Position numbers and translations under genes: made by a program. The notes beneath the pieces are model-generated. The model was not told the origin of the DNA and ran no database searches. It saw nothing but the letters and a program-made list of their open reading frames with translations. A stretch of DNA of 64,000 nucleotides from Candidatus Xenobia bacterium (GTDB taxonomy: Bacteria; Vulcanimicrobiota; Xenobia; Xenobiales; QWHO01): contig BTUM01000025.1 of NCBI GenBank assembly GCA_045863235.1, positions 23,022-87,021 on the forward strand. Direction: 5' to 3'. How positions within the stretch are numbered: the stretch's first letter is position 1; each line of letters opens with the position of its first letter. Below, one piece after another: positions 1 through 64,000 of this stretch.

Positions 1-1
1 C

Positions 2-1150
2 GCGGACCTGTGGGAAGCCCTGGAGGAGATTAGCGGACAACCGGTGCGCCAGATCATGGACGCCTGGCTCACCCGGCCAGGCTACCCGCTCGTGACTGCG
101 CGCCGGGAGGGGGGCGAGCTGGTGCTTCGCCAGGAGCGTTTTCTCTATTCAGGCTCTCGCCCGGGGACCTGGCCGATTCCGCTGGTCTACCGCGTGGGCG
201 GCGAGGAGCGTCGCCTGCTCCTTTGCGAGCCCGAGCAAAGAGTCCAGGCGCCAGAGGGCCCCGTCCTGCTCAACGCCGGCGCCTTCGGCTACCTGCGCGC
301 CGAGCCGGGGGAGGTCCCCGACCCCGCCGCTCTCAGCGTGAGCGAGCGCATCGGCCTGCTGCGCGATGCCTGGGCGCTGGTTCTGAGCGGGCACTGGGAG
401 GTGGAACGGTTCTTCGAGCTGGCTGCGGCCTGGATTCCCGAGGAGCGCAATACCGACGTCTGGGAGGCCTTTCTCGACGAGTGCCGCGACCTGTGGCGCT
501 TCCAATGGAGTGAGCTGCCGAAGCGGCTGAGCCCGCTCTGGCCTCGCACGCCCTGCGAGCCAGACGAGCAGCGCCTGCGCGCCCGCGTGCTGGCCGCCCG
601 AGCCACGCTGGCCGGGGATGACTCGCAGCTGGGGTGGGCCCGCGACTTTGTGGCCCGGCCCCAGGAGAAGGAGCTCTTCCAGGCCGCCCTGCAGATTGTG
701 AGCTGGCACGGCGACGCGGGCGACTATGCCCGGATCTTCTCTCTGTGGCAGGAAACTGACGAGCCCACCGTGCAGCGCCAGTTGATGCTGGCGCTGGCGG
801 GTTTCCGTCCGCCCGAGCTGGTGAGGCGCTGTCTGGAGCAGATCCTCAATGCAGGCGTGCGTCCCCAGGACGGCGGCCACCTGTTGCTGGCGGCCTGCAA
901 GAATCCGGCCGCTGCCGACACGGTCTGGAGCTTCGTACGCGCTCGCTGGGAGGAGCTGATCGCGGTGCTGCCCATGCAGGGAATGCGCCTGTTCTTGCAG
1001 GGCGTTCCTTTCCTGGTGCTGCCCGAGCGGGCTGAGGAGATGAAACGCTTCCTGACCGAGCGCCCGGTGGAGGGAGGAAGGCGCCAGCTGACTCAGTCAC
1101 TGGAGTGCCTGGACATCGCGCTGCGACTGCGGGCACGGTTGGAGCGCTAG
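2..1150 (+). CDS. M1-family aminopeptidase, C-terminal part (ERAP1-like C-terminal domain); 5'-truncated by the window edge
   Basis: Frame is open from base 2 (ADLWEALEEISGQPVRQIMDAWLTRPGYPLV), typical of M1/PepN-type peptidases just after the catalytic domain; WPIPL and helical ERAP1_C-like region follow. HEXXH lies outside the window. Confidence 0.8.
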   Translation, partial: ADLWEALEEISGQPVRQIMDAWLTRPGYPLVTARREGGELVLRQERFLYSGSRPGTWPIPLVYRVGGEERRLLLCEPEQRVQAPEGPVLLNAGAFGYLRAEPGEVPDPAALSVSERIGLLRDAWALVLSGHWEVERFFELAAAWIPEERNTDVWEAFLDECRDLWRFQWSELPKRLSPLWPRTPCEPDEQRLRARVLAARATLAGDDSQLGWARDFVARPQEKELFQAALQIVSWHGDAGDYARIFSLWQETDEPTVQRQLMLALAGFRPPELVRRCLEQILNAGVRPQDGGHLLLAACKNPAAADTVWSFVRARWEELIAVLPMQGMRLFLQGVPFLVLPERAEEMKRFLTERPVEGGRRQLTQSLECLDIALRLRARLER

Positions 1151-1219
1151 CAGAATATGTTGGGCGTCGCGCAGCCGGAAAACCGTGTCAAGGGGGGGTC
1201 CGGCTGCGCTCCCAGGGGC

Positions 1220-2632
1220 TCAGCCGACGAAGATCAGGGAGTTCAGCCCGCCCATCCCGTCTGGCTCGCGGTGCCCGTTGCAGGGGTCCTCCAGCCAGAC
1301 CCCATCCACCACGTACTTGTAGCGATGGGGCCCGGGCTGGGGGGCGGGCAAGTCCAGCCTCCACAGGCCGTTGGGCTTGCGTCTCATCATCAGCCGGGCC
1401 CAGTCGGTGAAGTCGGCGGCCAGCTCCACGCTGCGGGCGGTGGGCTCGAAGAGTTGGAAGACCAGCTTGCCGTCCTCGGCGTGGGGCGGAGTGAACCACA
1501 GCATGTCGGCCCGAATATGGGGCTCGCTGGCGGCCAACTCCACCGCCCGGCGCGGATTGACCCGACCGAAGCCTTGCTCTTCCACGGGCAGGTTGGGCAG
1601 CCGCTCGGCCGTCATGGCCAGGATCTGCTTGACCTGCAGTGGATTGAGGTCGGGATTGGCCTGGAGCATCAGGGCCGCGGTGGAGGTCACCAGGGGGGCG
1701 GCGAACGAGGTTCCCTCCACGTGCTTGTAGTGTGCTCCCACGATGTCGTAGTCCTCCACTTTGCAAGCCACACGCTGGTGCAGATCCGCAGGGGACAGTC
1801 GCAGGTCGCGCTCGCTGAGCTCGGCGGGGCCTCTGAGCTCGCGAGCCAGGTCGGGTAGCTCGTCCAGGGAGCAGTTGGCCAGCCGGGTGAGGGCATCGGC
1901 CCGCTCGAAGTCCCGGGTTCCCGGTAGGATCGGGGCGGCCACTCGCGCGGCGGTCGCCACCAGCTCGGGCTTGAGCAGCCCGTCGGCGGTCTGGCCGTAG
2001 GATGAGGGAGGGTACAGCTCGGCGTATCCTCCAGGGCGGTCCAGGCCGCCCACCGTGATGACCGAGGGCGAGTTGGCCGGCGGGGTGGGCACCCTGCCGG
2101 TATTGCCCGCCGCGGCGACCACCACGATTCCCTGGCGCACCGCTTCCTCCGCGAGCTGGTCCACGACGTCGGTTTCGAAGGAGATGTCCTCCTCGTTGGC
2201 CTGGATCGACAGGTTCACCACCCGGATGCCCAGCCGAGCCCGGTTGTCCAGCACCCAGCGCAGGGCGCGAGCCACGTTCTCCTCGCTCAGCCCCCGGTCG
2301 TCAGCCGTCTTAACCAGCACCAGGTCTGACTCGTAGGCCAGACCACGGTAGTAGCCGTCGGAGAGATAGCCGTTTCCGGCCGCCACCACCGATGTCATGG
2401 TACCGTGCCATTGCCAGCGCGTGACCTCTCTGGACAGGAGCTTCCCCTGGCCGGTGGCGTCATAGGACTCCTTGATCCGGTTGACCGGCCGGGTCAGGTC
2501 GGGATGGGGCGTAAAGTCCGCATCCAGAACCGCGATGGTGACCCCCTGTCCGGTGTAGGTTGCGGGGGCACGCAGGCTGAGCGGCTCAGGAAGCCGGGCG
2601 AAGCGGTTGAAGCGCGGTCGAGGATGAGACAC
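1220..2632 (-). CDS. S8 subtilisin-like serine peptidase (AprX-like) with C-terminal CBM48/AMPK-beta-like glycogen-binding domain
   Basis: Triad motifs VLDADF, HGTMTSVVAAG, GTSFAAP; oxyanion AAAGN; C-terminus SVELAADFTDW...GLWRLDL...YKYVVDGVW..DP.N...DGMGG.NS; no signal peptide. Confidence 0.85.
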   Translation of the reverse strand: MSHPRPRFNRFARLPEPLSLRAPATYTGQGVTIAVLDADFTPHPDLTRPVNRIKESYDATGQGKLLSREVTRWQWHGTMTSVVAAGNGYLSDGYYRGLAYESDLVLVKTADDRGLSEENVARALRWVLDNRARLGIRVVNLSIQANEEDISFETDVVDQLAEEAVRQGIVVVAAAGNTGRVPTPPANSPSVITVGGLDRPGGYAELYPPSSYGQTADGLLKPELVATAARVAAPILPGTRDFERADALTRLANCSLDELPDLARELRGPAELSERDLRLSPADLHQRVACKVEDYDIVGAHYKHVEGTSFAAPLVTSTAALMLQANPDLNPLQVKQILAMTAERLPNLPVEEQGFGRVNPRRAVELAASEPHIRADMLWFTPPHAEDGKLVFQLFEPTARSVELAADFTDWARLMMRRKPNGLWRLDLPAPQPGPHRYKYVVDGVWLEDPCNGHREPDGMGGLNSLIFVG

Positions 2633-2644
2633 GAATGCAGCCGC

Positions 2645-3775
2645 TTAGCCGCCTGCGGGGGACATTCCTGCGCGCAGATCCAGAGGGCGGATGCAGACTG
2701 AGTCTCCCTGGATCTCGACTTTGACGCCCATGCCCTGGCTGTCGTGCACGATGCGCTCGGCGATCTGGCGGAGCAACTCCCCCCGGGCCACCTGAGGCAT
2801 TCCCTGGTGGGGGTGGTCGCGCCGCCTCACGATCTCGTAGGGGATCGCTCTGAGAGAAGTGGGCGGCCCGTCGGTAAAGGTGGCTTCGGTGAGAAATCCC
2901 TGCCAGAACTGGTCTTCTGCTGCCAATCGCGAAACGAAGGGACGCGACTCGGGGATCAAGAGCTCGATACCAAGAGGGATGTTGAAGATGAAATTGCCCA
3001 TGCTGTGCACGATGAACCGGCCTTTGTAGGACTCGACTCCATTGATGGCATGGGGGCCGTGACCCAGGATCAGATCGGCCCCGGCGTCCACCAGCCAGTG
3101 GGTCCAGGCGCGCCGGGTGGGAGCAACTTCCAGGGGCGCTCGGAAGCCGAAGTGCGTGTGCATCGAGACCAGCACGATGTCGGCGTGCTTGCGGGCACGC
3201 GCCACCGAGGCCAGCAAGAGCTCCAGGTAGCGCTCGTCGGGGCACTCGAGCACGCTGCCGTCAGACGGGATGCGCACGCGATAGGCCTGCACGACGGCCG
3301 CACCGGGCTTGTGCACGTCAGAGCGAACGGGCTCGGGGTAATCCTCCCACAATGGGTGGTACCAGCAGTGGAAAGCCACCAGGGCCACGCGGCGGTTCTT
3401 CACCTTCCAGTAGAGGGGGGCGAAAGCCCCCTGGCTGGTCAGGGAGGCTCCCGCAAACTTGAGCTTTCGCTCGCGCAACGCCTTGCGCGTGGAGATCAGA
3501 CCTCCCAGGCCATAGTCCATGATGTGGTTGTTGGCCAGCGAGAGAACGTCCAGGCCCATCTTCTCGATCTCGTCAGCCATGGACACGTCGGCGCGGGCGA
3601 TGTCGATCTTGGGAATCGGGTTGCCGGACTCGACCAGAGGAACCTCCAGGTTGCCAAAGCTGATGTCGGCTTTGCGCATCCGGTTGGCCAGGGCCAGGAA
3701 GCCCGGGTCGCTCCAGTCGTTGAGGTTGATGCCGAAGAGAATATCCCCCACCGCGCTCAGTCTCAATTTGCTCAT
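2645..3775 (-). CDS. CapA / PGA_cap family metallophosphoesterase-fold protein
   Basis: AVGDI, GNLE, SLANNHIMDYG, SMH, LILGHGPH, SMGNF motifs; ATG at 3775 chosen over the longer ORF start at 3889. Confidence 0.85.
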   Translation of the reverse strand: MSKLRLSAVGDILFGINLNDWSDPGFLALANRMRKADISFGNLEVPLVESGNPIPKIDIARADVSMADEIEKMGLDVLSLANNHIMDYGLGGLISTRKALRERKLKFAGASLTSQGAFAPLYWKVKNRRVALVAFHCWYHPLWEDYPEPVRSDVHKPGAAVVQAYRVRIPSDGSVLECPDERYLELLLASVARARKHADIVLVSMHTHFGFRAPLEVAPTRRAWTHWLVDAGADLILGHGPHAINGVESYKGRFIVHSMGNFIFNIPLGIELLIPESRPFVSRLAAEDQFWQGFLTEATFTDGPPTSLRAIPYEIVRRRDHPHQGMPQVARGELLRQIAERIVHDSQGMGVKVEIQGDSVCIRPLDLRAGMSPAGG

Positions 3776-4124
3776 GAGCCGGCCTTCTCGGGGTCGGATG
3801 CGGCTTCCTACCCGGCTCGAGGAAAGTCCCGCGCCCGCTGGCAAGTATGGCTCCTGGGCCAAGCGCCGCGCTCGAGCTGGGTCGCCCACTCTGAGGCCAA
3901 CAGGTTCGGAAGGTCCCTCAGCACAGCGTCCTGCGCGCGGCGCATCGGGTCTGGCGCTCGGGCCCCGAGCTCGAGCCTGGCCGATGAGCGAACGTCCTGA
4001 GCCGCACGGAGGTCCAGCCAGGGCCCGCTGGACCGGGGATTCTGCCAGCTTGGAGAGAAGGTCCGGCTCAGATCAGGGGGTCATCCTCGTCGTCCGCGAA
4101 ATCCGCCGTCGTCATGCTTATCTC

Positions 4125-4688
4125 TCATCCATTCGGCTGCTTTCTTCGGATTCGGACGCCGCCCAGGGTCACCCTATCTTCGTTCAGGCCCACCGAACCG
4201 GTTCCGCTCGAGCAAACGAGCCGCAGCGCCTGAGTGGACTCTCGCAGCCGGGTCACTTCCTGGAGGTACTGGCGGGCCTGACCCTTGAGGGCCTCAATGG
4301 CCTGACCGGTGTTCCGGCGCCACGTTTCCTCGCTGGGCCTCGTGGCGCTCACCAGCATTCCGCCTAGCAGGCCGCCGAAACCGGATAACGCCAGCGCGAC
4401 TGGCAAGACCGTGCTTTCGGGTGCGAGCCATAGCGCAAACGGCATCAGGGACCCGGAGGCCATCCCTACGACCATAAGGCCACGCGCCAGCTTGTCCCGC
4501 GAGCTCAGCTCCACAAACTGCTCGTTGTAACCCGGCGCGCATTTGAAGGAGACCTCCAGGCAATCTTCCAGATTGCGCCGATGGTCGTCTTGGAGCTCGG
4601 CCAGGCCTTGCAGTAACTGTTCCTCGGTCTGGCGATCAGCCAGCGCCTGGCGAGGGTCCAACTTCCAGTTGTGCGATTGAACCTGCAT
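4125..4688 (-). CDS. Hypothetical protein with two TM helices and a C-terminal V-x-L-G-G-V-x-I motif
   Basis: 187-aa ORF, two hydrophobic segments, coiled-coil flanks; -10-like TAGGCT 7 nt before ATG. Confidence 0.65.
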   Translation of the reverse strand: MQVQSHNWKLDPRQALADRQTEEQLLQGLAELQDDHRRNLEDCLEVSFKCAPGYNEQFVELSSRDKLARGLMVVGMASGSLMPFALWLAPESTVLPVALALSGFGGLLGGMLVSATRPSEETWRRNTGQAIEALKGQARQYLQEVTRLRESTQALRLVCSSGTGSVGLNEDRVTLGGVRIRRKQPNG

Positions 4689-4695
4689 CCTTCAG

Positions 4696-4717
4696 AGCCT
4701 AGACCGGGGAGCTGAAA
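4696..4717 (-). promoter_or_regulatory. TTTCAGC-N9-TAGGCT promoter motif (leaderless start at 4688)
   Basis: Minus strand reads TTTCAGC TCCCCGGTC TAGGCT CTGAAGG ATG; same spacing recurs at three other sites. Confidence 0.5.
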
Positions 4718-4804
4718 GAAATCTTGAAACCTGAGTGGGGAAGGGAACGAGCAGTGCACCTATCGGACCTGCCGGGGTGATTGGGGAGGGCGCGCACTGA
4801 AAGG

Positions 4805-4966
4805 ATGACCAGCAACCTTTGCAGCCGGGTGGACCTGGAGCAGGCTCGCGAGAACTTGCAGGCGACCACGCCCGACAAGGGTGGCCATCGCGCCAAAGCC
4901 CTGGTGCTCGTGAACAGGGCCCTGGAACAGGTCAAGCTGGGCATCGCGGCGGACCGCCGCCACTGA
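4805..4966 (+). pseudogene. Remnant of a small secreted helical-hairpin protein (DKGGHR motif)
   Basis: LEQARENLQATTPDKGGHRAKALVLVNRALEQVKLGI resembles a family I recall of small secreted helical proteins; signal peptide and N-terminus absent. Confidence 0.4.
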
Positions 4967-5011
4967 GACGCCGCTCCCTCAGCAATGAGCGCGGCGTCCT
5001 TCAATGGCAGG

Positions 5012-6166
5012 TCAGCCGCTGAGAATGTCCCCTTCCCACAGCCGCGTCGCGAACTCGGCCGCTGGAAGGATCAGAATCCCGTCTTCGGTACGCCTCGGCA
5101 GGCGCTCCAGGGACACCATGTAAAGCTGTTTCACTCCGGGCTGCTCGAAGCGAAATTGACGTAGACCCTTCAGGTGCTCGGAGTGGACACTGGATACGGC
5201 CTTGGCCTCGATGGCGATTTCGGCGTCGTTGAGTACGAAGTCCACCTCCGCACCCGTGCTCAAGCGCCAGTACGACAGCTCGGGGTGAAGTCCGCTGTAG
5301 CTGCCATAAGCGGACAGCTCATGAGCGAGCCAGTTCTCGAACGCCTTCCCGAAGAGCTCCGTGGCCGGTCGGAGCTCCCCTCGCCGGGTCAGGTGATTGA
5401 CCGCGCCTACGTCCGCGAAGTAGAACTTGGGCGCGTGCTGGACCCTGCGCTTGGGGCGCCGGACAAAGGCGGGCAGTAAGCGGCCCAGGAGCGTCTCCAC
5501 CAGGATCTGGTAATACTCCTTCACCGTCGGCCCGCTCACCCCGCAGTCACGCGCGATGTTGCTGTAGCTGAGTGTTTCGGTATCACCCAGGGCAGCCATC
5601 TGCAGGAAGTTTGCGAAGGCGGACAGGTTGCGAACCAGGCCCTCCGCGGCCACTTCCTCCTTCAGATAGTCGTTGACGTAGGCGCGCAGGAGGGGAGCAG
5701 GCTGGTCCTCGAGGTAGTGCCTTGGAAGATACCCATGGTTGAGCATGCGGATCAGGTCGAATTGCTGACCAAGCTCGGCCGAAACCAGGCCGAAGAGCTC
5801 GTAGCGCAGGGCTCGGCCGCCAAGGAGGTTGGCATGCCCCCGCCGCACCTTGCGTGCGCTTGAGCCGCAGAGCGCAAAGACGAGGCCCTGGTTCTCGATG
5901 AGCCAGTGCACTTCGTCCAGGAGAGCAGGGACTTTCTGGATCTCATCCAGCACGACCAGCTTCCCGGCCGGCTCTCCCGCCAGCTCCTCGCGCAAGAGCC
6001 CGGGGCGGGCCAGGTAGCGCGCGTAGAGGTCGGTATCCAGGAGATCGCGCCTGGGCGCCTCCGGGTACGTTTCTCGCAGGAGCCAGCTCTTGCCCGTCTG
6101 CCGGGGCCCCCACAGGAAGTAGCTGTGGCGCGAGGGTCTGGGCAGACAGAGGCGACGCTGAAACAT
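5012..6166 (-). CDS. AAA_14 ATPase with C-terminal DUF4143 domain
   Basis: Walker A GPRQTGKS, Walker B LDEIQK, CGSSAR, GGRA, PKFYFADVG, FENW, EVDFV...IEAK; start placed at MFQRR (6166). Confidence 0.9.
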   Translation of the reverse strand: MFQRRLCLPRPSRHSYFLWGPRQTGKSWLLRETYPEAPRRDLLDTDLYARYLARPGLLREELAGEPAGKLVVLDEIQKVPALLDEVHWLIENQGLVFALCGSSARKVRRGHANLLGGRALRYELFGLVSAELGQQFDLIRMLNHGYLPRHYLEDQPAPLLRAYVNDYLKEEVAAEGLVRNLSAFANFLQMAALGDTETLSYSNIARDCGVSGPTVKEYYQILVETLLGRLLPAFVRRPKRRVQHAPKFYFADVGAVNHLTRRGELRPATELFGKAFENWLAHELSAYGSYSGLHPELSYWRLSTGAEVDFVLNDAEIAIEAKAVSSVHSEHLKGLRQFRFEQPGVKQLYMVSLERLPRRTEDGILILPAAEFATRLWEGDILSG

Positions 6167-6381
6167 CGTTTTAGAATTTCTGTGCAAATTGAAAGTAAAC
6201 CTTTAAGGTCTGCCGGGGGACGAAGGTCGGCCCACGGCGCTGGAAAGCGGGTGCCATCGTTCGGACATCCCGCCGCGCTTAGACTATACCCCGCAGCTGT
6301 CCCGACCTACCACTGGCCGGGCCTGCGGGCAAGCCAGGCTGGTGCACGGAACCGGCAGACCAGGGGAGTCTTTCAGCCCCC

Positions 6382-6403
6382 TTTCAGCCCGCCGGGCCAG
6401 GAT
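6382..6403 (+). promoter_or_regulatory. TTTCAGC-N9-CAGGAT promoter motif (second TTTCAGC copy at 6371)
   Basis: TTTCAGC CCGCCGGGC CAGGAT GGGGA GTG(6409). Confidence 0.5.
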
Positions 6404-6408
6404 GGGGA

Positions 6409-7635
6409 GTGATCATCTCCCCGGTCGGCCAACCCGTTGCAGGTCGCCCCGAGCTCCGTGCCGCAAGCGCCGCTTCGCCGGATGGCGTGCAGCTGTCTCC
6501 CGAAGCGACAAGAGCCCTGCTCGAGCCCGGGCAGCCCACCGTGACCCCCGCCTGGAGCTACCCGCACCAGACCAACTTGATTGGAGGCTCGGTGCTCAGC
6601 CAGGATGGCACTCGGCTTTTCCAATCCGGGTACGACCGCCTGTTCTGCCTGGACACGATCAAAGGGGGGTGCCTGTGGGAGTTTCCCGCCAGGCCTTCCT
6701 CGGCGGCGGTAGTGGGACCGACCGGGCTGGTCTACGTCACCGCTGACGGCAAGCTCCACGCCCTCGACCCGATAACCGGCAAGCCGACCTGGAGCGTTGA
6801 GGTCCCGGGAGGAGGGGCGGGAACGCGCCCGGGGCCAGAGGGGGAGCTCCTGGTCACGGCCGGAGCCGGGACCGTGGCTCTGCATCCTTCTGACGGCACG
6901 ATCATGTGGACCTCTCCGATCAGCGGCCCCGAGGTGGCGGTCGGCAAGGACGGTCGGATGTTCGCCGCCGGCGACGGCCTCAAGTGCGTGGTTGGGTACG
7001 ACCGCGACAGCGGCGCCGAGATCTGGCGCAAGATGCACGGTCACTGTCGCCATCGTCCGGCCGTCGGTCCGGACGGCACCGTCTACCTGGGCAACGTTGC
7101 GGGCGTTTTCATGGCGTTGGATCCGGCCACGGGCGACATCAAGTGGTCATATGACACGGGCAGCCACATTCTCGAGAGCCCGACGGTGGCCCCGGACGGA
7201 ACAGTCTATGCCGGGAATCTCGCCGGGAAGCTCTTTGCCTTCGACCCGGTCAAGCGAGGCAAGAAGTGGGAGGCCGAGGTGGGAGCGGAAGTGCGCCAGC
7301 CTCCCGGAATCGGCGGAGATGGGACGGTCTTGCTGGCCAGCGACCGCAATGTGGTGCTGGGCTTCGAGCCCGAGCACGGGGGGAAGCTGTGGAGCGAGCC
7401 AGCGGCCAGCTACGTGCACTGCACCCCGGTTTCGGATCGACATGGGCAGGTCTACTTTGGAGCCAACAATGCGACCCTCTACAGCCTGAAGACCCCGGCT
7501 CTGCGGCTGCAGCTCGATGATCTGGCCCGGTTGCCAGCGAGCCACGATGCCCCCGGCCTTGGCTACTCCCACGGACGCCTGATCGTGGGCCAGAGCGCTC
7601 TGCCCCTGAGATCCCCTGACAATCGGCCGACCTGA
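6409..7635 (+). CDS. PQQ-like (BamB-type) beta-propeller repeat protein, no signal peptide
   Basis: Repeated P.V.PDGTVY.G...G.L.A.D...G...W blades. Confidence 0.85.
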   Translation: MIISPVGQPVAGRPELRAASAASPDGVQLSPEATRALLEPGQPTVTPAWSYPHQTNLIGGSVLSQDGTRLFQSGYDRLFCLDTIKGGCLWEFPARPSSAAVVGPTGLVYVTADGKLHALDPITGKPTWSVEVPGGGAGTRPGPEGELLVTAGAGTVALHPSDGTIMWTSPISGPEVAVGKDGRMFAAGDGLKCVVGYDRDSGAEIWRKMHGHCRHRPAVGPDGTVYLGNVAGVFMALDPATGDIKWSYDTGSHILESPTVAPDGTVYAGNLAGKLFAFDPVKRGKKWEAEVGAEVRQPPGIGGDGTVLLASDRNVVLGFEPEHGGKLWSEPAASYVHCTPVSDRHGQVYFGANNATLYSLKTPALRLQLDDLARLPASHDAPGLGYSHGRLIVGQSALPLRSPDNRPT

Positions 7636-8422
7636 CAAGCTTTCTTTCAGGACCCGGTAGTATCTTCGAGACGTGCAGCTTTCCGCTATGCCCGTGACGG
7701 CCGGGGATTTGCGTCAGGTGACTCGCGACCTTTGTGCCCAGAGCCCGACCGGAAGGCTGCAGTCGGCGAGCGATAGCAGCCAGCTTCAGCTCAAGGGGCG
7801 AAGCCCGGATTCTCATATGGTCAAGAAGCGACTCGACTCGATCGAGGACCTCGGCCCGCTCATCTTCCGGCCAGTTCCCCAGCCCTTCTAAAAACTCGCT
7901 GATCTCATCCTTCCAGACCAGGCAGAGCGATCTGCACTGCGTGGTCGCGAAATGCGAGGCGCAGAGCTCACCGCATCCGCACAGACACGGCCTGAGCTCC
8001 GTTCTTGCGACCCTGGCGGCCGCCTTCTTTCGACTGCGAGCCGCTTCCCTCTGCCGCCGACAGCGCGCCGAGAGGTGGCTTGCTCCCTCAACCAGGCGCC
8101 CGCACCCACACTTGCAGAGATGAGCCTGATTCGCGGGCCTGGCCCCGCAGCCATTCGGGCAGTCGAATCGGCGCTCCACCCACTCCTCCTCCTCGATGAC
8201 CACGAGATTGTGAGGCTGCAAGTCTCCGAGAGCGACTCCGCAGAGGGGGCACACGGCCTTGCGAAGAGAGCGCGCCCACTTGCTGAGCACGACCGCGGCC
8301 GGATAGCGCAGGAAGGTGCCCTTCTCGGTGACGTGCCATTCCAGATGCGGATCGCTGGCGATGGGGTCCTTGATGGGACCGGCCGGATTGTCGGGTCGGC
8401 GCGTCACGCTCTGGCTCTCCAA
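7250..8422 (-). CDS. Cys-rich hypothetical protein (CxxC and two CxCGCG motifs); 3' end uncertain
   Basis: CPLCG, CPNGCG, CKCGCG, CLCGCG; last ~128 codons overlap the convergent propeller gene and look non-coding. Confidence 0.5.
   Translation of the reverse strand: MESQSVTRRPDNPAGPIKDPIASDPHLEWHVTEKGTFLRYPAAVVLSKWARSLRKAVCPLCGVALGDLQPHNLVVIEEEEWVERRFDCPNGCGARPANQAHLCKCGCGRLVEGASHLSARCRRQREAARSRKKAAARVARTELRPCLCGCGELCASHFATTQCRSLCLVWKDEISEFLEGLGNWPEDERAEVLDRVESLLDHMRIRASPLELKLAAIARRLQPSGRALGTKVASHLTQIPGRHGHSGKLHVSKILPGPERKLVRSADCQGISGAERSGPRSGVRGSSQGRGHRGSLATGPDHRAAAAEPGSSGCRGSHCWLQSRPAHVDPKPGCSARSWPLARSTASPRARARSPAPHCGRWPARPSHLRRFREAGALPLPPRPPTSCLA
7645..7666 (+). promoter_or_regulatory. 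TTTCAGG-N9-TATCTT promoter motif, 6 nt before GTG at 7673 (72-aa ORF)
   Basis: TGACAAGCTTTC TTTCAGG ACCCGGTAG TATCTT CGAGAC GTG. Confidence 0.4.
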
Positions 8423-8604
8423 AGCGATCGCTGGTCAAGGTTGAGCGGATGGCTCGCCGCCGCGGCGGAACCCAGAGAAAGGAGAAGCTTTCTCTCCTCT
8501 GACGACACCAGGAGAGTTTAGAGACAATTGCACCCGGATCCTTTTCGACCTTGGGGAAGCGGGCGGGCGGGCCTGAGACTTCAGGTCTGCGTGCCGTGAT
8601 CGAA

Positions 8605-8643
8605 GCCGGGGCTCCCCGCCCACTGGTTTCGGGGAGCCCCGGC
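8605..8643 (-). terminator. 14-bp perfect GC-rich hairpin downstream of the small 8688-8981 gene
   Basis: GCCGGGGCTCCCCG-N11-CGGGGAGCCCCGGC; only a short U tail on the minus strand. Confidence 0.55.
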
Positions 8644-8687
8644 CCGGTCCGGATCGCACCCGGGCGTCGGAACGAGCCGGGAGTCGC

Positions 8688-8981
8688 TCAGTGGCAGCCT
8701 CCGTTGCGAATCTGGCGGGGTCCGTTGTCCTGGGGAGGCTTGTCGCCACCGGACTCGCCGTTGCGGCCGGGCGGGTTGCCCGTGGAGCCGGGGTTGGAAG
8801 GGCCCGAGCCCGGTCCGTAAGCCACGGGGCTGTCGTTGGGCTCGTAAGGGATGTAACGGTCGTTCGGATGAGGGGGATCTTCCTTGACAGGTCGGCCGGT
8901 CGAAGGGGTGACCGGGGGGGCGCAGTGGCTCGCTGACTGGAAACGAAGTGCGCCGGGGAGAGTCTGGCTCGGGTTGATCAT
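8688..8981 (-). CDS. 97-aa Pro/Gly/Asn-rich small protein containing a VAYGP motif
   Basis: Strong SD GAGGAGGT before ATG 8981, AT-rich upstream region, downstream hairpin. Confidence 0.65.
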   Translation of the reverse strand: MINPSQTLPGALRFQSASHCAPPVTPSTGRPVKEDPPHPNDRYIPYEPNDSPVAYGPGSGPSNPGSTGNPPGRNGESGGDKPPQDNGPRQIRNGGCH

Positions 8982-9229
8982 CGTTGTTACCTCCTCAGTT
9001 TCTGTCTGCAGCTGCACGACCAGGGTAGCAGCCGAGCAGAGGTCTGAAGAGCGCATTTTGTTTCCAGGTTGTTTCGGTCGAGAACTTTGTGTAAATGGGT
9101 TTTTGTCCTGAAGGGAAAATCGGTGAAATATACAGACATTGTTTTGTGTTTGTAGATGCAGAAGCGAGGAACGGACCCATTGGCGAAAGAACCCCGCCCT
9201 GTGAGCAATCTGACCTCCGACCTGCGAGC

Positions 9230-9949
9230 TTGAGGACCGACCTCGCCGAGGCCCGGCGCACTCTGCACAGAGCCCGGCGCATCGTGGTCTTGACCGGAGC
9301 CGGCGTCTCGGCCGAGAGCGGAGTGCCCACGTTTCGCGGGGAGGAAGGGCTCTGGAAGTCCTATCGCCCGGAAGAGCTGGCCAGCGCGGATGCTTTCGAG
9401 GCCAACCCCGAGCTGGTCTGGGAGTGGTATCTGTGGCGCCAGAGCGTCGTCGCGGGGTGCGAGCCCAACCCGGCCCACCGGGCCCTGGTCGAGCTCGAGC
9501 GGCGCTCGAGCAGCTTCACGCTGATCACCCAGAACATCGACGGTCTGCACCAGAAGGCTGGCAGCCTGAACGTGGAGGAGCTGCACGGCAACCTCTGGCG
9601 CGCCCGCTGCACGCGCGAGGGAAAGCCCCGTGACTTCTCCGGGCAGCTCAAGTGCGAGTGCGGAGCCTGGCTGCGACCGCACATCGTGTGGTTCGGCGAG
9701 GCGCTCGACTCCACCATGGTGGCGCTCTGCTTTCACGCCGCCGAGCGCAGCGAAGTGTTTCTGGTGGTTGGAACCTCGGGACTGGTCGCGCCCGCCAACA
9801 GGTTGCCGCGGACGGCCGCCGGCTATGGGGCCACGGTGATCGAGATTAACACCGAGCCCACGCCCCTGTCCCATGCAGCCGACTTCTTCCTGGCCGGGCC
9901 TGCGGGCGAGCTGCTCCCGAAACTGGTGGCCAAAGACCCGCCATCCTGA
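9230..9949 (+). CDS. cobB: NAD-dependent protein deacylase (sirtuin, class III)
   Basis: GAGVSAESGVPTFRG, WEWY..R, TQNIDGLH, LHG, LRPHIVWFGE, VGTSG.V.PA; start estimated at TTG 9230. Confidence 0.92.
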   Translation: MRTDLAEARRTLHRARRIVVLTGAGVSAESGVPTFRGEEGLWKSYRPEELASADAFEANPELVWEWYLWRQSVVAGCEPNPAHRALVELERRSSSFTLITQNIDGLHQKAGSLNVEELHGNLWRARCTREGKPRDFSGQLKCECGAWLRPHIVWFGEALDSTMVALCFHAAERSEVFLVVGTSGLVAPANRLPRTAAGYGATVIEINTEPTPLSHAADFFLAGPAGELLPKLVAKDPPS

Positions 9950-9975
9950 AGGGACTATAACGAGCCCACCAGCAG

Positions 9976-10542
9976 CTACGAACTGGCTCGCCGCAGCATT
10001 TCGTGAAAGGTCGAAACCAGGGTCGAGTCATCCAGTGCCTGCTCGAACTCCCGCAGCCAGCGCTCAACATAGCCCTGGTCCAAATGGCCTCGCTGCCGGG
10101 CCACCACCGAGCTGGCGTCCTCGTGATCCCGGGCTCGTGTTGAGATGAGCTTGTAGACGACGAGGTCCTCGGCACTGCAGATCCGGGCTCTCTTTCCGGG
10201 TTGGACCTCGACTTCCACGGCTCTTGCGATGGCTTCCCGGTCGAAACCCAGGTCAGCGAGCAGAAAGTCCACGCGGGTGTTGTCCGAGTCTTTGGTAAAG
10301 ATGAATCCAACGGACCGCAGCGTACTCAGCGGCTGGTCCACGAGCAGGGTGTAGCTCGAGGCCAGCAAGTTTAACAAGGTTTGAGCCTGGCTGCGATCCA
10401 GCAAGACCTTCAGATCCACGTCTTGCGTCGCTCGGGCCCGACCCCAGGCGGCTACAGCCAATCCGCCAACGGCTGCCGAGTCGATGCCTGCTCGACTCAG
10501 CTCACTCTGGGCTCGCAGCAGCGAGTCAAAGAGCCTCTCCAA
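9976..10542 (-). CDS. Nucleotidyltransferase toxin, AbiEii/DUF1814 superfamily (MenT1-like)
   Basis: GGLAV...G.ARATQDVD, VDFLLA, EDLVVYKL...R..D..D motifs. Confidence 0.75.
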   Translation of the reverse strand: MERLFDSLLRAQSELSRAGIDSAAVGGLAVAAWGRARATQDVDLKVLLDRSQAQTLLNLLASSYTLLVDQPLSTLRSVGFIFTKDSDNTRVDFLLADLGFDREAIARAVEVEVQPGKRARICSAEDLVVYKLISTRARDHEDASSVVARQRGHLDQGYVERWLREFEQALDDSTLVSTFHEMLRRASS

Positions 10543-10774
10543 GCCTCTCCTTACGCCAGTCCGCTGCTCTGCGCAGGCGCTCTTGCAGAATCGAGAGATG
10601 CTCGTAGTCCTCGGCGATCGCTTCGGCTTCCCACGAGCGCAGGTGCGGTGCGAACTCGCGGCACAGTTGCTCGAGCTGGGCCATGCTCTCGGCCTGCGAC
10701 GTGCGGCGCAGCAGCTCGTTCTCGAGCCGCTCCATCTCCTCGTAGGTGCGTCGAAACTCCCGCGCGTCCATCAC
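10526..10774 (-). CDS. Small charged helical protein, putative antitoxin of the downstream nucleotidyltransferase
   Basis: 82 aa, overlaps the toxin start by 17 nt, typical two-gene TA layout. Confidence 0.6.
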   Translation of the reverse strand: MMDAREFRRTYEEMERLENELLRRTSQAESMAQLEQLCREFAPHLRSWEAEAIAEDYEHLSILQERLRRAADWRKERLGEAL

Positions 10775-10895
10775 TGCTTTTCTCGTCGTCGAATGCCTGC
10801 GACCCGTCGTCGCGCCATTTCATTCGATTTCAAGCCGCCAGGGTGGGCTCCTGCAGTCTGGATTCGAGGCCACCGGAATCCCACCCTGGTCACGT

Positions 10896-11337
10896 TCACA
10901 GCGTGAGCACCATCCCGACGAGCGTGCTGCCGATCCTGAAATACTGCACCGGCGTGATCCTTTCTTTGAGGACAAGGCGCGCAAAGGCGATGGTCACCAC
11001 CGGAGAGGCGGCTGTCAGCGGGGCCACGACGGAGACTGGACCGTAGCGGGTGGCGACGATAACCGCGGCGTCGCCGCCGGCCATCATCGCCATGGGGAGG
11101 CTCGAGTGCCAGAGGATCCAGCCCAGCCCGTCCAGGACGTAGGCCATCAGAGAGCAGAGCAGAAAGGTTCGCCCGGGCTGCGCGAACGGGTCGGGATGCT
11201 GGTGGCTCAGGAAATACCCCGCTCCCACCGAGCGCGCGATGACGAAGAACAGGCAGAAGCGGGCGGGTGAGACCCTGCCCCAGGCCATAGAGCAGCAGGG
11301 CGGCCAGGGCGCTGGGAAGCCAGTCCCCGGGATTCAC
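10896..11337 (-). pseudogene. EamA/DMT transporter pseudogene (frameshift plus internal deletion)
   Basis: N-terminus WLPSALAALLLYGLGQGL in one frame; SPARFCLFF...GPVSVVAPLTAASPVVTIAFARLVLKERIT in another; about half the normal length. Confidence 0.7.
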
Positions 11338-11433
11338 GGTGGCCCGATCATGAGTCCGGGATCATACTGAGCACTACTCCCGGCGAGTCGTTCTCGAATG
11401 CTTCGGGTTCTCCCCTGAGCTCCCAACGAGTAG

Positions 11434-11447
11434 ATGACCTGGATCAT
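11434..11447 (+). promoter_or_regulatory. Crp/Fnr-type box ATGAC-CTGG-ATCAT centred -41.5 from GTG 11482
   Basis: 22 nt to -10 TAGGAT (11470-11475); leaderless start. Confidence 0.7.
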
Positions 11448-11481
11448 CCCCCCGTTCTCCGTCCCCTGTTAGGATGGCCGC

Positions 11482-12564
11482 GTGACAGTCCACAGGCGCT
11501 TTCTCAAGACCTCGCTCGTCTTCCTGACCCTGTTCGGCTCTCTGATCGGCGCCATGATGCTGGTGCAACTGGCCGGCTGGATGCCGGCCCGGGCCTTCCA
11601 GGCCCACCTGGTGGCCCACGCCTCCTTTCAGGTCTACGGGTTCATGCTGCTCTTCATCCAGGGCATCTCCCTGGCCATGCTTCGCACTCCTTGCTTCCCC
11701 CGGGCCCTGATTCCCCTGACCCTGGCGCTCACTACGCTGGGAGTGCTGCTCTCGGCCTTCGCCGAGCTGGGCGTGCCGGTCTGGGCCGGAAGAACCGCCC
11801 TGACTCTGGGCAGCCTGCCCCTGGTCTGGCTGTCCTGGCCCTACGGCCCCTATCTGGTGAGCGGTTCTCTGTGGCTGCTGGCGGGCATCCTCACCGGGCG
11901 CTACGACCTGGTGCTGTGGGGCTTTGCCACCCTCTTCGTGCTGGGGCTGGGGCAGCGCATGCACCCGGCCCTGCTCGGTCAGCCGGCCGTGCCTCGCTGG
12001 GCCCGCCCCACCATCGCCATCCTGTGGAACCTCGGCCTGCTGCTGGACCAGCCGGCGCTGTTGCTGCTGGCCGCCTCGCTGCAGTGCGCCGGGCTGAGGG
12101 TGTTCCGAGCCGCCCTCCGCCCCGGCCGGCTGGCCTGGGACCTGCGCAGCTACCTGCGCTTGAGCTACGCCTGGTTGATGGTGGCCTGCCTGATGGCGGT
12201 CCTGCAGGCGCCCCCGAGCCTGACCCGGCACACCCTGGCCTCTGGCTTCCTCTTGACCATGATGGCCGGAATGGCTCTTCGCATCGTCCCCGCCCTTGAA
12301 AGGCGGGCCATCACCGCCCCCGGCAGGCCGGCCCTCATTCTGCTGGGCCTCCAGCTCGGAGCCATCCTTCGACTGGGAGCTCAGGCCGCCGGCCTGTCCC
12401 AGGTGATGGCTCTGGGAGGGCTGGTCCAGCTTCTGGCCGTTACCACGTTCGCAGTCGTCCTGTGGCAGACCATGCGCCCTCAACCCTTGACCTGGATCAA
12501 TTTCCTACCTCAGGCCGGCTGTTACGCTGGTCCCACACAACGAAGGGAGCTCATATCCTCGTGA
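11482..12564 (+). CDS. NnrS-like polytopic membrane protein
   Basis: Many TM helices; HASFQVYGF and RHTLASGF...MAGMALR motifs; adjacent to nosZ. Confidence 0.6.
   Translation: MTVHRRFLKTSLVFLTLFGSLIGAMMLVQLAGWMPARAFQAHLVAHASFQVYGFMLLFIQGISLAMLRTPCFPRALIPLTLALTTLGVLLSAFAELGVPVWAGRTALTLGSLPLVWLSWPYGPYLVSGSLWLLAGILTGRYDLVLWGFATLFVLGLGQRMHPALLGQPAVPRWARPTIAILWNLGLLLDQPALLLLAASLQCAGLRVFRAALRPGRLAWDLRSYLRLSYAWLMVACLMAVLQAPPSLTRHTLASGFLLTMMAGMALRIVPALERRAITAPGRPALILLGLQLGAILRLGAQAAGLSQVMALGGLVQLLAVTTFAVVLWQTMRPQPLTWINFLPQAGCYAGPTQRRELISS
12487..12500 (+). promoter_or_regulatory. Fnr/DNR-type box TTGAC-CTGG-ATCAA for nosZ, inside the 3' end of the upstream ORF
   Basis: One mismatch to TTGAT-N4-ATCAA; 22 nt to -10 TACGCT (12523-12528). 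Confidence 0.75.
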
Positions 12565-14570
12565 ATCGAATCTATCCAGCTCTAGCATTGATGTTGCTGG
12601 CTGCCGGCTGCTCCCAGGGCCCGAGTGCGACTCCAAGCCCTGGGGCGGGAGGCGGCCTCCCGGCCGAAGTGATGCAGGTGGCTCAGGAGCGGGGGCTCAC
12701 CCCCGATGACCTGTACGCTGCCGCCAAGACGTTCATGCCGACCGGCAAACTCGACCCTTACTTCATCTTCAGCTCGGGGGGACATTCGGGCCAGGTGCAC
12801 GTCATCGGCGTGCCCTCCATGCGACTCTTGAAAACCATCGCCGTCTTCGCCCCCGAGCCCTGGCAAGGCTACGGCTACGGTGGCGGGCCGTCCAGGGTGC
12901 TCAAAGAGGGCAACATGCCCTCGGGCAAGGAGTTGAGCTGGGGAGACACCCACCACCCCGGCCTGTCCGAGACCAAGGGCAGCTATGATGGCAAGTTCCT
13001 CTTCATCAACGACAAGGCCAATGCGCGCCTGGCGGTGATCGACCTGCGCGACTTCGAGACCAAGCAGATCGTTAAGAACCCCAATGCCATCAGCGACCAT
13101 GGGGGCTCGTTCGTGACCCCCAACACCGAGTACGTCATCGAGGGCCCCCAGTACGCCACCCCGGTGGGCTGGGAGTATGCCGACATCAAGGACTACAAGG
13201 ACAAGTACCGCGGCCTGATGACCTTCTGGAAGTTCGACCCGATGAAGGGCCGGGTGATTCCCGAGGAGTCCTTCCAGATGGAGCTGCCCCCCTACTGGCA
13301 GGACCTGGCTGACGCCGGCAAGGGCCCCAGCGACGGGCTGATCTTCTGCAACTCCTTCAACTCCGAGATGGCTACCGGCGGCGTCGAGTCGGGCAATCCC
13401 CCCTTCGAGGCCGGAGCGAGCAAGAACGACACCGACTTCTTGCACATCATCGACTGGAAGAAGGCCGAGCAGGTCGCCAAGGCCGGCAAGACCGAGACGG
13501 TCAACGGCATGCGCATCATCAAGCTGCCCACCGCCGTGGCCGAGAACCTGCTCTTCCTGACCCCCGAGCCCAAGAGCCCGCACGGGGTGGACGTCACTCC
13601 CAACGGCGAGTTCGCCGTGGTGGGCGGCAAGCTCGACCCCCACGTGACCATCTTCTCGGTGGACAAGATCCGCAAGCAGATGGCGGCGGGAAGCGACCAG
13701 AAAGACCCGTTCGGCATCCCGATCCTGCCGCTTGACTCCACCAAAGAGGCCCAGGTCGAGCTGGGCCTGGGGCCGCTGCACACGGTCTACGACGACAAAG
13801 GCTACGCCTACACGTCGATGTTCCTCGACTCGGCTGTAGCCCGCTGGACGCTGGGTGGCGAGTATGACAAGCTCAATCCCGAGCCCCCCTGGACCCTGGT
13901 CCAGAAGCTCCCGGTTCACTATAACATCGGCCACATCGCCTCGGTCGAGGGCGACACCGCCACCCCCGGCAACGGCTTCGTGGTGGCCCTCAACAAGTGG
14001 TCCACCGACCGCTTCGCCAACGTCGGACCGCTGCTGCCGCAGAACTTCCAGCTGGTGGACTCGTCCAAGACCGGCGAGAGCATGCGGCTGCTCTACGATA
14101 TGCCCATCGGCTTTGCAGAGCCCCACTATGTGCAGGTGATCCGCGCCGACCGGCTCAAGCCTTTTGAGGTCTACCCCGAGGTGGGCTACAACCCCGAGAC
14201 CAACCAGGTGGATCCCAAGGCCGTCACCAACCCCAAGCAGGCCGGCATCAAGCGAAACGGCAAGACCGTCGAGATCTCGATGCCGCTCATTCGCAGCCAC
14301 TACACCCCCGAGCACGTGCGCGTGAAACAGGGTGACAAGGTCATCTGGCACCTGACCAGCCTCGAGCGCACCCGCGACGCCACCCACGGCTTTGCGCTGG
14401 GGGGCTACAACATCAACCTGAGCCTGGAGCCGGGCGAGCACCAGACGGTGGAGTTCGTGGCCGACCAGCCGGGAGTCTTCCCCTTCTACTGCACCGAGTT
14501 CTGCTCGGCCCTGCACCTGGAGATGGTGGGCTACTTCTTCGTCGAGCCCGAGCCGGTGGCAGGCAAGTAG
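12561..14570 (+). CDS. nosZ: Nitrous-oxide reductase, clade II (Sec-dependent, predicted lipoprotein)
   Basis: SGGHSGQ, DTHHP, DHGG, PKSPHG, GPLH, EPH CuZ His motifs; CuA HGF...CTEFCSALHLEM; signal MNRIYPALALMLLAAGC with lipobox and no twin-Arg. Confidence 0.97.
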   Translation: MNRIYPALALMLLAAGCSQGPSATPSPGAGGGLPAEVMQVAQERGLTPDDLYAAAKTFMPTGKLDPYFIFSSGGHSGQVHVIGVPSMRLLKTIAVFAPEPWQGYGYGGGPSRVLKEGNMPSGKELSWGDTHHPGLSETKGSYDGKFLFINDKANARLAVIDLRDFETKQIVKNPNAISDHGGSFVTPNTEYVIEGPQYATPVGWEYADIKDYKDKYRGLMTFWKFDPMKGRVIPEESFQMELPPYWQDLADAGKGPSDGLIFCNSFNSEMATGGVESGNPPFEAGASKNDTDFLHIIDWKKAEQVAKAGKTETVNGMRIIKLPTAVAENLLFLTPEPKSPHGVDVTPNGEFAVVGGKLDPHVTIFSVDKIRKQMAAGSDQKDPFGIPILPLDSTKEAQVELGLGPLHTVYDDKGYAYTSMFLDSAVARWTLGGEYDKLNPEPPWTLVQKLPVHYNIGHIASVEGDTATPGNGFVVALNKWSTDRFANVGPLLPQNFQLVDSSKTGESMRLLYDMPIGFAEPHYVQVIRADRLKPFEVYPEVGYNPETNQVDPKAVTNPKQAGIKRNGKTVEISMPLIRSHYTPEHVRVKQGDKVIWHLTSLERTRDATHGFALGGYNINLSLEPGEHQTVEFVADQPGVFPFYCTEFCSALHLEMVGYFFVEPEPVAGK

Positions 14571-14620
14571 GAAGACCACTCGGGGGGGGAATTTCTGACC
14601 CCGAATGTGAGGAAAACAAG

Positions 14621-15289
14621 ATGAGTCGCTGGCTCTCGATCGACCCCGACCTGAAGGTGGTGCTGCCCGATGGCACGCTGCGCCCCATGAGCGACTACGA
14701 GTGGCCCACGGTGGTGCTGATGCTGGCCAGCTTGCTGCTGACTATCTCCCTCTTCGTCCCCTACTGGAGTCTCACCATGAAGGCCCCTCAGTATCCGCAG
14801 GGTCTGAAGGCGACCCTCTTTATCAACCGCGTCGAAGGGGACGTTGAGGAGATCGATGGCCTGAACCACTACCTGGGCATGCCGTCGCTCAACGAGGGGG
14901 GAAAGATCGAGCGCCAGATCTCGTTTCTGGCCGTGGTGGTGATGGCCAGCCTGGTGCTGGCGGCAGTGCTGGTGCACAACCGCTGGGCGGCCGTGCTGGC
15001 CCTCCCCTCGATCATCTTCCCGATTCTCTTCCTGGCAGACCTGAAATACATCCTGTATACCTACGGCCACAGCATCGATCCCCACTCGGCCCTGGGCCAG
15101 GCCATCAAGCCGTTCACCCCCCCCATCCTGGGCGAGGGCAAGATCGGCCAGTTCGTAACCCTGGCCGAGTGGGGACCTGGCCTGTACCTGACCATGGCTG
15201 CTTCGGTGCTGGTGATTTTCGGTCTCTACCTGCACCGCCGGGCCTACCGGGCGGTCTCGCAGGCGCGCAAGCGGGTGAACGCAAAGTGA
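14621..15289 (+). CDS. nosB: NosB-type membrane protein of clade II nos clusters
   Basis: PYW.L...APQYP.GL, EIDGLNHYLGM, YGH..DP, PFTPP..G; directly after nosZ. Confidence 0.8.
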   Translation: MSRWLSIDPDLKVVLPDGTLRPMSDYEWPTVVLMLASLLLTISLFVPYWSLTMKAPQYPQGLKATLFINRVEGDVEEIDGLNHYLGMPSLNEGGKIERQISFLAVVVMASLVLAAVLVHNRWAAVLALPSIIFPILFLADLKYILYTYGHSIDPHSALGQAIKPFTPPILGEGKIGQFVTLAEWGPGLYLTMAASVLVIFGLYLHRRAYRAVSQARKRVNAK

Positions 15290-17481
15290 GAGCCCTCTTG
15301 CTCATTCTCTGTCTTCTGGCGCCGGTCTGGGCCGAGCCCCGGCTGGTGTCGAGCGAGACGGAGCTGCGCGAGGCTCTCAGGACCTGTGACCACATCGTGG
15401 TGCTGCCCGGCCACTACCTCGGCCAGTTCGTGGTGGACCGGACCCTGGTGCTGGAAGGTCGGGACATGCCCGTGCTGGACGGCGGCGGGAAGGGCACGGT
15501 TCTGACCGTGAACGCCCCCGACGTCACCGTGCGCGGCTTCGAGTTCCGAGGCAGCGGGGTGGAGCCCGAGCAAGACCATTCCGGGGTCACCCTCAACGCC
15601 CCCCGCGCCCGGGTGGAGCGCAACCGCTTCCGAGAGGTGCTCTTCGGGGTGGTGGTGTCGCGCTCGGACCACTCGGTGGTGCGCGACAACGACATCCAGA
15701 GCAAGCCCGAGTTCGAGCTGGGTCGCAAGGGGGATGGCATCCGGGTCTGGTACAGCCAGGGCGTGGTGATCGAGGGCAATCGAGCCCGCGACTGCCGCGA
15801 CCTGGTGGCCTGGTACTCCTCCGACATCACCTTCCGCGGCAACCACGTATCCAATGGTCGCTATGGCGTGCACTTCATGTATTGCGATCGCAGCCGCGTG
15901 GAGGGCAACGTCCTGGAGGCCAACTCGGTGGGCATCTATACGATGTACTCGCGTCAGGTCGACCTCAAGGACAACCGAGTCACCGGGTGCCGCGGTGCCT
16001 CCGGCTATGCCCTGGGCTTCAAGGACGCCGACGACGTGGAGGCCACCGGTAACGTTCTGGTGGACAGCAAGGTGGGCCTGTTCCTGGATAGCACTCCCAC
16101 CCTGCCCGGATCGTTCTTCCGGTTCACTGGCAACGTGCTGGCCTTCAACGACGCCGGAGTGGCCCTCTTCCCCTCGGTCAAGGGCGCTAAACTCTGCGGC
16201 AACTCGTTCAATGAGAATGCCGAGCAGGTGCGCCTGGAAGGGGGAGGCCAGCAGCAGGGGAACTCGTTCGAGGGCAACTACTGGAGCGACTACACTGGCT
16301 GCGATCTGGACGGCGACGGGCGCGGCGACCAGCCTTATCGCTCTCAGAAGTTGTTCGAGAGCCTGGCGGCCCGCGATCCGAGCCTGCGTCTGTTTCAGGG
16401 CACCCTGGTGCAGATGGCGCTCGACAGCGCGGCGCGTCTTTTCCCGCTGGTGGCTCCTCAGCCCAAGCTGGAGGACCCCTCTCCCAGCCTGGCCCCCCCG
16501 GTGCTGCCCCCCCCGGCGCCGGTCCGTCCCACGATGCTGGGGTGGGCCTGGCCAGCCCTGACGCTGCTGGTTCTGGTCGCCCTGCGGATCAAAGTCCGAC
16601 CCACCCTTCGTCCCAAAGGAGTACCGGCGATGAACGCGGTCCTGAAACTCGAGAAGGTCACCAAGAAGTTCGGCCGCCTGACGGCCGTAGATGGGGTGTC
16701 TCTGGAGGTCAAGCCGGGTCAGGCCGTGGCCCTGTGGGGCGCCAACGGAGCCGGGAAGACCACCCTGATGCGCTGCCTGCTGGGCCTGCTCTCCTGTGAG
16801 GGCAAGCTGCTCATCGGGGAGTTCGACGCCCAGCGTCAGGGAAAGAAGGCCCGGGCCCTGCTGGGCTACGTGCCCCAGGAGCTCAGCTTTCACGACGACC
16901 TGAGTGTGGCCGAGACTCTGGAGCTCTACGCCACCCTGCGCGGCGTGCGCGATCCCGGCCAGGCCCTGGCCCGGGTCGGGCTTGATCACTGTCCCGAGCG
17001 CAAGGTGGGTCAGCTTTCGGGGGGCATGAAGCAGAGGTTGGCGCTGGCTCTGGCCCTGCTGGGGGATCCGCCCCTGCTGCTGCTGGATGAGCCCACCTCC
17101 AACCTGGACCTGCAGGGTCGCCAGGAGCTCTTGCACCTGCTGGGCGAGCTGCGCAGCCAGGGAAAGACGATGCTCTTCACCAGCCACCGGCTCGACGAGG
17201 TGCTGGCCCTGGCCGACCGGGTGGTGGTGCTCGAGCGCGGCAAGGTGACCCTGAGCGCGACGCCGGCCGAAATGGTGGGCCAGCAGGGTTGGCAGACGGT
17301 CATGAAGCTGCGCATGCCGTCCGAGAGCCTGGAGCAGGCACTGGAGCTCCTGGTCCGCTCCGGCTTTGCGGCCTCGCGCAACGGCACCGGGCTGTGGGTG
17401 GAGGTGCCCGGTGACCGCAAGGCTTCTCCTATCCAGACCCTGGCACGGGCAGGCATCGTGGTCACCGATTTCGAGATATGA
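15286..17481 (+). CDS. nosD: NosD (periplasmic beta-helix Cu-maturation protein) fused in frame via one TM helix to NosF (ABC ATPase)
   Basis: GTG 15286 overlaps nosB stop; signal peptide; GDGIRVWYS, RYGVHFMY, GNYWSDY.G.D.DGDG.GD..Y; TM helix; then GANGAGKTT, LSGGMKQR, LLLDEPT; internal SD AAAGGAG and ATG at 16630. Confidence 0.9.
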   Translation: MRALLLILCLLAPVWAEPRLVSSETELREALRTCDHIVVLPGHYLGQFVVDRTLVLEGRDMPVLDGGGKGTVLTVNAPDVTVRGFEFRGSGVEPEQDHSGVTLNAPRARVERNRFREVLFGVVVSRSDHSVVRDNDIQSKPEFELGRKGDGIRVWYSQGVVIEGNRARDCRDLVAWYSSDITFRGNHVSNGRYGVHFMYCDRSRVEGNVLEANSVGIYTMYSRQVDLKDNRVTGCRGASGYALGFKDADDVEATGNVLVDSKVGLFLDSTPTLPGSFFRFTGNVLAFNDAGVALFPSVKGAKLCGNSFNENAEQVRLEGGGQQQGNSFEGNYWSDYTGCDLDGDGRGDQPYRSQKLFESLAARDPSLRLFQGTLVQMALDSAARLFPLVAPQPKLEDPSPSLAPPVLPPPAPVRPTMLGWAWPALTLLVLVALRIKVRPTLRPKGVPAMNAVLKLEKVTKKFGRLTAVDGVSLEVKPGQAVALWGANGAGKTTLMRCLLGLLSCEGKLLIGEFDAQRQGKKARALLGYVPQELSFHDDLSVAETLELYATLRGVRDPGQALARVGLDHCPERKVGQLSGGMKQRLALALALLGDPPLLLLDEPTSNLDLQGRQELLHLLGELRSQGKTMLFTSHRLDEVLALADRVVVLERGKVTLSATPAEMVGQQGWQTVMKLRMPSESLEQALELLVRSGFAASRNGTGLWVEVPGDRKASPIQTLARAGIVVTDFEI

Positions 17482-17552
17482 GGTGGAGTGCTGGAGGACA
17501 TTTCGCGCTGACGGACTTGCCCAACGGAGGGTCAACAGATGAGGAGACGGTC

Positions 17553-18383
17553 ATGGAAATGAGCATCGTGCTGGCCATCGCGGCCAAAGAGATCAAAGAC
17601 GCCACCCGGAACCGCTGGTTCTGGCTCTACACGGCCGCCTTCGCTCTGCTCAGCTCGGCCCTGGCGGCGGCCGCGCTGCTCGGCTCAGGCTTTGGAGGGT
17701 TGGCCGGATTCGGGCGTACCACCGCCAGCATGATCAACCTGGTGCTGCTGATCGTGCCCTTGATGGGCCTGACCGCCGGCACCCTGAGCATGGCTGGCGA
17801 GCGCGAGCGCGGCACGCTGGCCTACCTGATGGCCCAGCCGGTGAGCCGATTCGAGGTCTTCTGGGGCAAGTTCGCCGGCCAGGTGGTGGCCCTGGTGAGC
17901 AGCCTGGTGCTCGGGTTCGCTCTCAGCGGCGGCCTGGTCGCCTGGCGGGGGGGCGCGGCCCAGAGCGCGCTCTATTTGACCCTGCTGGCGCTCAGCGCCA
18001 TGCTGGCGGTGGCCAGCCTGGGCCTGGGATTCTTGATCTCGGTGCTGGTGCGCCGCGCCTCGGCGGCCTTCGCGATCTCGGTGGTGACCTGGCTCGGCCT
18101 GGCCTTCCTGGCCGACCTGACCTTGCTGGGAATGGCCTCGGGGATGCGCCTGGGCGCCCAGCAGCTCTTTCACCTGAGCCTGCTCAACCCGCTGGAGGCC
18201 TTCCGGATGGCCAGCATCTTCTCGCTGCGCTCCAGCCTCGATTCGCTCGGTCCGGCCGGGCTGTATGCCACCCGCACTTATGGCTCGGCCACCCTGGCCC
18301 TGTTCATTGGGGCGCTGGCACTCTGGGCCTGCCTGCCCGCCACCCTGTCTTACGCGGTGTTTCGACGCCGTAGCATCCTGTGA
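17553..18383 (+). CDS. nosY: NosY ABC permease
   Basis: KEIKD..RNRW, ERERGTL..L.AQP.SR, LLNPLEAFR; SD GAGGAG before ATG 17553. Confidence 0.88.
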   Translation: MEMSIVLAIAAKEIKDATRNRWFWLYTAAFALLSSALAAAALLGSGFGGLAGFGRTTASMINLVLLIVPLMGLTAGTLSMAGERERGTLAYLMAQPVSRFEVFWGKFAGQVVALVSSLVLGFALSGGLVAWRGGAAQSALYLTLLALSAMLAVASLGLGFLISVLVRRASAAFAISVVTWLGLAFLADLTLLGMASGMRLGAQQLFHLSLLNPLEAFRMASIFSLRSSLDSLGPAGLYATRTYGSATLALFIGALALWACLPATLSYAVFRRRSIL

Positions 18384-18395
18384 GGTGAACGAGCC

Positions 18396-18824
18396 TTGAG
18401 AGAGCTGTTGTTGATCGCTTTGTTCTTGTCCGGGTGCGCGGCCGCCCCGGCCAACGGCCCGCCCGAGATTCGCTACGGGCAGGATGAATGCTCGCGCTGC
18501 CGCATGATCGTCGACCAGCCCCGATTCGCCGCTGCCACCCGGCTCGGTGAGGAGGTACGGGTGCTCGACGATCTGGGAGAGCTGTTCGAGCCCCCCGGCC
18601 TGCGGCCGGGTGAGCTGGCCTGGGTGCACGACGCCGAGAGCCAGCAGTGGATCGACGCTCGCTCGGCCTACTACGTCCGTTGTGAGGGGCTGAAAACCCC
18701 TATGGGATACCGATTTCTGGCGACCGGCTCGGCCCCCCAGGCCGAGCTTCTGGCCGCTCGCTATCGGGGAAGAATCCTCCGCTTCGAGCAAGCTCGGGCG
18801 GAAATCGAAGGAGAAAGCCAGTGA
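18396..18824 (+). CDS. nosL: NosL copper-chaperone lipoprotein
   Basis: Lipobox LSGC; C..C.M.V, DDLG, TPMG motifs. Confidence 0.88.
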   Translation: MRELLLIALFLSGCAAAPANGPPEIRYGQDECSRCRMIVDQPRFAAATRLGEEVRVLDDLGELFEPPGLRPGELAWVHDAESQQWIDARSAYYVRCEGLKTPMGYRFLATGSAPQAELLAARYRGRILRFEQARAEIEGESQ

Positions 18825-19246
18825 AACAATCGCTCATCTTATCGCTGCTGGCCGCCTCATTGGCGGCGGCAGGGTGCTCGAGCCCACCAAGCTCGACCGA
18901 CACCACCTCGACCCCGACCGCGACGGGCACCACCGCCGCGACCTCGACACCCGCTCCGGTGGCCAGGGCCGCCGATCCGGCCAAAGGCAAGACCGCCTAC
19001 GACGGCACCTGCACCGCCTGTCACGGTCCCGACGGCAAGGGCGTCGAGGGGCTGGGCAAGCCGCTGGTGGGCAGCGCCATGCTGGGGTTGAAAGATGAGG
19101 ACCTGGTGGCTTTCATCGTCAAGGGCCGGCCTCCCACCGATACCGCCAACACCACCGGCATCGACATGCCGCCCCGGGGCGGCAACCCGGCTCTGACCGA
19201 TCAGGACATCGCCGATGTCGTGGCCTATATGCGCACCTTGAAGTAG
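18821..19246 (+). CDS. Monoheme cytochrome c lipoprotein (likely electron donor to NosZ)
   Basis: Lipobox AAAGC, Thr/Pro linker, CTACH, distal MPPRGG. Confidence 0.9.
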   Translation: MKQSLILSLLAASLAAAGCSSPPSSTDTTSTPTATGTTAATSTPAPVARAADPAKGKTAYDGTCTACHGPDGKGVEGLGKPLVGSAMLGLKDEDLVAFIVKGRPPTDTANTTGIDMPPRGGNPALTDQDIADVVAYMRTLK

Positions 19247-19522
19247 GTTGGTGGCCCGGCCGGGGGGGGCGGGCCGGCCGATCCATCGATAGCATCAAGT
19301 CCGAGTGCTCCAGTGGAAGCAGTCGGATACTTCCTGTTGTCCGCAGCAGGCCGTCCCGCGGGCAGTCCCCCAGGGCACGGTGAAGGAGCCCCACGTTGAA
19401 CGTTTCAGGAATTGGCGCGGCGCCGTCCAGAAGATTCCCGCGCGTTCTGATTCTGAACAGGTCACCGCGTGAGAGTGTAGCAGGAGTTCTCCGTCTGGCA
19501 GATAACCGCTTTCCAATTTTGC

Positions 19523-20893
19523 TTGCCCGGGGGTGGTCGTACGTTGACTCCCACTAGCTGGCTGAGGCTGGTCGTGCTGGTGCTTGTGCTGCTCTCGTCG
19601 GCCCCGGCTCAGGAGAGCGTTCTGACCCTGGAGCAGGCCATTGATCTCGCTCTGCAGGGGAACCGCAAGATTCAGAGCGCTCGCCTGGCGGTGGAACGAA
19701 ACGACCACCTGCTCCAGGCGGCTGAGGCCCAGCGACTGCCGAGTTTCAGCCTGCAGGCCAACCACCAGCGCCAGCTCGAAGACCAGAACTTCGTGTTCCA
19801 GCAGGGAAGCCTGGGTACCTACAGCATCGGGCCTATCCCCTCTCAGGACACGGTCGTGGCCGTTCTGAGCGGCTCGATCACGACCTATCAGGCCCAGGTG
19901 GCCCAGCCTCTCACCGGTCTTTACAAGCTCAACCTGGGAGTGGACCTGCAGCAGGGCGAGCTGGAGGTGGCCCGGGAGGAGGAGCATCTCCAGCGGCTTC
20001 AGACCGTACTGGAGGTTCGCTCGGCCTACTACGCCCTGCTCGATACGCAGAGCGGCCTGGTGGCAGCCCGCGACGGGGTGGAGTTTCTCACCGAGCTCGA
20101 GCGGGTGATGGGCGAGTTCGTCCGCGAGAAGGTGGCTCTGAAGGCCGACCTGCTGGAGGTGCAGGCTCGTCGCCTGGAGGCCCAGGCCCAGGTGCTGCAG
20201 CTCGAGAACGCCCTCCAGACCCGGTGCGAGCAGCTCAATTTGTTGCTGGGTCGAGAGCTGGCCACGCGCTTTTCGGTCGTGGACCCGCTGGTGACTCGGA
20301 GGCCCTCCCCGCCGCTCGAGAGCCTGCAGCAGAAAGCCCTCTCGGGACGCCCCGAGTTGCGCCAGGCCGACATCCGCGTGCAGCAGGCCGAGCAGCAGCG
20401 GGACCTGAAGGCCGCCGACTGGATTCCCGATGTCAATCTGGCCTTTCAGTATCAGCGCTTCTCCGACAGCGGCATTCTTCCCGATCAGGTGATCTCGGTC
20501 GGCCTGCAGGCCGAGTGGGAGCCCTGGGACTGGGGCCGGCGAGGTCACCAGGCGGCCGCCCACAGCGCAGGCCTGGAGGCCGCGCGAAGATCCCAGGCCG
20601 AGGCTCGTGACCAGATCGTGCTGGAGGTCAACGCCAAATACCGCCAGTTGAGCGAGCTGCGGGCGGGAGAAGCCGCGGCTCGGGTGGCCCGCGAGGCCGC
20701 CGAGGAGCGGCTGCGCGTGGCCACCAGCCGCTTTCTGCTCAAGGCTGCCCTGCTCAAGGACGTGCTCGAGGCCCAGGCCCAGCTCTCCCGCGCTCAACGC
20801 GACTACCGCAAGGTGGTGCTCGACTGCGCCACCGCCGAGGCAGAGCTCGAGCGGGCCGTGGGCCAGCCGCTGGCCGAAGGGGGGGCTCCGTGA
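19523..20893 (+). CDS. TolC-family outer-membrane efflux protein
   Basis: Signal peptide, LTLEQAIDLAL..N, two helical repeats; first gene of a TolC-MFP-RND operon; start uncertain. Confidence 0.88.
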   Translation: MPGGGRTLTPTSWLRLVVLVLVLLSSAPAQESVLTLEQAIDLALQGNRKIQSARLAVERNDHLLQAAEAQRLPSFSLQANHQRQLEDQNFVFQQGSLGTYSIGPIPSQDTVVAVLSGSITTYQAQVAQPLTGLYKLNLGVDLQQGELEVAREEEHLQRLQTVLEVRSAYYALLDTQSGLVAARDGVEFLTELERVMGEFVREKVALKADLLEVQARRLEAQAQVLQLENALQTRCEQLNLLLGRELATRFSVVDPLVTRRPSPPLESLQQKALSGRPELRQADIRVQQAEQQRDLKAADWIPDVNLAFQYQRFSDSGILPDQVISVGLQAEWEPWDWGRRGHQAAAHSAGLEAARRSQAEARDQIVLEVNAKYRQLSELRAGEAAARVAREAAEERLRVATSRFLLKAALLKDVLEAQAQLSRAQRDYRKVVLDCATAEAELERAVGQPLAEGGAP

Positions 20894-22323
20894 GAAGAGT
20901 GCTCCTTTGTGCGCTGGCTCTCTGGCTCTGCGGTTGCTCGGGTCCGCCCCCTCCTCCCTCGGGCAAGGCCGCCACGCTGGTGCAGGTCGAGAAGCTCGAG
21001 GAGCGGGCCAGCACGGCCGGTGGGGAGCGCTACAGCGCCAGCGTCGAGCCTTCCACCCGGGTGGTGGTCAACTTCAACTCCGGGGGCTACGTGGAGAGCG
21101 TGCGCCGGGTGGGCGACCGCTTGATCCAGCCGGGCGATCCGGTGAAGAAGGGCGAGGTCCTGTGCAGCCTGCGAGCCGTCGACTTCTCCTCGCGGCTCGA
21201 GCAGGCCGGTGCTCAGGTGGGCCGGGCCGAGGCTCAGGAGCAGGACGCCCGGGCCCAGATCGAAGAGGCCCGGGGAGGCAGTCGCCTGGCCCGGGGACAG
21301 TTGACTGAAGCACGTGGGGCTGAATCTCAAGCCCGCTCAGCCCTGGGCGAGCTCGAGGCAACCCTGGCCCAGGCCCGCGAGGCCGTGCGTGAGGCGCGCG
21401 CTGCCACCGAGCTGGCCCGAACCAACCTGGAGCGCTCTCAGAGCCTGTTCGAGTCGGGCTCGCTGGTCAAGCCGGAGCTCGACCAGGCCCGTTTCAATCA
21501 CCAGCAGGCCAGCGTGCGCCTGGCTCAAGCCGAGGAGCAGCTCAAGGGGGCGCAGTCGCGACTGGCCCAGGGGAGGGCCCAGGTCGAGCAGGCTCGGGGC
21601 CGGGTGGAGCAAGCCTCCGGACAGGTGGAGGTGAGCCTGGCCAGGGAAAAGCGCTCGACGGCCGGAGTCCAGGCGGCCAGCTCCGATCTCGAGTCGGCCC
21701 GGGCCCAGTGGGAGCAGACCCGCCTGGCCCAGATGGATGCCTCGCTCAAAGCTCCGATGGACGGTGTCCTCCTGAGCCGCAGCGTGGAGGTGGGAGCCCT
21801 GGTGGCGCCTGGCGCGCCGGGCTTTGAGGTGGCCGAGGTGAGCCAGGTGCGCGTCACGTTCGGGGTTCCCGACCTGGAGGTGGCCGAGCTCAAGCTCGGA
21901 CAGAGCGTCACCATCGGCACGCAGTCGCTGCCCGGAGAGAAATTCCAGGGGCGGGTCAGCACCATCTACCCCGAGGCCGATCCGCAGAGCCGGGTGTTTC
22001 GAGTCGAGGTCAAGGTGAGCAATCCGGACCAGAAGCTGAAGGTGGGCATGATCGCTTCGCTCTACCTGGGCGGCGGTGCTCAGAGCGTTCTCACCATCCC
22101 CATCGCGGCCATCGTCCGCCGGCCGGACGCAAGAGACAAGTTCTCGGTCTACGTGCTCGAGCGTCAGGGTGGGCGAAGCATCGCCCGTCTGCGGCCGGTG
22201 GAGCTCGGCGATCCGACCGGCGACCGCATGATCGTGGTCTCGGGCCTGAAGCCCGGGGATGAGGTGATCGCCGCCGGCTCCAACATGATCTCCGATGGCG
22301 AAGAGGTCACGGTGCAGCCCTGA
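20890..22323 (+). CDS. RND membrane-fusion protein with a long coiled-coil hairpin
   Basis: Lipoprotein-like N-terminus; GDPVKKGEVL, LKAPMDG, ADPQSRVF.V, LKVGM, SGLKPGDEVI. Confidence 0.9.
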   Translation: MRRVLLCALALWLCGCSGPPPPPSGKAATLVQVEKLEERASTAGGERYSASVEPSTRVVVNFNSGGYVESVRRVGDRLIQPGDPVKKGEVLCSLRAVDFSSRLEQAGAQVGRAEAQEQDARAQIEEARGGSRLARGQLTEARGAESQARSALGELEATLAQAREAVREARAATELARTNLERSQSLFESGSLVKPELDQARFNHQQASVRLAQAEEQLKGAQSRLAQGRAQVEQARGRVEQASGQVEVSLAREKRSTAGVQAASSDLESARAQWEQTRLAQMDASLKAPMDGVLLSRSVEVGALVAPGAPGFEVAEVSQVRVTFGVPDLEVAELKLGQSVTIGTQSLPGEKFQGRVSTIYPEADPQSRVFRVEVKVSNPDQKLKVGMIASLYLGGGAQSVLTIPIAAIVRRPDARDKFSVYVLERQGGRSIARLRPVELGDPTGDRMIVVSGLKPGDEVIAAGSNMISDGEEVTVQP

Positions 22324-25300
22324 TGAGCCACGGCCGCTCCGACGAAGAGCTCATCGCAAGCACCCACAACTCCTCGCGCTTTTTTGTCGAGCAGCGACAG
22401 ATCGCCTGGGTGCTGCTGATCTTCACCATTCTTGGAGGGCTCTACGGCTTCCGGGCCATGCCTCAGCGCAAGGACCCGGACATCCCGGTGCGGCGGGCCG
22501 TGGCCCTGATCCCCTGGCCCGGCAACTCGGCCGAGCGAGTGGAGCAGCTCGTGACCAGGCCGGTCGAGGAGGCGGTCTCCCAGAACACCTACGTGACCGA
22601 AGTCGAGTCTATCTCGCGCACCAATCTCAGCATCGTCTACCTCGATCTCGACGAGAACCTCGAGGATACTGGCAAGCAGTTCGATGACGTCAAGATGAAG
22701 CTCGAGGGGGTGCAGCTCCCGGCCGGGGCGGGCCCGATCCAGTTCGTCAAAGACTTCGGGGATACGGCCGCCCTGATGCTGACCGTGGCCAGCCCCCCCC
22801 TCTCCGACCAGGAGATCGAGCTGCGCTCTCAGGCCATCGAGCGGGCCATCCGCGAGCATCGGGGCAAGGCCGCTGCCGACCCGGCCCGCTTCACGCTGGT
22901 GGCCTGCTTCCCCGAGTCGACCGACGAGCGCCTGCTCGCCCTGGTGGTGGCCGACTTCCTCTCCTTCACCCGCGAGCGTGGGGTGGCCAGCGACCTGAGC
23001 GTCTTCGGCGGGCCGGGCTACGTGGCCGTGGATGGTCGTTCCAAACTGTCTGACGAGGCGCTGCTTGGCCATCTGCTCACCTTTACCCAGGAGCGGCTCA
23101 AGCTCGAGGAGCTGCACCCCGACCTCTGGGAGGCGGCCGTGATCCGCACGCCCTCCGAGACGCGCGAGAAGCTGGCTCTGGTGGCGGGAGACAAGTACAG
23201 CTATCGCGAGCTCGACCAGCTGACCGAGGCCCTGGCTGACCGGCTGCGCACCGTTCCCGATGCCACCAAGGTGGAGCGCGCCGGGGTGCTCGAGGAGCGC
23301 ATCTTTCTGGTCTACAGCCAGGAGCGCCTGGCCAGTTACGGCATGAGCGTGGCCGGCCTGGCTGACCTGCTCGGCGCGCGCAACATCGCAACCGGTGGGG
23401 GAGAGACCCAGAGCGGGGGCAGCGTGGTTCCCCTGGCTCCCTCCGGTGAGTTCCGCAGCGAGAAAGAGATCGGCGACGTGGCCATCGCCCAGGAGAAGGG
23501 CTCCCCCGTCTACCTGCGCGACCTGGTCAGCATCGATCGCTCCTACGAAAGCCCGGCCACCTACCTCAACTTCCTCACCTGGCGTGACGACAAGGGTGTG
23601 TGGCACCGCAATCGGGCCATCACGCTCACGGTGCAGATGCGGCCCGGCAAGAAGATCGGCGACTTCGGCCGCGAGGTGGACGAGGTGCTCGCGGCCGCCA
23701 GCCGCGAGCTTCCCCCTGACCTGATCATCCGGCGCACCTCCGATCAGCCGCTTCAGGTAACCGAGAACATCAGCCTCTTCATGCGCTGCCTGCTGGAGGC
23801 CATCGCGCTGGTGGTGCTGATCAGCCTGGTGGGGTTCTGGGAGTGGCGCTCGGCCCTGGTCATGGCCCTGGCCATCCCCATCACCCTGGCCATGACGTTT
23901 CTTTTCATGGCGGTCTGCGGCATCGACCTGCAGCAGGTCTCCATCGCCGCTCTGATCCTGGCTCTGGGGCTCCTGGTGGACGACCCGGTGGTGGCCGGGG
24001 ACGCCATCAAGAACGAGCTGGGACGAGGGCATCCCCAGGCCATCGCCGCCTGGCTGGGCCCCACCCGCCTCGCCACGGCCATCCTCTATGCCACCATCAC
24101 CAACATCGTGGCCTATCTCCCCTTCCTGCTCTTGAGCGGCGACACGGGGCGGTTTTTGTACAGCCTGCCGGTGGTCATCACCTGCTCGCTGGTCGCCTCG
24201 CGGCTGGTCTCCATGACCTTCATCCCTCTGCTGGGCTACTACTTGTTGCGCCCCACCCGCGAGCTTCCCGTGCACCAGCGTCGGGAGCACGGCTACGCCC
24301 GGGTCTACTACCGGGTGGCCCGCTGGTGCGTCACCCACCGCTGGCGGGTGATGGCCCTCTCGGGCCTGCTGCTGGCCCTGGGCGCAGGTCTCTTCTTGCA
24401 GCTCGAGACCCAGTTCTTCCCCAAGGACCTGCAGTATCTGTCCTATCTCGAGCTGCGACTGCCCATGGACCGCACCCTGGTCAGCACCAACCGCGAGGCC
24501 CTCCAGGCCGAGCAGCTGGTGCGGGAGGCGGCCAGCGAGCTGGAGGCTCGCCTGGGACGCAAGGTGCTCAAGAACATGACCACTTTCCTGGGAGGAGGGG
24601 GCCCGCGCTTCTGGTTCTCGGTGGAGCCCGAGCTCAAGCAGCTCTACTATGCCCAGATCATCATTGAGGTCGAGGACAAGCGCGATACCGTGCCGCTTCT
24701 GGAGGCCGTCAGCGCCCGCACCGACCGGGCTTTCCCCGGGGTGCAGGTGGATGCGCGCCAGCTCGAGACCGGCAAGCCCATCGGTGTGCCGGTAGCCCTG
24801 CGTCTCACCGGCCAGGACCTGCACCAGCTGCGCGCTGCCGCCGAGCAGCTCAAGAGCCTGCTCAGAAAGTGCCCCCTGGCCACCCGGGTGCGCGACGACT
24901 GGGGCGAGGAGGGGATGGTGCTCGAGGTCGTGACCGATTCCGACCGGGCCAACCTGGCCGGGGTGACCCATCTGGACGTGGCCCAGTCTACCGCCGCTGC
25001 CCTGAGCGGCACTCCGGTCACGGTGCTGCGCGAGGGGGACCGCCAGATCCCGGTGGTGGCCCGGATGCGGATGGACGAGCGGGCCCAGCTGTCCGACCTT
25101 CGTAACCTGTACGTCTATTCCAGCCAGGGTCAGCAGAAGGTGCGGCTCGGCCAGGTGGCTCTGGTCGAGCTCAAGCTCGAGCCCCAGATGGTCCGCCGGC
25201 GGCGCTTCGCGCGGGCCCTGACGGTGGGGGCCTTTCCGATAGCCGGCCACCTGCCTTCCGAGATCATCCGGGCCATCGAGCCCGAGCTGAAGGAGCTGCG

Positions 25301-25970
25301 CCTGGGCCCGGGGGTCAAGCTGGAGGTGGCCGGCGAGCAGGAGGAGCAGCAGAAGAGCTTTGCCGAGCTGGCAGTGGTGATGGCCATCAGCATGGCCGGG
25401 ATCTTCCTGGCTCTGGTCTTTCAGTTCAAGAGTGCGCTCAAGCCCATCTTAGTATATGCGGGCATCCCCTTCGGCTTCGTGGGAGCCATCGCCGCCCTGT
25501 GGGTGATGAATTCTCCTTTCGGGTTCATGGCCTTCCTGGGCATCGCCGCCCTGGTGGGCGTGATCGTGAGCCACATCATCGTTCTGTTTGATTACATCGA
25601 GGAGATGCAGGCCGAGGGCGCCTGCTTCATGGACGCCCTGCTCGACGCGGGCATGGCCCGCCTGCGGCCGGTGCTCATCACGGTGGGGGCCACGGTCTTC
25701 GCGATGTTCCCGCTGGTCCACAGCGGCGGCCCGCTGTGGGAGCCGCTCTGCTACACCCAGATCGGCGGGTTGACCGTGGCCACCTGTGTCACGCTGCTGC
25801 TGGTTCCGGTCATGTACTCCATCTTTGTCCTGGATTGGAAGATCCTCCGCTGGGAGGGCCCCCTGCTGCCGGCTGAGCCAGCCCCTGAAGCCGTTGAGTC
25901 TGTTGCACCCGAGGGCGCAGAGCCGGCCCCGGAAGCTGCCAAGCCTGAGCCCGAGGCAGGTGAGCCCTGA
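22323..25970 (+). CDS. RND (AcrB/AcrD/AcrF family) efflux permease, 1215 aa
   Basis: RND topology; GLLVDDPVV, RLRPVLIT, QFFP motifs. Confidence 0.92.
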   Translation: MSHGRSDEELIASTHNSSRFFVEQRQIAWVLLIFTILGGLYGFRAMPQRKDPDIPVRRAVALIPWPGNSAERVEQLVTRPVEEAVSQNTYVTEVESISRTNLSIVYLDLDENLEDTGKQFDDVKMKLEGVQLPAGAGPIQFVKDFGDTAALMLTVASPPLSDQEIELRSQAIERAIREHRGKAAADPARFTLVACFPESTDERLLALVVADFLSFTRERGVASDLSVFGGPGYVAVDGRSKLSDEALLGHLLTFTQERLKLEELHPDLWEAAVIRTPSETREKLALVAGDKYSYRELDQLTEALADRLRTVPDATKVERAGVLEERIFLVYSQERLASYGMSVAGLADLLGARNIATGGGETQSGGSVVPLAPSGEFRSEKEIGDVAIAQEKGSPVYLRDLVSIDRSYESPATYLNFLTWRDDKGVWHRNRAITLTVQMRPGKKIGDFGREVDEVLAAASRELPPDLIIRRTSDQPLQVTENISLFMRCLLEAIALVVLISLVGFWEWRSALVMALAIPITLAMTFLFMAVCGIDLQQVSIAALILALGLLVDDPVVAGDAIKNELGRGHPQAIAAWLGPTRLATAILYATITNIVAYLPFLLLSGDTGRFLYSLPVVITCSLVASRLVSMTFIPLLGYYLLRPTRELPVHQRREHGYARVYYRVARWCVTHRWRVMALSGLLLALGAGLFLQLETQFFPKDLQYLSYLELRLPMDRTLVSTNREALQAEQLVREAASELEARLGRKVLKNMTTFLGGGGPRFWFSVEPELKQLYYAQIIIEVEDKRDTVPLLEAVSARTDRAFPGVQVDARQLETGKPIGVPVALRLTGQDLHQLRAAAEQLKSLLRKCPLATRVRDDWGEEGMVLEVVTDSDRANLAGVTHLDVAQSTAAALSGTPVTVLREGDRQIPVVARMRMDERAQLSDLRNLYVYSSQGQQKVRLGQVALVELKLEPQMVRRRRFARALTVGAFPIAGHLPSEIIRAIEPELKELRLGPGVKLEVAGEQEEQQKSFAELAVVMAISMAGIFLALVFQFKSALKPILVYAGIPFGFVGAIAALWVMNSPFGFMAFLGIAALVGVIVSHIIVLFDYIEEMQAEGACFMDALLDAGMARLRPVLITVGATVFAMFPLVHSGGPLWEPLCYTQIGGLTVATCVTLLLVPVMYSIFVLDWKILRWEGPLLPAEPAPEAVESVAPEGAEPAPEAAKPEPEAGEP

Positions 25971-26722
25971 GACGGCGCCTCGGCTTGCTGGCACTCGGCC
26001 TCCTGTTGACCTGGGTGCCCGGCCCGGTGACGGCCGACCCGTCGAGCGATCAGGTCCACCAGCTCGACGGCTCGACCCTGGTGCTGGTTCCGGCCGGGAG
26101 CTTTCTCATGGGCTCGAGCGCGGGCTCTCTGGATCAGCGTCCCGCCCGCCAGGTCAAGCTGCCCGCTTACTACATCGGCAAGCACGAGGTGACCAACCAG
26201 CAGTTTCGCAGGTTTCTCCAGGCCACCGGGACACCCGCCCCCGAGTCCTGGGCCCGGGCTGCCGACCGCTGGGGGGAGAGGGCCCCGGCCCTCTATCTTT
26301 CCTACTTCGATGCCCGGGCCTATTGCGACTGGGCCGGGCTGCGACTTCCCGACGAGGCGGAGTGGGAGCGGGCCGCCCGGGGCACCGATGGCCGTCGTTT
26401 TCCTTGGGGCAATGCCTTCGAGCTCACGCGCTGCCAGTGTGCCGCCGAGGGACCGGCCCCGGTGGACGCCCACCCCGAGGGAGCCTCGCCCTCGGGCTGT
26501 CTGGACATGGCCGGCAACGCATGGGAGTGGACCGACTCGTGGTATGACGCCTATCCTGGCTCGAGCTGGCGCTGCGATGAGTTCGGGAAGAAATTCCGGG
26601 TGCTGCGCGGAGGCTGCTGGCAGCATCGCAGCGCGGACTTTCTGGCAGTCTCCCAGCGCAGCTACAACCTGGCCGCCTCGCGCCTGGAGCCCTCCGGCTT
26701 TCGGGTGGCCCGCAACCTGTGA
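25967..26722 (+). CDS. Secreted FGE-sulfatase (SUMF1/EgtB/PvdO) domain protein
   Basis: VPAGSFLMGS, EVTN.QF, RLP.EAEWERAARG, DMAGNAWEW, VLRGG.W, GFR; lacks the catalytic Cys pair of true FGE; start CTG 25967 or TTG 25985. Confidence 0.85.
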   Translation: MRRRLGLLALGLLLTWVPGPVTADPSSDQVHQLDGSTLVLVPAGSFLMGSSAGSLDQRPARQVKLPAYYIGKHEVTNQQFRRFLQATGTPAPESWARAADRWGERAPALYLSYFDARAYCDWAGLRLPDEAEWERAARGTDGRRFPWGNAFELTRCQCAAEGPAPVDAHPEGASPSGCLDMAGNAWEWTDSWYDAYPGSSWRCDEFGKKFRVLRGGCWQHRSADFLAVSQRSYNLAASRLEPSGFRVARNL

Positions 26723-26729
26723 TGGAAGT

Positions 26730-26743
26730 TTGATGCTCATCAT
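26730..26743 (+). promoter_or_regulatory. Crp/Fnr-type box TTGAT-GCTC-ATCAT upstream of the radical SAM cluster
   Basis: 23 nt to -10-like CAGGCT (26767-26772). Confidence 0.55.
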
Positions 26744-26788
26744 AGCCGCCCGGGGGAGGGGTCCCTCAGGCTGGCGCAATCATGGCTC

Positions 26789-26895
26789 TAAAGTGCAAGG
26801 CCTTTGGTTTTGCACTTTACAACGCGCTGGAACGCAGTTCCGGCGCGTTCGTCAGATTGTGCTAATGTGCAAAACCAAAGTGCGAGCACATTAGC
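26789..26895 (+). promoter_or_regulatory. Structured leader: three hairpins plus an alternative 14-bp long-range stem (candidate RNA switch or paired operator)
   Basis: TAAAGTGCAA/TTGCACTTTA; AACGCGCTGGAAC/GTTCCGGCGCGTT; GCTAATGTGC/GCACATTAGC; CTTTGGTTTTGCAC(26802)/GTGCAAAACCAAAG(26867). Confidence 0.55.
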
Positions 26896-27991
26896 CGCAG
26901 TCACCTCCAGGCCCTTCTCGTCCCGGCTGGTCGCCGTGGTCAAGCTGGTCGAGGCGTGCAACCTGGCTTGTGCTTACTGCTATCAGTCCGGACGCCTCAA
27001 CGCCGGCCAGGTCATGGAAGATCAGACCCTGGGTCGGGTGCTCGCCGAGCTTCACCGGGTGACCTCGGGTCCGGCCAGCCTGCTCTGGTATGGCGGCGAG
27101 CCGACCCTGGTTGGCCTGGGCAGGTTCTCGGCCATCGTCGCCCGGGCCGACGAGCTTTTTTCGCGACGGGGTGGGGTCGCCCACTCGCTGCAGACCAACG
27201 CAGTGTTGATCGACGAGGAGTGGGCCGACTTTCTGGCTTGCAGGAGCTTCGGGGTCTCCTTGAGCCTGGATGGGCCGGCCCAACTGCACGATGCCGCCCG
27301 TCCCAGGGCCGGCGGCGCGGGTAGCCATGCGGCTGTCGAGCGGGCGCTCGGTTGCCTGCAGAGGGCCGGGTTGAAGCCTCGGGCAGCCTGCGTGGTCGAC
27401 CGCCACACGCTGGACTTCCCCGAGTTGCTGGTCGACTATTTTCACTCTCTGGGGCTCCACGAAATCGACTTTCCTCCGGCCCTGCGGGCCGGGCCAGGGG
27501 GCCTGGAGGCCCGCGTCACAGCCCTGGAGTATGGCCGCTTTATGACGCGCGTCCTGGATAGGTGGCTGGCCCTGGGCCAGCCGAATTTTCGCATCCGCAG
27601 CCTGGCCGGAGTGGTTCGCAAGCTGGCTGGCCTGTCGAGCTCTGTGTGCAAGCTGGAAGGTGACTGCTCGAGTTACGTCACCTTCGCGCACAACGGCGAT
27701 GTGTACCCTTGCGACGAGTTTTCGGCTTTCCCCGAGACCCGCCTGGGCAACGTGCGCGAGAGCCCCCTGGACTCGATCCTCGCAGCCCCCGAGGCCCGGA
27801 CGCTCTACTCGTCCTGGGCTGTTGTGCCCGAGGAATGCTCGGATTGTCGCTGGAGAGAGATGTGCCGTGGCAGCTGCCCGTTCGAGCGGAAGATGGCCGG
27901 CGGGGTCGATCGTCCTTCCATCCTGTGCGACGGCCTCAAACTGATCTTCGAGCGGGTCGACGACATCCTTCGGGCCGCCCGGAAAACATGA
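26867..27991 (+). CDS. Radical SAM/SPASM protein, anSME/GrrM-like
   Basis: CNLACAYC, WYGGEP, QTNA, SLDGP..LHD..R; SPASM CKLEGDC...NGDVYPC...CSDC...CRGSCP...C; start uncertain (ORF open from 26804). Confidence 0.9.
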   Translation: MQNQSASTLAAVTSRPFSSRLVAVVKLVEACNLACAYCYQSGRLNAGQVMEDQTLGRVLAELHRVTSGPASLLWYGGEPTLVGLGRFSAIVARADELFSRRGGVAHSLQTNAVLIDEEWADFLACRSFGVSLSLDGPAQLHDAARPRAGGAGSHAAVERALGCLQRAGLKPRAACVVDRHTLDFPELLVDYFHSLGLHEIDFPPALRAGPGGLEARVTALEYGRFMTRVLDRWLALGQPNFRIRSLAGVVRKLAGLSSSVCKLEGDCSSYVTFAHNGDVYPCDEFSAFPETRLGNVRESPLDSILAAPEARTLYSSWAVVPEECSDCRWREMCRGSCPFERKMAGGVDRPSILCDGLKLIFERVDDILRAARKT

Positions 27992-28001
27992 CTATCGTCA
28001 G
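27988..28001 (+). promoter_or_regulatory. Crp/Fnr-type box ATGAC-TATC-GTCAG upstream of the 552-aa orphan gene
   Basis: 23 nt to -10 TACGAT (28025-28030); SD GGAGG then ATG 28065. Confidence 0.6.
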
Positions 28002-28064
28002 AGACTTCCCTGGCTGATTCTTGCTACGATGTCCCAAAGGCCATCGGAGGGAGCTTGATTTGCT

Positions 28065-29723
28065 ATGGACTTGACCAGCCTGGGACGACCCTTCCTGAAT
28101 CCCCAGAACCCGGCGCCGAGCGAGCAGGCGCAGTACCTTCGCCTGTTGATCCAATCGTCAGGATCCGAGCAGCTTAAGAAAATGGTTTCCGAGAACCAGC
28201 TCGGCGATGATGAGCTGGTTCAGTTCATCATGGAGCACCCCGAGGAGCTGCAGGGCCCCCGCGGTCAGGGCAGCGCCTTTGCCTTCGCCGTGGCCGGGAG
28301 CAGCAAGGCCAGCGCCACGAGCTCGGCTTCCTCGGCCTCCTCGGCTGCGCCCGGCGACTCCTTCTCGGCCTCCGAGGAGGATGACGAGGGCGACTCCGAC
28401 CTCAAGCCGTTCAGCCAGGACGAGACCATGGCCGCGCCCTCCATGTGCGCGATGGGCGGGGTCAGCTCAGCCGACAAAGCCAAGCCCGAGATGCAGCAGA
28501 ACCTCAAGGAATGCAAGGCCATCTCCAAGGCCCTGAGCGAGCTTCAGAGCCAGGACGAGGAATCGGGCTCCTCCGGGCTCTCGGCGGCCGTGGCCGAGCT
28601 GCGCTCCAAGGAGCAGATCATTCGCTCGTGCCTCAAGCGGGGCAAAGGGGCGGCCAACGATTCCTACCAGTCGCAGGGGGTGGATCCCAAGGACGAGGCG
28701 GCCGTATCCAGCTTCGTGGCCCGCATCGGCAAAGAAGTGATCGACATCGGGATGAAGTGCGGCCTGGAGATTGAGGTCTCCGAGAAGCGTGCCAGCCGAC
28801 TTCAGGCCGGTGGTCTCAATCCTGGCGGTGCTGCTGCTGCTGCTGCTGAGGGCCCCGGGAACGGCAAGAACGGTGCCACCGTCCAGGGCGCAGACAAGGG
28901 TAAGGCGCCGGGAGGCCCTCAGGAGAAGACGCAGGGGGCCAACCAGGGCCAGGGCGGCGAGGGTGATGACGACGTCTTCCAGATCACCACCCAGAAGACC
29001 GAGAAGCAGATCGAGGTGGGAGCCGACGAGGTGGCCTCCAACCCGGCCATGGCCGGAGCCATGATCGACCAGCTCACCGCCATGTGGGAGCAGAAGCAGC
29101 AGCTCGGCGATGCCTTCCAGGCGCCGGCGGTGCTCGACCTGGGCGAGACCCGGCAGGGAAGTCCGCTCGACCAGGCCTTCTCGGCCCCCCGTCCGGGGGG
29201 CCCGGGAGAGAACGGCCAGCAATCGGCCGGTCCAGCCGGGCCGGGTGCGGGTGGCCCAATGGCAGCCCCTGCTCCCTGGCCGAGCACCAACGGTGCCAAC
29301 GGCGGGGCCCCGGTGGCACCGACCGGGGCCCGGCCCATGCCGGCCGGCGGGGCTGGTGCTGGTCGGGCCCCGCGCGACCTGCAATCGCTCATGGCCGCGC
29401 TGGGCATGTCGGGCAAGAAGTTCGCCGCCAAGATCCACGTCTACGATCCCAACGCCCAGGTCAGCCTGAGCAAAGGCGGGGGCGGGGGCGGGGTCAAGGT
29501 GAACGGCAACCTGAGCGGCAAAGCGATCAACGTCAAGATCCCCAAGATGGTGGGACGGGCCGCCGATGGCTCGATGCACGCCCTCTCCGGCCTGAGCCGG
29601 GTAGACAACGGTGGGAGCTTCCTCGCCTCCATCCGGGGCGAGGCCACCGGCGCCGAGGCCGCCAAGCAGCTGCACACCACCGGGAATGGATCGATCTCCA
29701 TCCCGGGCACCAAAGCCAACTGA
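28065..29723 (+). CDS. 552-aa low-complexity Ser/Gly/Ala/Gln-rich orphan protein; candidate substrate of the flanking radical SAM enzymes
   Basis: Good SD, GC3-rich codons, sits between rSAM genes, 18 nt from the next gene; no recognisable enzyme motif. Confidence 0.75.
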   Translation: MDLTSLGRPFLNPQNPAPSEQAQYLRLLIQSSGSEQLKKMVSENQLGDDELVQFIMEHPEELQGPRGQGSAFAFAVAGSSKASATSSASSASSAAPGDSFSASEEDDEGDSDLKPFSQDETMAAPSMCAMGGVSSADKAKPEMQQNLKECKAISKALSELQSQDEESGSSGLSAAVAELRSKEQIIRSCLKRGKGAANDSYQSQGVDPKDEAAVSSFVARIGKEVIDIGMKCGLEIEVSEKRASRLQAGGLNPGGAAAAAAEGPGNGKNGATVQGADKGKAPGGPQEKTQGANQGQGGEGDDDVFQITTQKTEKQIEVGADEVASNPAMAGAMIDQLTAMWEQKQQLGDAFQAPAVLDLGETRQGSPLDQAFSAPRPGGPGENGQQSAGPAGPGAGGPMAAPAPWPSTNGANGGAPVAPTGARPMPAGGAGAGRAPRDLQSLMAALGMSGKKFAAKIHVYDPNAQVSLSKGGGGGGVKVNGNLSGKAINVKIPKMVGRAADGSMHALSGLSRVDNGGSFLASIRGEATGAEAAKQLHTTGNGSISIPGTKAN

Positions 29724-29741
29724 GCCGGGGAGGGTCGAGCC

Positions 29742-30719
29742 GTGCCTGAGATCATCTGTCTCGAGGTCACCAACCGCTGCAACCTCGATTGCGTGCACTG
29801 CAACAAGCAGGTCAACCAGCACCCCATCCGGGACATCCCGGTCGACCTGGTGGACAGCATCCTCGAGCAGGCCCGGCCCTTCAGCCCGAGGGTGGTGGCC
29901 CTGACCGGGGGCGAGCCCACCACCCACAAGCAGTTCGAGGAGCTGGTCGCCACCATCGCTCGCCACGACTACGGCTATACCCTGGTGACCAACGGCCAGA
30001 ACTTCCGCGAGAGCCACAAGGTGCTGCTGCGTCACAGCAATCGGCTGCTGGGTGTAACCTTCAGCCTGGAGGGGGCGACGAGCGAGACCAACGACCCAAT
30101 TCGGGGCCCCAACACCTTCGACCGGCTGATGGATGCTCTGGAGCTTTGCCGCCGCCATGGTCTGAGTTTCGGCCTGCAAACCGTGCTCAGCACCCGCAAC
30201 GTGGGCGAGATGGATGCCCTGGTCGAGCTGGCCGTCGCCCAGGGAGTCGATCAGCTCAATTTCATCCTGATGCGGCCGGCCCCCCGTCCCATCGAGGAAG
30301 GGCTGATGCTCGACCTGGAAGCAGCCGAGGCCGTCGAGAAGAAGGTGGCTGACCTTCGCAAGAACGAGCGTCGCATCAAGGTGGACATGACCACCGGCTA
30401 TTTCTCCCCCCAGCCCCTGTACGCGTGCCGCCCGCTGGGGATGACCATCATCAGCATCGACTACAACGGCTACCTGCGCTTTTGTCCCGATATCTCCAAC
30501 TATCGGGGCGCTGGTTGCGCCGAGGATGATACCGATGTCATCGCCGATCTGGCCATGCGCCCCTTGCAGTGGGCTTTGAAGGCGCTGTCCAACCGCATCG
30601 CCCTGTTCTGGCAGAACAAGATCGACTACACGGTGATGGACGACCTGGCTCCCACCGACTTCTTCCCCTGTTACTACTGCCTCCGTTACTTCAACAAGGC
30701 TGACTGTCTGGACGTTTAA
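29742..30719 (+). CDS. Radical SAM protein with a Twitch-like auxiliary cluster domain
   Basis: CNLDCVHC, TGGEP, TNG, SLEG...ND.IRG; C-terminal C-x18-C...CYYC. Confidence 0.9.
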   Translation: MPEIICLEVTNRCNLDCVHCNKQVNQHPIRDIPVDLVDSILEQARPFSPRVVALTGGEPTTHKQFEELVATIARHDYGYTLVTNGQNFRESHKVLLRHSNRLLGVTFSLEGATSETNDPIRGPNTFDRLMDALELCRRHGLSFGLQTVLSTRNVGEMDALVELAVAQGVDQLNFILMRPAPRPIEEGLMLDLEAAEAVEKKVADLRKNERRIKVDMTTGYFSPQPLYACRPLGMTIISIDYNGYLRFCPDISNYRGAGCAEDDTDVIADLAMRPLQWALKALSNRIALFWQNKIDYTVMDDLAPTDFFPCYYCLRYFNKADCLDV

Positions 30720-30723
30720 ACAG

Positions 30724-31827
30724 TTGTACGGCAGCGAGCAGATCTGCTTTTCCACCCGCAAGCCCCGCGACAGCTGGCTCTCGGTGGGTCCCGATGGGGA
30801 GCGACCGGGCCCCAACAAGGCGGTGCTGGAGATTACGCGAGCCTGCAACATGCGCTGCCTGCACTGTGCCTCCGCGGCCGGCACGGTGCGTCCCAACGAG
30901 CTGAGCACCGAGCGGATGCTGACCCTCATCGACGAGCTGCACGAGCTGGGCGTGGAGGACATGGTCTTCTCCGGGGGCGAGCCGCTGGTGCGCAAGGACT
31001 GGCCTGTTCTCGCGGCCCGGGTGCGAGGCCACGGCATGAGCCTGGGCATGGTGTCGAACGGGACCTTCGCTCTGCGTCACATGCACCACATCCGCGAGTA
31101 TCTGACGGCCTACTCGATGAGCCTGGACGGCATGGAGGAGACCCACAACCACATCCGCTGCAGCCCTACCGCCTTTTCCGACGTCTTCGCCGCCTTCGAC
31201 GAGTTGGCCGAGCATGACGTCTACCGCTTCGCCGTCACCTCGATCTCCAAGCTCAACCTGCACCAGCTCGAGGACATGTACCGGCTGCTGGTCGAGCACG
31301 ACGTGGTGGGCTGGCAGGTGCAGCTGGTCTTCGCCTCCGGTCGCATGCGCGAGCGAGAGGAGCTCATCTGCTCGCCCGAGGACCTCTATCGGATCACCGA
31401 ATTTCTGGCCCGGGTCCGGGACGAGTCGCTGCTCGAGCTGCACACCGGCGACAACATCGGCTACTACACCGCCCTGGAGGACACGGTGCGCGGCTGCACC
31501 TGGAGAGGCTGCCAGGCGGGTCTGTCGTTGATCAGCATCGAGGCCGATGGCAACGTCAAAGGATGCCTGTGTCAGGAGCCGGAGCTTCGCGAGGGCAAGA
31601 AGTTCGTGGAAGGCAACGTGAACCACCGCCCCATCGCCGACATCTGGCGAGACGACAGCCTGTTTGCCTACAATCGCCAGTTTGACCTGGGCCAGGCCCG
31701 GGGCTTTTGCGCCAGCTGCCGCCACCTCAAGCTGTGCCGCTGCGGCTGCACGGCCTTTGCCCACTATGTCTCCGGGACCAAGTACAACAACCCGTACTGC
31801 CTTTATCGCCTGATGGCGACAACCTGA
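30724..31827 (+). CDS. Radical SAM/SPASM peptide maturase, PlpX (splicease)/GDL-associated-like
   Basis: EIT.ACNMRCLHC.S.AG, WQVQL...GR, GDNIGYY, W.GCQAGLS.I.IEADG.VKGC, GFC..C....LCR.GC...AH, NNPYC. Confidence 0.85.
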   Translation: MYGSEQICFSTRKPRDSWLSVGPDGERPGPNKAVLEITRACNMRCLHCASAAGTVRPNELSTERMLTLIDELHELGVEDMVFSGGEPLVRKDWPVLAARVRGHGMSLGMVSNGTFALRHMHHIREYLTAYSMSLDGMEETHNHIRCSPTAFSDVFAAFDELAEHDVYRFAVTSISKLNLHQLEDMYRLLVEHDVVGWQVQLVFASGRMREREELICSPEDLYRITEFLARVRDESLLELHTGDNIGYYTALEDTVRGCTWRGCQAGLSLISIEADGNVKGCLCQEPELREGKKFVEGNVNHRPIADIWRDDSLFAYNRQFDLGQARGFCASCRHLKLCRCGCTAFAHYVSGTKYNNPYCLYRLMATT

Positions 31828-31828
31828 C

Positions 31829-32569
31829 ATGGCCTGGTACGACGAGGACTACTTCGAGGAAGACTACTTCTTGCTCGAGGAGCCGACCGACCTCGAAACC
31901 ATCGCCCACGTCGCCTTTCTGAGGTCTTTCCTGGAAGAGGGGGCCCTGGAGGTGCTCGACCTGGCCTGCGGCTCGGGGAGGCTGTCGCTGGCCCTGGCTC
32001 GGCTCGCTCACAGGGTCACCGGGCTGGACGCAAGCCCGCGGATGATCGAGCGGCTTGGGGCCGAGGCGACCCGAGTCGGCCAGTCGGTCGAGACGGTCTG
32101 CCAGGACATGCGTACGCTCGCCTTTCAGGCCCGCTTCGACCTCGTGCTCAGCTTCGCTCACTCGTTCGGCTACTTCCGAGACGAGGAGAACCTGGCCGTG
32201 CTGCGTGGCGTCCAGCGCTCGCTCAAGAGCGGCGGCCGCTTCCTGCTCGATCTGGCCAACCGCGAGAGCCTGTTGCATGATTTTGACCGGCACGCCCGGC
32301 GCTGGATTGTGAAGAAGGGGAACTACATCATGTTTCGCCGCGAGATGGACCCTTTGACCGGTCGCCTGGACTCCTACGTCACCCTCCTGCGCGAAGGGGG
32401 ACTGGCCCGCGAGCACACCACCTCGGTCCGCTACTACGCCTATCCCGAGCTCAAGCTCATGCTGCAACAGGCGGGCCTGGGCATTCTCGAGGTCTACGGC
32501 AGCTACGAGCGCACTCCCTACTCGTTCTCGAGCCCGCGCATGGTCGTTCTGGCAGAGCGGCCGGGGTGA
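31829..32569 (+). CDS. Class I SAM-dependent methyltransferase
   Basis: VLDLACGSGR, GLD.S, QDMR.L, SFGYF, LK.GGRFLLD; starts 1 nt after the rSAM stop. Confidence 0.9.
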   Translation: MAWYDEDYFEEDYFLLEEPTDLETIAHVAFLRSFLEEGALEVLDLACGSGRLSLALARLAHRVTGLDASPRMIERLGAEATRVGQSVETVCQDMRTLAFQARFDLVLSFAHSFGYFRDEENLAVLRGVQRSLKSGGRFLLDLANRESLLHDFDRHARRWIVKKGNYIMFRREMDPLTGRLDSYVTLLREGGLAREHTTSVRYYAYPELKLMLQQAGLGILEVYGSYERTPYSFSSPRMVVLAERPG

Positions 32570-32572
32570 GCG

Positions 32573-33226
32573 TCAGGCCTTCGCGCAGACGGGGCTGCCC
32601 GCTCGAAGCAAAGCCAGGTGGTCGAGAAAGTCGGCCCGGGTACCGAGTGGCAGCTGTCGCAAGCTTAGACCGGCTGTCCGACCGACGACGAGCATGCGGC
32701 ACAGAATCTCGAAGGTCTCCACGCCCACCACAGCTTCTTCCAGGGAGCCCGCCGCCAGAATGACGCCGTGATTTTCGAGCAGGCCGATCTCGCCGAGACC
32801 GAGCCTGGAGGCGGTGGCCTGGGCCAGGGCCGCGGAGCCCGGGTGGGAATACGGGATGCGGACCAAGCCCCGGATGTAGGCCATCGTCTCAGGGAGGAGA
32901 TCCAGGGGGATCGGCTCGCCCGTGCAGGCGAGCAGGGTGCTGTAGAAGGGCGAGGAGTGGAAGACCGCGCCCGCCTCGGGGATTTTCTCGTAAAGCAGCC
33001 GGTGCATCTCTGACTCCATGGACGGCCTGCCGGTTTCGGCGCGCCCATCGACGATCGAGCAACGGATCACATCTTCGTCGCGCAGGTTGCCCAGGAAGGA
33101 CCCGCTGCCTGTGATGAGCATGAAAGCGCCGTCTCGGACGCTGAGATTGCCGGACTTTCCGGTCAGGCACCCGGCTGCTGAGGCATACTGCCCCCACCTG
33201 ATGACGTCTCGCGCGGATTGACTCAT
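32573..33226 (-). CDS. Class II aldolase/adducin family protein
   Basis: SGNLSVR, ITGSG, PSMESEMH, HSSPFYS, LLENHG; ATG at 33226. Confidence 0.85.
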   Translation of the reverse strand: MSQSARDVIRWGQYASAAGCLTGKSGNLSVRDGAFMLITGSGSFLGNLRDEDVIRCSIVDGRAETGRPSMESEMHRLLYEKIPEAGAVFHSSPFYSTLLACTGEPIPLDLLPETMAYIRGLVRIPYSHPGSAALAQATASRLGLGEIGLLENHGVILAAGSLEEAVVGVETFEILCRMLVVGRTAGLSLRQLPLGTRADFLDHLALLRAGSPVCAKA

Positions 33227-33230
33227 CGGC

Positions 33231-33495
33231 TCAGCCCACCGTGACTTTGTCGCCACGCTCGAGCATGCTTCCGGCCAGTTTTTCGGCCAGGTAGATCGCG
33301 TCCTCGCGCAGCCCTCTTAGAAACTGACTGCGGAAGGTGCGTGAATCGACCAGTCCCAGGAAGTAGAGGCCGGGCATCTCGCGGCTCTGAAGATCGTAGA
33401 CCCAGCCCTCCCGGGCCCGCCCCGATGATCAGCACCGGGCAGATCGTCGTCGGCTGATTCTCCCGGTCCTGGATGTTGTCTGATCGCTTGCTCAC
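33231..33495 (-). pseudogene. FAD-dependent oxidoreductase/monooxygenase pseudogene with most of the gene deleted
   Basis: N-terminal VLIIGAGPGGL joined out of frame to C-terminal PGLYFLGLVDSRTFRSQFLRGLREDAIYLAEKL. Confidence 0.75.
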
Positions 33496-33573
33496 GACTT
33501 TGCTCCCCGCACAAATTGTCGAGGGTCTCCCCCCGGTGGTTGACAGCCTACCGCTCGATTTGCCCGGGACGCA

Positions 33574-33587
33574 TTGATCGCCGTCAA
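33574..33587 (-). promoter_or_regulatory. Crp/Fnr-type box TTGAT-CGCC-GTCAA
   Basis: 23 nt to minus-strand -10 TAGGCT (33550-33545), facing the oxidoreductase remnant and aldolase. Confidence 0.65.
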
Positions 33588-33620
33588 AGAGAGCGAAGTC
33601 TGCCGGGCAGGCCAGAGATT

Positions 33621-33642
33621 TTTCAGCTCCTGATGCTAGGGT
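33621..33642 (+). promoter_or_regulatory. TTTCAGC-N9-TAGGGT promoter motif upstream of the PLD gene
   Basis: TTTCAGC TCCTGATGC TAGGGT; SD GGAGGA before ATG 33684. Confidence 0.5.
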
Positions 33643-33683
33643 GATGCTGGAGTTGCGCCACGAAAGCGGAGGATTGAAGTCCG

Positions 33684-35492
33684 ATGCGGGTTCAGCTCAT
33701 GCCCTTTTCAACCCTGGCCCACCGCCTGCCCAGGGTAACCGCGACCGCCCCAGGCACCTCGAATGAGCCGCAAGACTTGTTGCAACAGAGCGCGTCCGCC
33801 TCGCCCCCAAGCCCGATCTTCCCTCCCGTGACAGCCAGCCCGGCCTTGCGCCAGGCATTCGACTCGCTGGTCAACGTGGGTGGGGTGGGCACGGCTCGCC
33901 TGCTCGACGACAACCTGGCCGCCTGGAACGCGCGCTGGTCTCTGGTCGACTCGGCCCGGTCCAGCATTACCTGCCAGTACTTCTGCTGGGACAAAGACGT
34001 CTTCGGCATGGCGCTGCTGGGCCACATGTACAAGAAGGCAAAGCAGGATCAGGTTCAGATGCGCCTCATGGTGGACGCCACCGGCGATACCTGGGGCACG
34101 CGCGGGTTCAAGTCTCACATCGGCGGCCAGGACTACCTGCAAGAGCTGGTGATGACCGGCAAGGCCGAGGCCCGGGTCTACCACCCCCATTGGAAGAAGG
34201 TGCTCGACCAGCTGCGTCGCCCGCTCAGCACAGCCATCGCCGCCTCCAATCACGACAAGATCCTCGAGGTGGACGGCGAGCGCGGCATCACCGGGGGGCG
34301 CAACATCGGCTACGAGTACTTTGTGCACCCGGACGACTTCAAGGGGGCGTGGCGTGATACCGACGTCTACTTCGAGAGCAAGCAAGCCGCCCACGCCCTG
34401 CGCGATGCTTTTGATATCGAATATGGCACCCCCTGGATCACCAGCAAGGTGCGCCCGGACCTGCTCGGGAACTGGGTCAAGCGCGACCTCGAGCTCATGG
34501 GGGCTTACGCTCTGATGGACAACTGGCTCAAGGACCCACCCATGGACGCGGCCTCCAAGAGGCAACTGCGCACCTCGCCCGAAGCCCGCGAGGCCGAAGC
34601 TGCCGCCATGGTGGATCGAGCCCTGCAGCAGATGCCGTCCGAAGGAATCGCGCGGCCGGCCGGAGTTCGCGAGCGCCGCTCGTTGCTGAAGATGGCTCGG
34701 GAGCTGGCCGGTTATCCCGAGCTTCGCGGCAGTGCCAGCCGTCCCCAGCCCCCTGACCGCGACGCTGAGATCAAGATTCTGGATAAGACCTCTTCGGTGG
34801 GGGTGGAGAAAGACGAGCTGAACGCCGCTCTGCTCCAGCTCTCCAAGACGGCCAGCAAGCGCATCGTGATCGAAAACCCCTACGTCGTGCTCACCGACAG
34901 CCTGATCGAGGGGCTGCGCGAGGCGGGCGATCGGGGCGTGGAGATCTGGCTGGGCACCAACAGTCCCTCCTCCACCGACAGCGCCGTCACCCAGGCCTTC
35001 TTTCTGGAGGACTGGCCCAAGCTGCTGGCCACCATCCCCAACCTGAAGATCTTCGTGGCCACGGGTGAGCGCAAGCTGCACGCCAAGGTGGCGGTCATCG
35101 ACGACACGGTCTCGCTGGTCAGCACCTACAACCTGGACTACATCAGCCAGCACGTCAACAGCGAGGTGGCCGCGGTGGTGTGGTCGGAGAAGTTCGCCGC
35201 CGACAGCACCAGCTCCATTCTGCGCGATCACGCCGATCCTCGCAACGGCGTCGTGGAGTACCGGATCTTGCGCGACGCTCAGGGCCAGCCCTGTCGCAGC
35301 GACGGCCAGCCCGTGCTGGACGCTAAAGGCGAGCTGGTCGGCCAGCCTGAGGTGGTCTACGGCCCCGAGAACCACCTGACGAAAGAGATGCTCGACTCTT
35401 ATAAGAGCAAGCGCGCTCGCTGGAGCTTCCTGAGAAAGCACGTTCCGCAGCTTGCGTCGCTCGAGACCCTGAAGATTCGCGGGCGGGGATGA
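33684..35492 (+). CDS. Phospholipase D family protein (two HKD motifs)
   Basis: NHDKILEVDG...TGGRNIG and LHAKVAVIDD...STYNLD; low-complexity N-terminus, no TM or signal peptide. Confidence 0.9.
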   Translation: MRVQLMPFSTLAHRLPRVTATAPGTSNEPQDLLQQSASASPPSPIFPPVTASPALRQAFDSLVNVGGVGTARLLDDNLAAWNARWSLVDSARSSITCQYFCWDKDVFGMALLGHMYKKAKQDQVQMRLMVDATGDTWGTRGFKSHIGGQDYLQELVMTGKAEARVYHPHWKKVLDQLRRPLSTAIAASNHDKILEVDGERGITGGRNIGYEYFVHPDDFKGAWRDTDVYFESKQAAHALRDAFDIEYGTPWITSKVRPDLLGNWVKRDLELMGAYALMDNWLKDPPMDAASKRQLRTSPEAREAEAAAMVDRALQQMPSEGIARPAGVRERRSLLKMARELAGYPELRGSASRPQPPDRDAEIKILDKTSSVGVEKDELNAALLQLSKTASKRIVIENPYVVLTDSLIEGLREAGDRGVEIWLGTNSPSSTDSAVTQAFFLEDWPKLLATIPNLKIFVATGERKLHAKVAVIDDTVSLVSTYNLDYISQHVNSEVAAVVWSEKFAADSTSSILRDHADPRNGVVEYRILRDAQGQPCRSDGQPVLDAKGELVGQPEVVYGPENHLTKEMLDSYKSKRARWSFLRKHVPQLASLETLKIRGRG

Positions 35493-35522
35493 AAGGCTGT
35501 AAGGTTCGCAGCGGCAGGACGG

Positions 35523-35536
35523 TTGACATCTGATGT
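35523..35536. promoter_or_regulatory. TA promoter/operator: TTGACA overlapping the palindrome ACATC-T-GATGT
   Basis: Inverted repeat at 35526-35536 just upstream of the antitoxin ATG. Confidence 0.45.
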
Positions 35537-35552
35537 TGTCATTGTTAGCATC

Positions 35553-35789
35553 ATGCCAAGAACCACTGTGGACATCCAGTTGTCGATCCTCAATGCGGTC
35601 AAGAAGCTGCAGGAGACGGAAAGAAAATCTCTGGGATGCCTTATCTCTGAGCTGCTCGCGGAGGCATTGGCGCTGCGGAGTTGCCAGGGGAAGGGACGGA
35701 GGCTGTCGTGGTACGCTCAACCAATGGCAGCCCGGCTCGATCTCAATGACAAAGAGGCGCTCTGGGCTGTTTTGGAACAGCCCGAGTGA
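35553..35789 (+). CDS. vapB: VapB-type antitoxin
   Basis: MPRTTVDI...KSLG.LISELLAEAL...DL.DKEALW; overlaps the PIN gene by 4 nt. Confidence 0.8.
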   Translation: MPRTTVDIQLSILNAVKKLQETERKSLGCLISELLAEALALRSCQGKGRRLSWYAQPMAARLDLNDKEALWAVLEQPE

Positions 35790-36217
35790 GCTATTCTGTT
35801 GACGCGAACCTGCTCATCTACGCCTCGGACACGTCCTGCTCGCATCACATCAAGGCCCAGGAGTTCCTTCGTGGCGCGGCAGAGAGCAACGAGCTGTTGT
35901 TTCTGGCCTACCCGACGATCATGGCATTCCTGCGCATCTCCACTCATCCCGGCGTCTTCAAGTCGCCTCTCACCCCGGCTCGCGCCCAGAGCATTGGCGA
36001 GTTGACGGCCCTCCCTCAGATCCGCATCATCGGAGAAGAACCCGGCTTTCTCGACGTCTTTCGCGAGGTGACCGAGAGCCTTTCCGTGCGTGGAAACGCC
36101 GTCCACGATGCGCACCTGGCGTCCATCTTGCGTCAACACGGGGTGAGGGTGCTCTACACCAATGACAGGGACTTCCGTCGGTTCGAATTTCTCACGGTCC
36201 GCAACCCGTTAGAGTGA
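35786..36217 (+). CDS. vapC: VapC PIN-domain toxin
   Basis: VDANLLIYA, FLRISTHP, GN.VHDAHLA, T.DRDFRRF. Confidence 0.9.
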   Translation: MSYSVDANLLIYASDTSCSHHIKAQEFLRGAAESNELLFLAYPTIMAFLRISTHPGVFKSPLTPARAQSIGELTALPQIRIIGEEPGFLDVFREVTESLSVRGNAVHDAHLASILRQHGVRVLYTNDRDFRRFEFLTVRNPLE

Positions 36218-36296
36218 AGCGCACAGTTTCGACCAGTAGCTTTTGAGCCGGACTGGAAGGTGTTGAGCCCTGCGTGATGCGGGTCTGGTTGCGAGC

Positions 36297-36310
36297 TTGA
36301 TCATCGTCAA
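36297..36310 (+). promoter_or_regulatory. Crp/Fnr-type box TTGAT-CATC-GTCAA
   Basis: 23 nt to -10 TAGAGT (36334-36339), which is 6 nt before ATG 36346 (leaderless). Confidence 0.72.
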
Positions 36311-36345
36311 AGACGGCCGCCCTCCCGGTCCAATAGAGTCGGCGA

Positions 36346-37677
36346 ATGAGAAAGCCGTGGGTGGCCCTTGTTTTTCTTTGCTGCCTTGCCTGCGGTGGAG
36401 ACAAGGTGGTGGACTTGAAGGACCCCGACCTGGACGCCCAGCTGCGCCTGGTCCTGGCCGGAGCCGGACTTGAGCCTGTCACCGTACCCGCCCAAGACCC
36501 CGCCCGCGTGTCTCTGGGCCAGGCGCTCATGTTCGACCGGCTGCTGAGCGGCAACAGGGATATCGCCTGCGCCACCTGCCACCACCCCCGACACCAGACC
36601 GGCGACGGTCTGAGCCTGTCCATCGGTACAGGAGGGGCTGGACTGGGGCCCGGTCGCGCCCTGGGAGCGGGGAAACCCTTCATTCCTCGCAACGCAAATC
36701 CGGTCTTCAACCTCGGCGCCGCCGAGGTGATGTTCTGGGACGGCCGCGTTCGCGGGAATCCGACGCAGGGGCTCGAGACTCCGGCCGGGGCGCAGCTTCC
36801 GGCCGGCCTGACCAGCGCTCTGGCCGCTCAAGCGATGTTTCCCGTGACCTCCCGCGACGAAATGCGCGGGCAGGCCGGTGATCTGGCCGTGGACGGGTCA
36901 GCCAACGAGCTCGCGGCGCTCTCCGACGACGACCTGGTTGGAATCTGGGACGCCCTGGCCGCTCGCCTCAGGGCCAATCCCGAGTATGTGCGCCTGTTTC
37001 AGGCCGCCTATCCCGACCTTCAGCCGGCTCAGATCGGCTTTCAGCACGCCGCCAACGCCATCGCCGCCTTCGAGATCGACCAGCTTACCCGGTTGGACTC
37101 CCCGTTCGACCGCTACCTGGCCGGCGAGAACGGCGCCCTCAGCGTGGCCCAGAAGCGTGGCGCCCTCTTGTTCTACGGTCGGGCTCGGTGCGCGGAATGC
37201 CATCGCGGTGGGCTCTTCAGCGACTTTGAGTTCCATAATGTCGGGGCACCTCAGGTGGGACCGGGCAAGGGAGCCGACGCTCCGCTCGACCTGGGGCTGG
37301 CGGGCCGAACCGGGGCCGCAGCCGATCGATTTCGCTTTCGCACGGCGCCTCTGCGCAACGTGGCGCTGACCGGGCCATGGATGCACTCGGGTGGCTACAC
37401 GACCCTGGCGGCCGCGGTTCGCCACTTCGGGGACCCTGCCCGAAGGATTCAAGACTACGACCGAGAACAGCTCGGCCCGAGGTTGCAGGGCCAGGTGCAC
37501 AATGACGAGGCAGTGGCGGCCGGCCTGCTCGCCAACCTGGACCCCATCCTGGCTCAGCCGAGCCCTCTGAGCGAGGCGGAGGTGGAGGACGTGGTGGCTT
37601 TCCTGGAGTCGCTCAGCGACCCCAGGGGGCCACCGGAAGCTCCGCCCGCTGTGCCGAGCGGCCTACCGGTTGATTGA
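36346..37677 (+). CDS. Di-heme cytochrome c peroxidase/MauG-family lipoprotein
   Basis: Lipobox CLAC; LG..L.FD..LSGN, CATCH, RN, FWDGR, CAECH, FRTAPLRNV..T.PWMH.G. Confidence 0.9.
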   Translation: MRKPWVALVFLCCLACGGDKVVDLKDPDLDAQLRLVLAGAGLEPVTVPAQDPARVSLGQALMFDRLLSGNRDIACATCHHPRHQTGDGLSLSIGTGGAGLGPGRALGAGKPFIPRNANPVFNLGAAEVMFWDGRVRGNPTQGLETPAGAQLPAGLTSALAAQAMFPVTSRDEMRGQAGDLAVDGSANELAALSDDDLVGIWDALAARLRANPEYVRLFQAAYPDLQPAQIGFQHAANAIAAFEIDQLTRLDSPFDRYLAGENGALSVAQKRGALLFYGRARCAECHRGGLFSDFEFHNVGAPQVGPGKGADAPLDLGLAGRTGAAADRFRFRTAPLRNVALTGPWMHSGGYTTLAAAVRHFGDPARRIQDYDREQLGPRLQGQVHNDEAVAAGLLANLDPILAQPSPLSEAEVEDVVAFLESLSDPRGPPEAPPAVPSGLPVD

Positions 37678-37727
37678 CAAGCTTCAGTGCCCAGGGGGGC
37701 AACCATAGGAACGGGGGATAGCCGAAG

Positions 37728-39905
37728 GTGATCAGGACCAGGAGATATTGGAAGTGGGCGCTGTACGCCCTGGCCATTTTTTGGATCGGTTGCGGGGGGG
37801 ACGGGACGATTGTCGGGGGGCCGCCGGTCACACCCATCGCACCCATCGCACCGGGCCCCGTTCCACCGGGAACGATCCTCAGCCAGGGGACGGGTCCGGT
37901 GAATTCCGAGGACGAGGCCATCGCCAGGGTGCTCAACCTCTTCCTGGGAATCCAGCCTCGCGCCGGCCGTGGCGAGGCCCGCGTCGGCACCGGGCTCGAG
38001 CCGCTGCTCAATCTCTACATCGCCCCCGGAGGGCCGTTCGGGAATGGCGTGACCGTCACCGACGCGGACAATCCCGAGACGGCCTTCACGCTCGACCAGC
38101 CCTATTATCTTTTCTGGTCTGATCCCAACCCGATTGCCAATCTCGGACACAAGTGCTCCATTTTGTACCTGCGGGCCGCCGATGGCCTGCTGGTGCAGCA
38201 GGTGGTGGACTTCGACCCCTTGATTGGCGGCAATCGTCTGCTCGAATTCGAGTCGTCCAAAGCCGCCAACCTCGTTTACACCCACGAAGACTGGCGAAGA
38301 CTGGGATACTCGCCTGGTCTGTCTCAGCTCAAGGCTCTGGAAGCGCTCTGGAAGGGTGTTGGTGAGCCGGGTGGGCCGAAGATCGGAGGTCTTGGCGTGG
38401 CCGGGGCGACCGAAGGACGTCGTGCCGCCGACCTTCAGGCAGGTCGCGACCTGTTCGAGAAGATGGGAGGCAATCCCAACGATTTCGATACTCTCGACGA
38501 CGATGAAGGCAATCGCAAGGACGGATTCGACCTGGAGGAGGCCCTGGCCAAAGCAAGCGAGGGGCTCGGACCGGATGACAAGTTCTTGTTTGTGCTCTCG
38601 AGCCACGGCGGGACGGACGGAACCTTCCAGATGGGCACCGAGTTTCTGACCTGGGAGCAGCTCTGCGCGCTGATCGACCAGAACGTCACGGCCGGCAATG
38701 TGAACCTGGTGCTGGACACCTGTTATGCCGGCCTGGCAGTGCCCGCCTTCGACAAATGGAACGGCCAGGCCGGCAAGAGGGTGAGAATTCTCACCTCCAC
38801 CGGCACCACGCCGAGCTACAGTCGCAGCAACGGCCTCGGCATCAACCTCGAGTGCGTCCTCATGAAGCTCGAGGAAGCGCTGGCTAAGGCAAAAGAAGAC
38901 GGCGAGCTGACCATGGAAGAGCTCGAGCAGGCCATGGCGGGGGTCGAGGTGACCGATGCCGAGATCGACAAGAAGATCTGCGAGTTGATCGGCGATGTTC
39001 CCGGCGCCGTGCTCTCCCCTGCCCTGAGGGCCTGGAAAGACGACTACCTCGATAAGCCGGGGGCCGGCAACGATGTGGAGCGCAGCAGCGGCAGCAAGAA
39101 GGGCGGTTTTGACGACCGGCCCCCCGCTCCCATCGATCCCCTGATCCTCGAGTTCCTGCAGAGATGGGCCATCCTTCTGGGAGCCAGGGACGTGCCCGGC
39201 CTGACCCCGCTCTACATTCCGGGCTTCAACTACAACGGCCAGAACGTCGGACAGATTAACGGAATCGGAGGCCAGGGGACGCTTCAGGTGTCGCCGGTTC
39301 GTCTGCAAAATATCGGCACGTTCCCGGCCGACAGCTTCTTCGACGTCTTCTTCGAGATCGACGTGACGCGGTCGGTGGCCGGTCCCCCAGCCATCACCCA
39401 GACCGAGCTTCGCAACATTCGGATGCGACTCGAGCAAACCGGTCCGTCGGACTTTTTGATCCATACCCAGCAGACCGTGTCGCAGACCACGACCGGGACT
39501 GTGTCGGACGGCACGCCGCCCCCGCCGTTCCCGCCTCTGCCCACCTTCGGTGATGTCACCATCTTTGGGCCGGGTGGGCCGCTCAATCCCGGAGACGCAA
39601 TTCCTCCAGGTCAGTTGATCCGGGTCGAGGGGTTGTTCCCCGACCTGACCGGACAGGCCGGAGTCATCTTCGGGGGACAGTTCCATACTTTCCAACCTCA
39701 GGGAGGTGGCATCTTCCTGGCCCAGTTCCCGGCGCCGCCCCTCCCCACCGGGTTCTACCTGGTGAACGTTTTTGCCGAGCACCGGAACGTCGTCGTCCCG
39801 GGCCAGCAAGAGTCATTCGCCGGTCGTGACCGGACCTTCGAGTTCCCCTCGAGTGACACGGGGCAGAGGCCCCCGGAGCCCTGGAACGACGTGGCCGTTC
39901 CGTAG
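37728..39905 (+). CDS. Lipoprotein with a caspase/legumain-fold (clan CD) peptidase domain and accessory C-terminal domains
   Basis: WIGC lipobox-like; FLFVLSSHGG and LVLDTCYAG His/Cys dyad; FPADSFFDVFFEID segment. Confidence 0.65.
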   Translation: MIRTRRYWKWALYALAIFWIGCGGDGTIVGGPPVTPIAPIAPGPVPPGTILSQGTGPVNSEDEAIARVLNLFLGIQPRAGRGEARVGTGLEPLLNLYIAPGGPFGNGVTVTDADNPETAFTLDQPYYLFWSDPNPIANLGHKCSILYLRAADGLLVQQVVDFDPLIGGNRLLEFESSKAANLVYTHEDWRRLGYSPGLSQLKALEALWKGVGEPGGPKIGGLGVAGATEGRRAADLQAGRDLFEKMGGNPNDFDTLDDDEGNRKDGFDLEEALAKASEGLGPDDKFLFVLSSHGGTDGTFQMGTEFLTWEQLCALIDQNVTAGNVNLVLDTCYAGLAVPAFDKWNGQAGKRVRILTSTGTTPSYSRSNGLGINLECVLMKLEEALAKAKEDGELTMEELEQAMAGVEVTDAEIDKKICELIGDVPGAVLSPALRAWKDDYLDKPGAGNDVERSSGSKKGGFDDRPPAPIDPLILEFLQRWAILLGARDVPGLTPLYIPGFNYNGQNVGQINGIGGQGTLQVSPVRLQNIGTFPADSFFDVFFEIDVTRSVAGPPAITQTELRNIRMRLEQTGPSDFLIHTQQTVSQTTTGTVSDGTPPPPFPPLPTFGDVTIFGPGGPLNPGDAIPPGQLIRVEGLFPDLTGQAGVIFGGQFHTFQPQGGGIFLAQFPAPPLPTGFYLVNVFAEHRNVVVPGQQESFAGRDRTFEFPSSDTGQRPPEPWNDVAVP

Positions 39906-39916
39906 AACAGAAGAGG

Positions 39917-39957
39917 CCTCCCCCGGCTCAAATGGCCGGGGGAGGTTCTTGCTTTCT
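39917..39957 (+). terminator. Intrinsic terminator
   Basis: CCTCCCCCGGC-N7-GCCGGGGGAGG followed by TTCTTGCTTTCT. Confidence 0.75.
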
Positions 39958-40145
39958 TGGCCGGGAGACGCGAGATTGTTTCCTTTGCGCCAGCTGGTAC
40001 GCTTCCAACTCGCTCAGGCACTTCGCATTCGCAGGTGCCTCCCCGGCCAGCCCGGCGCTGTGCTGCACCGTGAATTGAGCCGAAGCCCGCTTAACGCCTG
40101 CCCATGCCGGGCAGAAGTTCCTCGCGCTCCATCATCTTTGATGGG

Positions 40146-41414
40146 TTACTCGTGCCCCTTCTCGGGCTCGGTGGTGGTCAGGTGCATGATCAGGAACTGG
40201 CACGGCACCAGCAGTTGGAAGTAGATGCTGAGGAAGCGGAACCCGGTCGTGTTGCCCGCCAGCAACAAGAGCAACCCCACCGAGCCGATCACGGCCAGGG
40301 CTCCTGCCACCTTCGTCATGATGCTGCGGGGAGTGCCTTCGGGGCAGTCGTGGATGGCCGCGAGCGGCACCACCAGGGTGAGCAAGAAGATGGAGGTCAG
40401 AAAGGCCAGGGGACCTGAGAGAAACGAGAGGCCGAAGAAGACTCCCGAGAGGCCCAGGCAGCCCGCCACCAGGGTGCTCTGGTCAATCTCGTCTTTGTTG
40501 AGCACCAGCTTGCCGTAGCGATTGAAGCGCAGCATGAGGTTGGTCAACGGTTTGGCGACCCAGGTGAGATAGGCAAACATCGTGTAGACGATGATGAAGG
40601 GCCGCACGAAGGGGCGCAGCACCGGGTACTGCCGGGCCAGGTGCACCAGCGCCGTCTCGCCCAGCCACATGCCCAGTAAGATGGCCTGCTGGGCCTCTCG
40701 AGAGAAGCCCGACAACCACAGGAAGAAGCGCAGGATCAGGCCGTAAACTGGATAGTTGGCCCGCAGGCCCTCCATGAGCCCGGCCCGAGCGTACTCGTGC
40801 TCGGCATCGATGCGCAGGGCCTCCTTGAAATGCTCCAGGGCCTCGCGGTGCTTGCGCCCGTGCAGACAGGCAAAGCCCATGTTGGCCAGGGTGTCCGGGT
40901 TTTCGGGGTTCTCGGCCAGCTCCTCGCGCAGGCCCTCCCGAGCCGCCTCCAGGCGCCCGAGCTTCATCAGGCAAAGCGAGCGCAGGTTGCGGCAGTCGGA
41001 ATGGCCCGGGTCGAGCTGAAGTCCTCGCTCGGCAGCCTCCAGGGCCGGCTGGTAGCGCTGGCGGTGCACCTGGCAACTGCCCAGCACGTGCCACAGGTCC
41101 GAGTCCTCCGGGTCGAGCTCGAGGGCGTTTCGGATGGCCTGCTCGGCCTCGTCCACCCGGTTGGCATTGAGCATGATGACGGCCAGCGCGTGGTGGGCCA
41201 GGACCTCGTTGGGGTCGAGCGAGATGGCCTCGCGGGCGGCCTTGATGGCTTCCTTCCAGCGCTTGAGGTGCATCCAGCACAGGCTGAGCATGGCCTGAGC
41301 CCGCGCGTTCTGGGGGTCGTCGGTGAGCACCTTGAGAAACTCGGAGGCCGCGCTGTCATAGTGCCTCTGCTGATAGAGCAGCTGTCCACGAGCCATGCCG
41401 GTGTGGTCGATCAT
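40146..41414 (-). CDS. TPR-repeat protein with a C-terminal multi-TM domain
   Basis: About 6 TPRs (A...AI.LDP patterns), then several hydrophobic helices. Confidence 0.85.
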   Translation of the reverse strand: MIDHTGMARGQLLYQQRHYDSAASEFLKVLTDDPQNARAQAMLSLCWMHLKRWKEAIKAAREAISLDPNEVLAHHALAVIMLNANRVDEAEQAIRNALELDPEDSDLWHVLGSCQVHRQRYQPALEAAERGLQLDPGHSDCRNLRSLCLMKLGRLEAAREGLREELAENPENPDTLANMGFACLHGRKHREALEHFKEALRIDAEHEYARAGLMEGLRANYPVYGLILRFFLWLSGFSREAQQAILLGMWLGETALVHLARQYPVLRPFVRPFIIVYTMFAYLTWVAKPLTNLMLRFNRYGKLVLNKDEIDQSTLVAGCLGLSGVFFGLSFLSGPLAFLTSIFLLTLVVPLAAIHDCPEGTPRSIMTKVAGALAVIGSVGLLLLLAGNTTGFRFLSIYFQLLVPCQFLIMHLTTTEPEKGHE

Positions 41415-42643
41415 GTCAATCGCACCTCCTGCAGATAGCGGGCCAGGTCATCGTAGAGGCCCTCCTGGTTGGCGAAAGCCACGTAGTTCTTGGAGCGGCG
41501 CAGCCACTCGGTGGTGGAGGGCCGGCACTCTTTCAAGGCGGCCAGAAAATCGCCCCGGGTCACGTCGCGCAGGTTGCCCGACTTGAGCGCGTCAGAGAGG
41601 GCTCGCTCGGTGGCTCGCTCCACCAGGTTGTTGAGGTCGGCGCCTGAGAAGAGCTCGGTCTTTTTGGCCAGGTCGACCCAGTTGATCTCGTTTTCGAGTT
41701 TTCGCCCCCGCGAGGAGACCTTCAGGATCTCCTCGCGAGCCTTGAGATCGGGCGGGGGCACGAACAGCACCCGGTCGAAGCGTCCCGGACGGCGGAGCGC
41801 GGCGTCTACGTTCCAGGGCATGTTGGTGGCCCCCAGCACCAGCACTTTCTCGTTCTTGCTGGCGATGCCGTCCATCTCGATGAGAAGCTGCGAGACCATG
41901 CGCCGGGTGGTGGCGCACATGTCGCTGCGCTTGCCGCCCAGAGCGTCCACCTCGTCCACGAAGATCACCGAGGGCGCGTTGGTGCGGGCCGTCTCAAACA
42001 GCGCAGCCAGGTGCTTCTCGGTCTCCCCCACCCACATGCTGACCACGTCGTTCAAAGACAGGGTGTAGAAGTGGGCCCCGATCTCGCCGGCGGTGGCCCG
42101 GGAAAGGTAGGTTTTTCCGCAACCCGGGGGGCCGAACATCAAAATTCCCCCGCCCACCTTCTTGCCGTAAGCAGCGTAAATCTCGGGCTTTTGCAGCGGA
42201 TAAAGGATGTTGAGCCGTACTTGCTCCTTGAGGGATTCCATCCCGCCCACGTCCTGGAAGGTGATGCGCTCGCGCCGATCGTGGCTCGGAGCGCTTTCCT
42301 CCTCGACCACGTGGATACTCAGGCGCACGGGTTGGTCGTCCACCTCCAGCTCGGCTTCCAGAGCCTCGTCCACCAGGGCGCGGTCGAGCTCGAGGGCCTG
42401 GCGATAGAAACGCCCGGCTTCGGCCCGGTCGCCTCGCTCGAGCGCGCCCCGGGCCGAGGCCAGCAGCGCCAGCGCGCGATCTGTTCCGTCCAGCAGCGGT
42501 CTGGCCAGCTCTTCTGCCTTCAGCCAGCGGCGCGAGCGTAACAACTCTCGCACCACCTGCACGCGCAGGATCTTGTTGTCGGGGCTCATCGAGAGGGCAC
42601 TGATCAGCGCTTCAAGGGTTACGTCGTCCATAGGACCGGGCAT
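41411..42643 (-). CDS. Classical AAA ATPase (CDC48/Vps4-like single ring) with N-terminal TPR-like region
   Basis: F.DVGGM, GPPGCGKT, IFVDEVD, ATN.PW.VD.AL.RPGRFDR, FSGADL. Confidence 0.9.
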   Translation of the reverse strand: MPGPMDDVTLEALISALSMSPDNKILRVQVVRELLRSRRWLKAEELARPLLDGTDRALALLASARGALERGDRAEAGRFYRQALELDRALVDEALEAELEVDDQPVRLSIHVVEEESAPSHDRRERITFQDVGGMESLKEQVRLNILYPLQKPEIYAAYGKKVGGGILMFGPPGCGKTYLSRATAGEIGAHFYTLSLNDVVSMWVGETEKHLAALFETARTNAPSVIFVDEVDALGGKRSDMCATTRRMVSQLLIEMDGIASKNEKVLVLGATNMPWNVDAALRRPGRFDRVLFVPPPDLKAREEILKVSSRGRKLENEINWVDLAKKTELFSGADLNNLVERATERALSDALKSGNLRDVTRGDFLAALKECRPSTTEWLRRSKNYVAFANQEGLYDDLARYLQEVRLT

Positions 42644-42788
42644 TTCGAGCGAGATGAAGGCGGCGCCTGCCTGCCCACGAGGCTGCGCGCCGATGGTTGC
42701 GGGCTTGTGATTCTACGGCCATGCCGTTGCTCGAAAGACGGCTCTCGGCAAAGGTTCGGGAAGGCCGATTGTCAAACACGCGCGCCTT

Positions 42789-43997
42789 ATGTTCAGACTG
42801 TTCATTGCGCCCCCCAGAAAATTCGGGTCGAAGCTTCTACGAACCTTGGCCCTCTTGCTTCTCCTGGCCGGGCTTGCTGTGGCTGAGCCCACCCCGCAGT
42901 TTCCCCAGTCGGTCCGGGAGGGGGAGGCCTTCCTGGATTGGAGCCAGACCGGCCAGCGGATCCTGGCCCAGGACGACGAGCACGTCTGGGTGCACGATCT
43001 CGAGACCATGAAGACGCAGGCTTTTTCGACTCGGAGGTTGTACACGGCAGAGCTCGACCCCCAGGATCAGTTGCTGGCGATCGCCAGCTATCCGTGCGCT
43101 TTGCAGGTGTATGACTGGAGGAGGGGCCAGCGGCTGTGGGAATTCCAGGGCCCGAAGGGTCCTGGAGAGGGGAGCTACCAGCCGAGCTTCTCGCCGGACG
43201 GGCGTTACCTGATGGTTTCGTCGGCCTCGCACGGGAGGAACAACCTCGACCCGTGGGTTCGGATCTTCGAGGCGCGCTCGGGGAAGCTGGTTCGCAAGTG
43301 GAGCTGGATCACGAGCCACGCTGTCTCGGTCGGCTGGACCTCGGACGGCGCCGTGGTCAAGACGGACGGCAAGTTCCTGGCCAGTTTCAATGTCGCGAGC
43401 GGCGAGAAGATCGCTGCACGCGCGGGGGAGCTGATCAGCCTGGGCAGCCGCGTGAAAGGTCAGCCCACGGTCACCTATGGCGATCCACTGAAGAAGTCCC
43501 ACTTTGCCCGCATCCAGAGCTCCAAGCTGGAGCTGGTCGAAGAGGATTCTCCCGCTTCCGAGCCGGCCCTTACCTCGCCCGATGGGCAGCTGGTGCGCAC
43601 GACCGAGGCGCCGTTCCAGGTCAGGCGACAGGACGGCACGGTCGTCTGGAGCGGCCAGAACACCTTCCAGAGCTGGACCGACGACGGGTTCGCCGTCAAC
43701 AACGAGGGCAAGACGGAGTTCTACCGCTCTGACGGCACGCTGCTCGGCACCGTGAACGCTGAATACCTGATTCTCGGGAAGAGCCGGCTGGCCTACACCG
43801 CTCTCGGCTACGGAGGTCCCCTCGGCTTTTACGACGTGAAGACCTACACCACGCTGCTCGAGCTGCCCTACGCCACCATGCCGAAGCTCAGCCCGGACGA
43901 GTCGAAGCTCGCCATGCTGAGCCGCAAAGGCGTCCTCATCCTGGATGTTCCGGCCACCTTGCAGGCGCTGCCGGCGATGGTCTGGTGGAAACGGTGA
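42789..43997 (+). CDS. Secreted WD40-like beta-propeller protein
   Basis: Signal peptide; FSPDGRYL, SPDG, SPDES repeats; start uncertain. Confidence 0.65.
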   Translation: MFRLFIAPPRKFGSKLLRTLALLLLLAGLAVAEPTPQFPQSVREGEAFLDWSQTGQRILAQDDEHVWVHDLETMKTQAFSTRRLYTAELDPQDQLLAIASYPCALQVYDWRRGQRLWEFQGPKGPGEGSYQPSFSPDGRYLMVSSASHGRNNLDPWVRIFEARSGKLVRKWSWITSHAVSVGWTSDGAVVKTDGKFLASFNVASGEKIAARAGELISLGSRVKGQPTVTYGDPLKKSHFARIQSSKLELVEEDSPASEPALTSPDGQLVRTTEAPFQVRRQDGTVVWSGQNTFQSWTDDGFAVNNEGKTEFYRSDGTLLGTVNAEYLILGKSRLAYTALGYGGPLGFYDVKTYTTLLELPYATMPKLSPDESKLAMLSRKGVLILDVPATLQALPAMVWWKR

Positions 43998-44011
43998 CTC
44001 CTGCGAGCCGA

Positions 44012-44025
44012 ATGATCAAAGTCAT
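44012..44025 (+). promoter_or_regulatory. Crp/Fnr-type box ATGAT-CAAA-GTCAT upstream of the transcarboxylase operon
   Basis: 22 nt to -10 TATCCT (44048-44053). Confidence 0.68.
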
Positions 44026-44116
44026 ATCGGCTGCCTTGTCCGGTGGGTATCCTGCGAAGGACTGACCCGAACTGCTCGCAAAGGGGAAAGCCCATCTCAC
44101 CGGACGGGACGAATGC

Positions 44117-45586
44117 ATGAAGACGATTGAAGTAACCGAGCTGGTCCTGCGCGACGCCCACCAGAGCTTGATGGCCACCCGCATGGCCATGGAGGATATG
44201 CTGCCGGCCCTGGAAGACCTGGACAAGGCCGGCTTCTGGTCGCTGGAGTGCTGGGGCGGCGCCACCTATGACGCCTGCATCCGCTTTCTGAACGAGGACC
44301 CCTGGGAGCGGCTGCGTACTTTCCGAAAGCTCTTGCCCAACAGCCGCCTGCAGATGCTGCTGCGGGGCCAGAACCTGCTCGGCTATCGCCACTACCAGGA
44401 CATGGTGGTGGACCGTTTCGTGGAGAAGTCAGCCGAGAACGGCATGGACGTCTTCCGCGTCTTCGACGCCCTCAACGACCTGCGTAACCTCGAGCGCCCC
44501 ATCGCGGCCGTCAGGCGCACCGGTAAGCACGCCCAGGGCACCATCTGTTACACCGTGAGCCCGCTTCATACCGTGCAGGGCTTCGTAGACATGGCCAAAA
44601 AGCTGGTCGAAATGGGCTGCGATTCCATCTGCATCAAGGATATGGCGGCTCTGCTCAAGCCCCAGCCGGCCAGCGACATCGTGGCCGGCATCAAGGCTGC
44701 CTGCGGCGCCAAGATGCCCGTGCACGTGCATGTGCACGCCACCACCGGGGTCACCCTGGTGAGCCTGATGAAGTCCATCGAGGCCGGAGCCGACGTGGTG
44801 GACACGGCCATCAGCTCGCTCAGCCTGGGCCCGGGGCACAACCCCACCGAGAGCCTGGTGGAGATGCTGGAGGGCACCGGCTACACCACCCGACTGGACA
44901 AAGCACGCCTGCTCAAGATTCGCGACCACTTCGCCAAGGTCAGGCCGCGCTACGGCGAATTCTTGTCCAACATCACCGGGGTGGACACCGAGATCTTCGA
45001 CAGCCAGATTCCCGGGGGGATGATCTCCAACATGGAGAGCCAGCTCAAGCAGCAGGGTGCCGCCGGCAAGATGAAAGAGGTGCTCGAGGAGGTGCCCCGG
45101 GTGCGCGAGGTGGCGGGCTTCCCGCCGCTGGTCACGCCTTCGAGCCAGATCGTGGGCACCCAGGCGGTCTTCAACGTGATGATGGGCCGCTACAAAGTGC
45201 TGACGGGCGAGTTCGCCGACCTGATGCTGGGCTACTACGGCGAGACCATCGGGCCGCGCGACCCCGAAGTGATCAAGCTGGCCCAGGAGAAGGCGGGCAA
45301 GCCTCCCATCACCTGCCGTCCGGCCGACATGCTCGAGCCCGAGTGGGACCGCCTGCGCGCCTCGGCGCTCGAGCTGACGGGGTGCAACGGCAGCGACGAG
45401 GACGTGCTCACGGCGGCCATGTTCCCACAGGTGGCCCCCAAGTTTTTCCAGCACCGCCACGAGGGTCCCAAGAACCTGGGGCGCGCTCCCGGTCCCGCTG
45501 AGGGGCCGCAGCCGATCCGCAACCCGATCCAGTATACGGTGACCCACGACGGCAAATCTCACAAGGTCACGGTGACACCCGCATGA
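44117..45586 (+). CDS. Methylmalonyl-CoA carboxyltransferase (transcarboxylase) 5S subunit / OadA-like carboxyltransferase without biotin domain
   Basis: LRDAHQSLMATRM, ECWGGATYD, IKDMA.LL, H.H.TTG, GHNPTES, PPLVTPSSQIVG. Confidence 0.9.
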   Translation: MKTIEVTELVLRDAHQSLMATRMAMEDMLPALEDLDKAGFWSLECWGGATYDACIRFLNEDPWERLRTFRKLLPNSRLQMLLRGQNLLGYRHYQDMVVDRFVEKSAENGMDVFRVFDALNDLRNLERPIAAVRRTGKHAQGTICYTVSPLHTVQGFVDMAKKLVEMGCDSICIKDMAALLKPQPASDIVAGIKAACGAKMPVHVHVHATTGVTLVSLMKSIEAGADVVDTAISSLSLGPGHNPTESLVEMLEGTGYTTRLDKARLLKIRDHFAKVRPRYGEFLSNITGVDTEIFDSQIPGGMISNMESQLKQQGAAGKMKEVLEEVPRVREVAGFPPLVTPSSQIVGTQAVFNVMMGRYKVLTGEFADLMLGYYGETIGPRDPEVIKLAQEKAGKPPITCRPADMLEPEWDRLRASALELTGCNGSDEDVLTAAMFPQVAPKFFQHRHEGPKNLGRAPGPAEGPQPIRNPIQYTVTHDGKSHKVTVTPA

Positions 45587-47121
45587 AAGAAAAAATCGAG
45601 CTTCTGCACAAGAAACGCGCCGAGGTCGAGCTGGGAGGCGGGGCCGACCGCCTCGACAAGCAGCGCGCCCAGGGCAAGCTGACCGCCCGCGAGCGGGTCG
45701 AAGCGCTGGTGGACCCGGGCAGCTTTCAAGAGCTGGGGATGTTCGCCCAGCATCGGGCTACCCTGTTCGGCATGGAGGGAAAGCCCATGCCCGCTGACGG
45801 CGTGGTTACGGGAGCCGCCTCCATCGGCGGCCGGCTCATCCACCTGGCCAGCCAGGACTTCACCGTGGCCGGCGGCTCGGCCGGTGAGCTGCACTGCCAG
45901 AAGATCGCCGACATCATGCAGCAGTCCCTCAACACCGGCTCTCCTTTCGTCTTCGTCAACGACTCGGGTGGCGCCCGAGTGCAGGAGGGGATCGACTCGC
46001 TCTCGGGTTACGGCAAGGTTTTCTTTCTCAACGTCGAGCTGAGCGGCGCCGTTCCCCAGATCGCGCTCATCTGCGGGCCCTGCGCCGGGGGAGCTGCTTA
46101 CAGCCCGGCCCTGACCGACTTCGTCATCCAGACCCGCCAGGCCCAGATGTTCATCACCGGTCCGGACGTGATCAAGCAGGTCACCCACGAGACGGTCACG
46201 GCCGAGGAGCTCGGCGGCCCCGAGGCCCACATGCAAAAGTCGGGCGTGGTGCACTTCGTGGCCGAGGACGACCGCCAGGCGATTTTGCTCTGCAAGAAGC
46301 TGCTGAGCTTCCTGCCCTCCAATAACCTGGAGGACCCGCCCCAGCTCGAGACCGACGGCCGGGTCGAGCCCGATCCGGCCCTCAACGACATCCTTCCCAA
46401 GGACGCCAAGCAGGGCTACGACGTGCGCCAGATCCTGGCCCGCGTGGTGGATGCGGGGGATTTTCTGGAGGTGCAGGCCGGCTACGCTCCCAACATCGTG
46501 ATCGGCTTCGGACGCATCCTGGGCCGCACGGTGGGCCTGGTGGCCAACCAGCCGAGCTACCTGGCCGGGGTGCTGGACATCAACGCCAGCGTCAAGGCCA
46601 GCCGCTTCGTGCGCTTCTGCAACGCGTTCAACATCCCCCTGGTCACTTTCGTGGACGTGCCAGGCTTCTTGCCGGGCGTGCAGCAAGAGCACCAGGGGAT
46701 CATTCGCCACGGGGCCAAGCTGCTGTTCGCCTACTCGGCCACGACCGTGCCCAAGCTGACCGTCATCCTGCGCAAAGCCTACGGCGGTGCCTACCTGGCC
46801 ATGTGCGCCCGCGACCTGGGGGCCGACCGGGTCTTCGCCTGGCCCACGGCCGAGGTGGCCGTGATGGGCGCCGAAGGAGCGGCCGAGATCGTCTTTCGGC
46901 GCGAGATCAAGTCGGCCGAGGACCCGGCCGCCAAACGCGCCGAGTTGATCGAGGAGTACCGTCAGGCCTTCTCCAACCCCTACGTGGCGGCCGGGCGCCG
47001 ACTGGTGGACGACGTGATCGAGCCGGCCAATACTCGCGAAGCCCTGGCCCGGTCGCTGGAGTACCTCGTGACCAAGCGAGGCGTGCGACCGGCCAAGAAG
47101 CACGGGTTGATCCCGCTGTGA
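45583..47121 (+). CDS. Acyl-CoA carboxyltransferase, transcarboxylase 12S-like subunit
   Basis: GKLTARER, DGVVTG, DSGGARVQEG, GPCAGGAAYSPA, RKAYGG.YLAM, KKHG..PL. Confidence 0.92.
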   Translation: MKEKIELLHKKRAEVELGGGADRLDKQRAQGKLTARERVEALVDPGSFQELGMFAQHRATLFGMEGKPMPADGVVTGAASIGGRLIHLASQDFTVAGGSAGELHCQKIADIMQQSLNTGSPFVFVNDSGGARVQEGIDSLSGYGKVFFLNVELSGAVPQIALICGPCAGGAAYSPALTDFVIQTRQAQMFITGPDVIKQVTHETVTAEELGGPEAHMQKSGVVHFVAEDDRQAILLCKKLLSFLPSNNLEDPPQLETDGRVEPDPALNDILPKDAKQGYDVRQILARVVDAGDFLEVQAGYAPNIVIGFGRILGRTVGLVANQPSYLAGVLDINASVKASRFVRFCNAFNIPLVTFVDVPGFLPGVQQEHQGIIRHGAKLLFAYSATTVPKLTVILRKAYGGAYLAMCARDLGADRVFAWPTAEVAVMGAEGAAEIVFRREIKSAEDPAAKRAELIEEYRQAFSNPYVAAGRRLVDDVIEPANTREALARSLEYLVTKRGVRPAKKHGLIPL

Positions 47122-47426
47122 ACGAGGCTTTCAGCGACGACAGGAGCGGTCAACTGATCCTCAACGAGCTCAAGGAGCTGCGCGCCGAGGTGCACGCTCT
47201 TGGCCATCGCATCGAGCGCCTCGAGAGCATCGTCAGCGAGCTGCACGAGCCGATCGACGAGAACGACCTGGTCGTCCTGGCGGCCGCCGTAGCCGCCTAC
47301 CTGGGCAAGCGCACGCCCATCCGCCAGGTTCGGCTGATCGGCTCGAAGAGCTGGGCCACTCAGGGCCGGGTCACCCTGCAGGCCTCGCATCACCTCGAAG
47401 TCATGCACGAAAGGACGCCGCGATGA
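47118..47426 (+). CDS. Small accessory subunit of biotin-dependent carboxylase/decarboxylase complexes
   Basis: VVLAAAVAAYLG...W...GR motif; coupled to both neighbours by 4-nt overlaps. Confidence 0.7.
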   Translation: MNEAFSDDRSGQLILNELKELRAEVHALGHRIERLESIVSELHEPIDENDLVVLAAAVAAYLGKRTPIRQVRLIGSKSWATQGRVTLQASHHLEVMHERTPR

Positions 47427-47782
47427 AGCTTCGCATCACGATCGAGAACCGGGTCTACGAGGTGGAGGTGGAAGCCTCCGAGCCCGAGCCCACCCCTCCC
47501 CCGGGCTTCTTCGGCTTGCCGGCCACGCCGGCCGCGCCCCCGCCGCCGTCGGCCCCCTCCGGATCCTCCGAGAAGGTGGCCCGCAGCCCGGTGGCCGGCG
47601 TGGTGGTCAAAGTGCTCGTGGAGGTCGGCCAGAAGGTCGAGAGCGGCCAGCCGGTGCTGGTGCTGGAGGCCATGAAGATGGAGACCAACGTGGCCGCGGC
47701 CGCCGCCGGTGTGCTCAAGGCGGTGCTGGTCAAGCCGGGCGAGGCGGTGCAGGGGGGGCAGGCCCTCTTCGAGCTGGAGTAA
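47423..47782 (+). CDS. Biotin carboxyl carrier protein (1.3S-like)
   Basis: MKLRIT...YEVEVE, Pro/Ala linker, EAMKME. Confidence 0.93.
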   Translation: MKLRITIENRVYEVEVEASEPEPTPPPGFFGLPATPAAPPPPSAPSGSSEKVARSPVAGVVVKVLVEVGQKVESGQPVLVLEAMKMETNVAAAAAGVLKAVLVKPGEAVQGGQALFELE

Positions 47783-47878
47783 CGCCCGTGAGCCGCAGGG
47801 GGGGCGGTTCTCACAGCAGCGCGCTGTTTCGACGACGGGCCCGAGGGGAACGCCGCGCGCTTCGAGAACGAGCGCCGG

Positions 47879-50188
47879 ATGAATCGCTGGTTCGTCTGGC
47901 TCGCTCTCTTCCTGGCCTGCCCGCTCGTCGCTGAGACTCCTGGTCTGGTGCTCACAGAGGACGGTCAGCCCCGGGCCACCATCGTCCTGGCCGCCGCGCC
48001 GAGCGAGAAGGCCCGGCTGGCGGCCCAAGAGCTGCAGACCTATGTGCGCAAGATTTCGGGCGCCACGCTGCCCGTGACGACGGACGACCAGCCGCTGTCC
48101 GGCAATCTCGTCCTGGTCGGTCCGAGCAGGCTGGCCGACAGCGTCGAGATTCCCTCGGGCCTGTCGAACGCCCGCCGGGAGGAGGGGTTCGTCATCGTCT
48201 GCACAGCCGCTCGGCTGCTCCTGGCGGGCAACGACCTCGGACCTTACCACGGCACCGAGTATGCCGTGTATGACCTTCTCCGCGAACTGGGCGTGCGCTG
48301 GTTCATGCCGGGGGAGTTCGGGGAGTACGTGCCGCGGAAGGGCACGCTCATCATACCCCCGATGCGGCTCCGCGAGACGCCCGACTTTGTCATGCGCAAC
48401 TGGTGGTGGCACATGAAGCCCGAACTCGTCGAGCCGGAACGCCGCTGGAAGCTGCGTAACAAGATGAACCCGGACCTGATGTTCATGACCCCCGTAGACG
48501 GCAGCGTGCGCAAGATTCTCCCTGAAAAGCTCTACTTCCAGGAACACCCCGAGTACTTCGCCATGCGCCAGGACGGCTCGCGCAATCCCCACCTGCCCAA
48601 CCTGACCCATCCCCGGGCGGTCGAGATCGCCGCAGGAATCATCCAGGACTACTTCCGCCAGAATCCCCAGGCTAACTCCTACGGGTTCGCCCCGGATGAC
48701 GGGCTGCCCCGCGACTACGGGCCGGAGACCATGAAGCTGAACTCGGGGTTAATTGACCCCATCGGCGAAGTCAGCACGACGGAGGAGTGGTTCTCATTCG
48801 TGACCCGGGTCGAGGCTCGGGTGCGGGAGCAATTCCCCGACGTCTACATCGCCACGAACGGTTACGCGACCCGCAACCTGCCTCCCCGCAACGTCCCCCT
48901 GGACGATCACCTCGTGGTGATGTTCGCCTCCATCTGGTCCTGCACGCTGCATGCCTTCGACGACCCGCACTGCTGGCAGAAGGTGCTGCAGGGGCAGCTC
49001 CTGCAACGCTGGTGTCAGCTGTGTCCGAACGTCTGGGTCTACGGCTACAACCACCAGATGCTGGTGTCGGCGCTCACGCCCTTGCCCGAAACCACCAAGC
49101 TGCGTCGGGATTTCCCGCTGCTCAAGAAGTGGGGCGTCCTGGGCTTCCTGGACGAGAGCCGCAACATCTGGGCCGAGAGCGGCATCGCGAGCCGTTACCT
49201 TCGCGCCTGCCTCGAATGGGACGCGGAGGCCGATGCGGAGGCGCTCCTGAGGGACTTCTACTCCCACTGGTACGGACAGGCGGGCCCTGACTTGCGGGCG
49301 TTCTACGACGCCCTCGAGGACGCGATCGCCACCTCGCCGATGCACGGGCACGAAGACCGCGTCCTGCCGGAACTCTATACGCCGGCGCTGCTCGCCCGCC
49401 TGGCCGGGCACCTCGAACAGGCCGAGCGACTGGCGGACAGCGAACGCTCCCGCTTGCACGTGCGAGCCGACCGCTTGATCTACGAGCACTTGCGAGCCTA
49501 CGTCGCCATGGAAGCTGCGGACGATGCCGGGGACTTCGCCAGGGCCGCGCTTCAGGCGGACAGAATGCTGGAGCTTCGCAAAGCGTTGCACGCCATTGAT
49601 CCTTACTTCATCTGGCCGGATGAGGAGGGTTTGCACACCGGCGTCTGGTACTGGGGCGTCACGGCCCGTCGCGACGATTACCGGGCCCTGGCCGCTCGCG
49701 TCTCCGGTCCCCGGGGCAGGCTGGTGGCCAGGCTGCCGGTCACGGCGACCTTCCGCACGGACCCCGGGGACGAGGGCATCGCGAGAAGCTGGAACGCCGC
49801 CGACCTGAAGGAGACAGGCTGGTTCCGGCTGCAAACGACCTCACCCTTCTACGCGCAGGGATACCAGGACGCGCAGGGCCACCCCTACCTCGGTCACCTC
49901 TGGTATCGGTTTCGGGTCGACGTCCCGGCATCCGTCCGGGGCCAACGGGTCTTGCTCTACGTACCGGTCGTGGAGGCGGAAGGCTGGTGCTGGGTCAACG
50001 GTCGCTACGTGGGCCATCGGGGCTACCGCGAGCCCTACCTCCGCCCCAACTCGATGGAGGTGGAGGTCACGCGCGCGCTGCGTCCGGGCCAGACGAACGT
50101 GATCGTCTTGCGCGTGGACACGGGCCGGACCGAGTCCCAGGTAGCGGGAGGGGTCACAGGCAGGCCCTTCCTCTACACACCCAGGTAA
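47879..50188 (+). CDS. Secreted DUF4838-domain glycoside-hydrolase-like protein
   Basis: Signal peptide; AA.EL..Y..KISGA.LP, YAVY.LL..LGVRWF.PG, HPEYFA; C-terminal sugar-binding-like domain. Confidence 0.75.
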   Translation: MNRWFVWLALFLACPLVAETPGLVLTEDGQPRATIVLAAAPSEKARLAAQELQTYVRKISGATLPVTTDDQPLSGNLVLVGPSRLADSVEIPSGLSNARREEGFVIVCTAARLLLAGNDLGPYHGTEYAVYDLLRELGVRWFMPGEFGEYVPRKGTLIIPPMRLRETPDFVMRNWWWHMKPELVEPERRWKLRNKMNPDLMFMTPVDGSVRKILPEKLYFQEHPEYFAMRQDGSRNPHLPNLTHPRAVEIAAGIIQDYFRQNPQANSYGFAPDDGLPRDYGPETMKLNSGLIDPIGEVSTTEEWFSFVTRVEARVREQFPDVYIATNGYATRNLPPRNVPLDDHLVVMFASIWSCTLHAFDDPHCWQKVLQGQLLQRWCQLCPNVWVYGYNHQMLVSALTPLPETTKLRRDFPLLKKWGVLGFLDESRNIWAESGIASRYLRACLEWDAEADAEALLRDFYSHWYGQAGPDLRAFYDALEDAIATSPMHGHEDRVLPELYTPALLARLAGHLEQAERLADSERSRLHVRADRLIYEHLRAYVAMEAADDAGDFARAALQADRMLELRKALHAIDPYFIWPDEEGLHTGVWYWGVTARRDDYRALAARVSGPRGRLVARLPVTATFRTDPGDEGIARSWNAADLKETGWFRLQTTSPFYAQGYQDAQGHPYLGHLWYRFRVDVPASVRGQRVLLYVPVVEAEGWCWVNGRYVGHRGYREPYLRPNSMEVEVTRALRPGQTNVIVLRVDTGRTESQVAGGVTGRPFLYTPR

Positions 50189-50206
50189 CCGCGGGGGTGG
50201 TTTCAG

Positions 50207-51013
50207 CTACTCCACGCTGTAGAGGCGCAGCGGGTGGCGCACCAGGTAGCGCAGCACGTCCTGCACGGTGAGGATGCCCAGAGGGCGGAAGTTGCCGTCC
50301 ACCACCGGCAGGCAGCTCACTTTCTGCACCCACAGACCCTCGCAAGCAAGCGAGAGGGGGGTGTAGGGGGAGGCCACCAGCACCGGCGTGGTCATGATCG
50401 AGGTGATCGGATCGCTCGGGGCGGCCGCGAGCAGGTCGCGGTCGGAGAGGATCCCCACCAGGCGGTGCTGCTCGTCCACCACGGGCAGGTGGTGGTAGTG
50501 CCCGTTCTCCAGGGCCTGCTGGGCTTCGTGCTGGCTGGCCTGGCTGGTGATGCAGTCGACCGGGCAGGTCATCGCGCTTTCCACCACCACGGGCTTCTCC
50601 GGGCTACCCCAGGCCCGGCGTGAATCGGGATCGACCGGCTCGACCTGACCGGGCTCGGGGGGGTGGAAGGGGATGCGGGGCATGGTGCCGCGCGGCCGGA
50701 ATGGGGCCACGGCCACGATCTCCGAGTTGCCGCTGGGAGGCGCTTTGGGAGGGGGAACGGCCAGCTGCCACAGCTCGATCAGGCCGGCCGGGATCGGGGT
50801 CGCCAGCTGTGGCGGGGGGGCCTTCCCGCTCGGAGGCGGCGGCGGTGGGGGCGGTGGGGGAGTCGAGCTGGCAGGCTGCCTGGCGGGGGGATCGGGGGGC
50901 ATGGAAAGCTGGTCGAACTCCTGGGGGAAGGCGGGCTCCCAGGTGCGGCCGGCGTTGTCAGGGACGGGACGGGAGCGGTAGAGCACCCCGTCGACCAGCA
51001 CAAAAAGACTCAT
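50207..51013 (-). CDS. CBS-pair protein with a Pro-rich N-terminal extension
   Basis: HHLPVVD...LVGILSDRDL, SCLPVVD...GILT..DVL. Confidence 0.85.
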   Translation of the reverse strand: MSLFVLVDGVLYRSRPVPDNAGRTWEPAFPQEFDQLSMPPDPPARQPASSTPPPPPPPPPPSGKAPPPQLATPIPAGLIELWQLAVPPPKAPPSGNSEIVAVAPFRPRGTMPRIPFHPPEPGQVEPVDPDSRRAWGSPEKPVVVESAMTCPVDCITSQASQHEAQQALENGHYHHLPVVDEQHRLVGILSDRDLLAAAPSDPITSIMTTPVLVASPYTPLSLACEGLWVQKVSCLPVVDGNFRPLGILTVQDVLRYLVRHPLRLYSVE

Positions 51014-51066
51014 CGAGCAGAGTCTTCCCGGCAGGCTCCCGGGCTCCTTCGCCCGAAATCTCGGCC

Positions 51067-51561
51067 ATGGCGCTCAGCTGGTTGACTCCGGATATGCTGC
51101 TCGAGAGCTTTGACCCCGCCTGGGCTCAGGGCCAGCCTCAGTCCCTGCCGCCGGTGTGCAAGCCGGCTCAAGACGTGGGCGACATCATGACCGAAGACCC
51201 GCTCACCGTGCCCCCGGATCTCTCCCTGGCCGAGGCCCTGACCAGGATGAACCAGCACCGCTTCCGACACCTTCCCGTGGTGGAGGGTCGCAAGCTGGTG
51301 GGGATTTTATCCGACCGCGACGTGTTGCGTTTCGTGCGCAGGGGCTCGCTCTCCGAGACCAGGGTGGACAGGGCCATGACCCGCAAGCTCTGGACAGCGG
51401 CCCGCGAGACGCCCATTCTGACCGCCGCCAACCTGATGGCCGAGCACCATGTAAGCTGCCTGCCGGTGCTCGATCGCCACGGCCACCTGGTGGGAATCGT
51501 GTCTGCCAGCGACGTGCTTCGCTGCCTGTCCGTGCACGCTCCGGTGCAGGCCTGGCTGTGA
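51067..51561 (+). CDS. CBS-pair protein
   Basis: V.DIMT, RHLPVV...LVGILSDRD, SCLPV...LVGIVS..D; ATG 51067. Confidence 0.88.
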   Translation: MALSWLTPDMLLESFDPAWAQGQPQSLPPVCKPAQDVGDIMTEDPLTVPPDLSLAEALTRMNQHRFRHLPVVEGRKLVGILSDRDVLRFVRRGSLSETRVDRAMTRKLWTAARETPILTAANLMAEHHVSCLPVLDRHGHLVGIVSASDVLRCLSVHAPVQAWL

Positions 51562-51562
51562 G

Positions 51563-53260
51563 ATGCTGACCGAGCGCCGCCTGGATTACCTCGAGCTGCT
51601 CGGGCGCCCTCCGCTCGAGCGCTACACGGGCGAGACGGTGGCCGGGCATCGCCAGGCCGTGCAGGAGTGGTGCCGCCACCTGGCCACTCTGGGGCTGGGT
51701 CGGCTGGGCCTGCCTCCCGAGCGGGGCGGCGACCCGATGGAGCTTTTGCGCCTGGTACGCTGCCTGGCCCAGTTCGACTTTTCGCTGATGGTGCGCTTCG
51801 GGGTGCACGTGGGCCTGGTGCAGGGCACCATCGCCCGGCTCGGCACCGAGCGCCACCTGAGCTGGCTCGAGGCCACGAGCACCCTGGAGCAGATCGGCTG
51901 CTTTGCCATGACCGAGACCGACCACGGCTCCAACGTGCGTGGCCTGGAGACCCGGGCCGTCTACCTCCCCGAGGAGCAGGCCTTCGAGCTCTCCACGCCC
52001 CATCGCGGAGCCTGGAAGGACTACATCGGCAGCGCCCTGACGGGCCGCTTCGCCATCGTTTTCGCCCAGCTCGAGACGGCCGGGGAGGAGCACGGGGTGC
52101 ACGCCTTCCTGGTGGTGCTGCGCGACGGCCAGGGGAAGCTCTTGCCGGGCATCCAGGTTGAGGACTGCGGGCCCAAGATGGGCCTCAACGGCGTCGACAA
52201 CGGCAGGTTGGCCTTCGAGCGCGTGCGCGTGCCGCGCGAGAACCTGCTCGACCGCTTCGGCTCGGTCACGCCCGAGGGGCGGTACTCCAGCCCCATCGCC
52301 AACCCCACCCGGCGCTTCTTCACCATCCTGAGCAACCTGGTGGGCGGTCGCATGACGCTGGCGGCGGCCTCGGTGGAGGCTTCCCGAGCCGGTCTGGCCA
52401 TCGCTCTGCGCCACGCCGCCCGGCGGCGCCAGTTTGGCCCTGCCGGCCAACCGGAGCTCCGCCTGATCGACTACCAGATGCACCAGAAGCGCCTCATCCC
52501 GCGTCTGGCCCTGACCGAGGCGGTGGAGGCGGGGGTGGAGCACCTCATCGAGCTTTACGGCCAGGGCCAGGAGGCCGAGCTGGAGACCTTTGCCGCTGCC
52601 CTGAAGGCCTACGCCACCTGGAACGCCGGCCACACCCTGCGCCTCTGCCGCGAGTGCTGCGGTGCCTTCGGCTACCTGAGCCAGAGCCGTCTGGGAGACC
52701 TGCTGGCCGACACCAGCATCTTCACCACCTTCGAAGGCGACAACACGGTGCTCTCGTTTCTGGTGGCCCGCAACCTGCTCAAGCGCCTCAAGGGCTGGAA
52801 AGGGGCGCTGGCTTTGCTCAAGCTGCCGGTCAACCCGGTGCTGGCGGCCCGCACCGATCTCGAGCACCTCTCCTCGCGCGAGTTCCAACTGTCCGCCCTG
52901 CGCTTTCGCGAGCAACGCCTGATGGCCAGCCTGGCTCGACGCCTGAGAACGCGCCTGGCCGGCAAGGTGGACCCCTTCCTGGCCCTGGGCGAGTGCCAGG
53001 AGCACGCCCTGCGCCTGTGCACCGCCCACGCCGAGCGGGTGCTGGCCGAGAAGCAGGGGCCCGAGGCTCCGCTAGGCGTGCTTTTCGCTCTGGGTTGCCT
53101 GGAGGCGGATGCGGCCTGGTTCCTGGAGCAGGGCTACTTCACCCCTCGCAAGAGCCGGGCCATCCGGGCCCTGCACCTGCACCTTTGCGCCGGTCTCAAA
53201 CAGGTCGCTCTCGAGTGCATCGAGCAGGTGGCTCCCCCCGACCACCTGGTGCCCCTGTGA
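51563..53260 (+). CDS. Acyl-CoA oxidase/dehydrogenase
   Basis: GCFAMTE..HGSNV..LET, K.GLNGVDNG, RRQFG, CRECCG..GY, TFEGDNTVL. Confidence 0.9.
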   Translation: MLTERRLDYLELLGRPPLERYTGETVAGHRQAVQEWCRHLATLGLGRLGLPPERGGDPMELLRLVRCLAQFDFSLMVRFGVHVGLVQGTIARLGTERHLSWLEATSTLEQIGCFAMTETDHGSNVRGLETRAVYLPEEQAFELSTPHRGAWKDYIGSALTGRFAIVFAQLETAGEEHGVHAFLVVLRDGQGKLLPGIQVEDCGPKMGLNGVDNGRLAFERVRVPRENLLDRFGSVTPEGRYSSPIANPTRRFFTILSNLVGGRMTLAAASVEASRAGLAIALRHAARRRQFGPAGQPELRLIDYQMHQKRLIPRLALTEAVEAGVEHLIELYGQGQEAELETFAAALKAYATWNAGHTLRLCRECCGAFGYLSQSRLGDLLADTSIFTTFEGDNTVLSFLVARNLLKRLKGWKGALALLKLPVNPVLAARTDLEHLSSREFQLSALRFREQRLMASLARRLRTRLAGKVDPFLALGECQEHALRLCTAHAERVLAEKQGPEAPLGVLFALGCLEADAAWFLEQGYFTPRKSRAIRALHLHLCAGLKQVALECIEQVAPPDHLVPL

Positions 53261-53631
53261 GAGCGCTGCTGATCGTCTTGCTCCTGGTCGGCCTGGCCCG
53301 GGCCACACCGGAGGAGCAGGCGGTGATGGAGGCCATCCGCACCTACGAACGAGCGCTGCTGGCCGCCCGCGACCGCTCCGAGCTCTACCCTTACCTGAGC
53401 GCTGACACCGTGTTGCGTTGTCAGCAGGGTAACCGCTACGTGGGCGAGCTCGAGATGCTCCGGATGCTGGGCGATTACTTCGACAAGCCGGACACCCGGG
53501 TCACCAACCTGGTGGTCCGGAGCGACCAGGCGCGGGTGGATCTGCAGGCGATGCTGGGCAAGGTCATGGTGCTCCATCACTACACGCTCAAGCGGGAGGG
53601 GGGAGCCTGGAAGATCGTGCTTCCGCCCTGA
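53257..53631 (+). CDS. Small secreted hypothetical protein (NTF2-like)
   Basis: GTG overlaps the upstream stop; signal peptide; ends L.REGGAWKI. Confidence 0.6.
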   Translation: MRALLIVLLLVGLARATPEEQAVMEAIRTYERALLAARDRSELYPYLSADTVLRCQQGNRYVGELEMLRMLGDYFDKPDTRVTNLVVRSDQARVDLQAMLGKVMVLHHYTLKREGGAWKIVLPP

Positions 53632-53632
53632 C

Positions 53633-55726
53633 TCAGGGCAGCGGAGTGAGGGCGGGAACCACGTAGGTTCCGTAGTGGTTTTCCCGCGTCACCGGTTCCT
53701 GCGGATACCGCGCTGCCAGGACCGGGTCGGTGGTGGTCAGGGGGATGGTTGTGGTGGAGAGGATGGAGGGCCCCCCGCTTTGCGCCGTCGCCGGGGTGGG
53801 GTTGTAGAGCCGCATCATGACCTGGAACGTCCCCTGGGCGGGGATGGGCAGCCAGTTCCCTCGCAGGGCGCTTTCACCGGGACTGCCGGGCTGCAAGAGG
53901 AGATCCAGCGAGCCGTCCTGGTTGAAGACCAGGCTCGTCCCGCGCAGGGTCTGGCTGCCCGGCAGCTGCTGCGAGCCCAGGGAATAGACGGGGATCACCT
54001 CCCCGGACAGGAGTTGTTGGCCCACCAGGGCCGGATCCACGCTGATGGCCGTCATCTGACCCGGGTCGACGTTCCAGGTGCGGCTGAGCTGAAAGCTGCC
54101 CTTGGCGACGTTGAAGACGTAATAGGGCGTCTCGATTTCAAGTCCGGGCTGGGCGGTCTGGAAGTAGAGGGTGTCGTTCTCCTCGTAGGCGGCCTGCTCG
54201 AAGTGCGTGGAGTCGACCACCGTCAGGGGTTTGTCGCAGACCTGGGAATAGGCGGTGTTGTTGGCCGAGGCCGCGGCCACCCCCGGCAGGTTGGCCAGGC
54301 TGCCGCTGGCGCTCTGGTCGGTGTAAACGGTGACGCTCCAGAACCCGGTGGCGTTGATGGGAGGCAGTTGCCCGGCCGGAAAGCGCAAGCGGTATGCCTG
54401 GCCGCCCGACAGAGCCTGGCCGTTGGCGTCATGCCCGCTGAGAGGATAGGTGCCGTCCACTGCCAGACTGGCGATTCCGCCCTCGAAAGCGGCCACCGAA
54501 CGCACGAAGTAGCCGCTCCAGGTGTTGGGATACTTGCCGATGGCTGAGGTTCCGGTGACGTGCCAGTAATTCTGGGAGGCAGGCCCGGTCAGAACGAAGC
54601 TCTGGCCGGCCTCAAGCAAGCGGTTGCCCAGCAGGAAGGCGGCCTGGAGCAAGAGGAGTTGCCGGGGCGTCAGGCGGGCGGGGTGAAAACCGCTCGCGTC
54701 TAGCTCCAGCGGGGCGAAGGTGGCGAAGAGGTCGGCCTGACCCACCGAGGCGCTGGGGCTCATCAGGTAAGGAGGCCTGGCCGGGCTTTGAAAGGCCGCG
54801 CGGGTGGGGATGGGGTTCTCGGCCACCGCCTCGCCCAGCCAGCGGAAGGCGACCAGCGCGTTCGCCGGGGGGCTCTCGAAGAGTGTGGCCAGCTCGGGGA
54901 ACATCGGGTCGGGAGGGAGGGTCCCCCGCAGCGGGGCGAGGGTGAACTGGCTGTTGAAAGCATAGCTCTCGCTGCCCTGAAGACTCCCCGGTGAGCCCGG
55001 GACGGAGTAGGCATCCACCGGAACACGCACGATCAGCCAGGCGTGGGGAGTATCGATCGGCACGACGTGCTCGGCGTCGAAGCCATCGGCAAGGTGGGCC
55101 TGAGGGTCGCTGTAGCCGGGGTCATCGGGACCCACCAGCAGAAAGTCGGCCTCGGCCGTGCCCGGCCGGGTGCGCGTGCCCAGAGAGGCCTGCGAGTTCC
55201 CGTAGAGGTCGTCGAGCTGGACCACGTAGTAGGACGAGATGGCCGGGATGTGCAGGATCTGCGGCCCCCTCGACAGGTCCAGGAAGGCGCTGGAGTAGAG
55301 CACGTCCACGTCGGGAGCGGAGACGGGGGAGGGGAGCTGCCAGTTGGGCAGGTGGGTGGCGTGGAAGAAGTGGTTCAGAGGAGCCTGGCTGTTGGTCTTG
55401 GCCCGTTCGAGCCGATACACGGTCATGGGTGCGTAGCCCCACAGGTAGGCCTGCAGAGCCAGGTTCAGGAACTCTACGTCCTGCTCGGTCAGAGCCACCG
55501 CCTGGAGGAGCTCGGGGGGCACCGCGGGGGGGCCAGCCTCGCCGAAGCGAAGGCGCTCGGCCCACGCCTGGAAATCGAACCGGCTGAACGGGTCCGAGTC
55601 GACCCAGCTCTGCAGGGTCTGGTCGGAGGAGACCGCAGCGGGAGTTGCTCCGGGCACGCTGGAGGCAGTGCCGGAGCAGCCCAGCAGGAGGGTCGATAGA
55701 GCGAGGACCAACCAGATTGCACGCAC
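53633..55726 (-). CDS. DUF1254/DUF1214 domain lipoprotein
   Basis: Lipobox LLGC; AYLWGY, P.VD.LYS.AFLDL..GP, Y.LRF..GQLPP....FWSVTVY, NWLP.P..G.F...MRLY.P. Confidence 0.85.
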   Translation of the reverse strand: MRAIWLVLALSTLLLGCSGTASSVPGATPAAVSSDQTLQSWVDSDPFSRFDFQAWAERLRFGEAGPPAVPPELLQAVALTEQDVEFLNLALQAYLWGYAPMTVYRLERAKTNSQAPLNHFFHATHLPNWQLPSPVSAPDVDVLYSSAFLDLSRGPQILHIPAISSYYVVQLDDLYGNSQASLGTRTRPGTAEADFLLVGPDDPGYSDPQAHLADGFDAEHVVPIDTPHAWLIVRVPVDAYSVPGSPGSLQGSESYAFNSQFTLAPLRGTLPPDPMFPELATLFESPPANALVAFRWLGEAVAENPIPTRAAFQSPARPPYLMSPSASVGQADLFATFAPLELDASGFHPARLTPRQLLLLQAAFLLGNRLLEAGQSFVLTGPASQNYWHVTGTSAIGKYPNTWSGYFVRSVAAFEGGIASLAVDGTYPLSGHDANGQALSGGQAYRLRFPAGQLPPINATGFWSVTVYTDQSASGSLANLPGVAAASANNTAYSQVCDKPLTVVDSTHFEQAAYEENDTLYFQTAQPGLEIETPYYVFNVAKGSFQLSRTWNVDPGQMTAISVDPALVGQQLLSGEVIPVYSLGSQQLPGSQTLRGTSLVFNQDGSLDLLLQPGSPGESALRGNWLPIPAQGTFQVMMRLYNPTPATAQSGGPSILSTTTIPLTTTDPVLAARYPQEPVTRENHYGTYVVPALTPLP

Positions 55727-55810
55727 AGTCGTCAGGACCTTTCTCGATTGAGTCAAGCCTACCATTCCGGCTTGTCAGGATTGGCAGCGATTGTATCCGG
55801 AGTGTAGCAG

Positions 55811-55824
55811 CTGATCCAGGTCAT
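55811..55824 (+). promoter_or_regulatory. Crp/Fnr-type box CTGAT-CCAG-GTCAT centred -41.5 from ATG 55859
   Basis: Reverse complement of the TGACCTGGATCA core seen at nnrS and nosZ; 22 nt to -10 TATTCT. Confidence 0.72.
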
Positions 55825-55858
55825 CGACTCCAGCCTGGCAACGCGGTATTCTCTGTGT

Positions 55859-56542
55859 ATGATATCGCCCCATCTTCCGCCCATTCAGTCGCGGCCCGGG
55901 GAGACCCCGCTGCAGGTGAGCCCGGTCTATGCCGCCAGTCCACCTACCCCGCTTCGACTGGGAGACGTCTACAAGCAGATGGTCTTGACCGGGCGCGGGG
56001 CTCCGCCTCCCGAGACGGAAGCGGAGGAGCCCCCAGTTGCACCGCGGCACCGCCCCATGCGGAGAACCTGGCGCACCGTGGCCGATATCATGCGGCGCGA
56101 GGTGCTGACGGTTCCCACCACCATGCCGGTGGCCGAGCTGGCCCGCTTTCTGGCCCACCATCGCATCTCGGGCGCTCCGGTGCTGGACTCGGAGAACAAG
56201 CTGGTAGGGGTCATCTCGGTCACCGACGTGAACGCTTACGCGGCTCACTCCTGGGCTCGCATCCCCCCGCCCGAGGAGCGCTCCTCCCCCACCTTCTACG
56301 AAAGCACCGCCCTGACGCTGGCGGTGGAGCGTTTGGACGCTTCGGTCGAGGTGGGCAAGATCATGTCGCCCTACGTCTACTTTGCCACCGAGGACAGCGA
56401 CCTGATGGAGCTGGTCGACTTGATGATCGAGCAGCACATCCACCGCCTGATGGTGCTCGACGAAGAAGAGCAGCTGGTGGGCATCGTGACCAGCCTCGAC
56501 CTGATGAGGGCCATGCGAGACGAGTTGCAGATCGGGCGCTAA
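55859..56542 (+). CDS. CBS-pair protein
   Basis: VADIM, ISGAPVLD...LVGVIS.TD, IHRLMV...LVGIVTSLD. Confidence 0.88.
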   Translation: MISPHLPPIQSRPGETPLQVSPVYAASPPTPLRLGDVYKQMVLTGRGAPPPETEAEEPPVAPRHRPMRRTWRTVADIMRREVLTVPTTMPVAELARFLAHHRISGAPVLDSENKLVGVISVTDVNAYAAHSWARIPPPEERSSPTFYESTALTLAVERLDASVEVGKIMSPYVYFATEDSDLMELVDLMIEQHIHRLMVLDEEEQLVGIVTSLDLMRAMRDELQIGR

Positions 56543-56644
56543 ACTTCGTCGCATTGACCGTGCCACGAAACGTGCGGTGAGAAACTTGTTTCGAACCGCT
56601 CCCAAAGTGTTGTGGCACGGCCGATGCGACGAAGTTCAACCTGG

Positions 56645-57070
56645 TCAAGGCAGTTGAACGTTGCCCGCTTCGTCCAGCGGAAAGCCCGGGTTCCAGGCCA
56701 CTTCCCAGGCGAAGCCGTCCGGGTCGGCAAAGTAGCCGTGGTGGCCGCCCCAGAAAGTATCCTGGGGCGGCTTGAGCACGCGCGCTCCGGCCTTCTCGGC
56801 CAGGGCCACGAGCTCGGCCACCTCTTCTTTGCGGCGCACGTTGTGGGCCAGGGTGAAACGGGGGAAGCCCGAGCCCGACGGATCGAGCCCGGCGTCTTCC
56901 CCCAGCAGAGCGCGCGGATAGAGCCCCAGCGCGATGCCGCCGAGTTGGAAGAAGGCCACGTCCCCGGCCGAGGCCGAGGACGGTTGCCAGCCCAGTCCGT
57001 CGCGGTAGAACGCAAGCGAGCGGGCCAGGTCTTCCACGCCCAGCGTGATCAGCGTGAGGCGCTGCTCCAT
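56645..57070 (-). CDS. VOC (glyoxalase/bleomycin-resistance) family protein
   Basis: LITLGV.DL..S..FY...LGW, LAHNV, FWGG..GYFADPDG..WEVAWNP. Confidence 0.92.
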   Translation of the reverse strand: MEQRLTLITLGVEDLARSLAFYRDGLGWQPSSASAGDVAFFQLGGIALGLYPRALLGEDAGLDPSGSGFPRFTLAHNVRRKEEVAELVALAEKAGARVLKPPQDTFWGGHHGYFADPDGFAWEVAWNPGFPLDEAGNVQLP

Positions 57071-58071
57071 CAGGCCTTGCGGAACAGGGCGATGGGGGAG
57101 GGGGAGGGCGCGTCCTCGACCCAGTCGACCCGGGCGAAGCCGGCCTCCTTCGCCAGTCCTTCCAGCTCCGAGCGGGTGAAGACGCACCCCTCGTCGGTAC
57201 AGGCCAGCATGTTCAGGCCAAAGAACAGTGCTTGCATGTTCTTGTTGCGGTCTTCGTCCGGGATCATCTCGGCCACCACCAGCGTGCCGCCCGGCTTGAG
57301 GGCCTGGTGCAGGCGCTTGAGCAGGGTGCGTGAGTGGTCCCAACCCTCGCTGTGCAGGATGTGGCCCAGAATGGCCACCTCGAAGGCTTCCTGGCCAAGG
57401 TCCACCTCGCGGAAGTTGCCCGTCCGGAACTCGACCCGGTCGAGGGCCCCCATCTTCTCGGCGAAGGGGCGGCCGGCCCGGTCGATCACCTGGGCCCGGT
57501 CGACCTCAACGAGCTGGCAAGCGGGATAGGCGGTGGCGAAGGCCAGGCCCCAGACTCCGCTGCCGGCCCCCACGTCCAGGACGTGATGGACCTGGCCCAC
57601 CTGGCGGGCCACCATCTGGGCCGCCGGCCAGTTCATGGCAAACAGCCCCTGAACCAGCTCGGCGAAGAAGTTGCCGTCGTCTTCGTCCGACTCCACGCCG
57701 GCCGGGGCCTTGCCCGACCGGATGGTCTCGGTCAGTTTGGCCCAGCGCCAGCCGGCCTGGTCCATGTGGGTCGCCACCGCTCCCATGTAGGCCGGCGAGG
57801 TGCGCACCAGGAACATCTCGCTATCGGGGGTGAGTCCGATCTTGCCCTGCTCGAACGTGAGCAGTTCCATGGCGGCCAGGGCTTCCACCAGCATCTTGAC
57901 CCCACGTTCGGCTGCCTGGCAGCGCTGGGCCAGGGTGGTGATGTCGTGGGCTCCCTGGTGCACGTGGGTGAACAGGTCCAGCTCCAGGGCCGTGTGCTGG
58001 GCCCGGCTGGCCGCGAAACCGAAGGTGTACTGCATCACCTTCTGGGGGCTGGGATGGGTGGTCGTCGTCAT
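57070..58071 (-). CDS. O-methyltransferase (Methyltransf_2 with dimerisation domain)
   Basis: ALELDLFT, VLDVGAGSG, GNF, ILH, ALKPGG.L. Confidence 0.88.
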   Translation of the reverse strand: MTTTTHPSPQKVMQYTFGFAASRAQHTALELDLFTHVHQGAHDITTLAQRCQAAERGVKMLVEALAAMELLTFEQGKIGLTPDSEMFLVRTSPAYMGAVATHMDQAGWRWAKLTETIRSGKAPAGVESDEDDGNFFAELVQGLFAMNWPAAQMVARQVGQVHHVLDVGAGSGVWGLAFATAYPACQLVEVDRAQVIDRAGRPFAEKMGALDRVEFRTGNFREVDLGQEAFEVAILGHILHSEGWDHSRTLLKRLHQALKPGGTLVVAEMIPDEDRNKNMQALFFGLNMLACTDEGCVFTRSELEGLAKEAGFARVDWVEDAPSPSPIALFRKA

Positions 58072-60161
58072 GATTGCTCCTCCTCGTTTTCTTCATCTTC
58101 TTCGTCATCAAAGGGTAGCTCGGGCTCTTCCACCGCGGGTGCCTCGGGCGGGGGCGCCTCGGGCTTCTGCCCGATCAGGCCCTCGAACTCGATGCGGCTG
58201 ATGGCGGCGGCCAGCTCGCTCTCGCGCTCCTGGCGTTGCTCGTCGAGACGGCGAAGCCGCTCGGTGAGGCTCTCCACCTCGTTCTCCTGGGATTCCAGCT
58301 TCTCGACGTAGCGCGAGCGCAGCCGGTTCTCGTCGGCGCTCGAGCCGAGCGACTTGAGGTTCTCGCGCAAGCGCCCCTGGTCGTTCTGGATGCGATTGAT
58401 CTCCTGGCTGGTCTGGGACATCTTGTGAGACAGCTTCTGATAGCTCTCGGCCAGATCCACCAGAGGCCGCAGCTGGGCCTCCTGGGCCGAGGTGAGGTAG
58501 TTCTTGGAGAGGTAGAACTCCAGGTTCTCGCGCGAGAGGTTGCGCAGGGCGACCACCTGAGTGATGTCCTGGCGCTCGAGCACCTTGAACTCGGTGCTCT
58601 GCTCGGGTGCCAGGCGGACCAGGAATCGGTAGTAGCTGTGAGTGGTCTCTTCCGGCTCGGGGGTCTGGAAGAGGCTGGCGTCATGGTTGATGGGATGCTC
58701 GAGCCAGCACAGCTTTGCCCGCTTGTCCTTGTTCTTGAAGCTGTAAACGCGGGTGATCAGGCGGGCTGAGATCAGATCCAGGCGTCCGCTGGCCACCTTG
58801 ATCATGGTGGCGTCCTCGTCCTTGTAGCCGTGCTCGGACTCCACCCGCACGCCCAGGTCGACGGCATAGGGCACGATGCGCCGGTCGTTGGGCTTGAGCG
58901 TGTCGAGCATGGCTTCGCCGGCGTAGGTCTCGCCCTCGGTGACCACCAGGGGGCCGCCCTCCAGGGTGAGCCCGGTGGTGTTCTTCAGCTCTACCGCCGC
59001 AAAAGGGTTCTCGGCCCGCTGAGCCGAGTTGTAGAGCACCACCCGGCGCCCATCGAACTCGTGGGCCACGATGGGAACCAGGGCTGACTGGTTGCGGTTC
59101 ACGGTCACCGGGTGCTTGAGGCTGTACTCGAAGAGATCCCCCACGCTCTGGGTGACGGTCTCGGCTGTTCGCTGGCGGGCTGCCTCGCGGCGGGCCTTCT
59201 CCTTGGCCAGGGGAGCGGGGGCCCGCATCATCATCCTGGTGGCTTCGGGAGCAGGGTAGTCCAGATCTGGCATGGGCATGGCCGCTGCAAACATCGCCGA
59301 GCTTCCGCCAAATGCCTCGTCCTCGAACATGGCCTCCTCGGTCATGACCGGGCCGGCCACCGACTCGCGCTGCACCTCGATCTCCTTGCGCTTGATGAAG
59401 CGCGGCGAGTAGAGGTCGTGGATGAAGCTGATGGGCAGTCCGGCCACCAGCGAAAGCCGCACGTCGCTCCAGTCCTCGTCCTGGGTGTTGTCCACCAGGG
59501 CGTAGCCCTCCAGGAAGGGCTTCTCCTTCTCATCTTCCGAGAGCAGCACCCGGTAGCTGGTCTTCCACACCGGGGTCTCGACCACGTAGCGCAGGTTGAC
59601 CCGCCGCTTGCCGCTCCCCCGCGCATAGACCACCAGGTTCTTGGCGTCGCGCTTGTAGCTGTGGATCAGCGTCTCGAAGAAGTAAGCCAGGTCCTTCTTG
59701 ATGGACTCGTCTTTGAAGGTCAGGGCACTGATCTCGGCGAGATCGAAGTTGAGCAAGGTGCCCCCCTCGTCGAGCAAGGTCAGCCGCTGGCTCTGCACCA
59801 CCCCGGCCTCGGTTTCTTTCTTGATCGGCTCGAGCCCCACCACGCGCCCGGCGTGCTTCTTGGACCCCACGGTGAGGCCGACGTCAGCCCCCCGGATGGT
59901 GGCCAGCAAAGCCCCGGCTCCCCCTTCCGAGGGAATGTTCAGGGCCACCTCGGCGAGCAACTGCTCGACGGGCTTGGAAGTATCGTAGGAGACCGACTGG
60001 ATGGTGCCCCCGTCGGCATCCTCCAGGCTGAGCGACTTGAGCACGTCGTTCATCTCGGAGGCCTTGAAGCTGAGCCGAATCTCGGCGTTCCCCTCGACCT
60101 CCTCGATCCGCTCGAAGTAGCCCACCCCGTGTTTATAGAGCACGACCCGAGAGATTCCCAT
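58068..60161 (-). CDS. DUF4139-domain protein
   Basis: RVVLYKHGVGYFE, NDVLKSL, PVWKTSYR, VDNT..EDW..V.LSLV.G.P; C-terminal coiled coil; SD CAGGAGG before ATG 60161. Confidence 0.8.
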   Translation of the reverse strand: MGISRVVLYKHGVGYFERIEEVEGNAEIRLSFKASEMNDVLKSLSLEDADGGTIQSVSYDTSKPVEQLLAEVALNIPSEGGAGALLATIRGADVGLTVGSKKHAGRVVGLEPIKKETEAGVVQSQRLTLLDEGGTLLNFDLAEISALTFKDESIKKDLAYFFETLIHSYKRDAKNLVVYARGSGKRRVNLRYVVETPVWKTSYRVLLSEDEKEKPFLEGYALVDNTQDEDWSDVRLSLVAGLPISFIHDLYSPRFIKRKEIEVQRESVAGPVMTEEAMFEDEAFGGSSAMFAAAMPMPDLDYPAPEATRMMMRAPAPLAKEKARREAARQRTAETVTQSVGDLFEYSLKHPVTVNRNQSALVPIVAHEFDGRRVVLYNSAQRAENPFAAVELKNTTGLTLEGGPLVVTEGETYAGEAMLDTLKPNDRRIVPYAVDLGVRVESEHGYKDEDATMIKVASGRLDLISARLITRVYSFKNKDKRAKLCWLEHPINHDASLFQTPEPEETTHSYYRFLVRLAPEQSTEFKVLERQDITQVVALRNLSRENLEFYLSKNYLTSAQEAQLRPLVDLAESYQKLSHKMSQTSQEINRIQNDQGRLRENLKSLGSSADENRLRSRYVEKLESQENEVESLTERLRRLDEQRQERESELAAAISRIEFEGLIGQKPEAPPPEAPAVEEPELPFDDEEDEENEEEQS

Positions 60162-60360
60162 TGCTTCCTCCTGAATTCCGTGACCCGCCTTGAACTGTTT
60201 GGGAGCTGGCGTTTGGAAAGCGGGAGGCGGTCTCCTCCGCGCCTTGCGGCTCATCCGGGCAGGCTTTTGTGGCACGTCCTCCGGGCCTCCCGGGTCGGTG
60301 CCTTGCTGGCTGTTCGCAGACCGGCAGGTTTTTCCCCCCGGGCGGTTAATCGGCGCCAGT

Positions 60361-61089
60361 ATGCTGGCCGTGGAACCGCCCGACTCCGAGCTGGAGAAGC
60401 TGCGACCCCGCATCCCTCGGGACGTGCTGCTGGTGCTGCTGCCGGCAGCCTTGAGCCTGACCTTCATGCAATACTATGGGTTGGCCAGGCATTTTTCGCT
60501 CTATTTCCCCGATGCCGGAGCCAACGAGGGCCAGCGCGAGCTGTTCCAGCTTCTGTGGTGGGCGGGAGCCACCTGGACGGGCTACTTCATCGTGCCTGCC
60601 CTGCTCATCTGGATGCAGGGCAAGAAGCTCTCCGACTTCGGCCTGCGGCGCCCCGCCGGAGGAACCCACCTGTGGCTCTACGCGGCCCTCTTTCTGGGGG
60701 CGGTGCCCTTCTTGATCGCAGCTTCTGCTCGCGACAACTTCCTGGAGATGTATCCCTTCTACCGCCACGCCCTGGAGTACCCCGCCTACTGGGCCATCTT
60801 CGAGGTGTTCTACCTGCTCACGTTCGTGACCGTCGAGTTCTTCTTCCGAGGCTTTCTCGTCTTCGGGCTCGAGCGCCGTTTCGGCGACTCGGCCGTGCTG
60901 GTGGCAGCGCTCCCTTACTGCATGATTCACTTCGGCAAGCCCATGCCCGAGACGCTGGCGGCCATCGTAGGGGCGGTGGTGCTGGGTACCCTGGCCCTGC
61001 GCACCCGCTCCATTTACGGAGGCGTGGTGGTGCACCAGCTGGTGGCCATCACGATGGACGTGCTGGCGCTGTGGCGCTCCGGTACATGA
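60361..61089 (+). CDS. CPBP (Abi/CAAX) intramembrane glutamic protease
   Basis: EFFFRG, HFGKP..E, H in the last TM helix. Confidence 0.85.
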   Translation: MLAVEPPDSELEKLRPRIPRDVLLVLLPAALSLTFMQYYGLARHFSLYFPDAGANEGQRELFQLLWWAGATWTGYFIVPALLIWMQGKKLSDFGLRRPAGGTHLWLYAALFLGAVPFLIAASARDNFLEMYPFYRHALEYPAYWAIFEVFYLLTFVTVEFFFRGFLVFGLERRFGDSAVLVAALPYCMIHFGKPMPETLAAIVGAVVLGTLALRTRSIYGGVVVHQLVAITMDVLALWRSGT

Positions 61090-61636
61090 CGTCGGTGCGC
61101 AGCACGTATTTGGTGCCTGCGACGACCGAAGAGCCTTCGTGCAGGATGGCGTGCTTGAACACCAGGGCCATCCCGGCGCGCGGCTGCACGCGCAGAAGCT
61201 CTCGCTCGCGGTCGCTGTAAAAGATCGTCTCACCACCCTGGAATTCGTCGTTGAGGTAGACCATGAAGGTGAGCTTGCTCTGCTCGTGGGCATCGCGGCG
61301 GAATTTTCCGTCGTAGTGGGGCGCGAAGCGCTGTCCGGGCTGATAGCGATAGTAGCGAAAGCGCTCATTCAGGCCGATCGCCGTCCACTCCTCGAACTGT
61401 GGCGGGGTGCAAGGGCTTGCCCTTCGCCACAGCTGGCTCGCCAGCTCGGGATCGTCACGGATCACGCGGTCGTTGTTGCGGATCTCGGGGGCCTGCACAT
61501 ACTTGTCGGGCCCCACGGTCAGACCGGCTGGGATGTAGCCATCGCCCTCGGTCAGGGCGATCTGGCGCTGGCACTCCTCGGGGCTGAGAAAGTCGCGCAG
61601 GACGAAAACGTTCTCCAGGAGCCATTCGCAGGTCAT
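61049..61636 (-). CDS. 2OG-Fe(II) oxygenase, prolyl-4-hydroxylase-like
   Basis: FLS..EC, RFRYYRY.PGQ.F.PHYDG, YLN....GGET, HEG..V..G.KY.LRTD. Confidence 0.9.
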   Translation of the reverse strand: MTCEWLLENVFVLRDFLSPEECQRQIALTEGDGYIPAGLTVGPDKYVQAPEIRNNDRVIRDDPELASQLWRRASPCTPPQFEEWTAIGLNERFRYYRYQPGQRFAPHYDGKFRRDAHEQSKLTFMVYLNDEFQGGETIFYSDRERELLRVQPRAGMALVFKHAILHEGSSVVAGTKYVLRTDVMYRSATAPARPS

Positions 61637-61670
61637 GCGGACGCCTTCGGGATGCGCTCGCGAGTGCCTC

Positions 61671-63029
61671 TCAGAAGAGAAGCTGGTAGCGCAGCCGCCA
61701 GCCCTGGGTGCTGAAGGAGGGTCCCTGGGTCTGTCGGTGGATCTCGTAGTTGAGCATGATTCGATCGTAGCTCTTGCGGTCGAGGTAGAAGTTCAGGCCC
61801 AGTACCCAGCGCTCTCGACTGTTCAGGGCGTTGTCCACCGCGTTCAGGTTCACCTGGCCGTTGGCCGGATCCAGCCAGTCATAGCTCAGCACCCCGTCGA
61901 ACTGCTCGCTCAGTTGCAGCACGCCCGTCGCGTAGCCGCCTGAAGCGGAGGTATCATCTCCGGAGTAGCGGTTGTAACCCTGGCTGAAGAGCAGCTCCGA
62001 TTCGAGGATGAAAGGCGGATTTCGGTAGCGAGCGCCCAGGCCCTGACGCCGCACCGGCAGGACCTGGGGGTTGGTGGGGGAGTCCGGGGCGGTGTTGTAG
62101 AGGCCGTAATGAAGCGAGCCGAACAGGCCGAGGCGCTCGGTCAGGTGGTATTCCACTCGCCCCAGCACGTTGACGGCCGCAAAATCGCTGAACTGGTTGG
62201 CGCCTTCCCCGAGCACGAAAGCCACGTCGCCGGTCAGGTCGCCGCCGGTGTCCGAGCTCAGCATGAACCCGATGTCGCGTCGATGGTACAGGCAGTTGGT
62301 GGCATCGGAAAGCTCGATGGTGTTGGTGTTCCAGATCGCTCGCAAGCCTTCGTATCCGAAGGGGGTCTTGAACTGCCCCACCGTGAGCAGATTGGAGTGG
62401 CCGAAAGTCTGGTAGTAGTAGGCGTCTTCCGCCTGGATTCCGTTCAGATCCTCGAAGGGCAGCTGGGCTCGGAAGCCGTTCTTTTCCGAGAGGGGGAGGG
62501 TAATGTTCAGGCGGGCTCGGCGCAGGACCAGCTCGGTCTCGGCCGGGAAGGGGGCCAACCGGTTGGTGGCCGGCCGGAGGCTGGTGCTCTGGCTGGAGCC
62601 CAGCCTTCCGTCCTGGTAGTCGACCTGGGCAAAGCCACCGAAGGTCAGACGCTTGAGCAGCCGAGCCCCGATGGGAACGAACGTCCTGGCGTCGTCGGCG
62701 TCCAGGTTGGGGGGCTGGTCGGGTTGATCGACGGCGTCGTCTTGAATCAGGATCTCGGGGGCCTGGCCCGGGGTCTCGGGAATCGGATCCTGGCCCGGGG
62801 TCTCGATCCCGGGGACCTGACCCGGGTTCTGGCCAGGGGTCTCGATCCCGGGGACCTGACCCGGGTTCTGGCCAGGGGTCTCGACCACGGGGCCCTGGCC
62901 CGGGGCTTCGAGCACAGGCGTTTCGGGCGCCAGCGCCTGGCCCCGGGCGGGCCCGATCAGCAGGGCCAGGAGCAGGGAGACGACCAGGGTCTTCCACCAG
63001 AGCAGCACCGGGCGGCCTTTTCGCGCCAT
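61671..63029 (-). CDS. Outer-membrane porin (OprO/OprP-like) with an N-terminal Pro/Gly/Gln repeat
   Basis: Signal peptide; LRRARL, DAY, VGQFKTPFG.E, RDIG; amphipathic strands; terminal Phe. Confidence 0.8.
   Translation of the reverse strand: MARKGRPVLLWWKTLVVSLLLALLIGPARGQALAPETPVLEAPGQGPVVETPGQNPGQVPGIETPGQNPGQVPGIETPGQDPIPETPGQAPEILIQDDAVDQPDQPPNLDADDARTFVPIGARLLKRLTFGGFAQVDYQDGRLGSSQSTSLRPATNRLAPFPAETELVLRRARLNITLPLSEKNGFRAQLPFEDLNGIQAEDAYYYQTFGHSNLLTVGQFKTPFGYEGLRAIWNTNTIELSDATNCLYHRRDIGFMLSSDTGGDLTGDVAFVLGEGANQFSDFAAVNVLGRVEYHLTERLGLFGSLHYGLYNTAPDSPTNPQVLPVRRQGLGARYRNPPFILESELLFSQGYNRYSGDDTSASGGYATGVLQLSEQFDGVLSYDWLDPANGQVNLNAVDNALNSRERWVLGLNFYLDRKSYDRIMLNYEIHRQTQGPSFSTQGWRLRYQLLF
62797..62884. 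repeat. Coding tandem repeat, 39-bp unit, about 2.3 copies (ETPGQNPGQVPGI)
   Basis: GGGGTCTCGATCCCGGGGACCTGACCCGGGTTCTGGCCA twice exactly, with degenerate flanking copies. Confidence 0.9.
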
Positions 63030-63062
63030 CGCTGCCCTTCCTCCTGGTCGGGGTTGCGGTAA

Positions 63063-63743
63063 TTACCCGGTACCGGGCTGATTCCAGGGTATACGTCGGG
63101 ATGGGGGCGGTAGAGGCGGGTCGGATCGGTCCGAGCAGTTCTCGCCAGCCCAGAGGCCGACCCGCCGAAAGCCTGACTCGAATCCCAGGTCGGGCAGGGG
63201 GGCCGAGTCGTGCCACCCCAGCAGGGAAAAGCCCTCCCCGGGCTCGCCCCGGCAGTCGGCCACCAGGCAGGGGCCCTGCAGCCAGCGGCGGTTGGCCGGC
63301 TCGTAAAGCAGGTCAGCCGCCAGGACCAGGTCACAGGGCTCAGGCTCCTGGCAGACGACGAGCTCGAGACCATTGCGGGCAGCATTGTGCCGACAGGCCT
63401 GACGGGCGGCCGGGTCGATATCGCAGGCCAGCACCCTGGCCGCCCCCGCGCGGGCCGCGGCCAGGGCCACGATTCCCGAGCCAGCGCCCAGATCGCAGAC
63501 GGTCTTGCCGCGCACCAGCTCGGGATGGGCCAGCAAATGGGCCCCCAGCACCCGGCCGGCCGGCCAGCAGAACGCCCAGAAGAGCGGCTCGCGCAGGTAG
63601 GTATCGCGCTCCTGGGGGGTCAGCGGACGTTGAGGCGGATCGGCCAGGTTGAGCACCAGTCCGGGCAACACGACTCGTTCGCGCAGGGGTAGCACCGGGA
63701 AAGGTTTGGAGACCGACCCGGTCCGGTCCTTCGCTGGTCGCAC
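63063..63743 (-). CDS. Class I SAM-dependent protein-lysine methyltransferase-like (Methyltransf_16/PrmA-like)
   Basis: [33 protein letters not shown]; start uncertain. Confidence 0.8.
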
Positions 63744-63842
63744 GTGCTCTGTCCGATCCTGGGCGCTCCACGTGCGCGCTCCTGACCGTGCACGCGCTCG
63801 TTGCCTGGAACAAGCCCTGGAGTGGATCCAGTTTGTCCGAGT

Positions 63843-64000
63843 GGATCACGACGAAAGCCCGTTCTCCCGATCCATCCGAAGACGGATCATGATCCGCTTC
63901 CGAGCAGGATCACGACGAAAGCCTGTTCCCTGATCCATCCGAAGGCGGATCATGATCCGCTTCCGAGCAGGATCACGACGAAAGCCTGTTCCCTGATCCA
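63843..64000. repeat. 63-bp tandem repeat (at least 2.5 copies, runs off the window) with an internal 16-bp palindrome
   Basis: Units start at 63843, 63907, 63970; the second unit contains the perfect palindrome GCGGATCATGATCCGC; each full unit has four GATC sites. Confidence 0.9.

Follow-up and report, generated by a model that had tools for sequence, protein, structure and literature searches.

Which substrate do the radical SAM (rSAM) enzymes and the methyltransferase (MT) gathered around a 552-residue protein of no known family act upon? The question is raised by a locus of Candidatus Xenobia bacterium within a stretch of 64,000 nt that was analysed at full length (the window); rSAM enzymes that modify full-size proteins are, to our knowledge, rare. 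Five co-oriented open reading frames (ORFs; 26804-27991, 28065-29723, 29742-30719, 30724-31827 and 31829-32569) are separated by gaps of 73, 18, 4 and 1 nt, bearing out the tight spacing described in the original prediction. That prediction had read all five genes as one conserved unit. Comparison of related loci instead delimits a unit of four, since rSAM1 directly precedes the large orphan protein in only two of eight loci (the window and L001). The features concerned are as follows.

19523..25970, + strand: TolC-MFP-RND pump, upstream; non-core, genus-level neighbour
25985..26722, + strand: FGE-sulfatase-fold protein, upstream of rSAM1; non-core neighbour
26730..26772, + strand: Crp/Fnr-type promoter of rSAM1, box TTGAT-N4-ATCAT at 26730-26743
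26782..27991, + strand: rSAM1, anSME/DynA-like SPASM protein, non-core neighbour; native ATG at 26782 severed by an insertion
26791..26891, no strand assigned: 101-bp MITE-like dispersed repeat in codon 3 of rSAM1, TA on either side
27988..28030, + strand: Crp/Fnr class II-type promoter of the orphan, box ATGAC-N4-GTCAG at 27988-28001, TACGAT at 28025-28030
28065..29723, + strand: orphan, core gene 1, 552 aa; new family, candidate substrate
29742..30719, + strand: rSAM2, core gene 2, 325 aa; single auxiliary-cluster radical SAM
30724..31827, + strand: rSAM3, core gene 3, 367 aa; SPASM radical SAM, splicease-related
31829..32569, + strand: MT, core gene 4, 246 aa; class I methyltransferase

Synteny in related genomes supports a conserved, previously undescribed rSAM/methyltransferase cassette around the orphan. 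The order orphan-rSAM2-rSAM3-MT, with one or two copies of rSAM2, is kept in all eight loci, which represent only three Eremiobacterota lineages and include related, non-independent genomes; orphan identity across them ranges from 29 to 95%. The orphan, rSAM2 and the orthologues of rSAM3 (at least 74%) and MT (at least 61%) all occur in the same five of 44 class genomes, with the orphan and rSAM2 also found in G035, and rSAM2 is present in six of 251 genomes of the phylum. Through duplication of rSAM2 (L012, L016 and L017), a 'triple rSAM' form is present in another lineage. No rSAM2 family member was found in the plasmids searched, and viral contigs gave only generic rSAM matches to rSAM2 (best 2e-14). 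Contigs from RNA libraries (runs X2 and X18) span parts of the cassette, those of X18 carrying rSAM2, rSAM3 and MT of a relative, though contigs cannot show transcription. No description of the cassette was found in the literature searched, which covered subscription journals and splicease surveys incompletely. The carrier bacteria belong to a little-studied group from sludge and sediment. In the fetched flanks, no reading frame of at least 20 aa outside the core is common to all three lineages, leaving the orphan as the only conserved candidate substrate; at this frame length, no conserved short leader-core precursor of the classical RiPP kind was found, and the cryptic peptide that had been considered as an alternative substrate is not supported.

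The orphan itself is distinctive. The earlier view that it has no known relatives stands: no Pfam or NCBIfam family matched the protein, and scans of its alignment against Pfam, NCBIfam and PDB sequences returned nothing meaningful, leaving a resemblance of its N-domain to Nif11 or nitrile-hydratase leaders unsupported. With the model of the whole protein, a Foldseek search found no match at E<=0.001 and a VIA fold search reached at best a designed three-helix bundle (Z 7.4); in the ESM Atlas neither the full-length protein nor residues 430-552 had a usable match. Profile searches with five segments of the orphan detected neither a paralogue in G000 nor any resemblance to the Tyr-Gly (YG) precursors. 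Neither a signal peptide nor a membrane helix is predicted. The model comprises a small helical N-domain (residues 18-63) followed by an acidic/Ala linker, an invariant loop (E120-P141; nt 28422-28487), a three-helix bundle (135-234), a middle alpha/beta part (302-375), a Gly/Pro linker and a C-terminal beta domain (436-530).

Conservation peaks at the loop. The motif E-x-M-x5-C-x-M-x3-S-x2-D-x2-K-P is the most conserved stretch of the orphan, occurring in all 14 rows that cover it; residues 120-141 carry the sole invariant Cys and both invariant Met, and of the 39 columns that never vary across 10 non-redundant rows, 9 fall within residues 126-150. The loop is modelled with low confidence (pLDDT <50 at 124-130). 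The protein is otherwise Cys-poor (0-7 Cys per row), and its one invariant Cys (C128) has invariant E120 and D137 close by, an arrangement suited to a thioether donor and its acceptors. Q144, L147, E149 and K151 in the helix after the loop are also highly conserved, which means that this peak could reflect a binding surface or a metal site with Met/Cys ligands instead of a site of modification. On balance, the orphan is probably the substrate of the cassette enzymes, if by a modest margin, while the proposal that the loop is the modified site carries slightly less than an even chance. A complex prediction for rSAM2, rSAM3 and orphan residues 100-255 scored 0.00, which is evidence neither way.

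Judged by its sequence, rSAM3 descends from tyrosine-splicing enzymes, and its partner orphan lacks the usual tyrosine site; the chemistry of the pair may therefore be new. The best NCBIfam models for rSAM3 are of the PlpX type (TIGR04103, 208.6 bits against a cut-off of 725; TIGR03913, 203.5 against 591.75), and a YG-linked relative in L074 attains only 216 and 211.5 bits with the same models, so these cut-offs do not separate the two. Its nearest relatives of known context (42-49%) adjoin precursors with 2-12 Tyr-Gly repeats. Cassette rSAM3 forms a clade (SH-aLRT 100) on a long stem (0.88-0.98), sister to enzymes beside MYG-repeat (spliceotide-type) precursors (support 85-93), and a single clade of both YG-linked groups is rejected (p-AU 5e-5); the trees come from quick searches, the AU test compared groups chosen once the first tree was known, and 11 of the 18 'cassette' rows were assigned by clade, without known context. 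Tyramine loss (135.06 Da) is the splicease signature and had been among the outcomes envisaged for the orphan. It finds no support there and was rejected for want of a conserved Tyr-Gly: the window's orphan has no Xaa-Tyr-Gly site, 12 of 15 rows lack YG altogether and the other three have it at unrelated places. YG in rSAM2, rSAM3 or MT was likewise rejected as a target, being either unconserved or a general feature of the MT family. The cassette clade has other residues at eleven columns that are fixed in YG-linked enzymes, including W35, in the strand before CX3CX2C, and G49, directly after it, a position that is catalytic-site-proximal according to the accessible text of PMC10288494. In the parts of the cited papers available, all spliceases excise tyramine at Xaa-Tyr-Gly. 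The cassette thus resembles the spliceotide systems of PlpX, PcpX and RhaX (TIGR04103, TIGR03913) in its SPASM-type rSAM3 and, as far as the consulted sections of PMC11414181 describe them, the binary systems in lacking an RRE. In contrast to both, it pairs a below-cut-off enzyme with a 550-aa multidomain partner, and has a second rSAM and a methyltransferase as obligatory members.

The expected three rSAMs and methyltransferase were all recovered: rSAM1 and rSAM3 match Pfam SPASM, MT is of class I, and rSAM2 has no SPASM match but carries four auxiliary cysteines. These (C229, C248, C310 and C313) and the CX3CX2C motif (C13, C17 and C20) are invariant in 37 rows and, on a SPASM/Twitch fold, place rSAM2 in that supergroup. 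The rSAM2 model (pLDDT 91; top folds SuiB, SkfB, BlsE and anSME) lies nearest the peptide maturases SuiB (Z 26.8, rmsd 3.2, 291 aligned) and SkfB (Z 24.4). Cofactor roles (Ahb/Nir/Mft) were rejected for both enzymes, as their NCBIfam equivalog scores fall far below the cut-offs of the cofactor-pathway models, a set comprising AhbC/AhbD, NirJ, MftC, PqqE and MoaA (rSAM2: MftC 88/265, AhbD 77/500, MoaA 66/325; rSAM3: AhbD 133/500, NirJ 115/515), which removes the reservation, attached to the original prediction, that they might serve heme-type cofactor biosynthesis. Relatives of rSAM2 occur in many phyla, some of them RRE-fused. Family scans of the five proteins gave no RRE, peptidase or sulfatase, in agreement with the first reading, and no PqqD match; no RRE is conserved nearby.

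Maturases of large proteins offer a second comparison. QhpD and CrpC act on large proteins and install thioether cross-links, as described in the accessible portion of PMC13692751. Like QhpD/QhpC and CrpC/CrpA, as portrayed there, the cassette sets a SPASM/Twitch-type rSAM beside a protein-sized partner, in which an invariant Cys has an invariant Glu and Asp nearby. Unlike those systems, it has no RRE, its orphan is not the Cys-rich substrate typical of ranthipeptides, QhpD and CrpC, rSAM2 shows a single auxiliary-cluster motif and no match to a ranthisynthase model, and two enzymes and a methyltransferase take part. Phospeptin and pythonamide, also from Eremiobacterota, share unusual maturases and methylation of a ribosomal product (PMC9259500, in the sections seen), but involve other precursors and enzymes; the orphan matches neither a nitrile-hydratase nor a Nif11 leader. 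MT forms its own clade, confined to cassette genomes, and its closest solved relatives are NmbA (9RI2; E 7e-29, 104 bits) and the cypemycin N-terminal methyltransferase CypM (7WZG; 75 bits), both of which methylate an alpha-amine, though at these scores the similarity is only distant.

The two Crp/Fnr-type promoters noted inside the cluster are both genuine sites of class II type. Upstream of the orphan, TACGAT follows the box at 27988-28001 by 23 nt; the position and half-sites of this promoter are kept in L001 and L003 with a varying spacer, and L002 has a near-consensus box at an identical offset, L004 one at a comparable offset. Across the genome, boxes with at most two mismatches plus TAnnnT number about 0.0003 per 30-nt slot. 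This layout also precedes nosZ, an nnrS-like gene and a nitrate-reductase-like gene, which makes anoxic expression likely, in line with the anoxic role first suggested.

Taken together, these observations favour, at somewhat better than even chances, a four-gene, Crp/Fnr-controlled protein-maturation system acting on the orphan. At low oxygen, promoter and gene order suggest that the orphan would be made together with rSAM2, rSAM3 and MT. The two rSAM enzymes would then act on it, most likely at the loop E120-x-M122-x5-C128-x-M130-x3-S134-x2-D137 before the three-helix bundle. With its altered pocket, rSAM3 might excise or cleave the backbone by radical chemistry at a residue other than tyrosine, rSAM2 might oxidise or cross-link Cys128 or a neighbour (a thioether to Asp/Glu/Met, or dehydrogenation), and MT could N-methylate an amine that these reactions, or a CPBP protease, would uncover. 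An Rce1-like CPBP gene follows MT in three of the eight loci (L012, L016 and L017), and a search with an Rce1-like query did not find it in G000, G046, G074 or G082. All three chemistries being exactly as proposed is a long shot. It is also distinctly unlikely that rSAM3 edits the backbone at a non-aromatic Cys/Met of the M-x5-C-x-M loop and, with rSAM2 and MT, builds a cofactor or warhead in an orphan exported via a type III/flagellar-type apparatus; FHIPEP genes are full-length in the five carrier genomes tested.

The enzymes might instead make a small molecule (a modified thiol, sugar or nucleoside), with the orphan as carrier, scaffold or co-regulated target whose Met/Cys loop serves as a binding site for that product or for a metal. 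A non-protein substrate is made possible by the near-equality of BlsE, anSME and MoaA with SkfB against the rSAM2 model (Z 22-23.5), BlsE reaching Z 23.5 in fold and E 4e-9 in sequence, and by NmbA, whose substrate is a small molecule, bacillithiol, N-methylated at its cysteine amine (PMC12719100, relevant part). The missing RRE and a GT9-methyltransferase fusion, encoded on the opposite strand between the orphan and rSAM2 in L016 and L017, fit as well. However, that gene is absent from six of eight loci, no gene for a ligase or for the supply of a substrate is conserved, rSAM3 falls within a group of enzymes linked to peptide precursors, and a C-terminal PqqD/RRE is found on 4 of 103 rSAM2 homologues, all distant family members, so this reading is judged unlikely.

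Improbable, too, is that the substrate is a protein encoded elsewhere (e.g. Tyr-Gly-bearing or a denitrification enzyme) and the orphan a large factor for activation or recognition, comparable to PlpY in its relation to PlpX. Spliceases can work without a leader and be activated by a helix of a partner protein, yet the activators in the same portion of PMC11414181 are short, whereas the orphan is not. The promoter type and the island that the cassette shares with nosZ, nirK or a nitrate-reductase-like gene in three loci speak for this reading, but L012, L016 and L017 are embedded among housekeeping genes. Also against it, G000 has a single multi-YG precursor, which adjoins a splicease-like gene of its own, and rSAM3 is changed at residues fixed in YG-linked enzymes.

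For the preferred reading, of maturation of the orphan by the four-gene cassette, rSAM1 lies outside the conserved core. The 395-aa ORF starts within the 101-bp repeat, of which the genome holds 27 near-full copies; from the native ATG the frame stops after 27 codons, the insertion having added 103 nt and shifted the frame. In L001 the repeat is lacking and rSAM1 reads straight through; the insertion site is also bridged by a contig from run X2. The -10 position of rSAM1 reads CAGGCT in the window and TAGGCT in L001. Although anSME, which acts on proteins under anoxia, is its best-scoring model (TIGR03942, 225.5 bits), rSAM1 remains below the cut-off (349.45); scanned neighbours include no sulfatase, the nine sulfatase matches in G000 are on different contigs, and G012 has the rSAM1 family with no PF00884 match. 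Sulfatases are modified at C/S-x-P-x-R, which the orphan loop sequence SMCAMGG does not contain. The joint action of three distinct rSAMs thus finds no support, rSAM1 being separately promoted and disrupted. About as improbable is that rSAM1 is a third maturase of the pathway in some lineages, since its adjacency in two families (immediately before the orphan here and in L001, and as a convergent 50% relative right after MT in L004) is outweighed by its duplicate status, the family occurring in 24 of 44 class genomes, mostly without the cassette, and rSAM1 being its second copy here, by the lack of an orthologue above 34% in the 97%-complete carriers G074 and G035, by a second copy on another contig in G046, by its own Fnr-type boxes (window, L001 and the relative in L004) and by an insertion in codon 3 that left the four core genes intact. 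The upstream FGE-fold gene and RND pump are present as described but were rejected as members, occurring beside the cassette only in genus-level relatives.

The cassette is compact (four genes, 4.5 kb) and has a predicted target of 22 residues. By combining a splicease-derived rSAM3 and a partner devoid of the tyrosine site with an amine methyltransferase and a member of an rSAM family yet to be characterised, it provides a lead to new backbone chemistry that may be of use in protein engineering; if the proposal is true, a first function for the widespread rSAM2 family would follow.

In the window, which lies at 23022-87021 on contig C25 of genome G000, the conserved unit consists of four plus-strand genes: an orphan encoding a 552-aa candidate substrate (28065..29723), the radical SAM genes rSAM2 (29742..30719) and rSAM3 (30724..31827), and a methyltransferase gene, MT (31829..32569). 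This order holds in all eight loci compared, from three lineages (the window, L001-L004, L012, L016 and L017; L001-L004 are the same contigs as in genomes G106, G046, G074 and G082, and L012 is from G035). L012, L016 and L017 have rSAM2 in duplicate and, after MT, a gene for an Rce1-like CPBP protease; in L016 and L017 the orphan and rSAM2 are also separated by a GT9-methyltransferase gene on the other strand. The orphan and the orthologues of rSAM3 (at least 74% identity) and MT (at least 61%) occur in an identical set of five of the 44 class genomes. Among 251 phylum genomes, rSAM2 is confined to those five carriers and G035, which also holds the orphan (one of seven genomes in that search). 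Pairwise identities of the four proteins form the same three blocks (Spearman 0.72-0.93, among kin that are not independent). The range is narrow, with three lineages seen; orphan, rSAM2 and rSAM3 matches with equal-sized longest contigs (4375 and 12342 nt) hint at further loci. The eight loci contain 3924 frames of at least 20 aa, and apart from the core genes not one of these is common to all three lineages. Separately, FHIPEP (FlhA/SctV) matches number 7-17 per genome in this genome, G046, G074, G082 and G035, one to three being full-length and many C-terminal-only.

On sequence grounds, the orphan is a new family. It matched no Pfam family, is single-copy in this genome, and returned 12 homologues in a first search and eight representatives among 1.84 billion proteins, with 29-34% identity between far lineages. 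No signal peptide or membrane helix was found in full-length rows. In an AlphaFold2 model (15 rows; mean pLDDT 61, pTM 0.45), unstructured linkers connect a small helical domain, a bundle of three helices (135-234), a middle domain and a beta domain at the C-terminus; nothing known stood out in fold comparison. The motif E.M.{5}C.M...S..D..KP, within the loop E120-P141, is present in all 14 rows covering that stretch and holds the sole invariant Cys and both invariant Met. Residues 126-150 are the most conserved window (nine of 39 invariant columns, 10 rows), and residues 124-130 have pLDDT below 50. Orphans from rSAM2-duplicated loci can be richer in Cys (seven in P0014, six in L016, against one to four in most others; P0012, of the same clade, has three). 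A 266-aa protein encoded in L002 (8819-9619, minus strand), in divergent orientation to the orphan and absent from the other loci, carries roughly eight GKVVPxGGHIDxxS repeats.

The original prediction described five co-oriented genes, and its reading frames and gaps were confirmed on recheck; the first of the five, ahead of the core, is the anSME/DynA-like gene rSAM1 (26782..27991, plus strand). Pfam assigns Radical_SAM and SPASM to rSAM1 and rSAM3, Radical_SAM alone to rSAM2, and Methyltransf_25 to MT. None of the NCBIfam equivalog models reached its cut-off in the five proteins; the top models were TIGR03942 for rSAM1 (225.5 against 349.45), MftC for rSAM2 (88.1 against 265), and TIGR04103 (208.6 against 725) and TIGR03913 (203.5 against 591.75) for rSAM3. 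Where homologues of the orphan and of rSAM2 carry an organism name, it is Candidatus Eremiobacterota/Vulcanimicrobiota. The rSAM2 clade (27 matches at 43-92%) stands above a broad family at 27-38%, with C229, C248, C310 and C313 invariant in 37 rows; four distant family members carry a C-terminal PqqD domain. The rSAM2 model (pLDDT 91) best matches SuiB, followed by SkfB, BlsE, anSME, PqqE and MoaA; this predicted fold places it in the SPASM/Twitch group and leaves its reaction unfixed. The top solved matches of MT are 9RI2, which is NmbA according to PMC12719100, and then CypM.

The closest non-cassette relatives of rSAM3 (42-49%) adjoin long precursors in which MYG/LYG motifs recur. The same holds for a more distant YG-linked group, which includes a locus on contig C60 of this genome. 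Spliceases target Xaa-Tyr-Gly (PMC11414181, PMC11626197, PMC11002830). In quick trees, in one of which 11 of 18 cassette rows were labelled by clade, the cassette rSAM3 enzymes group together at the end of a long branch, with the near YG group as their sister; a single clade of both YG groups was rejected (p-AU 5e-5, with groups defined once the first tree had been seen). L054-L056 were tagged as lacking YG in one of these trees only because these loci are short; the longer L074, L075 and L079 show precursors. Among columns fixed in both YG groups, 52 are kept in the cassette clade and 11 are replaced, the latter including W35 and G49, which flank CX3CX2C. We read rSAM3 as a probable splicease descendant with an altered substrate. 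Eremiobacterota hold many spliceotide-type loci in which long precursors with 2-12 repeated MYG/LYG cores lie beside a PlpX-like rSAM (G000:C60:33381-35076, in this genome; L057-L059, L065-L071, L074, L075, L079); one example, in this genome, is PVQALYGVAIGGG, repeated five times, and L074, L075 and L079 additionally encode a 740-aa double radical-SAM/SPASM protein. The start of rSAM3 itself (30724-30732) reads M-Y-G in this genus and P0123, matching the splicease target, probably by chance, since other members lack it.

The simplest account, which we modestly favour, is that rSAM2, rSAM3 and MT would modify the orphan at its invariant loop, because co-occurrence is strict, no other substrate is conserved, both rSAMs are kin of peptide maturases and the loop is invariant and reactive. 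The cassette would thereby work like protein maturation of the splicease/QhpD type. However, the orphan differs from spliceotides in having no conserved Tyr-Gly (absent from 12 of 15 rows), and the cassette differs from ranthipeptide-type systems in that it has no RRE and its orphan is Cys-poor. New backbone chemistry is quite unlikely. A small-molecule product carried by the orphan is an unlikely alternative; still less likely is that the orphan serves as activator for a substrate supplied in trans.

Least probable is a five-gene pathway that includes rSAM1: the original prediction of three cooperating radical SAM enzymes falls, because rSAM1 is separately placed and promoted, hit by an insertion and missing from some carriers. 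It is a neighbour outside the core. Its family occurs in 24 of 44 class genomes, with a second copy in this genome on contig C42 (71% identity), and carriers G074 and G035 have no match above 34%. Among the eight loci, it lies upstream of the orphan solely in the window and L001; a relative is convergent and downstream in L004 and elsewhere in the genome in G046, and in L003 its place is taken by nirK, an FGE-fold gene and a gene that we take to be SCO-like. In the window as well as in L001 and L004, Fnr-type boxes of its own precede it. The insertion is:

26791-26891, strand not given: MITE-like 101-bp repeat flanked by TA; the genome has 27 near-full copies and 55 matches

The repeat interrupts codon 3, and the native ATG frame (26782) ends after 27 codons, so the start of the 395-aa frame is an artefact; the empty site is seen in L001 and in a contig of sequencing run X2. 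rSAM1 is probably impaired in this genome while the core is intact. The repeat has internal palindromes and many decayed copies besides the near-full ones. The small genomes of family f2, G012 among them, keep an rSAM1-family (anSME-like) gene; as G012 has no sulfatase match, the family may act on another substrate.

The orphan has its own promoter element:

27988-28001, plus strand: Fnr-type box, with TACGAT 23 nt further on

L001 and L003 retain its half-sites and position, though their spacers differ; a box with one mismatch lies at the same offset in L002 and at a similar offset in L004, and L012, L016 and L017 show no such box upstream of the orphan. A genome scan for a box with the Fnr-type consensus, TAnnnT and a gene gave 25 sites, including those of nosZ, of a nitrate-reductase-like gene with which C25 (the window's contig) begins, and of a presumably nnrS-like gene. 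The cassette would be expressed under anoxia or in connection with NO. Elsewhere in the window, a Clade II nosZ cluster (12487-19246; Sec-dependent NosZ above cut-off; a NosD-ABC ATPase fusion) lies behind an Fnr-type box, and further boxes precede genes for a phospholipase D (33574) and a MauG-like di-heme protein (36297); together these appear to mark an anaerobic-regulon island.

The literature searched, which covers few subscription papers, lists no description of the cassette. We regard it as real, conserved and, so far as searched, undescribed, and as a probable case of radical SAM-based protein modification.
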